A stretch of 64,000 bases of DNA from Oleiphilus messinensis (GTDB lineage: Bacteria; Pseudomonadota; Gammaproteobacteria; Pseudomonadales; Oleiphilaceae). The notes beneath the pieces are model-generated. The model saw nothing but the letters and a program-made list of their open reading frames with translations, was not told the origin of the DNA and made no database searches. The translations under genes were made by a program, and so were the position numbers. The stretch is taken from assembly GCF_002162375.1 (NCBI RefSeq), contig NZ_CP021425.1:5953276-6017275 (forward strand), written 5' to 3'. The first letter of the stretch is position 1. Every line of letters begins with the position of its first letter. Positions 1 to 64,000 of the stretch are shown piece by piece.

Positions 1-378
1 AACAATTGCCCCTGCATCCGTCAGGCGTTGCACGGCCTTGGCGGAGCCCGTTGGATAATAGTCCTTGAAATCCGGATTGCCTGATGTGCAGGGCATACCC
101 GGCACTTCATAAGAGTCTTTGATGGTCATGGGTAAACCCTGCAACGGCCCCAATGATTCACCCTGTTTGCGGGCTTTATCCGCCGCATCCGCCTGCCTTC
201 TGGCGGTATCCAGCTGGGTCGCAATCACCGCATTGACGGCGGGATTCCGGTCTTGCACTGTCTGGATGTAATGCTCCAGTAACGCCCGACTAGTGGTTTC
301 GCCCGTTTCAAGCTGGCGAACCTGTTCCAGCGCACTCATTTGTTCATACAACGGTTTTCCGTTTTTGGCCGACAACAT
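1..378 (-). CDS. amidase (amidase-signature family), N-terminal part only; gene continues past the window start
   Basis: Minus-strand translation from ATG at 376-378 (RBS GGAGGGG upstream) gives MLSAKNGKPLYEQ...GLPMTIKDSYEVPGMP, resembling the Gly/Ser-rich amidase signature N-region. Confidence 0.5.
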   Translation of the reverse strand, partial: MLSAKNGKPLYEQMSALEQVRQLETGETTSRALLEHYIQTVQDRNPAVNAVIATQLDTARRQADAADKARKQGESLGPLQGLPMTIKDSYEVPGMPCTSGNPDFKDYYPTGSAKAVQRLTDAGAIV

Positions 379-476
379 AACCCCTCCTGTTCATTCACGT
401 ATTGGGTGAATTCAGTCACACCCTCCGTAAAGTGTGCTTGAGACGAGCCGGTGCCGTGAGATAATTTCTGGACAGT

Positions 477-1571
477 ATGCTTGTCATTTTTGGCCATGCA
501 GTGATGGGTCACAGAGGTATCCCGATGAGTACGGAACAGCAGACACGTAATCGCTTGGTACGCTACCCGGCGTTGTTTTCCCGCACCTATTTGGCCGTTC
601 TCGCGTCATGGGGCGTCAATATCGAGGACTTTCTGAGTGCGTCGGATCTCCCGGCGGATACGGCGACTCGCAGCCTGGGGCTGACTCAGGAAGAATACCA
701 ACGCCTGCTGGATGCCGTTCACCAGCAATTTGCCGACCGGGGACCGGGTCTGGAAATGGGCTGGCAGTTACCGCCCACAGCCTTTGGCAGCCTCGGGCAG
801 GCCACGCTATCCAGCGCAACCTTTGGTGCGGCACTGGCAATATGTGAACGGTACTGGAACCTGTTTGGCATGGGCATGGCCTGCAACCTGAACATTGCGC
901 CGGAGCTGAGCCATATTGAAATCATGGCTTTGCCGGAGATACCCCATCGACACCATCACATGGTACTGGAATCAACGTTGACCAGTGTTTACCGGGGCTG
1001 CGTGGCCTTGCTGCCCGAAGTACAGGGCCAAACCATCACCGAATTCACCTTCGCCGAGCCGGTTTATGCCGGGAAAGCACGGCACTATCTGGGCACGGTC
1101 AGATACGCTCAATCCGGCTGCCGAATTTCCTTTCCGACAGCCTTGCTTGATCAGCCATTGATGATGGCAAACGCCTTCGCCTTGCAAACGGCATTGCTGC
1201 AATGTGAACAGGATCAGCAGCTGAATCAACACCCTGGCTTTGCCGGACGCATCCGTAAAGAACTGGTGCTCACACCTGAGGGCTACCCCAGCTTCGATCA
1301 ACTTGCAGACAAGCTGCATATGAGCCCGAGAACCCTGCGTCGCTATTTGCAGAATGAAGGGGCCAGTTTTCTGAAGTTATTAAACGATGCCCGGAAACGG
1401 GATGCCCAGAACCTGCTGGAAAGACCCGAATTGGCCATTCAAGACGTGGCCCAGCGGCTGGGCTACAATGACCCGGCCAACTTCACCCGCGCCTTTCGCC
1501 TCTGGCTCGGCCTGACGCCAAGCCAGTACCGCGAGCAAAAAAATAGCCCCCTGAGTATAAAACTCAAGTAA
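477..1571 (+). CDS. AraC/XylS-family transcriptional regulator
   Basis: 364-aa ORF; C-terminal double HTH (LADKLHMSPRTLRRYL...DVAQRLGYNDPANFTRAFRLWLGLTPSQYR) typical of AraC family; start may be a downstream Met (MSTEQQ). Confidence 0.85.
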   Translation: MLVIFGHAVMGHRGIPMSTEQQTRNRLVRYPALFSRTYLAVLASWGVNIEDFLSASDLPADTATRSLGLTQEEYQRLLDAVHQQFADRGPGLEMGWQLPPTAFGSLGQATLSSATFGAALAICERYWNLFGMGMACNLNIAPELSHIEIMALPEIPHRHHHMVLESTLTSVYRGCVALLPEVQGQTITEFTFAEPVYAGKARHYLGTVRYAQSGCRISFPTALLDQPLMMANAFALQTALLQCEQDQQLNQHPGFAGRIRKELVLTPEGYPSFDQLADKLHMSPRTLRRYLQNEGASFLKLLNDARKRDAQNLLERPELAIQDVAQRLGYNDPANFTRAFRLWLGLTPSQYREQKNSPLSIKLK

Positions 1572-3465
1572 TTGAGGCCGCAGAATTGTCTGCACCGAGC
1601 CATGCCGTGTGAATACAATCCCGCCCCTGGTGCTTGGAATGGTAGAGCTCGGTATCCGCTTTTTCCAGATACGCCTGTGTGGGGGTATCTCCTTGGGGTA
1701 TGCCGACACAACAGCCAATACTGACCGTAAGATTTACCGGCCCGCCCCGTGTGTTGATCGCCGTATCGGAAATGGCACGTCTGATGCGTTCGGCAACATC
1801 GCAGGCCCGTTTCGAGTCCGGCTCAAGCAGCACCACACAAAACTCCTCGCCACCGTAACGGGCCACCAGATCTGTTTCCCGCACAACCGTGCTGATCCGC
1901 AGGGCGACTTCCTGCAGACAGTCATCCCCGACCAGATGCCCCTGCTCGTCGTTAATGGTTTTGAAATGGTCAATATCAATGAGAAACACCGCCATCACAC
2001 GGCTATAGCGCACGGCCCGGGCAATTTCCCGACTCATGAAATGCTCCAGATAGCGCCGGTTGCCAAGCTGGGTTAACTGATCCGTATCACTCAGTGTTTG
2101 CAGCTTCTCGTTCGCCAGCTGCAACTCCCGCGTGCGGTCTGCCACCCGGGTTTCCAGCTCCAGCGTCGCCAGGCGCTGGATTTCCAGGGCCCGCTGCTGG
2201 GCGCGCAAGCGGAGTGCCCGCTCATTGGCTATCCGCTCCGCCAGGGCAAAGGACAGCAGGATCACCTCCAGTAAAATGCCAATCTGAATCGCAGAGTTGG
2301 TAAACCGGTTACTGGGGAGAAAACCGTATTTGCTCAATCCCAAAAGCAGTACACCACAGGCAAGAATACCCCACGACAATGTGTACCAGCGGGCTGCCGG
2401 GATTTTCCGATACCAGGCCACGACCCCGAGAAAAATGGCCCAGGCACTGACCGCAACAGAGAACACCACCACCCACTGAATCAGCTGCGCATAGTCAATC
2501 AGTAATGACAAGACAACCAATACGGCACTGACGGCAATGGCAATCGACTGCAACCGGTTCACCCGGTGACTCAGAAAGCGCACCACAAAGCGGGCTGAAA
2601 AGGCCATCCCAAAAAACAGCGTAAGCGTGAGCACAAACAAGAGTATCCGGTCATTCCAGAGCTGCTCCTCCGGCCACAGGTACTGATAGGCCCACCCGCC
2701 AATACCGGCACTGAACAGCGCCATGCAAATCACGTAACCCACATAAAACAAATACACCACATCTCTCAGGCCGAGAAACAGCAACAGGTTATACACCGCG
2801 ATGATGATCAAGGCACCGAAAAAGCCGCCCTGAAACCAGCTATTTCGTGCATCATCCTCAAAGAACGCTAACGGTTGCCAGAATGAAATCGGCACCTGGA
2901 TCGAGCTACTGGAGTGCACCCGGATCAGAAGTTGTACTTGCGCCTTTTCTGGCAGGAGGAAGGGCACAACAAAATTGCGATTTTCGACATTACGCTCGGC
3001 GAAGGGGTACTTATCCCCCAGCTGCCATTGATTGCGCACCTGGCCATCCACTACCTCGTAGATCTGAATGTCATCCAAAACCGGATAAGCAATCTGCAAT
3101 AACCAATCCGTTACCGGCCCGGCGTTATAGACCTGAAACCGAATCCACCACGCCGAGTCCGAATAGCCTTTGTTGACCACGTTGTCGGTATGAATTTGCC
3201 AGGGAATAGAGTACTGGGTCAGTTCCGATATTGTTAATTCGCCGGATGCATCTTCATACACTTCGACCTGTTGACCCACCTCAACACGCTTGAGCTCTGC
3301 ATTTAACAGAACAGCGGCAACGCTCTTACCCGCAACGCCTGCCAATATAAAGCCGAAACTCAGGTTGAAAATAATCCACAGCCAGGGTGCAGGCCTGCAT
3401 GCTTGACGGGAATTGAGCGTTTTACTGTTTGAATTGGTCAAGATCATCTCGGAAAACCAGATCAT
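1564..3465 (-). CDS. 7TMR-DISM sensor diguanylate cyclase (GGDEF)
   Basis: Periplasmic N-domain, about 7 TM helices, coiled coil, then GGDEF domain with RYGGEEF and DxLTGL motifs; ORF extends to 3636 but the signal-peptide-like start MIWFSEM at 3465 is more likely. Confidence 0.8.
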   Translation of the reverse strand: MIWFSEMILTNSNSKTLNSRQACRPAPWLWIIFNLSFGFILAGVAGKSVAAVLLNAELKRVEVGQQVEVYEDASGELTISELTQYSIPWQIHTDNVVNKGYSDSAWWIRFQVYNAGPVTDWLLQIAYPVLDDIQIYEVVDGQVRNQWQLGDKYPFAERNVENRNFVVPFLLPEKAQVQLLIRVHSSSSIQVPISFWQPLAFFEDDARNSWFQGGFFGALIIIAVYNLLLFLGLRDVVYLFYVGYVICMALFSAGIGGWAYQYLWPEEQLWNDRILLFVLTLTLFFGMAFSARFVVRFLSHRVNRLQSIAIAVSAVLVVLSLLIDYAQLIQWVVVFSVAVSAWAIFLGVVAWYRKIPAARWYTLSWGILACGVLLLGLSKYGFLPSNRFTNSAIQIGILLEVILLSFALAERIANERALRLRAQQRALEIQRLATLELETRVADRTRELQLANEKLQTLSDTDQLTQLGNRRYLEHFMSREIARAVRYSRVMAVFLIDIDHFKTINDEQGHLVGDDCLQEVALRISTVVRETDLVARYGGEEFCVVLLEPDSKRACDVAERIRRAISDTAINTRGGPVNLTVSIGCCVGIPQGDTPTQAYLEKADTELYHSKHQGRDCIHTAWLGADNSAASIT

Positions 3466-3879
3466 GCTCTGGGATGGGTAAAAAAACGCTTGTAAATAAC
3501 AAGCGCAAAGGCAAGAAAACACTCTGGATGGGATCACCCAAAGCAAGCGCGGAATCCCTTCCAAAAGGCTAACTGGAAGTACTGCCAAAACAAGCCTTCC
3601 GGAGCCTATTAAGCTATTTCTGGAACAAATAGTCATTGTTTAAACAGGAGCTGGCGTTGTGATTTTCGGAATAACATTGAATCTTGCTAGCCAGTGCACG
3701 AGACATTGTTTAATCGGAAGACCTGTTTACCCGGCAGATCTGTTTACCCGACAAACCCGCTCCGGCTGATCTACGCAGATCCGGTTTTCTTATCTACACT
3801 TTAAAGAATGGAAGTGATGCTGCCTTTAACGGGAGCGTGATACCATTAAGGTGACACCGGCATCAGAAAGAAGAATTAC

Positions 3880-4602
3880 GTGAAATATCAGAGCAGGCCC
3901 ATGACCACGCTATTCAATAAAGAAGACCGCATACTCAAACAGTATCGGGCTATTATCGAAACCACCGAGCATGAAGGGCATCCTCTGGTTCATGATTTGA
4001 CCGCGTTGCTAAGTCACTATGAAGAACTCTTGAGCAAGTTTGACCGGCTGACAAAAGTGAGTGATAAACAGCAAATATCACTCCATGAAATGGCGCGGGT
4101 TGATGGCCTGACCGGGTTGAATAACCGGAAATATCTGGAAGATTTTTTGAAATTCGAATGGAAGCGCGCATCGGATCTCGATGTGCCCATGGCCATGATC
4201 ATGGTCGATATCGACTACTTCAAGTTATATAACGATACTTACGGCCACCAGGCTGGGGATCGGTGCCTGAAACAAGTTGGCGAAGTGCTGGCGCAAACGG
4301 TTAAACGCTCATCGGACTTTGTTGCGCGCTATGGCGGCGAGGAATTCACCATTGTATTAACCGACTGTCGCCACCACTATGCGGTAGATCTGGCAGAAAA
4401 GATCCAGCGCGCCATCAGCACCGCAGAAATTCGCCATGCCGGTTCGAAGGTCAGTGAATATGTCACGCTGAGTATGGGCATTGCAGTCTATCAACCGGGC
4501 AAGGGCTCATCACCCTCAGCGCTGTTGAGCGCAGCCGATGAAGCACTCTACCGGGCCAAGGAAAGCGGGCGAAACCGGTTTCATCTGGGGCGCATCGACT
4601 AA
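3880..4602 (+). CDS. GGDEF diguanylate cyclase, SiaD-like (short coiled N-region plus GGDEF)
   Basis: 240 aa; DGLTGLNNRKY, RYGGEEF, intact I-site-like RxxD; small size and neighbourhood (SiaC/SiaB-like genes) fit SiaD. Confidence 0.75.
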   Translation: MKYQSRPMTTLFNKEDRILKQYRAIIETTEHEGHPLVHDLTALLSHYEELLSKFDRLTKVSDKQQISLHEMARVDGLTGLNNRKYLEDFLKFEWKRASDLDVPMAMIMVDIDYFKLYNDTYGHQAGDRCLKQVGEVLAQTVKRSSDFVARYGGEEFTIVLTDCRHHYAVDLAEKIQRAISTAEIRHAGSKVSEYVTLSMGIAVYQPGKGSSPSALLSAADEALYRAKESGRNRFHLGRID

Positions 4603-4617
4603 CCAGGACGCGGTATT

Positions 4618-5001
4618 CTAATCTGTTACCACCAGCTCGAAGGTGGCCTTGCGAACATCTTCGCGGAATTCTTCGCCAATTTCAGCCATGTAATCATCGT
4701 CTTCCGGATAAACCCACTTGATCACCACCCGGTTACCGGCACTTGCGGCTTCATCCATCAATTCCAGCAACTCCATCAGAATTCGTGCGGTGCTACTGTT
4801 GAAGTAGACAAACTCCAGCACCAATTCAATATCCGATGTGGATTGGGTTAACAGATGCGCTTGCAGCTTATCAACGGGCTCACGATAAAATTCCGTCACA
4901 TTCTCGGGATAGGACTCGCCCGAGATTCGGAAAACGTTATTTCCGAAGTCAAAATCAATTTCAGGTGTCCGGTCTGAACCCCTGATTTTTATCTGATCCA
5001 T
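4618..5001 (-). CDS. DUF1987 protein, SiaC-like phosphoprotein
   Basis: 127 aa; sequence MDQIKIRGSDRTPEIDFDF...ELVLEFVYFNSSTARILMELL typical of DUF1987/SiaC family; adjacent to SiaB-like gene. Confidence 0.65.
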   Translation of the reverse strand: MDQIKIRGSDRTPEIDFDFGNNVFRISGESYPENVTEFYREPVDKLQAHLLTQSTSDIELVLEFVYFNSSTARILMELLELMDEAASAGNRVVIKWVYPEDDDYMAEIGEEFREDVRKATFELVVTD

Positions 5002-5063
5002 ATCGTTTCCTTAGCTCGACGAATCCGTGCCCAAACAGGCACCATACACTTTGCGGAACCGCA

Positions 5064-5609
5064 TTATATATAAACCTTCAAATTATAAAATGCGCGCTTT
5101 TCGTCCAGCTCCACAAACCCGAAACTGAAATCCGATTTTGCACGCAGCGCAATCTCGATCAAGCCAACCCCCGCGCCTTTACTGCCATCCGGAATCGCCC
5201 CGTGGAGTCGTGACCGGTATTGGGCTTTCAGCTCGGGTCGATCCAGAGCCTGAATATCCTGCAATGCGGCGTCGATGCGCGCGACATCCGATATCGCAAC
5301 CGGATTTCCGCAATCGATATAAAACCGGTCACCCTCTTCCCCCATCGCGATCACACCACGGCCGAACTCAGTGCCATCATCGAGGGTACACCGCTCGAAG
5401 GAGTAATTCATAATATTCTGAATCTGTTCCACAAACAGCGCAAAGGCGGTTTGCCGGACTTTTTTATCCGCGTGGGCGAAAATGGCCGGTTTTTTCAACG
5501 CCTCCCCGACACTTAGCAACATTTGTTCGGTGATATAGCCGCTATAATAAAAATGCACACCGAGGTTCTGCATTTTCTGGTTAAGCGAATGGAGCGATAT
5601 AGACGACAT
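5064..5609 (-). CDS. SiaB-like serine/threonine kinase (RsbW/GHKL-like)
   Basis: Start MSSISLHS at 5609 with GGAGA RBS gives 181 aa; G-rich GSKGAGVGLIEIALR resembles GHKL G2 box; 4-gene context with DUF1987 and PP2C. Confidence 0.55.
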   Translation of the reverse strand: MSSISLHSLNQKMQNLGVHFYYSGYITEQMLLSVGEALKKPAIFAHADKKVRQTAFALFVEQIQNIMNYSFERCTLDDGTEFGRGVIAMGEEGDRFYIDCGNPVAISDVARIDAALQDIQALDRPELKAQYRSRLHGAIPDGSKGAGVGLIEIALRAKSDFSFGFVELDEKRAFYNLKVYI

Positions 5610-5740
5610 TCGTTCTCCGCCAGGGGATGGGTTAATACGATTGTTGAGATCGTTTTCAGCGCGAAAAAACCCCGGAACATTACCACAAATGCCTGAAGTT
5701 TTACCATACTTTACGCTATTGAGAGATTCGCAACCGATAA

Positions 5741-8536
5741 GTGATCCAGATAATGAAACAACCTGTCCATTTGGCAACAGTATGGCTACTCCTGCTACTT
5801 TTCTCCAGCTTTGGCCACACCACACCACCGCTGCAATTTGAGCACCTTACAACAGCCCATGGTTTGTCCAGCAATCTGGTCACCACGACCCTTCAAGACG
5901 CCCAAGGATTCCTTTGGGTGGGTACGGAAAACGGCTTGAACCGTTTCGACGGCTACGAGTTTCAAATTCACCGTCGCAACGCCGCCGCTTCAGAGACGTT
6001 GAATAGCAACCATATCACTCAACTTTTCCTGGATCAGTCCGGTCAACTCTGGGTCGGAACCGCTCGGGGTCTGAACCGGTATAACCGGTCACAAAACCGG
6101 TTTTCCACCATTCCGGCGTATCGCGATACAACCCCGGACTCGACGGTCGCCTTGAGCATCACCAGCCTGGCAGAATCTCAGGAACGGCTCTTTGTTGGGT
6201 CATCTCAGGGGCTGTTCCAGTTCAATCCCGACAAGCAGCAACTGGCACCCGTTTCTGCTCCCGAGCACATCGCCCCTGCACTGCTCGATTCCGAAGTCAG
6301 TGCGCTGTTGTTCGATAGCGATGGCTATTTGTGGGTGGGTACCCATGAGGGTTTACACCAATGGAACCCGGTGGAACAAACCCTGAAGACCTACAGGCAC
6401 GATGAGCAGGACGACGAACAAACAGTAGGTAAAAAGACAATAATCGATAATACCATTCAGGCATTGTATGAAGACCGAAAAGGTCAAATCTGGATCGGCA
6501 TAGATGGTGGCCTGTCCCGCCTGAATCCGGAGACAGGTGTGATCCGTAACTTCTACCATGGTGAGGACGGACACAGCCCGGAACTGGTCGGGGACGAGGT
6601 GACGAGTATTCTGGAAGATGCAAACGGTAATATCTGGATTGCAACAACAGAAGGCTTGACCCGCTACAACCCGGCGGACGAAACCTTCACTGCACTCATC
6701 CATGAACCGCAACTGGCGGACTCGCTCGCCCACAGCAAAACCCGCTCCCTGACCATCGATCGTTCGGGCATCCTCTGGGTTGGCACCCAGGGCGGTGGAA
6801 TCAGCCGCCTGAACCTTCAGCCCAAGGCATTCTACCGCGAACAACATCACCCGGAGCTGGAAGCGTCATTAGGTTACGACTCGGTTTTATCCTTTCATGA
6901 AGATCATGCCGGACGCATTTGGGTCGGCATGGAGGACGAGGGGTTCAACCGCTTTGATCCTCGCACCGGCACTTTTGAGCGTTTTGAGTATGAGGCTGAG
7001 GATTTTACGCTGGAAGAAACCACCGAGGGTATTTTTTATATCGACTCCGGTGGTATTCACAAAGATCGAGTGCGATCCATTCAATCGGACCAACGGGGAA
7101 ATCTGTGGATGGGCACCAGCGAAGGGTTGGAATACTTTGACGTTGAAAATATTCGCTTTCGCCACTTTCACCCCAAAGCCGGTCGGCCACATAGTCTCAG
7201 CCATGAAAATATTGGTGTTTTGCTACTCACGTCCGAAGATACATTGTGGATTGGGACGCAAGAGGGCGGTCTGAACAAGTTTAACCCTGAAACCTACGAA
7301 AACGAGATTTTTCGCTACCGGGAAAATGACCCGAACACACTGGGCAGCGACCGGATCACCGCACTCCTGCAAGATCAACAGGGTACGCTCTGGATTGGTA
7401 CAGAAGGCGGAGGTCTTAACCGCTTTGATGCCAAACAGGGTAACTTCCAACGCTTTGCCTTGCCGTTGAAAAATAATCAAGCTGCAGCGAGTAGCAATTC
7501 CATCTGGACAATTTACCAGGCAGAAGATCACCGCCTGTGGGTGGGCACCGATGAGGGGTTATACCAATTCAGTCCGGATTCCGGCACGTTCACCCCCTCA
7601 CCGCTCACGCTGAATGGCGAAGCAAACCGGGTGCTGGGTATTGTCGAGGATGATCACAGCAATCTCTGGTTAAGCAAGGAGAACGGCATTACCAAGTTCA
7701 CCCCCAGCTCCGGTGCGGTGCAGAATTTCAATGCGCGCAACGGCTTGCCCACTGACCAGTTTTTGCCCGGGGCGTACTATCGGAGCAAGGCGGGTGACAT
7801 CTATCTGGGTTCCAATCAAGGCATGATCCACTTCAAACCCCACGAGATTACCACTAACCAACACGTGCCGGATGTTGTCCTGACCAAGCTGGAAATTCTG
7901 AACAATGCGGTTACCCCTGCTAGCGACGACAGCCCATTGCAGGTTGATATCACACAGGCAGACAGACTCTCCCTCTCTTATCAGGATAAAGCCATCACCC
8001 TGACGTTTTCCGCCCTGGATTTTGCCAATCCGGAAAACAACCAATACGCCTACAAGCTTGAAGGTTTCGACCCTGACTGGAATTTCATCGGGCATCGACG
8101 GGTTGTGAGCTACACCAGCCTGCCGGGAGGGAATTACACATTCAAAGTCCGGGGCTCCAACAATGATCAGGTCTGGAATGAAGAAGGCATTAACCTGCCG
8201 ATATTTGTCGCCCCGCCCCCCTGGCTGACTTGGTGGGCCTACACCTTGTACGGTTTAACACTCATCGCGATCATCGCGGGTATTGCCCGCTACAGAACGC
8301 TGAAAATTGAACGGCAGTTAGTGGAGCAGGAAAAAGCGAACCGGATACTGGAGCACAAAGTTGCAGACCGCACCAAAGAACTAAACGTCAAGAACGAGCA
8401 ATTGTTCCGTTCCAATCAGAATATTTTGAGCAGTATTCGCTATGCCCAGAAAATCCAGCATTCCCTGCTACCCAACCAGTCCATGGTGCAACAGCTGTTT
8501 GGCGACTGTTTTATTGTTTGGGAACCGTTTTCATAA
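5741..8536 (+). CDS. SiaA-like sensor, N-terminal 931 aa: signal peptide, beta-propeller two-component-regulator repeats, Y_Y_Y domain, TM helix, coiled coil; truncated at entry to the PP2C domain by IS insertion
   Basis: Many repeats of the xWxGTxxGLxxxD Reg_prop motif, Y_Y_Y-like region ([35 protein letters not shown]), [20 protein letters not shown], then [16 protein letters not shown] typical of the first PP2C motif; ORF ends 3 codons after WEP. Confidence 0.8.
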
Positions 8537-8575
8537 ACCTGCTTAAACCTACTCAAGGTTTAAACGAGCCTATCC

Positions 8576-10231
8576 CTACAGCGCAGGGTGCGCGGAAAGC
8601 AGGGTTACGCTTTCCTGAATCAAGTCGGGACTCATGCCCGGTCTACCATCAAGGCGAGCCTCGACGGAGTAACTAACCCGATTCACACGACGAAAGTGAC
8701 GCCAGCCACTCAGAAAATCTAATGATTTTTCGAGTGGTTGGTACCAACGCTGAAGTTTGTTGTAATACTGATAATCCCCGAGCGCCATCCTTACAGGCGG
8801 ATGCTCGGTCTTAACGGTACCCTTCGCGTTAATACCAATGAGTTGTTTTGGCGGCTTTTCTTTAAAGCCATAATGCCGACGACCAATCACTAACGCGGCC
8901 GCGTGGTGATCTGAAAAACCGTGTCGATCGCGATACTTCATCCGCCCCAATAATGAGGTATAAGCCGGATTGACGTGATATAGGCGTATGCCGCGTTTAA
9001 TGCTTTGCGTTTCAATCAAGTCCTTGATCTTACCGTAAGCAAAGGCATTCAACATGCGGGCATACTGAGGATGATCCTGCTTTTGGTATTGCCGTTTCTT
9101 TTGCTGAAAATCCAGCTTTTCGATCACCACCGCTTTACCTTGCTGTGCGGCAAAGTCCATCAGGTCTCGTACGGCATCCCCAATAATAGCCGCTCGTTGA
9201 GCATCATTCTTATAGTGCAAAGGTAAGTCAAACGTTCGGTGTTGCAGTGGGTTACCGTTCCGATCCAGCTCGACGACCGCTAAGTGATCCGGGTTGACAT
9301 CCACACCAATGACACCTTGATCAGCATCGATCCACTCTGCTTGCGCTGTTGGTCCTGCCACTTCCACGCTAACGAGTAACCGCCAACCTTTTTTGTCTCG
9401 CTTAAATCGAAAACTCAGGGGTTGCCCTTTGATTGATTTATCGAGTTTTTTAACCTGATTCTGCCAGACGGCTTGGGCAATAGCCGCCTTACCATGCTTG
9501 AATTTCAGGCAATCAATGTTAATGGTCGTGCCGAACGTAGCGCGTAATTGATGGGGTACCAGGAGTTTTAGCTGGTAAGCATCATCTTGCTCACTGGGCG
9601 ATAGCTGGGCATTTTGACAGCCCCAGGATTCATCATGAGAACCCACCAATAGAAATTCGCGGTGTCGTGCTTCGTGCCAGCGTTGTTTCCAGCCTTCAAT
9701 GGCCGAACCCGTTTCTAACGCTTGACGCTCTTTCAGCAGCTTTCGACCGCCGAAACAAATGGGGGTTTTATTTGCCTGTTTTTCGGCCACCAAGGCGGCC
9801 TGCTTTTGCTGCCAACGATGCAGTTTCACTTCCTTCTGCCGTAGCGTGTTACGAAGTTGTTTTGCCTGTTGCGGGCAGCCTTTCTCTGCGACATGATCAC
9901 AGCGCTTCTTTAATTTGTTGAGCGTTTTCTCCAGCTGTTTGATTTTAACGTCCAGCGTCACCAATCGGTTGTTTCGATTGGTTTGGTAAGACTGGATTAA
10001 ACCTTTAATGCTTTGCCGGACGCCTTGAAACACCCGATAGCTGAACGGCATCCCCATTTCATGCATAAACTGGGTACGACTCAATTGCTGGGCTTTAGGC
10101 TTTTGTAAGTTAGCAAACCAACGAAACTTCACTTGATTCCACAGCTCGGCATAGTGGCACAATGCCGCATCCTGCTCATGAATCAAATTAAGCCGGGTTT
10201 CAAAGGTGAGTGTTTTCGTTAGCGTATCCAC
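8576..10231 (-). CDS. tnpB: TnpB (IS605/IS607 OrfB; RuvC-like RNA-guided nuclease family), 551 aa
   Basis: OrfB N-region, RuvC-like core, hallmark GIRLYHVNPAYTSLLG motif and C-terminal zinc-finger region. Confidence 0.85.
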   Translation of the reverse strand: MDTLTKTLTFETRLNLIHEQDAALCHYAELWNQVKFRWFANLQKPKAQQLSRTQFMHEMGMPFSYRVFQGVRQSIKGLIQSYQTNRNNRLVTLDVKIKQLEKTLNKLKKRCDHVAEKGCPQQAKQLRNTLRQKEVKLHRWQQKQAALVAEKQANKTPICFGGRKLLKERQALETGSAIEGWKQRWHEARHREFLLVGSHDESWGCQNAQLSPSEQDDAYQLKLLVPHQLRATFGTTINIDCLKFKHGKAAIAQAVWQNQVKKLDKSIKGQPLSFRFKRDKKGWRLLVSVEVAGPTAQAEWIDADQGVIGVDVNPDHLAVVELDRNGNPLQHRTFDLPLHYKNDAQRAAIIGDAVRDLMDFAAQQGKAVVIEKLDFQQKKRQYQKQDHPQYARMLNAFAYGKIKDLIETQSIKRGIRLYHVNPAYTSLLGRMKYRDRHGFSDHHAAALVIGRRHYGFKEKPPKQLIGINAKGTVKTEHPPVRMALGDYQYYNKLQRWYQPLEKSLDFLSGWRHFRRVNRVSYSVEARLDGRPGMSPDLIQESVTLLSAHPAL

Positions 10232-10827
10232 TAGGCGACGGCTCGTTGATTTTTACGACTACGTGAACCATGCAATCGCGCACTGAAGACCGTCATTAAC
10301 GCTAACACATCATGGCAAAGTTGCTGTTCAACGTTTTCTTCAACTTCCTCAAGAATGACAACCTCCGTACCGTAAAACTGGCAAAGCGCAAATAACAATT
10401 CAGCCCCAAATCGGAGTAAGCGATCTTTATGAACGATAACCAGTCGTTTTACCTTACGCTGACAAATCAACTTAATTAATCGCTTTAATCCCCGTTTTTT
10501 ATAGTTTAATCCTGAGCCAAGATCATCAATGGTTTCGACGGCTTCATAGCCAGCCTCTCTGGCATGCTTTTGCAAGCGAGCAATTTGCGTTTGCAAATCT
10601 TTTTTCTGATCATGAGAAGAGACGCGTGCATAACAGATTGTTCTGCGTTGCTCATTAGCAGTCGACTGACCGCAAAAGGCTAAAAGTTTATCAAGCGCGT
10701 AACGACGATGGCCACCAGGCGTACGGAAATCTGAGAAAAATCGTGATTCTTTTTCCCAGCGACGAAGGGTGGAAACGGCCACACCCAGAAGAAAAGCGGC
10801 AGCGCCTATCGATAGAAATTCAGCCAT
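10231..10827 (-). CDS. tnpA: IS607-type TnpA serine recombinase with N-terminal MerR-like HTH
   Basis: MAEFLSIGAAAFLLGVAVSTLRRWEKE (HTH) then RTICYARVSSHDQKKDLQTQ (catalytic Ser region), resolvase fold; GGAGGTG RBS 6 nt before ATG at 10827. Confidence 0.8.
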   Translation of the reverse strand: MAEFLSIGAAAFLLGVAVSTLRRWEKESRFFSDFRTPGGHRRYALDKLLAFCGQSTANEQRRTICYARVSSHDQKKDLQTQIARLQKHAREAGYEAVETIDDLGSGLNYKKRGLKRLIKLICQRKVKRLVIVHKDRLLRFGAELLFALCQFYGTEVVILEEVEENVEQQLCHDVLALMTVFSARLHGSRSRKNQRAVA

Positions 10828-10915
10828 GATCATCACCTCCATCCATGAGAAAACAATACTGTACAAGCTACTGTATATGAGTAGGTTTAGTCAAGTATTT
10901 CGTTAACTGTTAAAG

Positions 10916-11566
10916 CCCCGGGATATTGTGGGTGGCGATATCTACTACATCGACAAACTGGACAACAAAGTCATTGTGGCCGTAATAGACTGTACCGGTC
11001 ATGGTGTGCCGGGTGCGTTTATGACCATGCTGGCGTCATCCGGCTTGCGCCGAATTACCGTTGACGAGCACTGTCATGATCCCGCTGAGATTCTCGCTAA
11101 ACTGAACCGGATTGTGAAAAAGTCGCTGCAACAAGATACGGATCACGCCAGTTCCGACGATGGCATGGACGCGGCGGTGTGTGTCATTGATGAAGCAGAA
11201 AAAACCGTTAAATTTGCCGGGGCCAATTTACCCCTGACCTATATTCACGATGGCGAGATACACAGCATCAAGGGGGACAGGGAAAGTCTCGGCTACCGCC
11301 GCTCCGACGTTGAACACGACTTCAATAACCATGAAGTCAAAGCCCGGAAAGGCACCGTGTTTTATCTGTATACCGATGGCATAACCGATCAGTTGGGCGG
11401 CGAAAAAAGAAGAATGTACGGGAATCGACGTTTACGGGAGACCTTGCTCAAACACCATAATCACAACTCTGCAAAACAGAAAGAAAGCGTTATTGTTGAG
11501 TTTGAGCAATACCGTTCCGATAACGAAGTGCAGGATGACATCACCCTGATCGGTTTCAAGATGTAG
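10916..11566 (+). pseudogene. 3' fragment of the interrupted siaA-like gene: PP2C (SpoIIE-type) phosphatase domain
   Basis: In-frame KPRDIVGGDIYYID...AVIDCTGHGVPGAFMTM...YLYTDGITDQ...DDITLIGFKM are the conserved PP2C/SpoIIE motifs; no credible own start other than GTG 10928; continues the reading frame logic of 5741..8536. Confidence 0.75.
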
Positions 11567-11667
11567 AGCCTAATCCGGATAAGATCAACATTCGTCGATG
11601 ACGAATGTTGATCTCCTGTTGTTAGACTTTTAACAAGTTTGAGCCTGTCATCAATAACCACTGGCCA

Positions 11668-13077
11668 TTAGTTCTCACATCCCTCTGACGAGGCTGTTTT
11701 CGAAACATCCGCCGCATCCAGCCCGGTTGTAATCGTCGCTGCAAACGAACTTAAAAATTGGGTATTCAGGGTTGCAATACTCAACCCCGACAACTGAAGA
11801 CTCGCCGCGCCATCGGCAAATACGAGCTCAACCGGTTGATTTAACCCCAGAAACGACAGTGTTCCGGCCTCGGTACTGGTGATCTGGATACGGGTACCCT
11901 GAACTGAAAACTGGTAATCAGCCAACGCACCCGGCAGTTCAATACGCTCCACATTGGCATCCACCGTAATCGTGGGGTTACAGGAGACCAATAAGGTTTC
12001 CTGTTCCGCGTTACCATAAACCATTGTATCGGCCTGGCTGGTATAAAGATTACCGGCCCCTAAAAATGCCACGGACTCCGTCGCACCGGGTGTCGATTGT
12101 CCATCCGTGAACCGTTGCAATATGCCAGCGGTGTTGATGGTCCAGACATCGCCCGCTTCGGTATCCAGCGCCAGGCCACTGAAGGCCACATTCGTTACCG
12201 GTAACGCAATTTCCTGCACCAGTGACCCAGTCAGGGTCAGTTCCAGCATCGCCGCTTCGGCACTGCTGAGTACATATAAATTACCGTTGCTGCCCACCTC
12301 CAGGTCACCGGATACCACGTCGAAATCAGTGGCCACAGAAGCAAGCGCGATGCGGTTCAATATACTCCCGTCGGACGCGCTGATTTCCGCAATCACATTG
12401 GCATCGCTCGACACCGCTTCGTTATTTTGCAGCAGAAAAAACGAGCCCCGCTCTGGATGGTAAGCCCCACCGACCACAAAACCCTCGCCAAACGAGGTGG
12501 TCTGGCGTGAAACTTGGTTACCGGTCACCGGGTCAAATCCGTACATTATCGTAATGCCGCCTTCCCCTTCGAATACCAGTATTGATCCGGCGTCGATCTC
12601 CGCCCGACCCAACTGCAAGGCTTCAGGGGCAACACTGATATCCAAATGGCTTGAAACACTACTGCTCGGTAATTCAATACTGGACAGCACAGCCCCTTCC
12701 GGAGTCACCTGAATCAGTTGATCATTCTCATGGTCCTGCAGCCAGAGCGTGTTTGTCATCTCCGCATAAGCTACCCCGTATGCGCTTTGTGCCTCTGTCG
12801 CCAGGGTCTTGACCAGGTTCAAGGTGCTCTCTGCTGCCGCATCATGGCTGATCGAGATTCGCAGGTTATCAACCCGATTATCAATCAGGACGGCAGCATT
12901 ACCGGAATGCCGCCACCCGGTCACATAACCGAATTGCATTTCAGCACCGGAAAAATCCGGATGGAAATTTGCATTCATTTCCGCCGTTTCAAGGTCGATC
13001 ACCAGGCTGAAATCCGATTCCGTTAAACTCTGCATTTTCGCACGGTGCCAGGCATTTTCCTCAACGGGGGTGATCAT
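11668..13077 (-). CDS. hypothetical protein, probably secreted beta-propeller-like
   Basis: 469-aa ORF, Ser/Gly/Thr rich repeats; overlaps upstream ORF by ATGA. Confidence 0.45.
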   Translation of the reverse strand: MITPVEENAWHRAKMQSLTESDFSLVIDLETAEMNANFHPDFSGAEMQFGYVTGWRHSGNAAVLIDNRVDNLRISISHDAAAESTLNLVKTLATEAQSAYGVAYAEMTNTLWLQDHENDQLIQVTPEGAVLSSIELPSSSVSSHLDISVAPEALQLGRAEIDAGSILVFEGEGGITIMYGFDPVTGNQVSRQTTSFGEGFVVGGAYHPERGSFFLLQNNEAVSSDANVIAEISASDGSILNRIALASVATDFDVVSGDLEVGSNGNLYVLSSAEAAMLELTLTGSLVQEIALPVTNVAFSGLALDTEAGDVWTINTAGILQRFTDGQSTPGATESVAFLGAGNLYTSQADTMVYGNAEQETLLVSCNPTITVDANVERIELPGALADYQFSVQGTRIQITSTEAGTLSFLGLNQPVELVFADGAASLQLSGLSIATLNTQFLSSFAATITTGLDAADVSKTASSEGCEN

Positions 13078-13475
13078 ATGGCGATACTGGTAGTAGTTAC
13101 CCGCCTGCTGAATGAGGAGGTGCGCCCCCAGGACCCCAGCGTACCGCCCTCGACCGCGACCCAGCGATCCATGGACGCGCTAATGGTGTTGATGTTGCCC
13201 TGCGTGGCCGGATCCCACGAAAAATGGGAGTTGATAAAATAGTTTCTCGAGCTGTGATTCGGGTTATTGGCCGAGACTAACGTCATGTGGCCGATGGACG
13301 TCCCCGGATTCCCGGGGGAACTGTTCGACACGATTACCGTGGTGTCGCCACCATTGGAATGGCTTGCCACAACATAATCATCAAGATCAAAATCCCGATC
13401 AAGAAAAACAGAGCTGGCCTGGGTACTGCCAACCATTCCCACTAAACAAAGCGCAAAATACTGATTCTTTTTCAT
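13074..13475 (-). CDS. hypothetical secreted protein (signal peptide); possibly N-terminal part of the downstream ORF
   Basis: MKKNQYFALCLVGMVGSTQA signal peptide; 4-nt overlap with 11668..13077. Confidence 0.4.
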   Translation of the reverse strand: MKKNQYFALCLVGMVGSTQASSVFLDRDFDLDDYVVASHSNGGDTTVIVSNSSPGNPGTSIGHMTLVSANNPNHSSRNYFINSHFSWDPATQGNINTISASMDRWVAVEGGTLGSWGRTSSFSRRVTTTSIAI

Positions 13476-13699
13476 TGGTCACCTTCACTCCATGACATCA
13501 ATCCATGAAAACAGTCCATGGCAAAACACTTAGCGTTTTCGTTGTTGTACATCATATGTTCACTTTTGGTCAAATTTGTGTCACGAACAATTCCGCGGCG
13601 TTTTCGTTTATTCATTCTGAAGCGTTATAGTTTTTTTATTCTAGAAGCGAGGGCTAGGATTAACTGACTCGAACAATCCAACACGTTAAGGACTAAACC

Positions 13700-14065
13700 A
13701 TGGGTAAGCTCAGTTCATTGCAACAACAGGTTCAGGACAGCATCAACAACGCCATCAGCACATCCGAACGCACTTATTTCTCACTGACCGAGAAATCTGC
13801 GTCCTTCTGCAGCAAGTGGTATCAGCAACACAACTCATCTATTGCCAAGGCCTGCAATAGCTTGCGCGAATTCAATATCAAGTCCGGCGAAAAACTCGCT
13901 GCGGTTATCGCCAAAATCGAAAAGGAACCGACCACGGAAGACAAAGTGAAAGAAACCATCGACCAGGCCGCCGAGGCGACCAAAACCCTGGTTGAAAAAG
14001 CCGCCGAACAAGCCGCAAAACTCAACGAAAAAGCCAAAAAAGTGAAAGAAGACGTTTTGGCTTGA
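13700..14065 (+). CDS. phasin-like (PHA granule-associated) protein
   Basis: 121 aa, alpha-helical Ala/Lys/Glu-rich low-complexity C-terminal half (EKAAEQAAKLNEKAKKVKEDV) typical of phasin family. Confidence 0.55.
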   Translation: MGKLSSLQQQVQDSINNAISTSERTYFSLTEKSASFCSKWYQQHNSSIAKACNSLREFNIKSGEKLAAVIAKIEKEPTTEDKVKETIDQAAEATKTLVEKAAEQAAKLNEKAKKVKEDVLA

Positions 14066-14178
14066 AGTCATCGCTCTGAACAGATGAACAAACCTGAACG
14101 GATGAACAGCCCTGTAGTCTAAGCGGTCACAGGGCAATTACACTTCAGGTTTAACCCATTACTAACCAGTGGAGAGCG

Positions 14179-15375
14179 CTATATTTTGGCGTAAAACGTT
14201 TCACAAAACAGGCGGTAGTTATCCGCATTATCCAATGCCGTTGCGGTATCCGCTTGCGCCAGCGTTCGGCATAAATAATGTCCGTAGACCAGTTGATCAT
14301 GCTCTGCATAGACCCGGACAATATCGTTATTCGTGCCGATATTATAATTCTGCAAAACGCTGACATTGTTGTCGTCGGTATTCAACTTGGCGTGGGTCAA
14401 TTCATGAATGACCGTGCCACCAAAAGAGGCCACGGAATCGCTGTTGATCGTTTTCGATTTACTCTTGATTTGCTTGGTATGGTAGGCCTTGCGGGAATCC
14501 TGGAAGTAGCCACTGGTAATGCCGGAACGCTTTGCCATGTGCGACACAGTGCTGCTCAAGTCCCCTTTGGCTTTTTCATAGGAGGCCAGTTTGGGATAGC
14601 GTCCACAGGCACCGTCATTGAAGAAACTGCCCCCCAAGCCAATGGACACATCCATATCCGGGTAACTGTTACAGAAGTTACCACTGGTTTCTGCGTAGAG
14701 TGAGGCACTTAACGTGCCTTTTTTCGACGAGGGCTTGAACTTGATGGTGCGATTGGTCATGGTCTTACTCAGCAGCTGAATGTTGTTCTTCAGCGTTGTG
14801 ACGGTATTGTTATCCCGTGCACCAAACCAATACTCAACAGCACCTAACACTTTTTCTGACGGGCTGTTAAGTGCCCCCGCAACCACGCCCAGTAACGCCT
14901 TGGCATCGTTATAGCCGTACTCGATCTTTTTCAACTGCTCATCTGAAAACTCATAGCCGCCAAACTTAACAGTCTTGTACGAACCCGCGAAACTGAACGA
15001 CCCCAACACCTGCATGGGACGCTTTAGCGCCAGGTTAATAACATTTTCATTGCCATAACTGTTTTTCATATAGGCATCGCGCAGTTTTTTCACTTCACTG
15101 ATGGACTTGCGCCCATAGGTAGCCTCAAACAAAAGATACAAGCGAAGCTTGTTGCGAAAGGCCTTGTCGCCTGAAAACTTTTTAAACAGCCCGCTATGGC
15201 TCGAACTCCCCAGTGAAATGGCGTTGCCGACATTAGTCATGTTGGACTTGCCATCATTAAACCATTTCATGATCGCGATCTGCGCCCGCTGAGCAGCCTG
15301 CTGCCCGAATAACGGGGCAATTTCGGCAGGTATACTTTCAATGGTTTGGTAAATACGCTTGGCGGGTGATTTCAT
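14179..15375 (-). CDS. HEXXH zinc metallopeptidase, aspzincin (M35)-like
   Basis: VIHELTHAKL zinc-binding HEXXH plus downstream D/Y-containing segment (NADNYRLFCE); no N-terminal signal peptide. Confidence 0.55.
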   Translation of the reverse strand: MKSPAKRIYQTIESIPAEIAPLFGQQAAQRAQIAIMKWFNDGKSNMTNVGNAISLGSSSHSGLFKKFSGDKAFRNKLRLYLLFEATYGRKSISEVKKLRDAYMKNSYGNENVINLALKRPMQVLGSFSFAGSYKTVKFGGYEFSDEQLKKIEYGYNDAKALLGVVAGALNSPSEKVLGAVEYWFGARDNNTVTTLKNNIQLLSKTMTNRTIKFKPSSKKGTLSASLYAETSGNFCNSYPDMDVSIGLGGSFFNDGACGRYPKLASYEKAKGDLSSTVSHMAKRSGITSGYFQDSRKAYHTKQIKSKSKTINSDSVASFGGTVIHELTHAKLNTDDNNVSVLQNYNIGTNNDIVRVYAEHDQLVYGHYLCRTLAQADTATALDNADNYRLFCETFYAKI

Positions 15376-15694
15376 AGCTCGGAGCCCCTACTGCAGATCA
15401 GTTCAATTTCAGCGTGTTAATCAATTAACTGAGTATAGCGATAAAACGTTCTGCACCACCTCAAAAAAGTTAACAGATTGCCCCCCCATAGACAGCACAG
15501 ACCATTCCGACCTCACTTTTGTTAACCCATCTTTAACTCCCGTTTGCGTAATGTTCAAGAATTCAGCGATCGATGAACACGTAACCAGGCAAAACAAGAG
15601 GCCCTGATATGTACGAAAACGAGCAAGATTACATAACCCGTTTACCTTTCAGAAGGGTTGGTGCTGTCGCACTAAGACGACCAGGGGACAAGCA

Positions 15695-16897
15695 ATGAAT
15701 CTCAAAACAGTGTTTGCCCGGCGTAAAACCGGGCTTGTGATTCTTGCATTGATTGGCGTGATGGTGTGCCTTGTGGACTTCATTTTCACACCGGCGGAGA
15801 GCACTGAAGCAACACAGGTTTCTGCAATACAGGTTTCTGCAACACAGGTTTCTGCATCCCCGCCCTCGCTGCCGGTGGTTGAGGTGACGACCGTTTCGGC
15901 TCAGACGTATAGCACAGAAGTCATCGTGCGCGGGCAAACCCTACCGCGTTATCAAGTCGAGATCACCGCGCAAGTCGAAGGTGAAATAAGCGAAATTGTG
16001 AATGGGATTACCGGACAGCAGGTGGCCAAAGAAGACACGCTGATCACCATCGATAACCAGGCCTACCTCGATGCGGTGTCCGCAGCGCAACTGGAGTTGG
16101 CCTACGCCGAACTCAATCTGGCGGAAGAGCGCAGAGCGGTCAAGCAAGCCAAACAAGAGTGGGCGCACATGCAGCCCGGAAAGCAACCGGATTCACCGCT
16201 GGTTTGGCGCACGCCTCACTTCAATGTTGCCCAACAGCGACTCGCCCGCTCAGAATCACTGCTCGCTCTGGCCCGTCGAAATCTGGCGAACACCGAGGTT
16301 AAAGCACCGTTCTCCGGGGTGATCATCAACCGTTATGTCGCACCGGGTCGCTATGTTCAACAGGGCGATCCACTGGTTTCAATTTACGGTCGTGATCAAT
16401 TCGAAATGCGTGTTCTGTTATCCGAACAACAATGGCAATTACTCCCTGCCGAGCAGGACTTGATCCAGCTTCAGTGGCCAGTGGAACTGAGCCTGTTAAA
16501 TTCCCCGCCCCAGTGGTCAGGTTATATCAGCCGGGTAGAAAATCATATCGACGTCACAACCCGGCAACGGGCGCTCATCATTACCGTTGATGCGCCGTAT
16601 GAACAAACCCCGGTACTCCTGCCCGGCCGTTTCCTGGAGGCCCGTATTTCCGGGCTGGAACTGCCCGGGTTGTACAAACTTCCCGCCAGTGCCCTGACAC
16701 GAAATGGCTTCGTCTGGTATCTGGATGACGACAATCGCTTACAACGGATTGCCGCGACTCCGGTGTTTCAAAAACAGGGGGATGTCTATATCCGGCTGCC
16801 GGAACAAGACCATAAACGGGCCTGGCGGATACTCAGACATCCCCTGAGCCATTACCTCGTGAACACTCAGGTCCAGGCCAATGAGGCGCAAATATGA
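15695..16897 (+). CDS. RND efflux periplasmic adaptor (membrane fusion protein, HlyD family)
   Basis: N-terminal TM anchor, coiled-coil (LELAYAELNLAEERRAVKQAKQ), lipoyl/beta-barrel region; 4-nt overlap with RND pump gene. Confidence 0.85.
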   Translation: MNLKTVFARRKTGLVILALIGVMVCLVDFIFTPAESTEATQVSAIQVSATQVSASPPSLPVVEVTTVSAQTYSTEVIVRGQTLPRYQVEITAQVEGEISEIVNGITGQQVAKEDTLITIDNQAYLDAVSAAQLELAYAELNLAEERRAVKQAKQEWAHMQPGKQPDSPLVWRTPHFNVAQQRLARSESLLALARRNLANTEVKAPFSGVIINRYVAPGRYVQQGDPLVSIYGRDQFEMRVLLSEQQWQLLPAEQDLIQLQWPVELSLLNSPPQWSGYISRVENHIDVTTRQRALIITVDAPYEQTPVLLPGRFLEARISGLELPGLYKLPASALTRNGFVWYLDDDNRLQRIAATPVFQKQGDVYIRLPEQDHKRAWRILRHPLSHYLVNTQVQANEAQI

Positions 16898-19800
16898 GTG
16901 AAGGAGAAAAGTCAGGACTCATCGACTGGTTTGTGAACAATCCGGTCGCCGCCAATTTGCTGATGGCGTTTATTCTGATCGTCGGGCTTGTTACCGCAAA
17001 CGCCCTGCGCCAGGAAGGTTTTCCTCCTCTGCCCCCCAAATATATCACGGTCTCGGTGACGTTCGAGAGTGGTTCTGCGGCCCAGGCGGAAAAGGGTATT
17101 GCAATGAAAATTGAAGATGCCCTGCAAGGCCTTATCGGTGTGAAACAAATCATCTCCGAATCGACAGCACAGGGGAGTACAGTGACCATTGAAAAGCAGG
17201 GTGACTACCCGTTGTCCGAGCTGCTCACTGCGGTCAAAAACCGTGTCGATGCCATCGCCACCTTTCCAAGCCGGGCTGAAAAGCCCATCGTCTCCGCCGC
17301 GCAATGGCACGAACATGCACTGTGGGTTCAGCTTTTTGGCCCTGCCGATGAGACGACTTTGGCTACACTTGCCCGAGAGATTCGTCAGGCATTATTGCGC
17401 CAGCCCGCCATTCAGAAAGTCGCAGTGCATGGTTTGCGCAAACCGGAAATAGAGGTCACCGTTGACGAGCAGCAACTGCAGGCCTTTAATCTTTCGTTGC
17501 CGGACGTGGCGGAAGCCATTTCCGCTAACTCGGTCACTGAAGTTGCCGGGGAGATTCGCAATCCGCAAAGCACCGTGACCCTGAGTGCGAATCAACAACG
17601 GCAGCAAGAGCTTGATTTCGCCCACATACCACTGCTCAACACCCCCGATGGCGGGGAGCTTGTGCTTGGCGACGTCGCGCATATTCGCGACAGTTATACC
17701 CAGCGCACACGGCATTGGATGCGCTTTTCCGGGCAACCGTCTGTCGGCTTGCAGATTATCATGGATAATCGCTCGGACATTAACGCCATCACGGAACAGG
17801 CACACCAGACCATTCAGACCATTCGCGCCAGCGGTCGATTACCCATGGATGTGCAGATTGAGAGCTGGTATGACCAAAGCAAATTCATCCAGAGCCGCTT
17901 ATCCCTGATGATTGAAAACGGGGTGACCGGGATGGCACTGGTTTTTCTTGTGCTCGCTTTATTCCTGAATTTACGGATTGCATTTTGGGTTGCGATGGGA
18001 CTGCCGGTTTGTTTCGCGGGCACCTTTATTCTGATGAACGACACGCTGCTCGACCTTTCCCTGAACGAATTAACCAGCTTCGGACTGATCATCGCCCTCG
18101 GTCTGGTGGTTGATGATGCCGTGGTGGTCGGTGAAAGTGTCCATACTCACCACCAACGCTATGGCGCGCACCGCCAAAGCACCATTCAAGGCGTTAAACG
18201 GGTTGCGACCCCAACCCTGTTTGGCATACTGACAACCGTGGCCGCATTTTGGCCACTGGGTCTGGTGGCCGGAGAAATGGGTAAAATATTTGCGCAGTTT
18301 GCCGTTATTGTGGTGGTCTGCCTGAGCTTTTCATTACTGGAGTCCAAGCTGATTCTTCCCGCCCACCTCGCACCTGCCGCTCACCCGGAAAAGTCGCCTG
18401 GCACCGTTGCGAGACACCGGAATATCTGGAAAACCGTGCAAACAGGGGTATCACAAGGCCTCGAGGTATTCACCCGTTGGCTTTATTTGCCGGCACTCAA
18501 ACAGGCGCTCAGGTATCGCTATATTACCCTGCTGACCTTCATCGTGTTCTGGTTAGGCAGTATTGCGCTGCTTTCCAGCGGTACCGTGCGCTATGTATTT
18601 TTTCCGGATGTACCCGGCGATACCATCTCGGGTTATTTTATGCTGGAAGACGGGGCGGGGTATGGCCTGGCAGAACAACATACCGATCATATCGAGCAGG
18701 CAATAGTGCGGGTCAATCAGGCCATCATGGAAGCGTATAATCTCGACCAGCCTGTGATCGTCAAACGCCAGGCCTATCTGCAAAACGACTTGATCGGTGA
18801 AGTGACGGTTGAACTCAGCCCCCGTTCTGAACGCCCAATCAGTACAGAAGAAATTACCCAACGCTGGCGCGCCGCCGTTGGCAGTCTCGAAGCTACAGAT
18901 ATCCTGAAATTTGTCAGCAGTTGGGTGGGCGCGGAAGATCTGCGAATCGAACTTCTGGCAGACTCCACAGAAACTTTACGTACAGCAGGAGAAGCCATCA
19001 AAAATCACCTGCAAACGTTACCTGGCGTGACCGATATTCAGGACAATCTCAAGCCGGGTATTCCGCAAATTCAACTGACCCTATCTCCGGTCGGACGCAC
19101 GCTGGGTTTGACCCAGGCCGATTTGGCAAAACAGATTCAATACGCCTATCACGGTATTGAGGTGCAACAGTTCCAACGAGGAAGTCACGAGGTCAAAGTC
19201 TGGGTGCGCTACCCCGAGAGATTACGCGGTGATATCACCACACTCAGTGAGATGCGGATCAGGCTTCCCGATGCCCGTTTTGTTCCTCTGTCAGTGGTGG
19301 CAACCATTTCCGAAAGTTACGGCAACAGCTATATCACCCGGATAGATAATCAACGGGCTAACTTTATCGTGGCAAACGTTGATAAACAAATCACCTCCCC
19401 CAGTGCTATTATTAAAATTCTGGAAGACCATACTTTTCCTGCCCTGTTAGCGGCACACCCGGGGCTACATATCCAACTTGCCGGAGAGGCCAAAGAGGAT
19501 GCGGAGGCATCCGCATCGCTGATCAAGATATTCGGTCTGTCTTTGCTTCTGATTTATATTTTATTGGCGGTGCCGCTGAAATCCTACAGCCAACCCCTGC
19601 TGATTATGGCCGCTATACCCTTCGGGATTATGGGAGCGATTGTCGGCCACTGGATTCAGGGTCTTCCGGTAAGCCTGCTATCCTTGTTTGGCATACTCGC
19701 ATTAAGCGGCATTGTCGTGAACGACAGCCTGTTACTGGTGGTTCGCTATAATGAATCAAGAGCGCAGCATAAGCCGATTATCAGCGCACTTCTGGAAGCA

Positions 19801-20028
19801 GGGCACAATCGATTGAGAGCTATTTTATTGACATCACTCACGACATTTGTCGGCTTGTTGCCTCTCTTGAGGGAAACCTCAGAACAGGCCCAGTTTCTCA
19901 TTCCGACCGCGGTATCGCTGGCCTATGGCATTTTATTTGCGACCACAATCACCTTGATCCTGATACCGATACTCCTGGCAATACAGGAAGACTTTCTCCC
20001 CGACCGTCGAGGCGCTGACAGTATATGA
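16894..20028 (+). CDS. RND transporter permease (AcrB/AcrD/AcrF family)
   Basis: 1044 aa, 12-TM duplicated architecture with two large periplasmic loops. Confidence 0.9.
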   Translation: MSEGEKSGLIDWFVNNPVAANLLMAFILIVGLVTANALRQEGFPPLPPKYITVSVTFESGSAAQAEKGIAMKIEDALQGLIGVKQIISESTAQGSTVTIEKQGDYPLSELLTAVKNRVDAIATFPSRAEKPIVSAAQWHEHALWVQLFGPADETTLATLAREIRQALLRQPAIQKVAVHGLRKPEIEVTVDEQQLQAFNLSLPDVAEAISANSVTEVAGEIRNPQSTVTLSANQQRQQELDFAHIPLLNTPDGGELVLGDVAHIRDSYTQRTRHWMRFSGQPSVGLQIIMDNRSDINAITEQAHQTIQTIRASGRLPMDVQIESWYDQSKFIQSRLSLMIENGVTGMALVFLVLALFLNLRIAFWVAMGLPVCFAGTFILMNDTLLDLSLNELTSFGLIIALGLVVDDAVVVGESVHTHHQRYGAHRQSTIQGVKRVATPTLFGILTTVAAFWPLGLVAGEMGKIFAQFAVIVVVCLSFSLLESKLILPAHLAPAAHPEKSPGTVARHRNIWKTVQTGVSQGLEVFTRWLYLPALKQALRYRYITLLTFIVFWLGSIALLSSGTVRYVFFPDVPGDTISGYFMLEDGAGYGLAEQHTDHIEQAIVRVNQAIMEAYNLDQPVIVKRQAYLQNDLIGEVTVELSPRSERPISTEEITQRWRAAVGSLEATDILKFVSSWVGAEDLRIELLADSTETLRTAGEAIKNHLQTLPGVTDIQDNLKPGIPQIQLTLSPVGRTLGLTQADLAKQIQYAYHGIEVQQFQRGSHEVKVWVRYPERLRGDITTLSEMRIRLPDARFVPLSVVATISESYGNSYITRIDNQRANFIVANVDKQITSPSAIIKILEDHTFPALLAAHPGLHIQLAGEAKEDAEASASLIKIFGLSLLLIYILLAVPLKSYSQPLLIMAAIPFGIMGAIVGHWIQGLPVSLLSLFGILALSGIVVNDSLLLVVRYNESRAQHKPIISALLEAGHNRLRAILLTSLTTFVGLLPLLRETSEQAQFLIPTAVSLAYGILFATTITLILIPILLAIQEDFLPDRRGADSI

Positions 20029-20699
20029 CGTTACCGGTACTGCTGGTCGAAGATGATATTGATCTTGCGAATACACTGCTTCAGTTCCTTGAAATGGAGG
20101 GGATTAACTGTGACCATGCCGCCAATGGTCAATCCGGGTTAACGTTGGCGCAACAGAATACCTATGGAGTTATTCTACTGGATTTGAATCTGCCCAGAAT
20201 GAATGGTTTGACACTCTGTGAGCGCTTGCGCCAGTCCGGTCAGGACACCCCCGTGTTAATGCTCACCGCTCGAGACACCCTGGATGACAAACTCGCTGGC
20301 TTTCATGCAGGAACGGATGATTATCTGGTTAAACCCTTTGATCTGGATGAGGTTTTGGTACGTGTCCGGGCGCTTGCCAAGCGTCGAAGCGGGCAAGTAC
20401 GAAAGTTGCTCGCAGCAACGCTGGAGATGGATCTGGACAGAAAGGAAGTGTTGCGTGCCGGTACACTATTGAAGATATCCCCAAGCAGTTGGCGTCTTCT
20501 GGAAACGCTGATGCGTCATTTCCCGGCGGTGGTCAGTCGGCAGGAACTGGAAGCAGCACTTTGGGGAGATAATCTTCCCGACAGTAACAGCCTGAAAGTA
20601 CATCTGCACAATCTGCGTCAACAGCTTGATAAGGGATTCGAGACCGGGCTTGTAGAAACCGTTCCGGGTTTTGGTTTCAGACTCAAGGACTCAAATTAA
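20025..20699 (+). CDS. OmpR-family response regulator
   Basis: Receiver domain (LLVEDD..., D at VILLDLNLP, K in YLVKPF) plus winged-helix C-terminus. Confidence 0.9.
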   Translation: MTLPVLLVEDDIDLANTLLQFLEMEGINCDHAANGQSGLTLAQQNTYGVILLDLNLPRMNGLTLCERLRQSGQDTPVLMLTARDTLDDKLAGFHAGTDDYLVKPFDLDEVLVRVRALAKRRSGQVRKLLAATLEMDLDRKEVLRAGTLLKISPSSWRLLETLMRHFPAVVSRQELEAALWGDNLPDSNSLKVHLHNLRQQLDKGFETGLVETVPGFGFRLKDSN

Positions 20700-22006
20700 T
20701 GCTCGGCAAAAGTATTCGCCGCTTTGTAATGATCTACACCTGTACTCTTCTGTTGATTATTTCAGCAGGGTACTCACTGGTTGCCTTCTGGTTTATGTCC
20801 AAGGGCATGGACTCTGCGGAGCTATGGCAACTGGAAAAAATCAGCATTGGGTACGCCGCACAATATCAATCATCCTCTTCCACACCACTGCCAAACACCG
20901 AACATATCACTGCAACTCTTGAATTTGAGACCTTGCCAGATTTCGTTCGCCGCCATTTTCCGGTAACGGAACATCAGAATAAAACGCTGCTCTATCACGA
21001 GGAAGCCGAGCGCGTCTACTTTCTATTTCCCTACGACCTCCATGATGGCAAACGTCTGTATCTCCTTTCACAGTATGATCAGAACGATCTGAACGAAGCT
21101 ACGGAATTTTTCGTGCTACAAACCATCAATACCCTCTGGCCTGTCATGGCAATTTCCGTCGCACTTGCCATGCTGGCCGTGATCTATATGACTCACCAAT
21201 TGATCAAGCCGATTCGAAAACTGGAACGGTGGGCCACCCAGCTCAAACTGGATGATTTACACCAGCCGCCAAACCAGTTCACCTATCAGGAGCTGAATGC
21301 GGTTGCGGCTGAACTCTATCATGCACTGCAACGCATCCGCGGCATGGTGACCCGGGAACAGCAGTTTCTGCGTAACGCCAGCCATGAGCTGCGCACCCCC
21401 ATTTCGGTCGTCACCAGTAACATCACGCTGTTAAAACATATCCGCAAAGCAACGCCTTTCCCCGAGAAAACAGAACAACCCATTGCGCGAATTGAACGCG
21501 CCGGTCAGACCATGCGGGATCTGACAGAAACCCTGCTCTGGCTGAGCCGGGAACGTCCCGAGCCCGTGGAGCCGCATTCGGTCGCCATTGATGAACTCAT
21601 TCAGGAAATTGTGAATGACAATCAATATCTGCTACTGAACAAAACCGTTGAGTTACAATTGCAACTCAGCCCAACCCGAATTGAGATTGCGCCAACACCT
21701 TGCCGCATTGCTATCAGCAACCTGATCCGAAACGCCATGCAATATACCGAACAAGGCTTCATTTCGATCAAGGTTGAAACGGTTCCTGTTGCAGGGGATT
21801 GTGCACTTATTCAAGGCGTAAGGGTTCAAATTTGCAACAGTAACCAAGGCGATCTGGATATCACATCTGCAGCAGAATACGGATATGGTCTGGGACTGGC
21901 GCTGGTGGATCAGATCTCGGCGCGGATGGGGTGGCAACATCACACCGAGAACATTTCTGGAGGACGGCTTGCTGAAATCCAGTTTCCAGCCAAATACGAT
22001 AGTTGA
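20699..22006 (+). CDS. sensor histidine kinase (two TM helices, HAMP, HisKA H-box NASHELRTP, HATPase_c)
   Basis: Motifs read directly; start overlaps RR stop (TAATG). Confidence 0.85.
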   Translation: MLGKSIRRFVMIYTCTLLLIISAGYSLVAFWFMSKGMDSAELWQLEKISIGYAAQYQSSSSTPLPNTEHITATLEFETLPDFVRRHFPVTEHQNKTLLYHEEAERVYFLFPYDLHDGKRLYLLSQYDQNDLNEATEFFVLQTINTLWPVMAISVALAMLAVIYMTHQLIKPIRKLERWATQLKLDDLHQPPNQFTYQELNAVAAELYHALQRIRGMVTREQQFLRNASHELRTPISVVTSNITLLKHIRKATPFPEKTEQPIARIERAGQTMRDLTETLLWLSRERPEPVEPHSVAIDELIQEIVNDNQYLLLNKTVELQLQLSPTRIEIAPTPCRIAISNLIRNAMQYTEQGFISIKVETVPVAGDCALIQGVRVQICNSNQGDLDITSAAEYGYGLGLALVDQISARMGWQHHTENISGGRLAEIQFPAKYDS

Positions 22007-22013
22007 ATACGCC

Positions 22014-23114
22014 CTAACGGGTCTGGTGCTCCAGAAAATCCAGAATGACCGGCATCACCTCGGGTGCCAGCGCATCCTGCTGCCACCACATCAGCTTTAG
22101 CCAGCTCCACAGCCCGAATGTCTGCCCCTGAAAACGATTTGCCTTCAACAGCCCATGGGTCGCATTGGGGATCAGGCGTGGGGTGACTGGACTGGATTTT
22201 CGGGTCTGCCAGCGTTGGTACTCCGCACGGGCATCAACATTGGCGTCCTGATCACCCCAAAGTAGCAACACAGGCACTTCAATACGCTGATAGTCTGCAC
22301 TGGCATCCGCCCGATAATTACGGAGTACAAACCCGTAGCGCGCTTCATTCATTGCCTGAGCGCCTTTATATTGCCGATACACAGCATACTCGGGCGCTTT
22401 TTCAAACAATTCGACTTCTGCGGCAAAACCCGCCAGTGCTTGCTCGATTTCAGCCGCACTCGCCCCTTCAAACGCCAGCCGTTTTCGCGTGTAGTATTGC
22501 CCCTGCTGAATCCAATTGGCGGCAAAACCGATTCCGATAGCAAAGCCGATGTTGCTATCGCCACTCGCCAAGGCCGGAATCACCCATCCGGCCTGGCTGA
22601 AGCCAATCAAGCCGATACGGGACTCCGGAATCAGGTAACGTTGTTTTACTGCCCTGATTGCGGCACGCACTTCGCCTTGTCGATCTTGCATCGACTGTTG
22701 TAACCAGTTGCCTGAGGACTCCCCGACGCCGGGCTTGTCCCAACTGAAAACCCCATAGCCCTGGCGGCGCAAACGATCCCAGAAAACGTCATAATAACCT
22801 TCCGCATCATAAGTGAAAGCACCATCACCATGCACAAATAACAGTACCGCTTTCGGCGGCAAGTCTCTGACAGGGGCCAGATAATGCCCCATTAACTGAT
22901 GCTGACCGTGATGGAAGGTCAGCAACTCATCCTGCATCAATGTATCAGGAGTAGTCCCCTCGTCATGGGCGAGCCGGTGCTGATCTGCCTGAGCAGATCG
23001 CCCCGACAGACCAATCAAATTAACCACCATGACGATCATCACAGCTACAAGAAATTTCATTTTATTGATCTCGATTTTTCCAGTTTCCCAGGTCAATATC
23101 AGGGTTCGAAGCAA
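22014..23114 (-). CDS. alpha/beta hydrolase, secreted
   Basis: Signal peptide, GFSQAG nucleophile elbow (GxSxG), HGDGAF region. Confidence 0.7.
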   Translation of the reverse strand: MLRTLILTWETGKIEINKMKFLVAVMIVMVVNLIGLSGRSAQADQHRLAHDEGTTPDTLMQDELLTFHHGQHQLMGHYLAPVRDLPPKAVLLFVHGDGAFTYDAEGYYDVFWDRLRRQGYGVFSWDKPGVGESSGNWLQQSMQDRQGEVRAAIRAVKQRYLIPESRIGLIGFSQAGWVIPALASGDSNIGFAIGIGFAANWIQQGQYYTRKRLAFEGASAAEIEQALAGFAAEVELFEKAPEYAVYRQYKGAQAMNEARYGFVLRNYRADASADYQRIEVPVLLLWGDQDANVDARAEYQRWQTRKSSPVTPRLIPNATHGLLKANRFQGQTFGLWSWLKLMWWQQDALAPEVMPVILDFLEHQTR

Positions 23115-23116
23115 GC

Positions 23117-24163
23117 CTAATAAAAATAGGACAATCCGATGCCCGCCAGAATGGATTCTTCGTTATAGAACCGGATGTTCGAATGCTTCGCGTACAACTG
23201 GAATAGCCCGCTGACTCGCACCGATTTCCAGCCAAATGGTTCAATAAAGGCCAATTCGGATTGCACGGAAACACCTTCATCCTTTCTGACCCGATTGAAA
23301 ACCGGATGACGTTCCTCAAACCGCGCCACACTGTAATTCACCGTGACATCAAACTCCAATGTGTCCTGCTGATATAACAGCGTCACCGCAGAACCGGCTC
23401 GATCATAACGGAATGCTTTCCCCTGGGCATTGGCCCTGATGAACTGGAGACGGGGAACAATGAAGAACGATTCGCTCAACGGGACAACATAATCAACCTC
23501 AACACTGTGCTGATCCCCCGAACGCTTCAGCGCTGCCCGTGCCGAACGCTCCAGAGGCTCGAGCGCGGACTCGCCCGACCGTTCCTGCGAGACCTTTTCA
23601 TGGGTATATCCATAGTAAAATGACCAGGGACTGCCCATGAGCGTTTCAACCGCCAGCCTGACGCCCGCGGTCTCCAAATCCGTTTTCTGACGCTTGCGCT
23701 TAAGCTGGTAAGGATCCTGCCAGACCTGCCTGTTGAACAAAGACAATGGCGGAATGAGTCCTACATTAACATCCGTTCCGTTTTCAAAACGCTGCTTGAT
23801 GCCGATCCCGAAATAACTTGAGCGATCAGAGATTAACCCGGGAATCGATCCCAGATAAACAGCCGTTTGATCCTTGTTGAAGAAATAGCTTACCTCCCAA
23901 AACAATGCAGCGACTTCAGTGCGCTCCGCCTTTGCCGCCTGATTTAGAGATTGTATGGGTGTCCTGTGATCCGATACTTCAGTGAGTGATTTTGTCTCAC
24001 TGCCGCCCAACAGCAAATACAGATAACCTGAAATTGCAACATCCTCCGCATCTGCATGCTCTTCAGCCTGGGCCATGGAAATACAACTCATCAATACCCA
24101 GAATGCACCTTTTTTTGGCCACCTTATCCCGCTCGAACGGGCTTGTTTCGATCCATAATTCAT
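23117..24163 (-). CDS. MipA/OmpV-family outer membrane beta-barrel protein
   Basis: Signal peptide, alternating amphipathic strands, C-terminal GIGLSYFY aromatic terminus. Confidence 0.5.
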   Translation of the reverse strand: MNYGSKQARSSGIRWPKKGAFWVLMSCISMAQAEEHADAEDVAISGYLYLLLGGSETKSLTEVSDHRTPIQSLNQAAKAERTEVAALFWEVSYFFNKDQTAVYLGSIPGLISDRSSYFGIGIKQRFENGTDVNVGLIPPLSLFNRQVWQDPYQLKRKRQKTDLETAGVRLAVETLMGSPWSFYYGYTHEKVSQERSGESALEPLERSARAALKRSGDQHSVEVDYVVPLSESFFIVPRLQFIRANAQGKAFRYDRAGSAVTLLYQQDTLEFDVTVNYSVARFEERHPVFNRVRKDEGVSVQSELAFIEPFGWKSVRVSGLFQLYAKHSNIRFYNEESILAGIGLSYFY

Positions 24164-24380
24164 TATCGTTTACCCTCGTTTTCCTGTTCGTGGCCAAAGA
24201 CTACGGAAAGCGAGGTTAAGTCGGGGTTAACATCCTCAAGCGGATATTCCTGTGATGTTTTTTTTACGCTTTTGTCTTGGTTTACGGAGGCTTGCACAAC
24301 AACTCAGACACATACTGAGCCGTGTTCCGACACTGCTACATAAAAGCTTCGGTAATGTTCCAACAATAAAGATTAACAAC

Positions 24381-25547
24381 ATGAACAAAAACAGGATTAC
24401 TCAAATGAAGTTTACGCAATTGCTGCGCTGTGCAGCATTAATCCCGCTTATGGCGTTCGCGAGCATCACAACCGCCAACGACAACCTCTCTTCAAGCCTG
24501 CTTTCAATCTGGCACAAGTTTGCAGTGGGGGCGGTGTTCACCCAAACCAACGACAGCGAAGGCAACGAAGTGCTCATGTTCAGCCGACATGGCAATGGCA
24601 AATTACAGTTTTTGGATGCCTTTGCAACGGACGGGGTTGGCACCAGCGGCGGGCTTGGAAATCAGGGCGCACTGGCGCTGAGCAAGGACAATGATTTTTT
24701 GTTTGTGGTGAATGCCGGCAGCAATGAAATAACCACATTTTCGGTCCATAAACATGGTTTGAAATTGGTCGATAAGGTACCTTCCGGCGGTGAACGCCCG
24801 ATCAGTTTAAGCGTATTTCAGGATCGACTCTATGTTCTGAATACCGGCAGCGACAGTATCAACGGTTTTACCTTTGACCACGACGGCAAACTGACGCCAA
24901 TGGCCGAAGCCATTCGTTCACTCAGTGGCACCGAAACGTCTGCAGCTCAAATTCAAGTCAGCCCCTGGGGTGATGCTTTAGTTGTCACGGAACGCGCAAC
25001 CAATTTGATCGATGTATTCTGGCTGGATGACAACGGGATACCCGGTGAAGCGGTTATCAGCCCATCTGTCGGTACCACGCCATTTGGATTTGATTTTGAC
25101 CGCCGAGGTCACCTGGTTGTCTCGGAAGCCGCAGGTGGCGCAGACAATGCCAGCTCTGTATCGTCTTACAACATTCTTGAAACCGGGCAATTGGAGATCA
25201 TCAGCGGTGCGGTGCCCACAACCGAATCAGCTGCATGCTGGTTGATCACCACGCCGAATGGCCGCTTTGCCTACACGACCAATACCCGTTCCAGCTCAAT
25301 TTCCGGTTTCCGTATCGAACGAGATGGTTCTCTGAATTTGCTGGATCTTGATGGCGTAACCGGGAACACCGGTGAAGGCACCAATCCACTGGATATGGCA
25401 ATGAGCCGAAATGGCCGCCACCTCTATGCCATCAGCCCGGCAACTGAAGAAATTGTGGCGTTCCGCATCCGCGGCAACGGCAGCCTTAAAAACATCCAGT
25501 CTGTGACTGCCGCTGCCCCAAGAATCAACGGTTTGGCCGCCTACTAA
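24381..25547 (+). CDS. secreted 7-bladed beta-propeller lactonase-family protein
   Basis: Signal peptide MNKNRITQMKFTQLLRCAALIPLMAFA; repeated LYVxNxGSxSIxxF motifs of the Lactonase family; ORF from 24252 probably starts at 24381. Confidence 0.6.
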   Translation: MNKNRITQMKFTQLLRCAALIPLMAFASITTANDNLSSSLLSIWHKFAVGAVFTQTNDSEGNEVLMFSRHGNGKLQFLDAFATDGVGTSGGLGNQGALALSKDNDFLFVVNAGSNEITTFSVHKHGLKLVDKVPSGGERPISLSVFQDRLYVLNTGSDSINGFTFDHDGKLTPMAEAIRSLSGTETSAAQIQVSPWGDALVVTERATNLIDVFWLDDNGIPGEAVISPSVGTTPFGFDFDRRGHLVVSEAAGGADNASSVSSYNILETGQLEIISGAVPTTESAACWLITTPNGRFAYTTNTRSSSISGFRIERDGSLNLLDLDGVTGNTGEGTNPLDMAMSRNGRHLYAISPATEEIVAFRIRGNGSLKNIQSVTAAAPRINGLAAY

Positions 25548-25667
25548 TACAACCGGCCTGAATTACGCTGGATAAAGGTCACGTTATTGGCACCTTATCC
25601 AGCGCTCAACACCGGGAAAAACGGTTAACCTTGTACAAAAAGTACAGAGAACAAAAAAGAAAGTGGC

Positions 25668-26807
25668 TTATTCGAGCCTATCAATATAGAACACGGCATT
25701 TGCACTCTGAGACAGGGCGTATATTCGTGAGCCCATAACCCAGAACTGCCTCATTGCCAATTCGCTGTCCCCCAGCCGCTGCCAGCGCGCCCCTCGACTG
25801 AATGAAATCCAGACGCCGTTATCCGTAGCGATAACCAACCCCGTTGCTGCGTCTCCCTGCCAGGACGTGAGGGCAAATACTTCATTCGCATCACCCGGCA
25901 AAGTCAGCGTTTTCCAGTTCGCATTGGACTTGGAATCATTCATCAACAGTCTCGTTTTTTCCGCCATCACAAGGACACCGTCAGCCAGGATTGTTACAAC
26001 CGCAGTATCGACAAAAACCTCCCTTTGCGGAAATTCAAATGACCCGATTTCCTGAGTGGTCTCATTTTGATCCGTTGCCAGGGCCATAACCCTGACGTGA
26101 TTTTGATCCAACACATAGAATTCATTGGCATTGAATGGATTGATTATCGGAAAATCCCATGTCGAATAACCTCCGGAGTCCACCCGGCTCCAGGATTCAC
26201 CTTTATCCGCCGAATAGCTCACCCAATTTGAGTGATAAGAACGGTCTGCAACAAAGTAGGATTCGGCATTCACACCAAAGAAAAGCGACGGGCAGGCACT
26301 TATATCCTGTTCCCCCTCGGCTTCAATCACTGCAACTTTTTCCCAACTCTGACCTTCATTGTCAGTGCGATAAATACCACCGCCCAAATCCGGCCAGGCG
26401 TTACAGACCGTAAGATACCAATGGGCGCTCTCAGCTGGATCCGCATACACCTTGTCGATCCGGCCACTGCTCAGATCCGGCCCAGCTACCCCATTCCACT
26501 GATTTCCGGCATCGAATGAGGAGAACAACTGGTATTCATTCTCGGCATTCCGAAGCACAATATTTAATTTATTCTGATCAAAACGACCTTGAGCGATCCA
26601 CTTCAACTCGGCGATATCACCTTCCGGCAAGTTCAGCGCTTGCCATTCGTTGAACGATACATCCGGCTCAGTGATCGGCGCGTCACTGGAGCTGTCATTA
26701 CATGCTCCCAGTGCAGTAACACACATCGCTAAACCCAGTCTGCGCAGTAACCGGGATGTAATTAAACTGCCTTGTCGGTACAGACCTGGTTTCCTCACTC
26801 CTGACAT
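25668..26807 (-). CDS. BNR/Asp-box repeat lipoprotein (sialidase-like beta-propeller)
   Basis: Lipobox LGAC; four SxDxGxxW-type Asp-box motifs (SFDAGNQW, TDNEGQSW, SADKGESW). Confidence 0.6.
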   Translation of the reverse strand: MSGVRKPGLYRQGSLITSRLLRRLGLAMCVTALGACNDSSSDAPITEPDVSFNEWQALNLPEGDIAELKWIAQGRFDQNKLNIVLRNAENEYQLFSSFDAGNQWNGVAGPDLSSGRIDKVYADPAESAHWYLTVCNAWPDLGGGIYRTDNEGQSWEKVAVIEAEGEQDISACPSLFFGVNAESYFVADRSYHSNWVSYSADKGESWSRVDSGGYSTWDFPIINPFNANEFYVLDQNHVRVMALATDQNETTQEIGSFEFPQREVFVDTAVVTILADGVLVMAEKTRLLMNDSKSNANWKTLTLPGDANEVFALTSWQGDAATGLVIATDNGVWISFSRGARWQRLGDSELAMRQFWVMGSRIYALSQSANAVFYIDRLE

Positions 26808-26899
26808 CTTGCTTTCCCTCTGTTTTCCTTAACGGCTAATCGATATAACACAATGAACCGCCAACTGAGTGCACACTTGTTGACTGAAAATAAATTAAA

Positions 26900-27319
26900 G
26901 TGTACATTTGTACACATAAACAACCAACAAAGGTAAATCTCATGAGCGTTATCGTGATGAATGTAGTATTAGTGATATTGCTCGGTGTCGCAATGTGGTT
27001 ACTGAAAACAGTAAGCCGAATTGAAAACCACTATTTCATGGCATCTCAGGACTGGCTGAAGGACACGGCCAATGACTCCGAAACAACTCCCCACGCAAAT
27101 AATCCCGGAACAGTCGCAAAAAACATCAAACCCTTTATAACGGTTGAAGTCACCAACGCCTTCAGCCTTGCCGAACGAGAGTCTAAGCTCGCCCCTTATA
27201 TCGCCAAAATCGCCCCTTCATTAATCCAGGAAAAAGTCTACGAACAGGTTGTCGAGAATATGAGAATCGAGCTGGATAAAGAAGGCGTGGAACACAAAGT
27301 CCAATTGCTTTACCGGTGA
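26900..27319 (+). CDS. hypothetical membrane-anchored protein
   Basis: N-terminal TM helix then soluble domain; likely start MSVIVMN at 26942. Confidence 0.4.
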   Translation: MYICTHKQPTKVNLMSVIVMNVVLVILLGVAMWLLKTVSRIENHYFMASQDWLKDTANDSETTPHANNPGTVAKNIKPFITVEVTNAFSLAERESKLAPYIAKIAPSLIQEKVYEQVVENMRIELDKEGVEHKVQLLYR

Positions 27320-27320
27320 G

Positions 27321-27992
27321 GTGCAGAGTATGTGGCTATTAGCGAGTGAATGGTTATCTGTAATGCTGATATTGGCTTGTGGTGCGATATACAGCCACGC
27401 GGCAATTCGAATTGTTGACCTGCAAAAGCATGCCAGGCAACTGCAGACACAAAAGCGGCCCACCGCCCGGGAAAATCGGGAACAATTCCGAAAACAGGTG
27501 CGCATGGAAAAGCAGCAACTGGCGGAATGCACAATCGATAAAGGCACATCGACAGTGGAGATGATTCACCGGATCATTAGCAAAATCACCTTCGGTATTC
27601 TCGAGTGCATCCCCCCGATTCGTTATCCCTCGAAGCTGGTTCGCAAGGTTCATGATAAAACCAGTTCACAAGTGTACACATTAATAAGAGAAATCAACCG
27701 GGATATTGGTACAATTAGCCAACAATGGCAGCAGCAGAGCCAGACACCGGCATCTCGCCCAATCAGCACGACAAAAAAAGCTCCGAAACAACCGGAAGCG
27801 ACTGACAAACTTCCTGACCGGAGTACAGAAAACAGGGTTTTACATGCAGTAAACTTCGAGCAACCACAAATCCACATCGAAAAAATAAATAAGGGAATAC
27901 ATCCAAATGAAGAAAATAAATACAATAATCAACCTCTTTGGCGCAGCCACGCTGGCAACCAGCTCAGTGAATGCAGACGTTCTGGAACGTAA
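27321..27992 (+). CDS. hypothetical membrane protein
   Basis: Start 2 nt after upstream stop; N-terminal TM; 3' end overlaps next gene so true stop/start uncertain. Confidence 0.35.
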   Translation: MQSMWLLASEWLSVMLILACGAIYSHAAIRIVDLQKHARQLQTQKRPTARENREQFRKQVRMEKQQLAECTIDKGTSTVEMIHRIISKITFGILECIPPIRYPSKLVRKVHDKTSSQVYTLIREINRDIGTISQQWQQQSQTPASRPISTTKKAPKQPEATDKLPDRSTENRVLHAVNFEQPQIHIEKINKGIHPNEENKYNNQPLWRSHAGNQLSECRRSGT

Positions 27993-28914
27993 ATTCTGCA
28001 TTTTCGACCCGGTCGGCGCTAATGGGCCGATGTTCAACGTGATGAAATCGTCCAAACCTTCGGCACTCAAGTGGGGTGTGAACCTGGAGCTTGCAGCCTA
28101 TACGGATGAGAAGATTGCAGCAGAAGACCTGAAAGCAGGACAGTGCGACGCAGCACTGTTGACCAGCACCCGGGCAAGAGAATTCAATCGCTTTACCGGC
28201 TCCCTGGAAGCATTAGGGGCCATCACCAGTGATGAAGAAATGAAAATGGTTCTTGAAACCTTGAACCAGAGCAAAGCGGCCAAACTGCTGACCAGCGGCA
28301 AGTACGAAGTCGCCGGTATACTCCCTGCCGGAGCGGTTTATCTATTTTTACGGGACCGCACCGTTAACTCGGTCGAAAAGCTGCAGGGCAAAAAAATTGC
28401 GACCCTGGACTATGACCACGCGTCGTTAACCATGGTTCGCCACGTCGGAGCATCCGTGGTGGGTGCCACGTCTTCCAGCTTCGCCGGAAAGTTCAATAAT
28501 GGCAGCGTTGATGCCGCCTATGCTCCTGCTATCGCCTACACCCCCTTGGAACTCTACAAAGGCATCGGCACCAGCGGTGGCGTGTTTGACTACAAACTTG
28601 CTCAGTTCACCTTCCAAATCATCATTCAAAAAGACAAGTTCCCGGAAGACTTCGGCCAGAATGCACGAGATTACACGGCAAGCATATACGACGAAGCCCA
28701 CAAAATGGTCTCCAACGCCGAAGCGGAAATCAACCCGCAACACTGGATGCGCCCCACCAGAGATGAAGTCGCAGGCTACGACAACTTGCTCAGAGAAGTC
28801 CGCATCAGCCTGAAAGAAGAAGGCGTCTACGACCCCAAAGCACTCCGACTCATGCTGAAAGTACGCTGTAAAACCAATCCCGACAAAGCGGAATGTGTTG
28901 AGGGGCGGGAGTAA
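27907..28914 (+). CDS. hypothetical periplasmic protein (signal peptide)
   Basis: MKKINTIINLFGAATLATSSVNA cleavable signal peptide, 335 aa soluble domain. Confidence 0.5.
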   Translation: MKKINTIINLFGAATLATSSVNADVLERKFCIFDPVGANGPMFNVMKSSKPSALKWGVNLELAAYTDEKIAAEDLKAGQCDAALLTSTRAREFNRFTGSLEALGAITSDEEMKMVLETLNQSKAAKLLTSGKYEVAGILPAGAVYLFLRDRTVNSVEKLQGKKIATLDYDHASLTMVRHVGASVVGATSSSFAGKFNNGSVDAAYAPAIAYTPLELYKGIGTSGGVFDYKLAQFTFQIIIQKDKFPEDFGQNARDYTASIYDEAHKMVSNAEAEINPQHWMRPTRDEVAGYDNLLREVRISLKEEGVYDPKALRLMLKVRCKTNPDKAECVEGRE

Positions 28915-28925
28915 ATAACACAATT

Positions 28926-29435
28926 ATGCGACCTGAATCAGGCGCAACGAAAGGCGGGGCTGCGGCCCTGCCAGAGTTAGAGAAAATCGTATCAGAGGTG
29001 AAGTCGGGCAATCGAGTTATCCTCTTTGCTCCGGGCACTTCGAGCTTCATTCTCGGTCAGTTGATCGGTATTTCAGCATTTGTATTTCTCATCGGTTCGC
29101 TGGGAAAATTACTGGGATCACAGTTAACGACCGGTACAAGTGCAATGTTACAGCTAGGCTTAATCCTTGTGGCGGTAGCCTGTAACGTTTTCCCGGGAAT
29201 TATGCTCATCAGAGGCCATAAACAGTATCGTACTGGATTAATCTGGATTAGCCGCACATTAATCGTGCTGGCTTTAATTCTTATCTCAATCTGTAGCTGG
29301 TCTGAAGATTTTACTAGCACCAGTATCAAACCACTGATCATCAGCTCAGTTTTTGCCTTCTGCAGCGACTTTATTTACACGAGACCGAGTTTTATCGTGT
29401 TTTGTGAGTACTTTTATCTGATGAAACGAAACTAA
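28926..29435 (+). CDS. hypothetical integral membrane protein (about 4 TM)
   Basis: Hydrophobic segments; 12 nt after upstream stop. Confidence 0.4.
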   Translation: MRPESGATKGGAAALPELEKIVSEVKSGNRVILFAPGTSSFILGQLIGISAFVFLIGSLGKLLGSQLTTGTSAMLQLGLILVAVACNVFPGIMLIRGHKQYRTGLIWISRTLIVLALILISICSWSEDFTSTSIKPLIISSVFAFCSDFIYTRPSFIVFCEYFYLMKRN

Positions 29436-29530
29436 GTATAATTTTTAATACCAGTCAACACTCCATGTCCACCAGAGCCTGATTTGCCGAACGACATATC
29501 AGGCCATCATTGGATAAGCTCGCTAGCCTA

Positions 29531-30319
29531 TCAACAATAATTCGCAAACTTCATTTCTCGATCATTGTAATCGACCGGCATCATAGGTAATCGAATATAC
29601 GCCTTGATGATTGAAGTCGTTCTCTGCTTTCGTGCAACTACAGTACCTTCTCTGCTACCCGCCGCGTTTGTATTACCTTCTATCGTTGAGATCAGAGAGC
29701 CTTTGTTTTCCGTCACAATTCCGATATGTGAGAAAGTAAATACAACAATATCTCCCCGCATGGCTTTGGTAAATGTATCTTTTGGGGTAAACACCAAACA
29801 GTTTTTACGGGTTGCCCACTCATTTAGAAAACGCTGTACTGAAGGTTCTCTCGGCGGGATGAGTGAAGCATAGTAGGGAGACTGCGAACATAACTTCTGA
29901 ACACAAAGTGAAACGAAAGCAGCACACCACGGATAACCATCCGTCCTGCCATTGATAACTAAATCATCTGCCTTGAATATCTCCAACATTTTGGGACTAT
30001 TACCGGCTAGATTATTACCCGTTTCAGTGGTTCCGATATATTGTTCGGCAATGTCGGCCAATAAATGCTGAGGAAGCGAGTTTGAAAAATGAGGCAATGT
30101 TGCCTGAGACAATGCAAACCAAGTTCCACGTCCGACAATACCGTCAACAGATAGCTTAGCCTCAACTTGAAATCGCTTGACGGCTGCCACTGTCTGCGCG
30201 CCAAAGTCACCATCAACACTCAGGTTTGGTGAAGGTGAGAGCAATCGATTCAAGAGCTTTTGTAAGGTCATCACGTCAGCGCCACGGGAGCCTTTTCTGA
30301 TCGTTTTTTTCTGGGTCAT
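29531..30319 (-). CDS. peptidoglycan-binding (PG_binding_1) plus C-terminal Cys/His peptidoglycan hydrolase-like domain
   Basis: N-terminal GADVMTLQKLLNRL...DGDFGAQTVAAVKRFQ PG_binding_1 motif; C-terminal conserved Cys (YPWCAAFVS) and His (FSHIGIV) of CHAP/NlpC-like amidases. Confidence 0.55.
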   Translation of the reverse strand: MTQKKTIRKGSRGADVMTLQKLLNRLLSPSPNLSVDGDFGAQTVAAVKRFQVEAKLSVDGIVGRGTWFALSQATLPHFSNSLPQHLLADIAEQYIGTTETGNNLAGNSPKMLEIFKADDLVINGRTDGYPWCAAFVSLCVQKLCSQSPYYASLIPPREPSVQRFLNEWATRKNCLVFTPKDTFTKAMRGDIVVFTFSHIGIVTENKGSLISTIEGNTNAAGSREGTVVARKQRTTSIIKAYIRLPMMPVDYNDREMKFANYC

Positions 30320-30343
30320 ACTGGTCCTTCCTTGAACATGGGT

Positions 30344-30823
30344 CTATTTTTTCAGTCGATAATATATCCATAAATCTGAAGGGAGGCCTTCAACATTGGA
30401 AGACGACTCCAACAACAATACACCACCAACCACAAACTGCCCAGTTAAACCGGTGGCACTAAGGCGACCATCCTTCACGCAAAGGACATTGTATTGTTGA
30501 GTTTGAACCGGCAATCCGGGTTCAAAAAAACTACGAATAAGTGACGACTCACCATTGGTGGTACTCAATTTAACTGAAGCTGTCGCCCCACCAATTTCGG
30601 CATCAAACTCACTGCCTGATTGAGTATTTATAAATTCAAACGAGGTGCTGTCGACCACGTCAGTTCCCACCAAAATGCTTGATGTGGAAACGATGCTGGT
30701 CGCGTAAGAGGCTTCACAATGCCCATTTGATTGCTCAGCGGATACGCTTTGAGGGGTAAATGTACATGCAGGTATAAGTAAAGCAATTGAAGCCAGACTT
30801 ACAAATTTTCGAAGACTATCCAT
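30344..30823 (-). CDS. small lipoprotein, unknown function
   Basis: Signal peptide with lipobox LIPAC; directly upstream of the PG hydrolase gene. Confidence 0.45.
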   Translation of the reverse strand: MDSLRKFVSLASIALLIPACTFTPQSVSAEQSNGHCEASYATSIVSTSSILVGTDVVDSTSFEFINTQSGSEFDAEIGGATASVKLSTTNGESSLIRSFFEPGLPVQTQQYNVLCVKDGRLSATGLTGQFVVGGVLLLESSSNVEGLPSDLWIYYRLKK

Positions 30824-30910
30824 ATCTGTTTATCTCTATCCAACCAGCCATGAATTTCGGCTCGGATTTGTAGTATAAAGATAATTCAACCAGTTGCAAT
30901 TACTCATGCG

Positions 30911-31390
30911 TTGACAGGTTTGGAATCAATTGAGGCGACAATTATCCTGACACAGGGAGAAATGGTGAACCATTATTCAATAGCGGCAATCGGTTTTTTT
31001 ACTGCAACGTTCACTATTGCTGGTGAAAAAAACAGCAGCCCGGTTATACCGGTTTCAATTAATAGTGTGGAAACCCATCAGATAAGCGAAAACCTGGTTC
31101 GCATAATTCAATACAACATGGAGCTGGAACCAAAGCTTGATATCGAAATGTTTACTGCCCCGGGGATGGATTTCAAACAACTTCAATCTATTCAAGAGAT
31201 TGACTTGGGAAAAGAAAAGATCAATTTTGCAAACTCCAGTGGTACCTATATCGAAGGGATTTCAGTTGAAGATACAATGATTCACTTTGATATTGATCAT
31301 TACTATCTTGAGGGCGGGAGCATCGCTATAAGCTGTCAGATTAAAGTTGCGCAGGAAATTGGAACACCAAAGTGCGTGGAAAAAGAATAG
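30911..31390 (+). CDS. hypothetical protein
   Basis: 159-aa ORF, probable internal start with hydrophobic N-terminus. Confidence 0.3.
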   Translation: MTGLESIEATIILTQGEMVNHYSIAAIGFFTATFTIAGEKNSSPVIPVSINSVETHQISENLVRIIQYNMELEPKLDIEMFTAPGMDFKQLQSIQEIDLGKEKINFANSSGTYIEGISVEDTMIHFDIDHYYLEGGSIAISCQIKVAQEIGTPKCVEKE

Positions 31391-31421
31391 TCGCAATTAA
31401 TATCGGGGCCAACCCTGGCCC

Positions 31422-32579
31422 CTAATTTTTCACCGCTGTGGGTGCTTTACCGGTCAATCTCACCATATCATTCATCACGGAATCGAGGCCGCCATAAACA
31501 CTGATGTGATCGATTTTTTCAACCACTTTCTCCAGAGTTTCAAGTTCCTTGAGACGCAGGAGGGTGGCGTTGTTTTCCATCATTTTTGCCGTGTTGCTCA
31601 GGGAGCGTGTCGCGGCGGTTTCTTCCCGACGTTTGATCAGGTTTGCTTCTGCCGCTTTTTGCGCCTGTACAACCTGATTCAGGATTTCTTTCATTTCACC
31701 GGGCAGGATGATGTCCTTCACCCCCACTCGATCCAGAAAGATTCCGTAGTCTTTCAGTGATGCGTGGCACTCGTCATAGATGACGCTGGAAACAACATTT
31801 TTGTCGCTCAGAAGTTCATCCAGTGTCCGTGTACCAATCACTTCCCTCAGCGCAAGCTGCAGGCGTTTGTAGATGTAGTCCCCTACATTTTTCAGTTTTT
31901 GCGCAGCAACTTCCACATCCACCAATTGATAAACGGCATTCAAATTAACCCGCAGGCTCACCCGGTCTTTCGTCAGAATTTCCTGACCGGAAATTTCCAC
32001 CATTTGCAGTTTCAAATCGTATAACTGCACTTGCAGATCGCGGTTGAACAACCAGTAGCCGTAACGTCCTGGTTTCAGAGTCTGGATCCATTTTCCATTC
32101 TCATACAACAGCCCCACATAGCCATCCGGAACCAGCGCATTCAGGATCGTTTCAGCTCTCGCCGTACGATTCATCCCGGCACGGAGCAAGTGTGAAAGCA
32201 TGGGTTCTGCAATTGGCTGCAACACATCCAGCGAAAAGACTTTGACTTCCAGATTCAAACTATCCTTCCAGGTAACCAGACGCTCGCCGGGTTGCAGCAG
32301 CTGTTGAATTTTGTTGTCGAGATAAACGACACCGACTTCATTTTCCTGCATCATGACGCTATCAACATGGTTGGCAAATTCTTCTTTTTGCAACAACACG
32401 TCCAGCAACTCATGGGTAATACCAGAGCGCGTTACCGCCACAGAGAAAAATGAAAGCTTTTGCCCCATATCCCAGAAACGGTAAGTACCCGGTGTCAGAA
32501 CCTGTTGAAATTGTCTTTCCCTGTACATCAGTACGCGTTCATTATCTGCGACCAGTACTTTTCGTGTCATGCCGAACAT
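31422..32579 (-). CDS. SPFH/band-7 domain protein with extra N-terminal domain
   Basis: C-terminal half matches SPFH pattern (TKDRVSLRVNLNAVYQLVD...LALREVIGTRTLDELLSDKN...GIFLDRVGVKDIILPGEM...AEANL coiled coil). Confidence 0.6.
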   Translation of the reverse strand: MFGMTRKVLVADNERVLMYRERQFQQVLTPGTYRFWDMGQKLSFFSVAVTRSGITHELLDVLLQKEEFANHVDSVMMQENEVGVVYLDNKIQQLLQPGERLVTWKDSLNLEVKVFSLDVLQPIAEPMLSHLLRAGMNRTARAETILNALVPDGYVGLLYENGKWIQTLKPGRYGYWLFNRDLQVQLYDLKLQMVEISGQEILTKDRVSLRVNLNAVYQLVDVEVAAQKLKNVGDYIYKRLQLALREVIGTRTLDELLSDKNVVSSVIYDECHASLKDYGIFLDRVGVKDIILPGEMKEILNQVVQAQKAAEANLIKRREETAATRSLSNTAKMMENNATLLRLKELETLEKVVEKIDHISVYGGLDSVMNDMVRLTGKAPTAVKN

Positions 32580-32925
32580 GGCGTTACTCCTTGATTACAC
32601 GAAGCTCAATCATTGCTTCTATTTCAAATAAAACGGGTGAGGGGTAGCAGGGTCAACCGACATGCTTGAACGCCCTCTGATGATCCTCCCGATCTACTGC
32701 TTGGATCAACTTGCGGGACAGTTCCGCAGGGGCTCTACAACTCCCCCATTTGAAACACATTCCGTTATGCCAGGCGTAGCCTGATACGCTGCTCACCCGC
32801 GTTGGTACTACTGGCCGGACACGCAACCAACAACTTTGGTGCCCGGAATTCATACCGCTTTTGGGGCAAAGCCCCGTTCTCGTTAATGAGTCTAGGGAGT
32901 CGAACCCTAACCTTTCGGTTTACCG

Positions 32926-32999
32926 TGGCTTGTACAGGAGTTGAACCTGTGACCTATCAGTTATGAGCTGACTGCTCTATCCAACTGAGCTAACAAGCA
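32926..32999 (-). tRNA. tRNA-Met (anticodon CAU; elongator-like), acceptor 5' base irregular
   Basis: Reverse complement reads GCTTGTTAGCTCAGTTGGATAGAGCAGTCAGCTCATAACTGATAGGTCACAGGTTCAACTCCTGTACAAGCCA: D-arm GCTC/GAGC, anticodon loop CTCATAA, T-arm ACAGG-TTCAACT-CCTGT; the 5'-terminal acceptor position mismatches. Confidence 0.6.
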
Positions 33000-33319
33000 A
33001 GTGGTCGTGGAAGGACCATGCGAATACGTTTTGGCGGTACATCCGGTTTCAGAGAAACTGATGCCGGGCTGGGCTGTGAACCAGCACCCAGGGCCGTTTT
33101 GCATTCAACAGGGTTATTTCAAGAGCGGTGCCAATTCATCAATTCCTATCTGAAAATAGTTTTTATTAGCTTATTTTCAATTAGTTAAGATAATATTTGA
33201 GTTGGTCATGGGAATTCTGAAGCGGTAAATTACTGATAAAAAGTTATCAATCTGGATATAATTTTATCTAAAACGATTAATACATTTAGAGCACGTTCCA
33301 TTCTCGAGTTCTCCTGCCA

Positions 33320-33620
33320 AATTTAATAGTCCAGCGCTACGCTTAATGATTGCCGCCCTTGGAGATGCCAGCCAATTTGCAAATGGGTGGCAAATATCCG
33401 CGTGGCTTGGATTGACACTAAAACCAGTTGAGTGGATGCCTTCAACGAGTTACCGCTCGATTCATGATGCAAAACGGAATGTGAGTTACTTCCTGATGAA
33501 TTATTACAACTGGTAAAGACCGCATCAGTTCAATGATGGGCTACCACCGGTAAGCGCTGAAAAATTCGCTCAAAAAGTGTCCGGGTTTTATTGGCCACTA
33601 CAAAGAGCTTATTGATGATT
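33320..33620 (+). pseudogene. IS3-family transposase OrfB C-terminal remnant (frameshifted)
   Basis: Translations across frames give ...NIRVAWID... and YFLMNYYNWxRPHQFNDGLPPVSAEKF (IS3 OrfB C-terminal signature); no intact ORF. Confidence 0.5.
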
Positions 33621-33810
33621 ACCGGAAGAAACGTATGTTTCGGGCTCAAATGGATGGTTTTTTGGACATAGAGTCGCTTGAAGCGACTCTAACGGATATA
33701 AACACAACTAAACCAAGCAGAGATGACTAGCAGTGCCTGTCCCGGATTTACCCAGTCTCCGCTATTCTCGTTTCATATTGATCAGAGTAAAATCAATCTG
33801 CCTCTAAGTT

Positions 33811-34200
33811 TCAAGCCCCTTTAACTTTCAAAAGAGTATTTATTACATCCTCTGACGAACCAATATTTCTTGCATACTCAAGCACGCTTCTGCCATCATC
33901 ATTTTTTGAATTTACACGTGCCCCAGATCTTATTAACAACTCTAAAACCTTTGGATTGCCGCCTATTACTCCGTTGAATATAGGTGAACATCCATTGTCT
34001 CCTTTTGCGTTAACATCCGCTCCTGCATCTATTAAAATCCTCGCTGATTCGAGATCCCCCCACGAACAAACCGTATGTAATGGAGTATCATCCATGAGGT
34101 TTACACAATTGACTCCATTCAACTCGATGCCAAACCAAGATGCTGTATCTGAACAGCGTGCAAGTACACTGCTTAAGTCATTTTTCATAACTAAAAACAC
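33811..34200 (-). CDS. ankyrin-repeat protein, candidate immunity protein for upstream RHS-CT toxin
   Basis: Three ANK repeats (DDTPLHTVCSWGDLESARILIDAGADVNAKGDNGCSPIF...); 10-nt overlap with toxin gene end. Confidence 0.7.
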   Translation of the reverse strand: MFLVMKNDLSSVLARCSDTASWFGIELNGVNCVNLMDDTPLHTVCSWGDLESARILIDAGADVNAKGDNGCSPIFNGVIGGNPKVLELLIRSGARVNSKNDDGRSVLEYARNIGSSEDVINTLLKVKGA

Positions 34201-34886
34201 TCCTGCTTACAGTTTCGCTTAATATCTTCCACTGCATTGATTATTCGCTGCTTCACTTGTTGCAACTGACCCTGATGTTTGTTCCAAGCAGAACTTCCAG
34301 ACTCATCCCATTTATCTGACCAATTCTTCCGTAAGTCGTAACAAAGTTGAGCTTGATCTCGTTTTCTTTCTGCGTCTATACAAGGGTCGCCACTTGGAGG
34401 AGGTGGTGGCTGGTCACATATTTTGTGATACCTAGCATGCTGAGCATCCTTTCGTGCCGAATCTCCTGGCATGAGCGCAAGAGCTGCTATCCCTATACCG
34501 GCAGCAACATCCATAGGGCCAGGCACAGGAGAGTCAGACAATGCTAAAGCGATAGCAGCTTCAGCATCTAATCCATAAGGATCGACATAAATTACCGGGT
34601 TTTGATTTGCGTACCCATAAGTATTGATCCCGCCCCCTAGGCCAACAGGATCACTTTGCAAATACCGGCCTAACGTGGGATCGTAATCCCGATAGTAATT
34701 GTAGTAATACCCGGTCTCCCGATCATGATATTGCCCAGGAAAGCGAATATCCTGTCCGATGGTGTTGACCACTTCGGTGACTTCGCCGAAGGGGGTGTAT
34801 TCGCCTTTCCACACCACATTTTGATTTTGATCTGTAAGCACCTGAAGGGTACCCAGGTGGTCTGTGTGGACGAAGTAGAGTTTGAT
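34191..34886 (-). CDS. orphan RHS-core C-terminal toxin module (5'-truncated, no signal peptide or proper start)
   Basis: Frame reads IKLYFVHTDHLGTLQVLTDQNQNVVWKGEYTPFGE...[43 protein letters not shown] (RHS repeat-associated core, TIGR03696-type) then a unique 100-aa tip; upstream in-frame stop at 34887; homology to 38861..39739 breaks at 34893. Confidence 0.65.
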   Translation of the reverse strand: MKLYFVHTDHLGTLQVLTDQNQNVVWKGEYTPFGEVTEVVNTIGQDIRFPGQYHDRETGYYYNYYRDYDPTLGRYLQSDPVGLGGGINTYGYANQNPVIYVDPYGLDAEAAIALALSDSPVPGPMDVAAGIGIAALALMPGDSARKDAQHARYHKICDQPPPPPSGDPCIDAERKRDQAQLCYDLRKNWSDKWDESGSSAWNKHQGQLQQVKQRIINAVEDIKRNCKQECF

Positions 34887-34971
34887 TCAGCATGCGCTAA
34901 TCCGCATCACCCACCGACTCTTAGTTCTCGGACTAATTAGGCAGAGTGTCTTACCCTGTGGTTAGAAAAGA

Positions 34972-35460
34972 TTAAGCAAAATTAAAGCGCACCCGATCGC
35001 CTATTTCTAAATCAAGAGCATCCAAATTGTCTTTCACCTTTAAGTCACCATCGATAGAGAAACAATTAATCCGACAAAGATTGTTAAATACTTCCAATTC
35101 TGCTTGGAAACAAAATCCTTCTTTAAATTCGGATGCCAAGAGTAATTTATCGTTTAATAAGACTTCTGTTCTGATGACTTGTACAGGATGAACTATACGC
35201 TTGTCTCCTTGACTTAGCTCTAAAGGAACATCAGAAGGTAAAATATTTGGTGGGCCTATCGTAATATCCAAAAAATCACCTTTCTGAAAGTTTTCATGAA
35301 TCCACATTCCACCTCTTCCATCAACTAACTTAAATGAGCAGGCAAAATTCACTGATCTGTCGGCATTGCTGATCAAAAGAGCTTTTAAGCTACCACTTGG
35401 CCCAGTGACTAGAACCTGCTCATCAAATTTACTGGACGAAACTATAAAGGAGTTGATCAC
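34972..35460 (-). CDS. hypothetical protein, candidate immunity for CT module 35461..36006
   Basis: 162-aa ORF starting immediately after toxin stop, same strand. Confidence 0.4.
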   Translation of the reverse strand: MINSFIVSSSKFDEQVLVTGPSGSLKALLISNADRSVNFACSFKLVDGRGGMWIHENFQKGDFLDITIGPPNILPSDVPLELSQGDKRIVHPVQVIRTEVLLNDKLLLASEFKEGFCFQAELEVFNNLCRINCFSIDGDLKVKDNLDALDLEIGDRVRFNFA

Positions 35461-36006
35461 TCAATGGCTCCAGGGGTTTACTGTCGGAACTTTTGGTAGA
35501 TTGGGATTAGTTTTATTAAATTCGTTCACTTTCCTGTTGTGCTGTTTAACATAATCCAAATAATTTTTGTTGCCGTGATCTTTATTGAATACATCCGGTC
35601 CTTTTTTCAAGTAATCGCTAATTTCATTCAATTCTTTGGCTTGGATGTCTACATCACCAAGGTGCCTTTTCAGGATGTCATCGAGAGCGTTGTATGGAAT
35701 ATCGCTCGCTCCAAAGGGATCATTTGCGGCTTCGTCGCTATATATTTTTCTTAAGTCCGGACAATGGTTCAGTTTTGGAAGCTTAAATTTCCATGGGCCG
35801 GGAAATATGTCTATCGGATTAATTGCATCAGGATGGTCAGGAACTGGATCTTGCGGCAATCCTGCAACAGTTAATAATGCTCCAGCCCCCCACAACAATA
35901 GCACTGGTACGGCTTCGCCAGTTGGATCTGTATACTTAACAGGGTTTTGAAATGTATATCCATAGGTATTTAGACCCCCAGCCAACCCAATAGGATCACT
36001 TTGCAA
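35461..36006 (-). CDS. orphan RHS-type C-terminal toxin module (starts inside the DPxGL motif)
   Basis: Begins [31 protein letters not shown] then unique 150-aa tip; only about 5 codons of core homology upstream (GRY), then in-frame stop. Confidence 0.55.
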
Positions 36007-36216
36007 ATACCGCCCTACTCAGAAGTCGGTTAGAATTCTGATCCAAATAACAAATCAATCATTATTCCAAAGCCACCCAATGCAAGCAGCCACAACAATA
36101 CAACCGGTGCTTGCATAAATCAGTAACACATCACCAATTAGACCTGCCCAGTAAGTGCCACCAATCACTAAAACGATGCCAAATAAAATTCTGTAGAGTG
36201 TTGCAGCCTTCAAAAT

Positions 36217-36606
36217 TTAGTAACCACAAGCAAAGTTTGGATTACTTGACCTGCAACTGAATGCACACGCAGCTGTTGATAGTCCTACATAACCAGCTGA
36301 AGCTGCACCACACATTTTCCCAGCCCCTTGTGAGATTAGACCTGAATTCTCACCAACAAATAACGCTGCACCTCCCCAACTTAGCTCTGCAGTATTAGTG
36401 GCGCCCATACATGCAGTCAAGCATGAGTAATAAGAATCTTCACACCGCCAATCATGTTTCGAGCCAGTTCCATTATTCATTGCACACTCCGCAGTAGCAC
36501 ACTCTTTTCTGTTATCTGTATCGCCACTGTTGCACATCGCTCCATTTGGTAACCCCATTTCTGCTGGACACGGCTCAGGCTTCAACCCTCGGCCTTTGTG
36601 GATCAC
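36217..36606 (-). CDS. Cys-rich (19 Cys/129 aa) putative toxin tip, preceded by frameshifted DPIGL core remnant
   Basis: Upstream 36640-36700 encodes [15 protein letters not shown] in another frame; junction contains G7 and C7 homopolymer runs. Confidence 0.35.
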   Translation of the reverse strand: MIHKGRGLKPEPCPAEMGLPNGAMCNSGDTDNRKECATAECAMNNGTGSKHDWRCEDSYYSCLTACMGATNTAELSWGGAALFVGENSGLISQGAGKMCGAASAGYVGLSTAACAFSCRSSNPNFACGY

Positions 36607-37180
36607 TATAGATAAGGGGGGGTTCCTAAAACATAAGTATTAATCCCCCCCGCCAACCCAATAGGATCACTTTGCAATTACAGTCCGCCTAGGCGAAATT
36701 CTAGCTATATCTGGCTACAATCCCAACGCATTCAATTACTTAAAAACCTCAAAACCCAACATTCTTTCACTCTAGCAGCTCACAATCCCCGACGCACTTT
36801 TTCCCTTAACTTTTATCATCGTCCGACTTGGTTTTTGCTCTTACGAACATGATTAAACAGACACTATTTGTCACTGTCGCGATATTCTCAATCCCAACCA
36901 TTCTTATTAATTCGATTATTTGTTCCATTATTCCTGTCCCCTTTTTTTAGACGACCCTTATTCTGTAGTCTGCTCAGATAATGCAAACAAGTAACCTGAC
37001 CATAGGTTTGGGCAGGTTAAATTTGGGCTTGCATCTGCTGACATTTTGATAAAGTCTGCCTAGCGGATCATTAGTTAAAGGGTCATCGGTCGGTGACCCT
37101 TTAACTCTTATAAGGAATAACGTGGGGGATTTAGGGCTTTTCTGAAGGGAAACAGGAGGCCAAAACCTCCTGATATTTAG

Positions 37181-37411
37181 TTAAGACTGGATAAGATGGA
37201 AGTAATGTTGAAAGATTTTGATGTAACGCTGCCAGCTATCTAACCGCTCCCAGGCTTCAATGACGGTATAACCTGCCGGTAAAAACTCCATGCGGTCGAG
37301 TACAAAGGCTGCCGCTATTTGTTCTCCGGTACTGGCTCCCCTGCTGCCACGGTTTTGTAGTTCGTTTGCCACATCGATGATCTTTTCAATTTCCCATTTC
37401 ATTTTATTCAC
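37181..37411 (-). CDS. hypothetical small protein (76 aa)
   Basis: ORF only; hairpin AGGAGGCCAAAACCTCCT just downstream of stop. Confidence 0.3.
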   Translation of the reverse strand: MNKMKWEIEKIIDVANELQNRGSRGASTGEQIAAAFVLDRMEFLPAGYTVIEAWERLDSWQRYIKIFQHYFHLIQS

Positions 37412-37699
37412 TCCTGTTAGTTTTATCGTTCGGGATCAAACCCGCTTCCGCTGTTGTATTGAGCCAGCAGCATCGCGCGCAGCCCCGTCAAGGGGGCTTT
37501 TCAGCGTAGCGGCCCTTGACGGGGCGAGCACGGTGCCACAATGCGCGAGCAACAGAGGGAGCCTTTAACGAAGCCGGGTACCCCTGCCCCCCAGCGGGGG
37601 CAAGGGGAGAAACAAAGGTTTTAAAGTGCGCTTGCGCCAGCCTTAGTTGTTCCCCTTGGGGCTAGGGGTAAACAAACCACCGCGGAGCTACGACATCCG

Positions 37700-38545
37700 A
37701 ACGCCAATACGCGTGAATGGGCTGGCACCAAGGCCAGTTTAATACGGCACTATTGGCCCACTTTTTAGCCGCCTTTAAGCAGGGCAAGCGTATTGGTGGG
37801 CGGGGGAGGAGCGGGAGAGGTGGAAGCTGCGCGCTCTATTGGCTTACCTGCAGCGACATCGTGATCAAGAAGGAACAGGAAGGCTAGGGGCGCTCTGTGA
37901 TTGAGCAATTGGCAAAGTATTTATCGAGCGAATTCCCTGGTGTGCAGGGCTTTTCCGCGCGGAATTTATGGCGGATGCGGGCATTTTACCAAGCTTATCC
38001 CAAAGCGCCTGAATTTCTGCCACAAGCTGTGGCAGAAACCGGGACAGAACCCAGTCTACCCGCCCAAATCACGCTATCACCCTGGGGACACCTGATCACC
38101 TTGATCGAGAAGGTCAAAGTCCCAGTCGTTCGACAATGGTACGCCCAAGCCGCTCTGGAATACCGTTGGTTTGGGGCCATACTGGTCCATCAGATCGAAT
38201 CACGGCTATATGACCGGCATGGCAATGCAGTCACCAACTTTACACATACTTTATATCGACCTCCTGTTTTATCACCTCAAGCTACGCTGCTATGTCGTGA
38301 TTGATCTCAAGATACAGGACTTCAAGCCAGAGTTTGCCGGCAAGATGAACTTTTATCTGTCCGCTGTGGATGATTTGTTACGGCACCCAACCGACAACCC
38401 AGCATATGCTTGGTTCTATGTAAATCCAACAACCGCATCGTGGCCGAGTATGCCCTGCGGGATGTGAACAAGCCGGTGGGCGTGGCCACCTATTTGACTG
38501 AGGCTTGCCGGACGCATTGCGTTCCAGTTTGCCAGATATTGAGTC
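37700..38545 (+). pseudogene. DUF1016 (YhcG-like, PDDEXK nuclease-like) gene, inactivated by in-frame stop and frameshifts
   Basis: Pieces ALYWLTCSDIVIKKEQEG*G-RSVIEQLAKYLSSEFPGVQGFSARNLWRMRAFY, DLLFYHLKLRCYVVIDLKIQDFKPEFAGKMNFYLSAVDD, IVAEYALRDVNKPVGVATYLTEA lie in three frames. Confidence 0.6.
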
Positions 38546-38600
38546 ATTGGAGGCCACGCTGGCGAAGACTGATAAACCGAAATAGACATAAGTGCCTGTC
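38345..38600 (+). repeat. direct repeat copy 1 (3' end of DUF1016 gene), about 90 percent identical to 40100..40330 with a 24-nt indel
   Basis: Alignment by eye: ccggcaagatgaacttttatctgtccgctgtggatgatttgttacggcacccaaccgac... recurs at 40100. Confidence 0.75.
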
Positions 38601-38621
38601 CCCACTGGTTTGTTTGCGTTC

Positions 38622-38864
38622 TTATTTTTTTCTCATTAAGAAAAGATTATACAAAACCAGAATCACAATAATCACAGGCCATGATACTAAGAACACAGTA
38701 TAAGCCATGCTCCCTGGTGTCCACCCATCTACATAGTTTCTCTCGTAAACCAACATCAGCAACCAATCTACCGGATACACTATTATGCCTGGAGCAACTA
38801 TAACTAATAAATACACAACAACCAGAGTAAAAAGAAGCCTTCTGGGGAACTTTCTTTTATTCAT
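38622..38864 (-). CDS. small two-TM membrane protein, candidate immunity for 38861..39739
   Basis: 80 aa, two hydrophobic helices, 4-nt overlap with toxin gene stop. Confidence 0.4.
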   Translation of the reverse strand: MNKRKFPRRLLFTLVVVYLLVIVAPGIIVYPVDWLLMLVYERNYVDGWTPGSMAYTVFLVSWPVIIVILVLYNLFLMRKK

Positions 38865-39739
38865 GGAATCGGTACCGTTGGACTGACATTCCGTAAATTA
38901 TTCCGGTTCAAATAATACGCTGAATCTATTTGATTCTTCAGATTATTTGAGTAAGAAATACCGCCCCCAGAAAGATTACCTATGTCTGGTAAACCAGCTC
39001 CACCCGCGTTTAGAACTCCAGTTGCAGCGTCAACACAATTTCCCCATGATCCCCTGTATTTGTCATTGTTTAACTGATTCTTTGCTTGTCTATCGGCAGC
39101 AGCTTCATTGGGTAAATCTACATAAACAGCATAATCGGGAGGACGGCCATATAAATCAACATCTTGATCATAGGAGCGATACTTAGAGTCAAACGGGTTC
39201 GCTCCTTGCTTGTCGGGATGATGACTAACATAAGTTCCATCATTTGTAAGAACCGCTGCATGCCCGTAAGCAGAATCATAGTTATTCCCCGAAGCGTTAG
39301 TGTAGCGCCCAGGCTTCCAAACATACAATGTGGCTAAACCATGTGGGTCAATATTGGTCAATGGATTTTGGAGAACATATCCATAAGTATTCAGACCGCC
39401 TCGCAAGCCAACAGGATCACTTTGAAAATATCTTCCTAACGTGGGATCGTAATCCCGATAGTAATTGTAGTAATACCCAGTCTCCCGATCATGGTATTGA
39501 CCGGGAAAGCGAATATCCTGTCCGATGGTATTGACCACTTCGGTGACTTCGCCGAAGGGGGTGTATTCACCTTTCCAAACCACATTTTGATTTTGATCTG
39601 TAAGGACCTGAGGGGTACCCAGGTGGTCGGTGTGGACGAAGTAGAGTTTTGATTCAGCATTCGCGGTGCCGGACAGCATGGCTAAGGAAACAGTCAGCAG
39701 GCAGGCGATGTTTTGTAAGATGTCTTTCAGATTTTTCAT
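38861..39739 (-). CDS. secreted RHS repeat-associated core domain protein with C-terminal toxin tip (signal peptide, no Rhs shell)
   Basis: MKNLKDILQNIACLLTVSLAMLSGTANA signal peptide; ESKLYFVHTDHLGTPQVLTDQNQNVVWKGEYTPFGE...[43 protein letters not shown]; unique 155-aa tip; AAGGA RBS. Confidence 0.75.
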   Translation of the reverse strand: MKNLKDILQNIACLLTVSLAMLSGTANAESKLYFVHTDHLGTPQVLTDQNQNVVWKGEYTPFGEVTEVVNTIGQDIRFPGQYHDRETGYYYNYYRDYDPTLGRYFQSDPVGLRGGLNTYGYVLQNPLTNIDPHGLATLYVWKPGRYTNASGNNYDSAYGHAAVLTNDGTYVSHHPDKQGANPFDSKYRSYDQDVDLYGRPPDYAVYVDLPNEAAADRQAKNQLNNDKYRGSWGNCVDAATGVLNAGGAGLPDIGNLSGGGISYSNNLKNQIDSAYYLNRNNLRNVSPTVPIP

Positions 39740-39749
39740 GACAATGTCC

Positions 39750-40105
39750 TTATTGTGCCAAGGCTAATATTTCTGCGGAATTCAGGCTGCTGCCGTCGGC
39801 AAACTCAATAAATTCAATACGGTAGACTGTATAAATAACGGCGTGCAATATCGTAATACGATCTCCACTAAGTTCCCCTTGCGCGTCCAGTAAATCTATC
39901 TGGATATGTGCGCCGACCTTACTAAACACCAATTGTTCAGGTGTGATCCCTTCACCGAATACGATTTTATCAGTTTGCCCCCGGTAATTATCGTTGTCAC
40001 GAATGGTGTCAATGCCATCCCCCCGTTCAAAGTAGTAGGTATCAGCACTCGCAAATTCAATCAGGGTGCCATCACCCGGGCCACCGGTAATTTGCTGGCA
40101 AGGTG
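39750..40105 (-). pseudogene. fragment of a T1SS-secreted (RTX-type) protein C-terminal secretion domain
   Basis: ITGGPGDGTLIEFASADTYYFERGDGIDTIRDNDNYRGQTDKIVFGEGITPEQLVFSKVGAHIQIDLL...DRITILHAV...IEFADGS matches GDGxDTI...DxIxF..GI...L.F type I secretion C-terminal target pattern; N-terminal 80 codons of the ORF are antisense of the DUF1016 repeat (not real). Confidence 0.5.
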
Positions 40106-40330
40106 AACTTTTATTTGTCCGCTGTGGATGATTTGTTACGGCACCCAACCGACACCCCAGCATAGGCTTGATTCTATGTAAATCCAACAACCGCATCGTG
40201 GCCGAGTATGCCTTGCGGGATGTGAACAAGCCGGTGGGTTGGCCACCTATTTGACTGAGGCCTTGCCGGATATTGAGTTGTTGGAGGCCACGCTGGCGAA
40301 GACTGATAAACCGAAAGAGACATAAGTGCC
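40100..40330 (+). repeat. direct repeat copy 2 (isolated 3' end of DUF1016 gene)
   Basis: See copy 1; encodes ...NRIVAEYALRDVNKPVG...LTEALPDIELLEATLAKTDKPKET* with a frameshift. Confidence 0.75.
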
Positions 40331-40403
40331 TGTCCCCATTGTCTTGCGTCAAGAATTATGTTGATGCGTTTTACGCATTACGTTACATTCGCTATAAATA
40401 CTT

Positions 40404-40601
40404 ATGTCAAGGCGTACTCCGAACATAGGCATGCACATACCACTTATTGAGAAGCTGATACAACTCAGCGATATTCTGGGAGTTTCGCTGGATTATCTGG
40501 TAACCGGCAACAAACCAACGGCTAAGGAGGTTATTCGCTATGACGATTCCAGAGCAAAACGCGCAGTCCTTGTTGGAGAAGATTCAATCATTACCGCTTG
40601 A
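40404..40601 (+). CDS. XRE-type HTH C-terminal fragment (truncated regulator/antitoxin)
   Basis: IQLSDILGVSLDYLVTG resembles last helices of XRE HTH; no N-terminal half. Confidence 0.3.
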   Translation: MSRRTPNIGMHIPLIEKLIQLSDILGVSLDYLVTGNKPTAKEVIRYDDSRAKRAVLVGEDSIITA

Positions 40602-40767
40602 TCGTATCGCAGAAGAGGAAGACTTCGTGGATTTTTTAAAGGAACGGGCCAAGTCGCACACAACCACCCATCAAGACGTATTGGATTTTCCAGTGGACGA
40701 CCTCGGCCCCTGGCCGGAGGGATTGAGCTTACGCAGAGAAGATATGTATGGCGATGACGGACGTTAA
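40540..40767 (+). CDS. putative antitoxin-like small acidic protein
   Basis: 75 aa; immediately precedes PIN remnant; weak. Confidence 0.3.
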   Translation: MTIPEQNAQSLLEKIQSLPLDRIAEEEDFVDFLKERAKSHTTTHQDVLDFPVDDLGPWPEGLSLRREDMYGDDGR

Positions 40768-40897
40768 ACCGCTATTCATAGATACCAACATCGTCGCCAC
40801 CATGCTGGCTTATGGTATTCCCTCTGTGCTGACGCACAACAGTGCGGATTTTAAACGCTTCGAGTCCATCATTAAAATTGAGGGAATTGGCCCATAA
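40748..40897 (+). pseudogene. vapC (PIN-domain toxin) remnant with internal deletion
   Basis: MAMTDVKPLFIDTNIV (PIN motif 1) joined directly to SVLTHNSADFKRFESI (PIN C-terminal motif); only 49 codons. Confidence 0.45.
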
Positions 40898-41029
40898 CAC
40901 AAAGCCCAGCCAAGTGCTGGGCTTTTCAAACAGCGGTGTAGCAATTACATAAGCAGGATAGTAACAGGCAGTATCGGGAGTCAGCCAAATTAAACCATTC
41001 GACTCGTTCACTATTTCCAAGAGATCGGG

Positions 41030-41491
41030 TCAAGCTTGCGCACGCTTGCATTGATCACAAATGCAGTCCAGTTCCAGCTGGGAGTTCAGGAGATGGTAAC
41101 CTGCTTCTTCAACGTTAACCTGAAGTGTCTTCACGATCTCACTGGAAATGGCAATTTCCTTTACGCGCCGACATTGACGACAAATCAGGAATTGCGGTAC
41201 TTGATGATCATGGCGACAGAGTATGTGGGAACAAGCGACAAACTTGTTCTCCGAAGAGAGTTTGTGCACTAACTGCTCGGAAATGAGAAAATCGAGAATA
41301 CGATAAGCGGACATGGGCGGCATTGACTTCTCCGCATTCGCATTATAGCGATCTACAATTTCGTATGCGGAAAGCGGGCCCTGTGTATCAACCAGTATTG
41401 ACAATATTTGCGCACGCTTCTCAGTCAGTCGACTACCACTCTTCGTGCATTTTTCAGCTGCACGTTTGATTACTTCTTGGGTGTGCTCCAT
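41030..41491 (-). CDS. zur: Fur-family regulator, Zur-like
   Basis: 153 aa; HHxxH region and two CxxC pairs (CRQCRR, CDQCKR); adjacent to znu genes. Confidence 0.8.
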   Translation of the reverse strand: MEHTQEVIKRAAEKCTKSGSRLTEKRAQILSILVDTQGPLSAYEIVDRYNANAEKSMPPMSAYRILDFLISEQLVHKLSSENKFVACSHILCRHDHQVPQFLICRQCRRVKEIAISSEIVKTLQVNVEEAGYHLLNSQLELDCICDQCKRAQA

Positions 41492-41549
41492 CGTTTTGTT
41501 TCACTTTGTTCTCAGGATTCTGAGCGCTATTGTAGCAACCTTTACGCAA

Positions 41550-42332
41550 TCACACAGTCCCTGATAAAAATTGACTTCGATTGCGCTGGTTTTGCAGCAA
41601 TAGCGTTACACTCACGCTGATCAGCACGATAGCGACCACAACTACCGCACCAGCCGGCCAGTCGAAGATTGCAGACCCGCACAGCCCGGCAACATGGCCG
41701 GTAAAACTGACAACAATCGCCAAGGCGGTCCGGGATCCGCGCAGATGACATAACAACAGCGGGGCAACAATCAGGGTTGCAAACACGACGTAAATACCCG
41801 CCAAATCCACGGCCAGTGTCACCACCAAAGCAAATAGCGGCAAAAACAGTTTAGCGCGCAATTGCGGAACACCAATGCCACACCATAGCAGCACCAGAAC
41901 TGCGGAGAGTACAAGGGGGATAAGATGTTGTTTGGAAGTCCACAGCAAATCACCGTTCATCGCCGTTGCTAACAGTTGTGCGCCGTGAGGATCCTGACTG
42001 ACCACCAGCGTTGACAGGCTGGCAGCAAACACGTAGAGAATACCGATCATGGCTTCCCGGTATGCGGGCACCGCTCGTACAATTATTTTGATGCCGAAGG
42101 CACAAATCAGGGCGGAAAGCAGCCCAAGCACGGGCAGTGGCTGAATAAGCGACAGCCAGTGGGCAGACCATTGGCTTTGCACAATTACACCTAACGCTGC
42201 CCACTGTGCGATAGCGATGTCAGCAAACACCACACCGCGCGTTAATACCTGTCGTCCGAGTGGTACCAATGCAATACACAACAACAAACTGGCGGTGCAA
42301 GGCAGCCAGAGCCAGAGCATTGTCGTAATCAT
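41550..42332 (-). CDS. znuB: metal (zinc) ABC transporter permease, ZnuB-like
   Basis: 260 aa, about 8 TM, ABC-3 family profile. Confidence 0.75.
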   Translation of the reverse strand: MITTMLWLWLPCTASLLLCIALVPLGRQVLTRGVVFADIAIAQWAALGVIVQSQWSAHWLSLIQPLPVLGLLSALICAFGIKIIVRAVPAYREAMIGILYVFAASLSTLVVSQDPHGAQLLATAMNGDLLWTSKQHLIPLVLSAVLVLLWCGIGVPQLRAKLFLPLFALVVTLAVDLAGIYVVFATLIVAPLLLCHLRGSRTALAIVVSFTGHVAGLCGSAIFDWPAGAVVVVAIVLISVSVTLLLQNQRNRSQFLSGTV

Positions 42333-43273
42333 CTGCTGTCTTGCTCTCTCGCCTTGAACAGCTGTTCAACAATAACCGTGATCAGCTCATCCAACTGGTC
42401 TGTATCCGCTTGTGTTGTGACTGTACCGGGTACCACCGTCACCGCAATGCCAGCCCGAGACGACAACCATTGCGCAGGCTGCGGATCCTGATGTTGCGCA
42501 ATAAGAATGGTTGCGGTGGTGCTCAGATTCGGACTCTCCAGAAGCTGATTCAAATGGCGAACACTGGGCGGCAATCCGGGCTTCGGCTCCAGGTCGATTG
42601 CGACCTTCACTCCCAAATAGTGCAACAAATAATGGAATGCAGAGTGCTGCACAACAACCGACATTCCGGCCAGCTTGCTACGGGCCTGTTTCCATCGGAT
42701 TTGCGCCTTGTTCCAACGAACTTTCCATTGCAGATGACGCAGGGCAATACGATTCGCCTCTTCGGGCTGCAACGAAACCAGACGATCAACAAGCCCTTGC
42801 ATAATGGCCGGAATTGAATCGGGATCCAGCTGGATATGGGGATTCCCCTCCGGGTGAACGTCTCCCATACTGCGATCAACATGGTCATGGGGTTGATGCA
42901 ATTCCGCCAATTTCGCGGCATAGAAAACCCCGGTTTCCGGATGATTTAACTGCGGATTTGCCGCACTGGCCAGAAGCGCAGGTAACCATCCGACCTCCAG
43001 AGATGCACCGGTGCAAATCACAAAATCCGCCCGGTTCATCGCGGCGATCAAACTGGGTCGCGCCTCGATGTAGTGGGGATCCTGCCAGGCGTTGGTTGCC
43101 ACGGTAATATCGGCCTCCGGCAATAGCACCTTTACCAGAGAGGCCCATTCCGGTTCACAAGCAAATACCGATAAGGCCCCATAGCTCAGAGAACTGAGGC
43201 TGAAACAGCCAAAGAGGAGGAGTGCTCGCAATGTCGTCAGCAACTTAAAATTCATGGGCACCATGATCTCCAA
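42329..43273 (-). CDS. metal ABC transporter substrate-binding protein, ZnuA-like
   Basis: Signal peptide; DPHYIEARPS and ADFVICTGASLEVGWL match ZnuA/TroA cluster-9 SBP motifs; start probably downstream Met (overlaps upstream gene). Confidence 0.6.
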   Translation of the reverse strand: MEIMVPMNFKLLTTLRALLLFGCFSLSSLSYGALSVFACEPEWASLVKVLLPEADITVATNAWQDPHYIEARPSLIAAMNRADFVICTGASLEVGWLPALLASAANPQLNHPETGVFYAAKLAELHQPHDHVDRSMGDVHPEGNPHIQLDPDSIPAIMQGLVDRLVSLQPEEANRIALRHLQWKVRWNKAQIRWKQARSKLAGMSVVVQHSAFHYLLHYLGVKVAIDLEPKPGLPPSVRHLNQLLESPNLSTTATILIAQHQDPQPAQWLSSRAGIAVTVVPGTVTTQADTDQLDELITVIVEQLFKAREQDSR

Positions 43274-44417
43274 AGCTCATCACATATTGCAAAACCAGTG
43301 TATCGTCCGTGTTCTCAAAGCCTTCTCCGTCCTGATGACTAAACTGCAAGCGCAGTGTAGAAAAGTGCGAATGCTGATAAGCCACCATGAAGTCTGCCTC
43401 TTCCAGTGCTTGATCATGGAAATGGTCACCATGGGGCTGACTGACATCCAGTTCACCGTAGCGGGCTCCGATTGACCATTGGGGTGTAAAGCGATAGACC
43501 GCGGAGGCATACCAACCTTCATGAATATCATCGTCCGAGGCATATTCATTAGGATCTGTCGCCCGGATATACTCACCACTAATTACAACCTGCTGCTGGC
43601 GAACGTTCCCTTCAGGAGACCATTTCCACACCAGATCCACCCCGTAGGTGTGTTTTCCGGTATAGGCAATACTGTGGGAATGTCCGGCATGATCGTGATC
43701 CCCATGCGCTTGATCAGTATGGTCATGCCCGGAGTGATCGGCGCCTGCCTCATCCGGCACTGCAGTTTGTCGATTGTGCAAATAGCTCACGCCCAATTGC
43801 CAGCTCGATCCCACGGAAAGGTCACCACCCCACTCACTGCGGGCGGTGAATACCCCCACGTCCTCATTGCCTTCACTCAGCCGGTCACCATTTAACGCTT
43901 CCACCCCCACCTGCCAGTACAGCGGGGTCGGTAACAGCAGATTCAACTGCACACCATCATCGTAATAGTGGCTGCCAAACAATGCCCGGTATACCGCGGG
44001 TCGACTGGAAAAATGATCACTGTGGGTGTGGCGACTATTCAGATACCCGAATTGAGAAAGAAAACGCCCTCCCCGTGCGGTGAGGTTGTACGAAAGCCCA
44101 ACGGTTTGTACAAAGGCCTCCTCAAGATTCACTTCCGTTTCACCTTCGTGATCTTCCAACACCGTCGTTAACCGACCCACAAATAAGTCATCAACAGGGG
44201 CCGAGAGCGTCAACTCATTATGGCCCACTGCAAAACCGGACTCGCTATGCCCGAGCGCCCCTTCATTTTGCTGGTACCGCCCATCTAACACGACACTGAT
44301 ATTCGGGTTAAATTCAGTGGCGGACAGTTCACCCACACAGATCAGCACCGAAACGGCACCAATCAGTGTGGTCCGCGCAACCCGGACGGTGCGCGGCGCA
44401 TTCCTTTGAAATATCAT
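43245..44417 (-). CDS. His-rich outer-membrane beta-barrel protein (putative Zur-regulated porin)
   Basis: Signal peptide, HSGHDHTDQAHGDHDHAGHSHS tract, C-terminal aromatic terminus (AHEF). Confidence 0.5.
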   Translation of the reverse strand: MIFQRNAPRTVRVARTTLIGAVSVLICVGELSATEFNPNISVVLDGRYQQNEGALGHSESGFAVGHNELTLSAPVDDLFVGRLTTVLEDHEGETEVNLEEAFVQTVGLSYNLTARGGRFLSQFGYLNSRHTHSDHFSSRPAVYRALFGSHYYDDGVQLNLLLPTPLYWQVGVEALNGDRLSEGNEDVGVFTARSEWGGDLSVGSSWQLGVSYLHNRQTAVPDEAGADHSGHDHTDQAHGDHDHAGHSHSIAYTGKHTYGVDLVWKWSPEGNVRQQQVVISGEYIRATDPNEYASDDDIHEGWYASAVYRFTPQWSIGARYGELDVSQPHGDHFHDQALEEADFMVAYQHSHFSTLRLQFSHQDGEGFENTDDTLVLQYVMSFGDHGAHEF

Positions 44418-44426
44418 GACTCGCTC

Positions 44427-45755
44427 CTAATCGTGACTGTGATCGTCACCCTGTTCATGATCTTCGATGCCCATCCAGGCCAGTCCTTGAGCAGAGAAGT
44501 CCAGTGCAAAACGTTGATGCACAGACAATTCATGAGTATCAATCACCACGACCTCCTGCTTGGCAGGGTCGAGTAAAATCAGCGTCTCATTATGATTGGA
44601 AGCCACTACACTGGGTGCCACAGCTTCGGCTGTGAGCGGATCAATCACCTGTAACTGGCCCACTTCCTGCCAGTCACTTTGGGGATCAAACAAACGCAAA
44701 ATACCGTCGTCACCAAGGATGTAAAAACGTTCACCTTCTTTCGCGAACCCTTGCGCTACAGAAGAAACACCCTCCGCTAAAGACAACAGTGGATAGTTGT
44801 CATCCGAAGCACTTGGTGACACCACAAAAAACTGATTACCGGCTCGACCAATCAAATCGGCCACATCATGATGACCATAGACCGTTCCAATTCGGGAATC
44901 CGCTTCAAGTTCAGCAGGGTTTGGTCGCTTTGAGGCAGGTAATTCCGGTTGGGTCAGATCAACCACTAACAGCCCATCACTGCAGCCAAATGCCAGCATG
45001 GATTCATTGTAACCCGCCCCGTGCAACCGAGGGCATGCAGTATCATAACGGGTTTCGAGTTGCAGGTTACCGTCATTAAAAGCGTAACGTTCAACTTCAG
45101 CGGGCAGGGTTGTATCTGTGATCGCTGCATCGCGATAGGTTACATAAACTTTGTCATCGATCAGCTTGGCGACACCATGCATCCGGTTTTCCAGCCCCAT
45201 CGAGGCCAATTCCTGGCCTACGTTCAAGCTTGAATCACTGAATATCGATATTGAAGCCTGGGCGTTATCCGAGCCATCAAAGAAGATAATAGCAACATTG
45301 CCCTGGCCAGATTCATTCACCGTGTAATGGGTCGGCTTGCTGGCACTTAAAAACAGGCTCTGGAGCTGAGGCGTTTCTGCGTAATCATGTAAATGATCGC
45401 CGTGATCCTCAGTATACAACCCCCCGTCGATAAAGCTGACCCGGTCCTCATCCCGCTGAATAACCACGCTGTAGCGATAATCCGGGCTGCTGTAGAGTCT
45501 GGGTGTGGAGCCTGGCAAAGCAACAGAGTGAAGGGTCTGACCATTATCCAGACTCAGCACTTTGACGGCTTGAGCCTCAGCATCATAAACGGCAATCCTG
45601 CCCTCACTCTCAATATGAGTATCGGTATGTGTTGTTTCTGATTTATCGTCGTCTCCTCCACAACCCGCCAGTGTCATAACGGTCATTACAGTGAAGGCAC
45701 CTATCCAGCGCGGTTTATTCTTTCCTGAACTGTCGAATCGAGGCGATACTATCAT
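44427..45755 (-). CDS. lipoprotein with beta-propeller-like repeats and His-rich motifs (HGDHLHDY, EQGDDHSHD)
   Basis: Lipobox LAGC; His/Asp clusters suggest metal binding. Confidence 0.45.
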   Translation of the reverse strand: MIVSPRFDSSGKNKPRWIGAFTVMTVMTLAGCGGDDDKSETTHTDTHIESEGRIAVYDAEAQAVKVLSLDNGQTLHSVALPGSTPRLYSSPDYRYSVVIQRDEDRVSFIDGGLYTEDHGDHLHDYAETPQLQSLFLSASKPTHYTVNESGQGNVAIIFFDGSDNAQASISIFSDSSLNVGQELASMGLENRMHGVAKLIDDKVYVTYRDAAITDTTLPAEVERYAFNDGNLQLETRYDTACPRLHGAGYNESMLAFGCSDGLLVVDLTQPELPASKRPNPAELEADSRIGTVYGHHDVADLIGRAGNQFFVVSPSASDDNYPLLSLAEGVSSVAQGFAKEGERFYILGDDGILRLFDPQSDWQEVGQLQVIDPLTAEAVAPSVVASNHNETLILLDPAKQEVVVIDTHELSVHQRFALDFSAQGLAWMGIEDHEQGDDHSHD

Positions 45756-45816
45756 TAATAAAACTCCATATAAGATACGTTACACTATATCATTTGTTAC
45801 TTAAATTACGGTCCGA

Positions 45817-46551
45817 CTAAAGCCAGTCGAGACCTAAAATCAGTCGCGTGTCTTCAGTAGAAGCAGGAGGAGAGCGGTGAACAATGCCATGGGCTTCATT
45901 GCCTATCCAGGCAGACCCTTTCAAAAGAGCTACCGAACCTGTAGGAACCGATTGAATCTGTGCCGGGCTCGTAATTTGCTCCGGCAGGCGAGCATCAGGC
46001 TCATCCGGACGAACCACACTGGACTCTTCGAGCCATTGCGTACCCAATCCTCCATAGGTACAAAGCAAGCGCACAGGGACACGATCAACATGAAAGCGTG
46101 GACACATCGCACGATCCACAATATGCAGCCGAAGACCAACCATCTTCGGCTCAAACAGGCAGCAGTACATATCCATCAGCAAGGTGATGTCATCCAGCCA
46201 GGCTTGGAACCCGTGTAATGAAACAAATTCAGTTGGCAGGCCACTTGAAACCTGCAACGCCATGTCCTCGGGGCGGGTTACAGATAAATATTGCATCGTA
46301 GAGTATTCCGTACGAAGACCTAACAAATCGGTCACAAACCGGGAGATCTCGGCATCCAGATTTCTGTGCCAAACGGCTAAATTCACATGATCTCGCAAAA
46401 TAGATGTGAGGCATTCCGGTTCATTTGCTTCAACTGCTCTGGAGGCAGCGAACGATTGTGAAACTTCAGGTTGTATTGCAATACTCGCCTTCACAAGATA
46501 CTCCTTACATTCAGAGGTCATCGAGAGAGGTAAAATATTATGATACATCAT
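45817..46551 (-). CDS. hypothetical protein (possibly DUF1826-like)
   Basis: 244-aa ORF, weak recollection only. Confidence 0.3.
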   Translation of the reverse strand: MMYHNILPLSMTSECKEYLVKASIAIQPEVSQSFAASRAVEANEPECLTSILRDHVNLAVWHRNLDAEISRFVTDLLGLRTEYSTMQYLSVTRPEDMALQVSSGLPTEFVSLHGFQAWLDDITLLMDMYCCLFEPKMVGLRLHIVDRAMCPRFHVDRVPVRLLCTYGGLGTQWLEESSVVRPDEPDARLPEQITSPAQIQSVPTGSVALLKGSAWIGNEAHGIVHRSPPASTEDTRLILGLDWL

Positions 46552-46782
46552 ATCTTTTGTAAAGACATAAAATAATAATCTCTACATACGGCCTGAGGGT
46601 CAGTCCAGATTCGCCATCTCGACCAATCTTGATACTGTGCCGGAAATTGGTGGGAAGAGCGGGCGATTGCCCGCGATGGATAACGGGCTAATTTTCTCAT
46701 TTATTGCACATTTTTTCCCTATTTAATGCAAATGAAGCCTGCATACTTTTTACGGTACAACTCGTATCGGAATCGGCAATAA

Positions 46783-47100
46783 ATGGTGGTAAGGAGAGAA
46801 TTGGTGGACAGCCCAATTGACCTGCGCGCACAGGTTGTTAATAAACCAGCCTATCAATGGTCACCAGTGACAATCTTATTGATGGAACTCTATGATTTTA
46901 TCGAAAAGTTCCATTTTATGGATCGGAAAAGCCAGTGGCATTGGGCTGTTGCGTACAAAATCAAGCAAATCATACGACGCCTTGCGAATATGGAGTCTGT
47001 TCGCATTCATGATATCCAGACAATACGAATCATCGTGCTCGAAAGCGCACCCGCTCATCTGCATGATGTCGATGCCGCGTTTGAACGCTATTTTCAGTGA
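46783..47100 (+). CDS. hypothetical protein
   Basis: 105-aa ORF. Confidence 0.3.
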   Translation: MVVRRELVDSPIDLRAQVVNKPAYQWSPVTILLMELYDFIEKFHFMDRKSQWHWAVAYKIKQIIRRLANMESVRIHDIQTIRIIVLESAPAHLHDVDAAFERYFQ

Positions 47101-47117
47101 AATGAAATCCAGTCGCC

Positions 47118-47903
47118 TCAGGAATTGCCTTGATAAACCACCGCGCTTTCAGCCTGAAAACCACCGCGTCCGGACTCGACCCGGTCAAACTCAATCACGG
47201 CGTTACTGGAGGCCAGCGTCGAAAAGCGGTCGTTGGTGATATTGACCCCATCTTCGGTCAATTGGGAAATATGGCAGAAAATGCCGGACTCAATATCCGT
47301 CACGTGATAACCCGTTCGAATCGACAGGAACCCGTAACCTTTTTCATCATTAACATAGTCCAGTACACCGCGCACTCTGCGCTTTTGCGCGTTATGTTTG
47401 ATCGGCAACAGTTTTGGAATAATGGCACCGGGGAAGTAATAGTCCACCTCCCGACGCAGGTCGCCGCTGACATTGTTAAACGCAATCGCATCAACCCGTT
47501 TGCCTTTATTCTGCAGCGCCCGGACCAAACGTAAAAAGTCACCGTCCCCGCTGCCGATCATAATGTAATCCAGATTCTCGGCTTGCAACAGCGCATCCAC
47601 CGCCATATCCAGATCTGCATTCGCTTTCACCGTCTCGGTACCATCGGAGTTACGGTAGCGTTTGATTTCCTTTTCAACGATATGAAAACCGGCTAGACGC
47701 ATCTTTTCCCGGCGATTCTGCGCTTTCTCCTTATACTCGTAATCCCGCATTTCCCGACTCGTATCCACCGCTACGTAGGCATTGGCCCGCAATACCGTAG
47801 TCCCCTGAGCCTCCACCAGCTCCTTGATCACCTCATACCGCATCCCCCAGCCACCATTCATATTCAGGTTTTCCATATCCAGAAATATACCAGCTTTCAG
47901 CAT
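47118..47903 (-). CDS. NYN (LabA-like) nuclease domain fused to C-terminal cold-shock domain
   Basis: N-terminal GIFLDMENL...IMIGSGDGDFLRLVRALQNKGKRV (NYN/LabA); C-terminal GVLDYVNDEKGYGFLS (CSD RNP-like). Confidence 0.65.
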   Translation of the reverse strand: MLKAGIFLDMENLNMNGGWGMRYEVIKELVEAQGTTVLRANAYVAVDTSREMRDYEYKEKAQNRREKMRLAGFHIVEKEIKRYRNSDGTETVKANADLDMAVDALLQAENLDYIMIGSGDGDFLRLVRALQNKGKRVDAIAFNNVSGDLRREVDYYFPGAIIPKLLPIKHNAQKRRVRGVLDYVNDEKGYGFLSIRTGYHVTDIESGIFCHISQLTEDGVNITNDRFSTLASSNAVIEFDRVESGRGGFQAESAVVYQGNS

Positions 47904-48112
47904 TTCTTATCCTCTGCGTACAAACACGTACAAATTTTGCGTTGATTTCGGTGAATGAAGCGATGCTCTTGAATCACCAATTCCGAGCCTTTATGCAGCA
48001 TAGCCAAGGTGCCGTATTGAATGCAAACATTGAGAACCCGCGGATAGTTAAACAGATTCCAGCTTTGATTCTATACTCTGTCAATCTCGGTATACTATTT
48101 CAGGCCTCAAAA

Positions 48113-49018
48113 ATGACAAGCATTGAACAGTACAAAGGTTGCTTTTTAGGACTCGCGATGGGCGATGCATTTGCCGCCCCCTTTGAAGGTGGCCCTATCG
48201 AACGACTACTTTGGCGAGCAATCGGGCACACATCGACCGGTGAAAGACGATTTACCGATGACACTCAAATGGCAATTGATTTAACCAAGTCATTTCTCCA
48301 TAACCACAGGATTGACCAAGACCATCTGGCACAGCAATTTGCTCAAAGCTATCGATGGTCAAGGGGCTACGGCCCTTCCACCTCGAACCTGTTAAAACGT
48401 ATCAAAAAGGGTAACTGCTGGCGAGAGATCAACAAAAAAAAGTTTAAAGGCGGATCCTTCGGAAATGGAGCCGCAATGCGAGCGCCAATACTGGCCCTGT
48501 GCTTCCCGCAAGATACTCAACGTCTACTTGAAAGTACTATTAGAAGCGCAGAGATTACCCATGCGCACCCATTAGGCATAGAAGGCGCTAAACTCATCGC
48601 GCTTGTAACACAAAAGGCCTTAGCCAAATCACCGAACGAAACAGTTTTGAAGGAGATGCTTCATCTTTGCGAATCGGAAACGTTCGTCGATAAAACAATG
48701 TATTGTCAGTCTGCACTGAGACAAGCGACACTGGAACCCAGAACCATTCGAATTCATCTCGGAAATGGCATAGCCGCCACAGACTCATGCGTAACCGCCA
48801 TTTACTTCGCGTTGAAATTCCGAGATCTGGATTTTGATATCATGCTCGGTCAAATCATCAAACTAGGTGGTGATACCGATACAATAGGTGCCATGGCTGG
48901 TGCGATTTGGGGGGCATTCAACGGTAGCGCAACACTCGAGCCGAAGATAAGCAAGCTCGAGCGAGGCCAGGATATTATCTCGTATGCTGAGCAGTTATTT
49001 CAGCATCAGAGTCTGTAA
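48113..49018 (+). CDS. ADP-ribosylglycohydrolase family protein
   Basis: YKGCFLGLAMGDAFAAPFEG...FTDDTQMAI...GGDTDTIGAMAGAIWGA motifs; ORF from 47942 but start MTSIEQ at 48113 fits family N-terminus. Confidence 0.65.
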   Translation: MTSIEQYKGCFLGLAMGDAFAAPFEGGPIERLLWRAIGHTSTGERRFTDDTQMAIDLTKSFLHNHRIDQDHLAQQFAQSYRWSRGYGPSTSNLLKRIKKGNCWREINKKKFKGGSFGNGAAMRAPILALCFPQDTQRLLESTIRSAEITHAHPLGIEGAKLIALVTQKALAKSPNETVLKEMLHLCESETFVDKTMYCQSALRQATLEPRTIRIHLGNGIAATDSCVTAIYFALKFRDLDFDIMLGQIIKLGGDTDTIGAMAGAIWGAFNGSATLEPKISKLERGQDIISYAEQLFQHQSL

Positions 49019-49020
49019 TG

Positions 49021-49998
49021 TTATCCTGCATTAATCATATCAAGCATTTCGATTGATGCTTCAACTTCTGCTTTTCGGACGGCAACGCTTTCGATGTTGC
49101 AGCCGATGGGAATATTCTTTTCGGCTGCATAGGCTCTGAGTTCCTTGTAACTTTGAACTGAAAACTCCACGGATTTCTGCAGAATATCTTCGGAGTGGAC
49201 TAATTCATTTTCCAGCCAACGGGGTATCTCGATCCCCAGCCACTTCATAAATTCCAGTGTTTTTCGGGAACCACAGGGGGTCAAGGTGAAGATGATCGGA
49301 GCCAGTTCAATGCCGTTTTCCTGGCCGTAGAAATAGTAATCCGATAAAAAGTTTTTGGAGGCATTTACGTCATACACGCCTTGTGAGACGAAAAACGAAC
49401 AGCCTTGCTGCATCTTGCTGAATACGCGCATGTGCTCGTCAAGCTTGGTCAGGTGTCGCTCGGGAATCGTCACACCACCGACCAAAAGCTCTGGATTGAG
49501 TTGTGAGCGCAATGCGTACGCTTCACGCATGGTCATCGTGACATCTTGATCCATGGACGATGCTCCCACGAACACGCTGAGTTCTTTCTCCGTATCAACG
49601 GCCTGAATGAACTGAGACAACGTATCCTTTGTGTATTTACCAACAGAACGATAAATGATCTTGGGCACATCTAACGCGGACAGGTACTCTCTGCTGTAGC
49701 GAAAGGAGTCCAGCGTTTCCATAAACGGGAATGGTCTTTTTTCACTGGTTCGGGACGATTCGTCCTGAATATCATATAACACCATGCCATCAATCGAGCG
49801 GCCTTTCAGGCGAGACATCTGCAACTCGGAAATTTCGCGGACCCGTTCCGGATCTGTGTCTTTTTTGGGCGGAACTATCCCGTAAAACACAATGCCGTCT
49901 TCACGATTCAAAATCTTGTTTCTGAGCATGCTTTCACCTGCGTAATTTTTTGACCAGAGTAGTGCTAATATAGATTCCAAAACGGAGCCATCGTACAA
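49021..49998 (-). CDS. methylenetetrahydrofolate reductase-like (MetF family) protein
   Basis: TIM-barrel MTHFR-like pattern (GIVFYGIVPPKKDT...); weak. Confidence 0.45.
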   Translation of the reverse strand: MYDGSVLESILALLWSKNYAGESMLRNKILNREDGIVFYGIVPPKKDTDPERVREISELQMSRLKGRSIDGMVLYDIQDESSRTSEKRPFPFMETLDSFRYSREYLSALDVPKIIYRSVGKYTKDTLSQFIQAVDTEKELSVFVGASSMDQDVTMTMREAYALRSQLNPELLVGGVTIPERHLTKLDEHMRVFSKMQQGCSFFVSQGVYDVNASKNFLSDYYFYGQENGIELAPIIFTLTPCGSRKTLEFMKWLGIEIPRWLENELVHSEDILQKSVEFSVQSYKELRAYAAEKNIPIGCNIESVAVRKAEVEASIEMLDMINAG

Positions 49999-50053
49999 GG
50001 ATGCCCCGGTAATTGAAACGGCTATTGAGAGAAATTTTAGTAACGCATTCCAG

Positions 50054-50947
50054 CTACTCCACTACAAATGGATTAGGCTGATTATGAATAAAATAGTCCC
50101 GATAGACTTTCTCATACACTTTATTGTCAGTATCCCACTCCTGACGATAATTGAGGTAAGCTTCAAAAAGCTCATCGCCCATCAGGCTGTTGAACTTTTC
50201 AATCACGGTATGGCCCAGTTTCGTATTTGAACAGGCTGCAGCGACCTGCTTGTAAGTCATCCCCTCATCAAGGTAATAGAAGCGGTATTGATCTGGCCGC
50301 TTTTTGATTTTTAATTCGGTGTAGTGCGTAATGCGCTGGCGAATAATGTAATCGACTCGTCCCCTGTCCAAGTACTCCACACTCATTTCATTCCGGCTAT
50401 TGCTGAATTCCTTTATATTTCCATTATTCATGCGCGCAAGCAGTGTGCTTTTAAGCTGGGGGTATCGGGAGTTATCCGTCCCCTGGATCATTAATGGCAG
50501 CATTCCCACTTGAAAGTCGGTGTCATCCAGCAATGCCTTTAAAGATACACTTTCTTTGTCCGCATATCGTTTTGCCAATTCAGAATCACGTTGTGTGACA
50601 ATGCCGAATCTGGGAGTGAAGCCATAGGGCTTGGAATAGAGAATTTTATCAGGCCAGTAGCCCAGCCAGAGATGAACGGTACAAACGTTTCCAGAATCCC
50701 AGGAACGGTCTAATCGGCTTATGGATTGAAATTCAGTGGAGTGGGCATACTCAGGGAAGCGCTTTATCGTATCGGCCAGGAATTTATCGAGGTAACCTTG
50801 GTTGGCAAATTCACCGTCCTCAATATATTCGGGTACCAGTTTCCATTTTACCCAGAGAATTTTTTCTTTCGCCATCACGCCAGAACTAAAGCTGAGGATC
50901 ACCAATACGATGGGTAACACCAATTGTAGGAAGACTGGTCGCTTCAT
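50054..50947 (-). CDS. hypothetical secreted protein
   Basis: Signal peptide MKRPVFLQLVLPIVLVILSFSSGVMA. Confidence 0.4.
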   Translation of the reverse strand: MKRPVFLQLVLPIVLVILSFSSGVMAKEKILWVKWKLVPEYIEDGEFANQGYLDKFLADTIKRFPEYAHSTEFQSISRLDRSWDSGNVCTVHLWLGYWPDKILYSKPYGFTPRFGIVTQRDSELAKRYADKESVSLKALLDDTDFQVGMLPLMIQGTDNSRYPQLKSTLLARMNNGNIKEFSNSRNEMSVEYLDRGRVDYIIRQRITHYTELKIKKRPDQYRFYYLDEGMTYKQVAAACSNTKLGHTVIEKFNSLMGDELFEAYLNYRQEWDTDNKVYEKVYRDYFIHNQPNPFVVE

Positions 50948-51205
50948 CTATTCTCTGAATGCATGGCTATCGCCTTTATTTTACTGAACGCTGCACAACA
51001 ATGTTCTCCGTATACTCTGAAGTATAGACCAAACGCTATTGAGTTTGGCTGACATGAAGTTGAGTTACTCGACAGGCGTCAAATTGGCAACAGGACGGAA
51101 CCAAGTCAGTGCCGCGTTGAGCTTACATCAGTTGCTACAGATAGTATGACAGTCGAATACTTCCGAATCGGCTGCCATACTACTGAAAACGCGACAGAAA
51201 ATGTG

Positions 51206-52393
51206 TTAGAAGGCATCACCGGGGATACGAACCCAGCCTTCCATGAGGATGCGGGCACTACGGCTCATGATGGCCTTGGTCACCGTCCACTCACCTTCAA
51301 CCTGTTTGGCCTCTGCACCCACTTTCAACGTACCGGAAGGGTGGCCAAAGCGAACGGATTCCCGATCTCCACCACCTGCAGCCAAATTAACCAATGTACC
51401 GGGTATCGCCGCTGCAGTACCAATGGCGACCGCTGCGGTCCCCATCATGGCATGGTGTAACTTGCCCATGGACAAGGCACGAACCAAAAGATCCACATCA
51501 CTCGCGGCTACGGTTTTACCGCTGGAGGAGGTGTAATCCTGAGCCGGCGCAACAAACGCGACCTTGGGTGTATGCTGGCGACCCGCGGCCTCTTCAATGG
51601 ACTTGATCAATCCCATTTTAACCGCACCGTGGGCACGAATGGTTTCAAACATCTCTAATGCCTTGGCATCGTTATTAATCGCATCCTGCAGCTCGGTACC
51701 GGTGTAGTTGATGTCCGAAGCATTGACGAAGATCGTCGGGATGCCCGCATCGATCAGCGTTGCTTTCAGGGTTCCAACACCCGGCACGTCCAGGTCATCC
51801 ACCAGGTTGCCGGTGGGGAACATGGAACCGCCACCTTCGTCATCCGCAGCAGGATCCATAAATTCCAACTGGACTTCCGCCGCCGGGAAGGTTACGCCAT
51901 CCAACTCGAAATCACCGGTTTCCTGCACTTCGCCTGCGGTCATCGGCACCTTGGCAATAATGGTTTTGCCGATGTTCGCCTGCCAGATACGCACAGTAGC
52001 AACCCCGTTTTCCGGGAGATTCGCCGCATCCACCAGACCGCTGCTGATCGCGAATGAACCCACTGCCGCAGACAGGTTGCCACAATTACCACTCCAGTCA
52101 ACAAATGCCTTGTCGATTGACACCTGGCCAAATAGATAATCAACATCGTGATCCGGTTGACTGCTCTTGGACAATATTACGGTTTTACTGGTACTTGAGG
52201 TCGCCCCGCCCATACCATCGATTTGCTTGCCATAGGGGTCGGGACTGCCGATCACACGTAACAGTATGGCATCTCGGGCTGCACCGGGTGCCTGTGCAGC
52301 TTCCGGCAAATCCTGCAGTCGAAAGAATACGCCTTTACTGGTCCCGCCACGGATATAAGTCGCAGGAATTTTAATTTGAGGTACATGAGTCAT
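51206..52393 (-). CDS. prpF: 2-methylaconitate cis-trans isomerase PrpF
   Basis: MTHVPQIKIPATYIRGGTSKGVFF is the PrpF N-terminus; ORF extends to 52420 but that start abuts a hairpin. Confidence 0.8.
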   Translation of the reverse strand: MTHVPQIKIPATYIRGGTSKGVFFRLQDLPEAAQAPGAARDAILLRVIGSPDPYGKQIDGMGGATSSTSKTVILSKSSQPDHDVDYLFGQVSIDKAFVDWSGNCGNLSAAVGSFAISSGLVDAANLPENGVATVRIWQANIGKTIIAKVPMTAGEVQETGDFELDGVTFPAAEVQLEFMDPAADDEGGGSMFPTGNLVDDLDVPGVGTLKATLIDAGIPTIFVNASDINYTGTELQDAINNDAKALEMFETIRAHGAVKMGLIKSIEEAAGRQHTPKVAFVAPAQDYTSSSGKTVAASDVDLLVRALSMGKLHHAMMGTAAVAIGTAAAIPGTLVNLAAGGGDRESVRFGHPSGTLKVGAEAKQVEGEWTVTKAIMSRSARILMEGWVRIPGDAF

Positions 52394-52424
52394 AGACAAA
52401 ACACCTGAAGAGAAAAACATGACA

Positions 52425-52456
52425 CAACAACCCGGGCAGACATACCCGGGTTGTTG
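52425..52456 (-). terminator. intra-operon hairpin between acnD and prpF (12-bp perfect stem CAACAACCCGGG, 8-nt loop) followed by U-rich tract on the transcript
   Basis: Read directly; on minus-strand transcript the hairpin is followed by UGUCAUGUUUUUCUCUU. Confidence 0.4.
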
Positions 52457-52496
52457 TAGAGACAGCAGTTTGGCTTAATAGAGCATCGTACTCTGA

Positions 52497-55088
52497 TTAA
52501 GCTGACTCAGCTTCCAAAAAGTCCTGGGCAAAGCGCTGGAGCACACCACCCGCTTCGTAAATGGAAACTTCTTCCGCTGTGTCCAGACGACAGGTGACTG
52601 GAACTTCAACCTGCTCACCGTTTTGACGATGAATAACCAAGGTCAGTGTTGCACGTGGATTGCGTTCACCGATAACGTCATAGGTCTCAGTGCCATCCAG
52701 TTCCAGCGTATTGCGGTTGGTGCCGTCCTGGAATTGCAAAGGCAATACCCCCATACCGATCAGGTTGGTACGGTGAATACGCTCAAATCCTTCGGCAACA
52801 ATCGCCTCAACCCCTGCCAGACGCACCCCTTTCGCAGCCCAGTCCCGGGAAGAGCCTTGACCATAGTCCGCACCGGCTACCACAATCAGCGGCTGCTTGC
52901 GTTCCATATAGGTCTCGATCGCTTCCCACATTCGGGAAACCTGACCTTCCGGTTCTACACGAGCCAGAGAGCCCTGTTTGACTGCACCACTTTCGTCGCG
53001 CACCATCTCATTCAGCAATTTCGGGTTTGCCAGCGTCGCCCGCTGTGCAGTCAAGTGGTCACCACGGTGAGTCGCATAGGAGTTAAAGTCTTCTTCCGGC
53101 AGGCCCATTTTCGCCAGGTATTCGCCTGCGGCACTGCTGGCCAGAATCGCATTGGAAGGAGACAGGTGATCGGTTGTAATGTTATCACCCAAAACCGCCA
53201 GTGGTCGCATGCCTTTCAGGGTACGTTCTGCGGCCAGAGCGCCTTCCCAGTAGGGTGGTCGACGAATGTACGTGCTTTGTGGGCGCCAGTCATACAACGG
53301 GCTTTCTGCGCGCTCGATTGCCCCCAGATCAAACATCGGAATGTAAACATCACGGAACTGCTGAGGTTTAACGTATTCGCCGACAATTGCATCGATTTCT
53401 TCGTCGGAGGGCCAGATATCTTTCAAGGTGATCGGGTTACCTTCACTATCGGTACCCAAAACATCTTTTTCAATATCGAACCGTACCGTACCCGCAATCG
53501 CATAGGCCACGACCAGCGGTGGTGATGCCAAAAATGCCTGCTTGGCGTACGGGTGAATTCGACCGTCAAAGTTACGGTTGCCCGAAAGTACGGCTGTCGA
53601 ATAAAGATCCCGATCAATGATTTCTTGCTGAATCTTCGGATCCAATGCACCACTCATACCGTTACAGGTGGTACAGGCAAAGGCCACAATACCAAAGCCC
53701 AGTTTTTCCAGATCAGCCAGCAGATTTGACTCTTTAAGATACAACTCTGCTACTTTGGAGCCCGGTGCGAAAGACGACTTAACCCATGGCTTGCGAATCA
53801 GACCCAGTTCGTTGGCTTTCCGTGCCAAAAGGCCAGCGGCAACCACGTTACGAGGGTTACTGGTGTTGGTACAGGAGGTAATTGCAGCAATAATTACTGC
53901 ACCATCCGGCATTTCGCCTTCTTTCTCTTCCCAACTACCGGCGATGCCTTTGGAGGCCAGATCTGAAGTGGCGACCCGTGCATGGGGGTTGGATGGTCCC
54001 GCAATGTTACGGACAACTGCAGACAAATCAAAGCTCAATACCCGCTCGTATTCTGCACCTTGCAAACTGTCAGCCCACAGGCCGGTCTCTTTGGCGTAGT
54101 TTTCAACCAGTTCTACCTGTGCCGGCTCACGTCCAGTCAGTTTCAGGTAATCAATCGTTTGTTCGTCGATGTAGAACATGGCTGCGGTTGCACCATACTC
54201 CGGAGTCATATTGGAAATGGTTGCCCGATCTCCAATAGTCAGACTGGATGCGCCTTCGCCGAAGAATTCCAGGTAAGCACCCACAACGCGCTCTTTACGC
54301 AGGTATTCGGTCAACGCCAGGACAATATCCGTGGCCGTAATACCGGGCTGGCGCTTGCCTTTCAGTTCAACACCCACAATGTCCGGCAGACGCATCATGG
54401 ACGCGCGACCCAGCATAACCGTCTCGGCTTCCAGACCGCCCACGCCCACAGAAATAACCCCCAGGGCATCAACGTGAGGCGTGTGGCTATCGGTGCCCAC
54501 ACAGGTATCCGGGAATGCAATACCATCGCGGGATTGCACAACAGGTGACATTTTCTCCAGATTAATCTGGTGCATGATGCCATTACCGGCCGGAATCACA
54601 TCCACATTTTCAAATGCGGTTTTAGTCCATTCAATAAAGTGGAAACGGTCTTCGTTGCGGCGCTCTTCGATTTCACGGTTCTTGGCAAACGCATCAGGGT
54701 CAAAACCGCCGCACTCAACGGCCAGGGAGTGATCCACAATCAATTGCGTCGGCACCACAGGATTTACTTTGGAGGGGTCGCCACCTTTTTCAGCAATGGC
54801 GTCTCGCAGACCTGCCAGGTCCACCAGTGCGGTCTGGCCCAGAATGTCATGACAAACAACACGCGCGGGATACCATGGAAAGTCCAGATCACGTTTGCGT
54901 TCGATTAACTGGGTCAGGGAGTCAGTCAGCTTTTCCGGTTCACAACGTCGCACCAACTGTTCAGCCAGGATGCGGGAGGTGTACGGCAGGCCATCATAGG
55001 CTCCGGGTTTTATCGCATCAACCGCGGCACGGGTGTCAAAATAATCCAGATTGCTGCCCGGGAGGGATTTACGGTATTCAGTATTCAT
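52497..55088 (-). CDS. acnD: Fe/S-dependent 2-methylisocitrate dehydratase AcnD (aconitase family)
   Basis: Aconitase A-like 860+ aa with Cys ligands (CTNTSNP, ACTTCNG); start MNTEYRK at 55088 preferred over 55112. Confidence 0.9.
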   Translation of the reverse strand: MNTEYRKSLPGSNLDYFDTRAAVDAIKPGAYDGLPYTSRILAEQLVRRCEPEKLTDSLTQLIERKRDLDFPWYPARVVCHDILGQTALVDLAGLRDAIAEKGGDPSKVNPVVPTQLIVDHSLAVECGGFDPDAFAKNREIEERRNEDRFHFIEWTKTAFENVDVIPAGNGIMHQINLEKMSPVVQSRDGIAFPDTCVGTDSHTPHVDALGVISVGVGGLEAETVMLGRASMMRLPDIVGVELKGKRQPGITATDIVLALTEYLRKERVVGAYLEFFGEGASSLTIGDRATISNMTPEYGATAAMFYIDEQTIDYLKLTGREPAQVELVENYAKETGLWADSLQGAEYERVLSFDLSAVVRNIAGPSNPHARVATSDLASKGIAGSWEEKEGEMPDGAVIIAAITSCTNTSNPRNVVAAGLLARKANELGLIRKPWVKSSFAPGSKVAELYLKESNLLADLEKLGFGIVAFACTTCNGMSGALDPKIQQEIIDRDLYSTAVLSGNRNFDGRIHPYAKQAFLASPPLVVAYAIAGTVRFDIEKDVLGTDSEGNPITLKDIWPSDEEIDAIVGEYVKPQQFRDVYIPMFDLGAIERAESPLYDWRPQSTYIRRPPYWEGALAAERTLKGMRPLAVLGDNITTDHLSPSNAILASSAAGEYLAKMGLPEEDFNSYATHRGDHLTAQRATLANPKLLNEMVRDESGAVKQGSLARVEPEGQVSRMWEAIETYMERKQPLIVVAGADYGQGSSRDWAAKGVRLAGVEAIVAEGFERIHRTNLIGMGVLPLQFQDGTNRNTLELDGTETYDVIGERNPRATLTLVIHRQNGEQVEVPVTCRLDTAEEVSIYEAGGVLQRFAQDFLEAESA

Positions 55089-55160
55089 TTTACTCGCTCT
55101 TAATAACGACATCAGGCTGCCCGTTCAGCAGCCTGATAAATAGCATCAAATCGACAGGGA

Positions 55161-56282
55161 TTATCGTGCGCTGATTGGCGTAACGGTGCGGAAATCTTCT
55201 CCCACGTATTCGGCACTGGGTCGAATAATGCGGTTATCTGCACGTTGCTCCATCACATGAGCAGCCCAGCCGGTCAGTCGGCTGCAAACGAAAATCGGCG
55301 TGAACAATTTGGTTGGAATACCCATGTAGTTGTATGCCGATGCATGGAAAAAGTCTGCATTACAGAACAATTTTTTCTCACGCCACATAACCGCTTCACA
55401 ACGAACCGAAATGTCATACAACGAACTGTTGCCATTTTCTGCCGCCAGTTTCTCAGACCATCCCTTGATAACAGCGTTACGTGGATCGGATTCGCTGTAA
55501 ATGGCGTGTCCGAAGCCCATGATTTTTTCTTTGCGCTCCAGCATGCCCATTAACTTTTGTTCTGCATCTTCAGGGTCGTTCATTCCCTCGATCAGTTCCA
55601 TTGCCGCTTCGTTAGCACCGCCGTGCAATGGTCCGCGCAGAGAGCCAATCGCTCCGGTGATACAGGAGTGGATATCACTCAGGGTTGAAGCACAAACGCG
55701 CGCGGTAAAGGTTGACGCATTAAACTCATGCTCGGCATAAAGAATCAACGACGCATGCATGACTTTGGTGTGCAGCTCGGATGGTTTCTTACCGTGCAAT
55801 GTCCACAGGAATTGCTCCGCCAGAGATTCTGCACCGGTCTCAACCTCAATACGCTCATTGTTATGGCTGAAGTTGTACCAGTAGTTGATCATACCGGGGA
55901 ATGCGGCCAGCATACGATCGGTAGCGTCTTGCTGTTCACTGAAATCGTTTTCTGTTTCCAGGTTACCCAGCATGGAACAACCGGTACGCATGACATCCAT
56001 CGGGTGTGCAGATGCAGGAATACGCTCCAGAACCTCTTTCAATGGCTGTGGCAACGCTCGCATGCTTTTCAATTTTGCCTTGTATGCATCCAGTTCGGCT
56101 TGATTGGGTAAATTACCTTTCAAAACCAGATAGGCCACTTCTTCAAACTCACAGTTGGCCGCCAGATCCTTAACATCGTAACCCCGATAGGTTAGACCCG
56201 ATCCTTCTTTACCTACTGTTGATAATGCTGTTTTTCCCGCTACCTGACCACGCAGTCCTGCGCCACTCAACTGTTTTGCCAT
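55161..56282 (-). CDS. prpC: 2-methylcitrate synthase PrpC
   Basis: Citrate synthase family motifs (GPLHGGANE, MGFGHAIY). Confidence 0.9.
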   Translation of the reverse strand: MAKQLSGAGLRGQVAGKTALSTVGKEGSGLTYRGYDVKDLAANCEFEEVAYLVLKGNLPNQAELDAYKAKLKSMRALPQPLKEVLERIPASAHPMDVMRTGCSMLGNLETENDFSEQQDATDRMLAAFPGMINYWYNFSHNNERIEVETGAESLAEQFLWTLHGKKPSELHTKVMHASLILYAEHEFNASTFTARVCASTLSDIHSCITGAIGSLRGPLHGGANEAAMELIEGMNDPEDAEQKLMGMLERKEKIMGFGHAIYSESDPRNAVIKGWSEKLAAENGNSSLYDISVRCEAVMWREKKLFCNADFFHASAYNYMGIPTKLFTPIFVCSRLTGWAAHVMEQRADNRIIRPSAEYVGEDFRTVTPISAR

Positions 56283-56398
56283 TACTTCTCTCCCGTGTTT
56301 CGCATATCAATTTAGTTCGACCAGTATGCTTTGAACACACGCACAATCGACGTATATCCACTATCGACGCCTGTCCAGCATACTCACGTTGCGCAGTA

Positions 56399-57286
56399 TT
56401 ATTTGTTTTTGCCTTCCGCAAACAAGGCATCCAGTTTCTGTTCGAAATCGTGATAGTTCAGATAATCATACAATTCCATGCGGGTTTGCATCAGGTCAAC
56501 GACATCTTTTTGATCGCCTTTCTCCAGAATGCTGGAGTAAACCATCTCAGCCGCTTTGTTCATCGCCCGGAAAGCACTCAATGGATACAGCACCATCGCC
56601 GCGCCCCATTCACCCAGCTGCTCACGATTCCACAGCTCAGTTTGGCCGAATTCTGTGATATTCGCCAAGATCGGTACGCTCAGAGCCTCGGAAAATGCGC
56701 GGTAATGCTCTTCCGTCTTGATGGCTTCTGCAAAAATACCATCGGCTCCTGCTTCAACACAGGCCTGTGCACGCTCGATTGCCGCATCCAGTCCTTCCTG
56801 GGCAAAGGCATCGGTTCTTGCCATGATAAAGAAACTTTCATCCTGACGTGCATCTACCGCCGCTTTGATACGATCAACCATTTCCTGTTGGGAAACAATT
56901 TCCTTGTTGGGTCTGTGGCCGCAACGCTTTTGCGCGACCTGATCTTCCAGGTGCACTGCTGCTGCACCGGCCTTTTCCATTTGCTGAATGGTGCGTGCAA
57001 TATTAAACGCACCACCCCAACCGGTATCAATATCAACCAGCAATGGCAGCGTTGTTGCGGAAGTAATGCGACGAACATCCTCTACAACATCATTCAGCGA
57101 AGTCATGCCCAGATCAGGCAAACCGTATGAGGCATTGGCCACACCACCACCGGAGAGATAGATTGCTTTGTGCCCGATGCGCTCGGCCATCATCGCCGCA
57201 TAAGCATTGATGGTGCCTACAATTTGCAAAGGTTTGTTTTCTTCCAGCGCTTGGCGAAAGCGCTGGCCTGGTGACTGCTGTGACAT
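56399..57286 (-). CDS. prpB: 2-methylisocitrate lyase PrpB
   Basis: PEP mutase/ICL family, KRCGH catalytic motif, EDQV. Confidence 0.9.
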
Positions 57287-57310
57287 GGGTTAGGCCTCCC
57301 GTTGATTGGT

Positions 57311-57976
57311 TCAAATTTCCTGAAAACGTTTCTCGATGTTTGTCCGTGCCGAAGCAATATGGCGACGCATTAACATTTCGGCCAATTCCGGATCACGGTT
57401 TTCGATGGCATCGAGGATTTGAGTGTGTTCTTTAAGGGCTTTTTGTGGACGTCCCTCGGATGTACTGAAACGGCATCGATACATGCGGATGAGATGGTAC
57501 AAGTCGCCAAAAAGCAGATTCATTAATTTCTGGTTTCCGGCACCTTGGGCGATGCGGTAGTGAAAGTCGAGATTACCTTCTTCCTGATAATAGACCTGCC
57601 CTTCTGAAGCATTTATTTCCCGAGCGTGCTGTTCCAGAAGTAAACGTAAATTGTCGATGTCCGCCTGTGGCATATGCTGCGCCGCCAATCGGCAGGCCAT
57701 ACCTTCAAGGGCCTCGCGAACAAAGTAAATTTGCAACAGCTCATCAATCCCCAAACTGACAACTGTAATTCCAACATGGGGCTTTTTGATCAGTAATCCG
57801 CGCCCCTCAAGACGGCGCACGGCATCCCGAAGCGGTGCACGACTGACGCCAAACATCGTCGCTAATTCTGACTCACTGACCCGCTGCCCAGCGGCAAACT
57901 TGCCCTCCACAATCGCATTTTGCAATTGCTCAAAAACTTCATCAGAGCGGGTTCGACTTGTCGCGTTCGGTATCAT
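57311..57976 (-). CDS. prpR: GntR-family (FCD) regulator of the methylcitrate operon
   Basis: wHTH (SESELATMFGVSRAPLRDAVRRLE) plus FCD domain; palindromic operator 6 nt upstream of the start proposed at 57976 (ORF could extend to 58012). Confidence 0.75.
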   Translation of the reverse strand: MIPNATSRTRSDEVFEQLQNAIVEGKFAAGQRVSESELATMFGVSRAPLRDAVRRLEGRGLLIKKPHVGITVVSLGIDELLQIYFVREALEGMACRLAAQHMPQADIDNLRLLLEQHAREINASEGQVYYQEEGNLDFHYRIAQGAGNQKLMNLLFGDLYHLIRMYRCRFSTSEGRPQKALKEHTQILDAIENRDPELAEMLMRRHIASARTNIEKRFQEI

Positions 57977-57981
57977 CTGAC

Positions 57982-57993
57982 ATTGTATACAAT
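57982..57993. promoter_or_regulatory. perfect palindrome ATTGTATACAAT, putative GntR/PrpR operator (site 1)
   Basis: 12-bp palindrome immediately upstream of prpR start; identical copy at 58055-58066. Confidence 0.5.
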
Positions 57994-58054
57994 TAGTTAA
58001 AAGTGGTGCCAATAATAGTCTTCACAGCGTAATTGTCAACTTTTCAACCAATTT

Positions 58055-58066
58055 ATTGTATACAAT
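58055..58066. promoter_or_regulatory. perfect palindrome ATTGTATACAAT (site 2)
   Basis: Second identical copy 73 bp from site 1 in the prpR / substrate-binding-protein divergent region. Confidence 0.5.
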
Positions 58067-58511
58067 TAATTTGAACACACTACTCACAATACAATATAGA
58101 TGTAGTGTTTTGGTCAAAAAACAATGCTAGACTAAGTTTAAGAAAGCGAATAAGCGATAAGGAAGTCAACTGCGTTTGAGTCCGAGTAGCTTATGTTCGG
58201 GTGACAGATTCCTGTTATACCTATCAGTGTTTATGCTACCAGTGTTCATGCTATTAATGTCCATATAACCGATGTCCGTGCAAACAATGTGCGCACTGAA
58301 AGCTCCCGTCTTGGGTAACAGTCATACCGTAACGCCCATTGATAAAAAATTGGATCATTAACAGTACTGGCCAAAATTTAAATGTAAGCAAATGTTAAAT
58401 CTCGGGGTTTTGCGTGGTAATGCAAATGCTCAAACAGCTGCATCGCTATTTATTTCCACCCCAATCTGGGACAATTGTGCACATTAAATGCTGTCACTGT
58501 CCGAGGAGTAA

Positions 58512-59408
58512 GTGCGCATGCCATACATCGAAAAAATGGGTTTAAGTTATCTTGCACTGATTCTGTTTTGCATCGCAAATCTGGCCCATGCATCCTGCTC
58601 GAAAACAATTGTGGTGAATCAGGCCAGCTGGAAACCGTATATGTACACTGATCTGTCAGGCAAACATGCTGGCCTGGATCATGAACTGGTTAAGCATATT
58701 CTGACATTGGCAGGCTGCGACTTTGAGTTTGTGGAGTTTCCTTCCCGTCGCGCACTGTTCGAGTTGGAGAAAGGCCGAATCGATATGGTTGCTGGCGCAT
58801 CAATTACGCCAGAACGGGAAATCTATGGGCGGTTTACCACCAGTTATCGTGATGAAACGATGGTAATCTTCATTCGCAGACAGAATCAGGGTCATTTCCC
58901 GGCGGTAAATCTGGAACAAATGCTCGATACCCATCAAATTATCATGGGTGCGGTCATTGGTGCTTACTATGGTGAGCAATTCTCCCGGCTAAACCAGAAA
59001 AAACTTACCCAGAATAATCAATTGATTCTGATGAAGAACAATAAAAACCTGCTTTCGCTGCTGTCCCTCAATCGAATTGATGCCGCAGTTGGCGACAAGA
59101 TCAGTCTCAGCGTAATGGCAAATGAGATGGGCATCGGAGAAGATTTTGCGGTTCATGACCTCATACTCAATCAGGATTTCGTCCACCTACTGCTGAGCAA
59201 ACGATCAACCACAGTAGAAGACCTGCACAAAATCAACAAGGCCATCGAAGTATTCACCCAGTCAGATGTGTATACAGACTTGCTGAGCCGTTACGGGTTG
59301 CAGCGGAATCGCGGACAAAACCGAGAAGAACTGAAGCTCGGCGATGATGCGCTGGGATATATTTATTCTCCTGCGCATCATTCTGGATCCAGCATAGGAT
59401 CATTCTGA
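58512..59408 (+). CDS. periplasmic substrate-binding protein, family 3 (amino-acid ABC type)
   Basis: Signal peptide; SBP_bac_3-like pattern. Confidence 0.7.
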   Translation: MRMPYIEKMGLSYLALILFCIANLAHASCSKTIVVNQASWKPYMYTDLSGKHAGLDHELVKHILTLAGCDFEFVEFPSRRALFELEKGRIDMVAGASITPEREIYGRFTTSYRDETMVIFIRRQNQGHFPAVNLEQMLDTHQIIMGAVIGAYYGEQFSRLNQKKLTQNNQLILMKNNKNLLSLLSLNRIDAAVGDKISLSVMANEMGIGEDFAVHDLILNQDFVHLLLSKRSTTVEDLHKINKAIEVFTQSDVYTDLLSRYGLQRNRGQNREELKLGDDALGYIYSPAHHSGSSIGSF

Positions 59409-59457
59409 GCAAACGGGCAAGACAGTCCGGTTTCTTACTGACCCGTATTAAGGCCCA

Positions 59458-60897
59458 CTAGCCTGCCTTTCGACGACGCTTCACGGTTTTGACCGCACTG
59501 TCCTTGGTCAACAGCTGCCGCAACTCAACCAGCGCCTCTCCGGAATAAACTGCCAGATTCTGCATACTGGGCAACGTATCCCGACAGCCGGTATAGCCAA
59601 AATTCAACGACCCCGAATAACTCAGACAGGTGATATTCAAGGCACCGCCGTGGGCAATCAATGACACCGGGTACATCGCTTCAAGTTTGGCACCATTATA
59701 ATAAAGACTCTCCGCAGGCCCGGGGACATTGGAGATCGTAATATTAAACGCCGGACGCATTCTGCCCCCCAGTCCCGTAAGCAACTGCAGGATATAAGGT
59801 GACATCATAAGCATCGTGTAATAATTCAACGCATTTCTGGGCAGGCTCTGGAGGTGTTCCTTGGCGGTTCGGGTTGATTCTTTGATCGTTTCCAGTCGCG
59901 CCAGAGGATCCGCGACATCCGTTGCCAGGCTGGCGATCATGAAACTTATCGCCGTTCCGGTGCCATCGTCATCTGCAGGTCGAATATTTACCGGAATACC
60001 TGCCGTCAGCGGGTGATCGGGCAAACAGTTACGCTCGCTCAAAAAGCGGCGCAAGGCTGAGCCACAAAGATACAGCACAATATCATTTAATGAGGCATCC
60101 ACCTCTTTGGCCAGCGCTTTGATATCGTCCAACGCGTATTGCTGAGTTGCAAACCGGCGTTGCGCTTCAACCCGTTTATTCAATACCGATTGCGGGCCTA
60201 CAAATGGTGCGGCAAGCTCGTCACGCTCCTGAGTCGCAGCACTCACCAGACGCCCTAATGCACCTGCCAGTTTAGGTACTGAAGATGCCTGCGCCCGCAC
60301 TGCATCCACCGCCTGAAGAATCGCGCCCTGCATGGTTGGAACATGGTCGTCAGCGAGACCCAATGGTCGTTTTTTGGGGCCGATAGACCATGGCGCCTGC
60401 ATTTCTTTTTTATTGGGATCGTTTGAGAGAATACGTTGCAGCAATCTCACGCCACTGATGCCATCAATCAGGGAGTGGTGCATTTTGGTGTACATCGCAA
60501 ACCGGTTATTTTCCAGCCCTTCGATGATGTGGCATTCCCAAAGGGGGCGTTTGAAGTCGAGGTGATTCGAGTGTAACCGGGAAATCAACACCCCGAGCTC
60601 GCGCTCACCGCCGGGTTTAGGTAAAGCGGAATGCCTTACGTGGTAGTCCAGGTCAATATTCTCATCCACAACCCAGGCAGGCGCAAGAATCCGGGCCAGT
60701 CGACTGGATTTGGCTAACTTCAGGTTCCAGGGCGGCACCACTTCGCAGGCCGCCTTCATCCTCGCAACTTCATCCCGCAGGTATGTGACCGGAGCCCCTT
60801 CTGGCATGGAGAAAATCTGCAGATTGCCCACATGCATCGGGGTGTCTTCAGAGTCCACTGCCAGCCATGAGGCATCAAGTATATTCATTCTTTTCAT
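59458..60897 (-). CDS. wax ester synthase/diacylglycerol acyltransferase (WS/DGAT)
   Basis: HHSLIDGISG (HHxxxDG active-site motif), 479 aa, family-typical N-terminus MHVGNLQIF. Confidence 0.85.
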   Translation of the reverse strand: MKRMNILDASWLAVDSEDTPMHVGNLQIFSMPEGAPVTYLRDEVARMKAACEVVPPWNLKLAKSSRLARILAPAWVVDENIDLDYHVRHSALPKPGGERELGVLISRLHSNHLDFKRPLWECHIIEGLENNRFAMYTKMHHSLIDGISGVRLLQRILSNDPNKKEMQAPWSIGPKKRPLGLADDHVPTMQGAILQAVDAVRAQASSVPKLAGALGRLVSAATQERDELAAPFVGPQSVLNKRVEAQRRFATQQYALDDIKALAKEVDASLNDIVLYLCGSALRRFLSERNCLPDHPLTAGIPVNIRPADDDGTGTAISFMIASLATDVADPLARLETIKESTRTAKEHLQSLPRNALNYYTMLMMSPYILQLLTGLGGRMRPAFNITISNVPGPAESLYYNGAKLEAMYPVSLIAHGGALNITCLSYSGSLNFGYTGCRDTLPSMQNLAVYSGEALVELRQLLTKDSAVKTVKRRRKAG

Positions 60898-61186
60898 AAT
60901 CCGATCCTTCCTTGAGTGATTTTTAGTTGTAATAAGTGTCTGTCAAATTGGCAGTTTCGATTGCACTGCAGATTATCACTGACTGTGCACACCAGTAGGT
61001 TCACTGCAAATAAACCCTGCCAATCTCTGAACGTAATCATTTGTTACAAAGCCTGAGCATTATAAAGATGTCAGTTTAAATTCCTACGACCTGGATCATG
61101 GGATTCGGACTTCGTTAACAAAAATGACGCCTAATTCACAAACAACCTCACTCGTACTGTGCCGTTAACAACAAAAATGCCTGCCA

Positions 61187-64000
61187 TCAGAAGTCCGCGT
61201 TCACCGAAGCAGGCGGTGGCGTTGGTGTTTCATTTCTCATTCCGCCGGAAAAAGAACATTGAACACTGATGTTGAAAATATCAGCAGAGGATACCGTCCC
61301 CGTCCCGTTAAACACCGAACAGAATTGATCATCAGGGGGCAGAAACACCTGAACATTGTAGGATTCCCCTGATTTAAGCTCATTGGAGAATTTGAAGCTA
61401 CCATTGCCAAAGGTTTCCGGGGAGCCGTTCAAGGACAGTGTCACCAGGTCACCATTATCAGTCGTAATTCCACCACCGATACTGTATGTGGTGGGCGCAC
61501 AGGTCACCTGGATACTCGTTACATTCCCCCCCGCAACGGTGCCCTGCCCACCGGATACAGTACAATTTTGTTCTGTTTGTTGACTCACAGTAACACTGTA
61601 GCTTTCACCATTTGCAATTGTCTGCGAAAACTGAAAACCACCATTACTGAAAAAAGAGGGCCCCTGACCATTGAGCAACAACGGTACCTGGGTGATTGCA
61701 CCACTAATACTACCGCCCACAACAAATTGCGCGTTTACTGCCTCACACACAATACTGACAGTCACATTCCCCCCGGAAATAACCCCACTGCTATTCGATA
61801 AAGAGCAGGACTGATCAGCTCCTGAACTTAAAAGATCTACTGAGTAGCTCGTTCCATCTTGCAACAGTTCAGCGAACTGGAACGAACCACTTCCAGTCGT
61901 CGTCGCGCTACCGCCATTCAGTGACAATTCAATCGGCTGGGTTGCCCCACTCACATTGACAAGTACCGCGTAGGAAGACACCGTTTGCTCACAGACCACT
62001 TGAATATTGGTTATGTTTGCTCCACTCACTACACCAGAGCCGTTGCTTACAGAGCAGGAGTAGTCCTGAGAAACATTCACGACACTTACTGAATAATTGG
62101 CGCCGTCCGCAAGCTGCTCACTGAAGGTAAATGCGCCCGTAGCTGCAGAAACCGTATCTGTACCATTCAGTCCCAGAATCAGGCCGGAAACTGGACCGGA
62201 AACCGTTCCACCGACTGAAAATGTTGACGCTTGTTCCACACAGCTGATTTGCACATTGGCAATGTTCGCACCCGCAATCACACCACTGCCATTCAGTACC
62301 GAGCAGCTGAAACCTTGAGGCACACTGCCAAGACTCACAGTGTAACTCTCTCCCTCGGCCAGCAACTGACTGAACGTAAATGAACCGCCGGAGGTGGTCA
62401 ATGTTTCCTGACTATTGAGAGCAATAACCAATCCAGTTACAGCCCCGGAAACCGTACCACTCACTGAGAAACCGGAAGGTTCTTCGATCGTGACACAGGA
62501 GACAGACACCAGCACATCACTGCCAGCGATTTGTCCTGAACCATTACTCACAGAACAGACCTGATTGTCTGGCGGAGTTGCAACACTCACACTGTAACTG
62601 GAGCCATCGACCAGCGCTACCGGAAACGAGCTGATACCGTTTGACACGGTTATCTGGCTGGCACTATTCAAGGAAAGCACAACGGACCCGGTCACACCTG
62701 AAACACTCACATCGACGTCATAGTCGTTCGCTGGAGTAACACAGGTCACGTTCACGCTCGTCACATTCGCAGTCTGAATCACGCCGGTGCTATTCGATAT
62801 TGAACATTGCTGGGTACCTGCAACATTGCTCAACACGACACTGAAACTGTCACCTGAGCTCAACACACTGGGGAATTGGAACGCACCGTTGGTGATGGTC
62901 ACGGTATAGTTACCGTTCAAGGTAAGCGTCAATGCCGAGTTGGAGCCCGAGACGGTTCCACCCACAGCATACGTCTGCTCGGTTGGTGTAATACAGGTAA
63001 CGCTTACGCTGGATATATCACTATTCGAGATTGACCCGCTACCGCCCGAAAGCGAGCATTCCTGAGTGCTCGGGCTGGACACGATTTGTACCGAATAGGC
63101 TGAGCCTGCAGGCAGCGAATCCGGGAACTGGAAGGATTGATTGCCCGTCAGCGTCAAGGTACTTTGACCGTTAAGCGACAATTGCAGCGTTCCATTCAGG
63201 CCGGAGACACTGCCACCAACGCTAAATTCGAGTGATGCGGTGTCTTCACAAGTAATCGCGAGATCGGTAACGTCGGTGTTCGATATAGTACCGGTACCAT
63301 TGTTTACGGTACAGGTCTGACCGGTGGGCGATGAAATCAGCGTAACGGTATAAGACGCGCCATTTGTTAACTCGCTGGAGAAGACAAATGACCCATTACT
63401 GAAGACATTGGCTATCCCACCGTTCAAACGCAGCCCGATTTGCCCGTCCGCACCAGAAATTTGACCGCCGACGGTAAAGGATGAAGGCTGATCTTCACAA
63501 TTGACCTGGATATCCGCCACATCCGAACCACTGACTGTGCCGGACGCGGAGGAAAGCGCACAAGATTGGCCATTTGGCGCGGTGATCAAACTGACTGAGT
63601 AGGTCTGTCCATTTTGCAGCTGAACGGTAAACTGGCCAATGCCATTGCTGAAAAGCTCAGTGGACGCACCATTGAGGCTCAGGCCAACCTGATCACTGGC
63701 GCCCTGCACCAATACCGAAACATTAAAGCCGGTTTCATCCTGGCAAACAATTGCGATATTGGTAATCGATGCATCCGAGATGGTGCCTTGGTTATTGGCA
63801 ATCTGACAGGTTTGTCCTGCGGGTGTATCGGTCAATTCAACCTGATAGGTTTCTCCAGTCAACAATTGCGTACTGAAGCTGAACGTTCCTGAAGCTGTGG
63901 AAATTTCTTCTGCGCCATTCAATTGTACCGATACACTTCCGGCGATACCCGTTGCAGTACCGGAAACCGTGTACGACTGTTGAATATTGGGCAAGGTTTC
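61187..64000 (-). CDS. giant repetitive surface/secreted protein, C-terminal 935+ aa (5' end beyond window); at least 11 tandem roughly 90-aa Ig-like repeats each with two Cys
   Basis: Repeating unit ...F.V.G.VSG......L.LNG....T..G.F.F...L..G.SY.V.......Q.C.V.NG.G.I....V..V.V.C; open to window edge. Confidence 0.7.
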   Translation of the reverse strand, partial: ETLPNIQQSYTVSGTATGIAGSVSVQLNGAEEISTASGTFSFSTQLLTGETYQVELTDTPAGQTCQIANNQGTISDASITNIAIVCQDETGFNVSVLVQGASDQVGLSLNGASTELFSNGIGQFTVQLQNGQTYSVSLITAPNGQSCALSSASGTVSGSDVADIQVNCEDQPSSFTVGGQISGADGQIGLRLNGGIANVFSNGSFVFSSELTNGASYTVTLISSPTGQTCTVNNGTGTISNTDVTDLAITCEDTASLEFSVGGSVSGLNGTLQLSLNGQSTLTLTGNQSFQFPDSLPAGSAYSVQIVSSPSTQECSLSGGSGSISNSDISSVSVTCITPTEQTYAVGGTVSGSNSALTLTLNGNYTVTITNGAFQFPSVLSSGDSFSVVLSNVAGTQQCSISNSTGVIQTANVTSVNVTCVTPANDYDVDVSVSGVTGSVVLSLNSASQITVSNGISSFPVALVDGSSYSVSVATPPDNQVCSVSNGSGQIAGSDVLVSVSCVTIEEPSGFSVSGTVSGAVTGLVIALNSQETLTTSGGSFTFSQLLAEGESYTVSLGSVPQGFSCSVLNGSGVIAGANIANVQISCVEQASTFSVGGTVSGPVSGLILGLNGTDTVSAATGAFTFSEQLADGANYSVSVVNVSQDYSCSVSNGSGVVSGANITNIQVVCEQTVSSYAVLVNVSGATQPIELSLNGGSATTTGSGSFQFAELLQDGTSYSVDLLSSGADQSCSLSNSSGVISGGNVTVSIVCEAVNAQFVVGGSISGAITQVPLLLNGQGPSFFSNGGFQFSQTIANGESYSVTVSQQTEQNCTVSGGQGTVAGGNVTSIQVTCAPTTYSIGGGITTDNGDLVTLSLNGSPETFGNGSFKFSNELKSGESYNVQVFLPPDDQFCSVFNGTGTVSSADIFNISVQCSFSGGMRNETPTPPPASVNADF

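Follow-up and report, generated by a model that had tools for sequence, protein, structure and literature searches.

The YD-repeat cages of Rhs, Tc and teneurin proteins are usually described as folding round the toxin in one chain, or while TcB and TcC are being co-expressed in the cytoplasm. Sec signal peptides are absent from Tc subunits, which are assembled in the cytoplasm and delivered by TcA, and a single partner can work with several TcC subunits that bring different cargoes. The orphan modules of canonical rhs loci have no translation starts and need recombination in order to be expressed. Among the Sec-dependent YD-repeat toxins, WapA and the bacterial teneurin-like proteins have a Sec signal peptide, an Rhs core, DPxGL autoproteolysis and polymorphic tips (PMC13018210).

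The Bcn-A system of X. perforans requires both ORFA, an RHS protein of 1398 aa, and ORF4, which is 290 aa long, begins with a signal peptide and resembles WapA, RhsA and Tc toxins (PMC7259588). The supernatant is active, with most of the activity above a size cut-off of 100 kDa, and activity is lost in a mutant of the type II secretion gene xpsD (PMC7259588). The authors considered ORFA to be the toxin and ORF4 an accessory, with no description of a split Rhs protein (PMC7259588). This was the only relevant paper recovered by our literature search for split or signal-peptide-core Rhs proteins, on which we found almost nothing published.

The window analysed here is a stretch of 64,000 nucleotides from Oleiphilus messinensis. 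It contains an open reading frame whose product is 100% identical to OLMES_5273 of this species. The gene, its parts and the gene that follows it are:

38861..39739, minus strand: OLMES_5273, open reading frame of 292 aa with an ATG start
39656..39739, minus strand: predicted signal peptide, aa 1-28, MKNLKDILQNIACLLTVSLAMLSGTANA, with the predicted cut between ANA and ES
39335..39655, minus strand: Rhs C-terminal core, or "plug", aa 29-135, ending in DPHGL
38861..39334, minus strand: C-terminal toxin, aa 136-292 (157 aa), and stop codon
38622..38864, minus strand: candidate immunity gene, 80 aa with two transmembrane helices, called from its sequence and from a conserved pair

The original prediction had described a signal peptide followed by the RHS core, a DPxGL boundary and a tip of about 155 aa, and this architecture was confirmed by the sequence and by matches to Pfam, TIGR03696 and the PDB. 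The Pfam RHS model (PF03527) matches aa 33-67 with 52.6 bits (cut-off 27.9) and the whole TIGR03696 Rhs_assc_core model (1-76 of 76) matches aa 59-135 with 89.3 bits (cut-off 32.5), while only positions 1148-1261 of the 1261 in NF041261 RHS_core are matched. In a phmmer search of the PDB, aa 27-135 align with the C-terminal ~109 residues of Rhs cages of known structure; residues 1013-1121 of Tse5 (8cp6_B) match the core with an E value of 3.5e-24, and the terminal residue of that chain is aligned to L135. Because the profile and PDB matches are confined to the C-terminus of the cage, OLMES_5273 holds only the C-terminal plug. RHS is the sole Pfam match, with none to YD repeats (RHS_repeat PF05593 or TEN_YD-shell), and a PAAR, VgrG or prePAAR N-terminus is absent, the N-terminus being the 28-aa signal-peptide-like segment. 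Nor were YD repeats found in the 64-kb window by tblastn with five shell proteins as queries. Residues D108, D131, R95 and others are invariant across 69 family members, and D108 and D131 are predicted to be the two Asp residues of the aspartyl protease, with cleavage predicted between L135 and A136.

The first 28 residues consist of a K-rich n-region, a hydrophobic stretch and the ANA-ES end. The best 10-residue Kyte-Doolittle mean in this N-terminus is 2.47, and residues 2-23 form a helix in the AF2 model with pLDDT above 90. Signal peptides were called among homologues by a crude heuristic test, which was passed by 88 of the 120 best homologues and by 60 of 87 further cluster representatives. 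The signal-peptide-like N-termini of homologues are unrelated in sequence and conserved in position (about three quarters of those tested). By the same heuristic, the stretch ends 2-5 residues ahead of the YxxHxDHLGTP start of the core in these homologues and in OLMES_5273, and small residues at -1 and -3 (AxA-like sites) are recurrent at this distance among the 120 best homologues. Among the 150 best cluster representatives (at 50% identity) from an exhaustive HMMER search, 134 were shorter than 350 aa; only this length count was taken from that run, where a second heuristic for signal peptides, tied to the PFG motif, did less well. The Sec-type signal peptide originally proposed, running to ANA-ES, is thus supported by sequence features, by the AF2 helix and by the heuristic comparison with homologues.

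Perhaps the reading frame is only a copy of the tip of an ordinary full-length rhs gene, where a chance ATG and a hydrophobic stretch look like a signal peptide. Orphaned tips of rhs genes occur widely, and the modules next to OLMES_5273 are fragments of this sort. However, signal-peptide-like N-termini that are fixed in position and not in sequence across the family argue against this, as does a correctly spaced ribosome-binding site, an AAGGA Shine-Dalgarno 7 nt upstream of the ATG; the start codon follows the TAA of the upstream open reading frame after 10 nt. A full-length rhs gene elsewhere with an identical core and no signal peptide had been named as the finding that would speak against the original prediction, and the 120 best core matches include no O. 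messinensis protein, full-length or otherwise, besides an orphan in the window. The start codon of OLMES_5273 is not fortuitous, and a chance reading frame is largely refuted, with next to no probability left to it.

A scan of genome contigs gave 78 loci, all from organisms other than O. messinensis. In intact relatives the YD-repeat cage comes from one to three separate upstream genes, and every shell open reading frame with an inspected N-terminus has a signal peptide of its own. In the last of these proteins the shell breaks off exactly behind its final strand ("...EYIYLNGxPVA"), an accessory adhesin-like domain follows and the core is absent; the next gene encodes, behind a signal peptide, the ~105 final residues of the cage, which form the plug with the aspartyl autoprotease, and the toxin. 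Eleven plug-toxin neighbourhoods were compared: eight have one or more full core-less YD-shell genes directly upstream, two (L089 and L090) have truncated 3' shell remnants upstream, which is the same state as the OLMES_5273 locus, and one (L086) has no shell within 10 kb, its pair of plug-toxin gene and small gene lying amid housekeeping genes. The spacing from shell to plug ranges from a 4-nt overlap up to 78 nt, and in L002 a 132-aa open reading frame bearing a signal peptide lies between the two.

Fused relatives have the same junction. In P0135 shell and core are contiguous there, and in P0190 and P0131 an accessory domain is inserted at this point within one chain. Oceanicoccus sagamiensis possesses several plug-toxin genes behind a single shell: five genes have near-identical N-termini of signal peptide and core (one residue differing over the 70 aa compared), four of them with different toxin tips and one cut short inside the core. 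Genes for TcA or TcB (SpvB, beta-propeller) were not called in any of the relatives' neighbourhoods examined. In one relative a T2SSG-family gene lies some 10 kb from the locus, which proves nothing.

From these comparisons we consider it likely that in OLMES_5273 we have the plug-toxin subunit of an Rhs polymorphic-toxin system that is split and exported by Sec, and whose shell gene has been lost here. For the family as a whole, we infer from sequence that the shell is supplied in trans and not dispensed with.

The original prediction had instead spoken of a "shell-less" version that implied a different delivery route, or a primary locus fused elsewhere. An autonomous toxin of this kind would be exported by Sec without any cage, the only role of the ~105-aa core would be that of a pro-domain which cleaves itself or of an intramolecular chaperone, and the toxin would be freed into the periplasm or the medium. 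The conserved catalytic Asp residues would agree with this, and two further observations count against a split system: the reading frame, ribosome-binding site and immunity gene of OLMES_5273 are intact though the shell gene is gone, which could mean a stand-alone function, and the L086 pair has no shell within 10 kb. However, a shell gene or its 3' remnant lies directly upstream in 10 of the 11 neighbourhoods, which makes the word "shell-less" misleading, and the N-terminus of the mature plug starts exactly where the separate shell proteins stop. In addition, aa 107-134, the segment with the catalytic motifs, has a pLDDT below 50 in the model of the protein by itself, and Bcn-A needs its shell gene ORFA as well as ORF4. 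Standing alone is also weak evidence, since proteins with their own signal peptides could be served by a distant shell gene. A toxin that works without a cage is in our opinion quite improbable, and OLMES_5273 is better seen as a stranded module whose shell gene was deleted at the locus.

It might also be that the N-terminal hydrophobic segment is not cleaved, being either a membrane anchor or a linker inside a shell-plug fusion produced by read-through or frameshifting. Shell and plug genes lie very close together, and L006 and P0318 are single open reading frames in which shell, hydrophobic segments, signal-peptide-like stretch and core-toxin follow one another in one frame. Against this, stop codons part shell and plug genes and the frame of the plug relative to the shell varies (+2 in L001 and L004, +1 in L085, 0 in L009 and L087); for this variation between loci, programmed read-through or frameshifting from shell to plug was rejected. 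Each plug gene has its own ATG, with the Shine-Dalgarno in the case of OLMES_5273, AxA-like sites recur just before the core, and array members far from any shell retain the same N-terminus. We therefore regard an uncleaved segment as very unlikely, and return to the plug-toxin subunit of a split system.

The further parts of the locus are:

39750..40088, minus strand: 3' remnant (112 codons) of the lost YD-shell gene, with RTX nonapeptide and HCBP_related accessory domain
40088..40346, plus strand: 3' end of YhcG/DUF1016, second copy of a direct repeat, and the breakpoint truncating the shell gene
37897..38612, plus strand: YhcG/DUF1016 pseudogene in three reading frames, with DUF1016_N in one and YhcG_C pieces in two others
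36217..36686, minus strand: orphan module 3, a core fragment (36632-36686) and a Cys-rich toxin tip
36055-36213: small transmembrane open reading frame after orphan 3
35461..36018, minus strand: orphan module 2, the final ~35 residues of the core and a toxin tip
34972-35460: immunity candidate of orphan 2, the downstream open reading frame
34191..34877, minus strand: orphan module 1, core and a different toxin tip, from alignment and tblastn (89%)
33811-34200: immunity candidate after orphan 1 with ankyrin repeats (Ank domains)

The remnant has a PF06594 match and is 33% identical (E 7e-10, BLASTP/tblastn) to the accessory module in the shell protein of L009, although a word-based homologue search with the HCBP fragment returned only the fragment itself. 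Among relatives, the L009 shell ends in RTX and HCBP_related modules, and P0133 is a core-less shell ending in a domain of the same kind. The fragment had originally been taken for an RTX/T1SS piece and the possible vestige of a former carrier; a vestige it is, matching the accessory module of shells, but the former carrier is the shell protein. Nothing seen points to type I secretion, because the relatives' shells that end in RTX and HCBP domains bear N-terminal Sec signal peptides. The two copies of the YhcG/DUF1016 repeat are direct and 92-95% identical, the first being the 3' 280 bp of the pseudogene (38330-38612). The shell gene has been deleted here, cut at this 280-bp repeat, and with its reduction to the last 112 codons OLMES_5273 is left as a stranded, orphan-like module.

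As had been stated, OLMES_5273 is the only intact toxin gene of the array, orphans 1 to 3 being partial or frameshifted. Orphan 1 has only the last codons of its signal peptide left and a 1-nt deletion. It has 86% DNA identity with OLMES_5273 over 300 nt, which makes recombination between the two plausible, and to this extent the earlier suggestion that the orphans could recombine into the small gene holds for orphan 1.

Perhaps OLMES_5273 is nevertheless still functional in O. messinensis, using a compatible core-less shell encoded elsewhere, for example in the island reported to carry Rhs proteins, which the genome paper places in GI4. The reading frame is intact and translationally coupled to the immunity gene, and use in trans is allowed by the design of the family, as in Oceanicoccus with its several plug-toxin genes per shell. 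However, no shell paralogue from O. messinensis was found among the 120 best matches to the L009 shell, which is suggestive only, and the best matches to the core added none besides the orphan in the window. We also found no convincing sigma-70-like promoter upstream of the gene, and the surrounding locus is visibly decaying, with the YhcG pseudogene, the frameshifted orphan 1 and the truncated shell. Continued function is on balance unlikely. The stranded subunit is still translatable yet probably undeliverable, unless a compatible shell is encoded elsewhere in the genome.

The toxin tips differ between homologues with a common core, and the tip of OLMES_5273 had no Pfam match even at E <= 5. 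The AF2 model of the whole 292-aa protein has a mean pLDDT of 64, and Foldseek with this model recovered only Rhs cages, matched at the cage ends, therefore a separate model was built from an alignment of the toxin tip only. According to this model, aa 136-292 form a permuted papain-like hydrolase of the NlpC-P60-PPPDE type with a His160/Cys235 pair. A BLASTP comparison with the tip of P0026 was not significant (E 0.28). The ATG of the immunity candidate overlaps the TGA of the toxin gene (ATGA), and the 80-aa product is 39% identical (E 4e-17) to the product of an 86-aa gene directly downstream of P0002 in L088. P0002 is the closest toxin homologue of OLMES_5273, and the pair of toxin tip and small gene is kept in L088. 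This suggests that the two-helix membrane protein is likely the cognate immunity protein.

Taken together, a working system of this type would operate in the following manner. Each piece would be exported by Sec and its signal peptide removed, in this case after ANA28. The plug would complete the shell in the periplasm and bring the toxin along, and autoproteolysis of the D108/D131 type would then cut behind DPHGL135. The complex would then leave the cell, possibly by means of type II secretion as reported for Bcn-A, and deliver the papain-like His/Cys enzyme to the envelope of a competitor, with the 80-aa membrane protein protecting the producer.

The multi-piece Rhs design is common in marine bacteria. 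We further propose, tentatively and with the chances slightly against it, that a large and mainly marine clade of Gammaproteobacteria (Hahella, Marinobacter, Oceanicoccus, Oleiphilaceae) builds its cage from two to four Sec-exported polypeptides assembled outside the cytoplasm, that the ~105-residue plug-toxin subunit docks in trans, that arrays of such genes, each with a signal peptide of its own, allow one shell to be loaded with alternative toxins and without recombination, and that the product is released as a bacteriocin, either diffusible or displayed on the surface, perhaps by type II secretion. A plug and toxin exported separately from the shell raise the question of whether a YD cage can be closed and loaded after export, and, judging from the family, the junction between shell and core seems able both to take up inserted domains and to be split between genes. 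If this is true, it would represent a new way of assembling and loading cages of the Rhs/Tc type, cargo diversification of Gram-negative Sec-dependent Rhs toxins would proceed via complete, self-expressed plug-toxin genes and not silent orphans, and the ~105 residues would provide a modular handle by which Rhs cages could be loaded with foreign cargo. It would also put the genetics of Xanthomonas Bcn-A in a new light. For O. messinensis itself the result is more modest, a decaying island with a stranded module.

Compared with known systems, OLMES_5273 has the same core, DPxGL motif, polymorphic tip and adjacent immunity gene as the canonical Rhs effectors (T6SS Tse5, RhsA, RhsP, Tse15), and canonical loci, like the window, have downstream arrays of displaced modules with DNA homology in the core. 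Those effectors have PAAR, VgrG or prePAAR N-termini and a contiguous shell of ~1000 aa, unlike OLMES_5273, and unlike the canonical orphans this module, itself without a shell, comes with a start codon and a signal peptide of its own. In WapA-type proteins the signal peptide heads one long chain with the whole shell, whereas here it lies directly before the plug. The Rhs-type cocoon of TcB and TcC is likewise made from two polypeptides, and at its C-terminus TcC has, as in OLMES_5273, the same core and aspartyl autoprotease and then a hypervariable toxin (PDB matches 4o9x and 6h6e). TcC contributes roughly 650 residues to the cocoon, whereas OLMES_5273 would give only ~107 cage residues. By the description in the paper, the closest experimental analogue would be Bcn-A with its ORFA and ORF4. 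Bcn-A has the large RHS partner ORFA, whereas the window has no shell gene, and the tip of ORF4, with two transmembrane helices, is a toxin other than that of OLMES_5273. The Bcn-A locus (ORFA and ORF2-5) encodes a large RHS/teneurin-like protein, followed by small open reading frames and then a membrane-located immunity gene, and the 132-aa reading frame of L002 is comparable to ORF2 (124 aa). OLMES_5273 and ORF4 agree as described in length (292 versus 290 aa), in the signal peptide, in the similarity to Rhs and in the membrane immunity protein.

The protein encoded by the window ORF is identical to OLMES_5273 of Oleiphilus messinensis. An AAGGA Shine-Dalgarno sequence lies 7 nt upstream of its start, and the TAA stop of the preceding ORF is found 10 nt before the ATG. 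Its layout is as follows.

38861-39739, minus strand: OLMES_5273 ORF, 292 aa, ATG start
aa 1-28: predicted signal peptide MKNLKDILQNIACLLTVSLAMLSGTANA, with three regions of Sec type, likely cut between ANA and ES
aa 29-135: C-terminal end of the Rhs cage and nothing else of the cage, from profile and PDB matches (the plug)
aa 136-292: toxin tip

Residues 2-23 form a confident helix in the AF2 model. PF03527 matches aa 33-67, TIGR03696 matches over its full model at aa 59-135 (89.3 bits), and only positions 1148-1261 of the 1261-position RHS_core model NF041261 are covered. Using phmmer against the PDB, aa 27-135 aligned with the last ~109 residues of Tse5, RhsA, RhsP, Tse15, TccC3 and a teneurin-like protein, the terminal residue of Tse5 chain 8cp6_B pairing with L135. 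The domain matches and the helix bear out the original prediction of a signal peptide joined to the core alone and a tip; its coordinates were right, and the strand is minus.

This architecture is conserved across the family. Across 1.84 billion representatives, searched exhaustively with HMMER, 1749 proteins matched at E <= 1e-30; of the 150 best cluster representatives, 134 are shorter than 350 aa. We applied a crude signal-peptide test (basic n-region, hydrophobic window >=1.7, small residues at -1/-3 that end 2-5 residues ahead of Y[YF][VIF]H[TN]DHLGTPQ), which was passed by 88/120 homologues in one set and 60/87 in another; several additional signal peptides are evident by eye. A fortuitous start, once proposed as a possible refutation, is largely excluded because the best homologues are overwhelmingly short and carry signal-peptide-like N-termini, whose features keep their position even though the N-termini are unrelated in sequence. 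R95, D108, D131 and G134, among others, are invariant in an alignment of 69 members. The D108-D131 spacing of 23 residues fits the catalytic Asp pair named in PDB titles for Tse15 (D1369, D1391) and TccC3 (D651), to which, from the phmmer alignment ranges, D108 and D131 probably correspond.

The description of this toxin as shell-less did not hold once 11 homologue neighbourhoods were read. Eight have one to three same-strand genes directly upstream that jointly encode DUF6531 and YD repeats without a core domain, and two keep a 5'-truncated remnant; the family is therefore split rather than shell-less.

Shells in the homologue neighbourhoods (L numbers), with coordinates where the shell is divided
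L001: 1263 aa, 2-nt gap to the plug gene
L002: 1233 aa, then a 132-aa ORF with a signal peptide
L004, Hahella sp. CCB-MM4, 4345-9986: three ORFs, 14-nt gap
L009, Oleiphilaceae MAG, 4141-9949: 550 + 1378 aa, 21-nt gap
L084, Oceanicoccus sagamiensis: 1289 + 272 aa
L085, Marinobacter sp. V034, 3949-9948: three ORFs
L087, 4511-9922: 556 + 1236 aa
L091: 1600 aa, 4-nt overlap with the plug gene
L089 and L090: truncated remnants of 505 and 187 aa
L086: no shell within 10 kb

In the divided shells the N-terminal part is DUF6531 and the C-terminal part YD. Most shell pieces inspected start with a signal peptide, including the second-half ORFs of L009, L004, L085 and L087, the exception being a 437-aa ORF of L085; because of this, the cage may be assembled from at least three exported chains. 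The ~889-aa Pseudomonas aeruginosa proteins P0162 and P0169, with about 3000 member sequences each, belong to the same half-shell family.

Shell ends and plug starts are complementary. The inspected shell proteins stop shortly past the last shell strand ("...RETIYLNGVPVAV", "...ETVYLGSTPVAQL"), beyond which comes a tail or an accessory domain (Golvesin_C, TSP3, He_PIG, CBM, PPC-like, or RTX with HCBP_related). The unsplit relative P0135 runs contiguously through the shell/core junction ("...YLYLGEQAIAMKVSGNRLYYVHNDHLNTP"), and in two others, P0190 and P0131, an accessory domain is inserted exactly at this junction within a single chain. To judge from the sequences, the split loci resemble this inserted state, to which a stop codon and an additional signal peptide have been added. 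Read-through or frameshifting between shell and plug genes is unlikely because their frame relation differs from locus to locus. Two further entries, L006 (245-4243) and P0318, hold in a single ORF or frame a shell, a hydrophobic-segment linker, a signal-peptide-like stretch and a core-toxin; genuine fusion, loss of a stop codon or misassembly could each account for these, and their first hydrophobic segment resembles a sorting or anchor signal at the C-terminus of the shell.

Plug-toxin genes also occur in arrays. L001 has four, and L084 (8337-16504) has five with near-identical signal-peptide-plus-core N-termini (MRRITACIKPVLWVIVTVFVATTA[R/S]AEIGTYYIHNDHLGTPQ...; one residue differs across the 70 aa compared), of which one breaks off inside the core and the other four differ in their toxin tips. 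Unlike classical rhs orphans, the full-length members are, as predicted from their N-termini, complete and exportable genes. Fragments of BrnT/BrnA toxin-antitoxin genes are scattered between those of L084.

The toxin tip is of the permuted papain-like class. Its GH and NC motifs, H160 and C235 in OLMES_5273, are invariant in nine homologous tips, and the AF2 model from the nine-tip alignment reached pLDDT 72.9 and pTM 0.73. A relative, P0026, weakly matches Lnb_N and Peptidase_C97, and an envelope target, for example peptidoglycan or lipid, is plausible. The toxin gene is paired with a candidate immunity gene.

38622-38864, minus strand: immunity candidate, 80 aa, start overlapping the toxin stop (ATGA)

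In this candidate two hydrophobic helices are accompanied by basic ends and a loop of ~20 residues; the equivalently placed gene behind the closest toxin homologue shares 39% identity with it (E 4e-17). A toxin crossing the producer's own periplasm would be well matched by an immunity protein predicted, as here, to sit in the membrane with a loop in the periplasm.

At the window locus itself the shell has been lost, and the surroundings record part of its history.

40088-39750, minus strand: shell 3' remnant, 112 codons, RTX nonapeptide and HCBP_related domain
37897-38703, plus strand: YhcG/DUF1016 (PDDEXK nuclease) pseudogene in three frames, convergent with the toxin module; the full gene copy spans 37897-38612
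38330-38612 and 40088-40346: direct repeat of ~280 bp from the 3' end of the YhcG/DUF1016 gene; the copies share 92-95% identity and differ by one 23-24-nt indel
34841-34900, minus strand: the stretch of orphan module 1 (a displaced core/toxin fragment) with its remaining signal-peptide codons
33811-34200, minus strand: orphan 1 immunity candidate, an ankyrin-repeat protein
36217-36606, minus strand: orphan 3 tip, Cys-rich, no Pfam match
36055-36213: 52-aa transmembrane ORF after orphan 3
32925-32999, minus strand: tRNA-Met gene, bordering the low-GC stretch
41030-41491: Fur-family regulator ORF on the island's other side, then an operon
29531-30319 and 31422-32579, both minus strand: beyond the tRNA, a PG_binding_1 + CHAP-domain protein and an SPFH/Band-7 protein

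In the ORF upstream of OLMES_5273, only 40088 down to 39750 is genuine coding sequence. This fragment is the sole region of the 64-kb window matched by any of five shell proteins, and aligns (33% identity, E 7e-10) with part of the L009 shell's C-terminal extension, namely its first RTX/HCBP_related module; the core-less shell P0133 terminates in exactly this type of module. The fragment is indeed the vestige of a former carrier, as first supposed, and the carrier was a shell protein. The remnant meets the second repeat copy at 40088, and the repeats flank a 1.48-kb unit in which the shell tail lies together with the plug-toxin gene and the immunity gene. The A-X-A' arrangement of repeats and unit would fit two histories: a circle that integrated through one crossover, or a duplication with a later deletion. 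The pseudogene pieces are DUF1016_N and YhcG_C positions 59-110 and 113-143.

The three downstream modules are older and have no signal peptides. Orphan module 1 lacks the n- and h-regions and has lost 1 nt from an A-run; because its final signal-peptide codons (NAESK) remain, it was once a complete exported module. GC is ~0.40-0.47 over the toxin-array stretch (33000-40500) versus 0.50-0.55 outside, and the tRNA-Met gene with a low-GC stretch holding the whole array is a genomic-island layout. Rhs proteins in another O. messinensis island, GI4, are mentioned in the genome paper (PMC5847120). If they exist, they would not be close relatives of the shell or plug, because no O. messinensis protein was among the 120 best matches to the family shell, and none but the window's own orphan among the 120 best core matches. 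A crude scan found no sigma-70-like promoter upstream of OLMES_5273. Most likely, OLMES_5273 is a stranded module in O. messinensis that can no longer be delivered, and the two relatives with truncated shells are equally stranded. A shell 3' piece beside a complete plug-toxin/immunity pair is what one would expect of an "orphan" from a split system.

In the working that we propose, every piece would be exported via Sec and cut by signal peptidase I. The plug would dock in the shell outside the cytoplasm, bringing the toxin along, and autoproteolysis would occur after L135. The complex would be released or displayed, with accessory domains serving adhesion.

OLMES_5273 has the core, the DPxGL motif, a polymorphic tip and a candidate immunity gene, but lacks the shell and T6SS-coupling domain of canonical single-chain Rhs proteins. 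It is not a TcC either, having only ~107 cage residues and neither TcA nor TcB. In its logic the proposed system is closest to TcB/TcC, with a cage that would comprise more than one chain and accept interchangeable cargo subunits. It differs in its split point, in the predicted Sec export of its pieces and in the lack of TcA. Our literature searches found no description of an Rhs plug-toxin bearing its own signal peptide, nor of Rhs shells divided into separately exported pieces, and public annotation names these proteins only "RHS repeat-associated core domain-containing protein" or "golvesin C-terminal-like domain-containing protein". The significance lies in this family-level implication, tempered by the degraded window locus and an inferred mechanism.

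The only experimental support for the proposed working would come from Bcn-A, a bacteriocin of Xanthomonas perforans. Its activity needs ORFA (1398 aa, RHS/teneurin-like), ORF2 (124 aa) and ORF4, with ORF5 as immunity; the supernatant contains this activity, most of it above a 100-kDa size cut-off, and an xpsD mutant loses it (PMC7259588). ORF4, 290 aa long with an N-terminal signal peptide and similarity to WapA, RhsA and Tc toxins, and regarded by the authors as accessory (PMC7259588), is on the paper's description a well-founded lead for an equivalent of the plug-toxin. In L002, the interval from shell gene to plug-toxin gene holds a 132-aa ORF (9492-9890) that encodes a signal peptide of its own. 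The required ORF2 of Bcn-A occupies the same position, and the two may represent a conserved small accessory protein.
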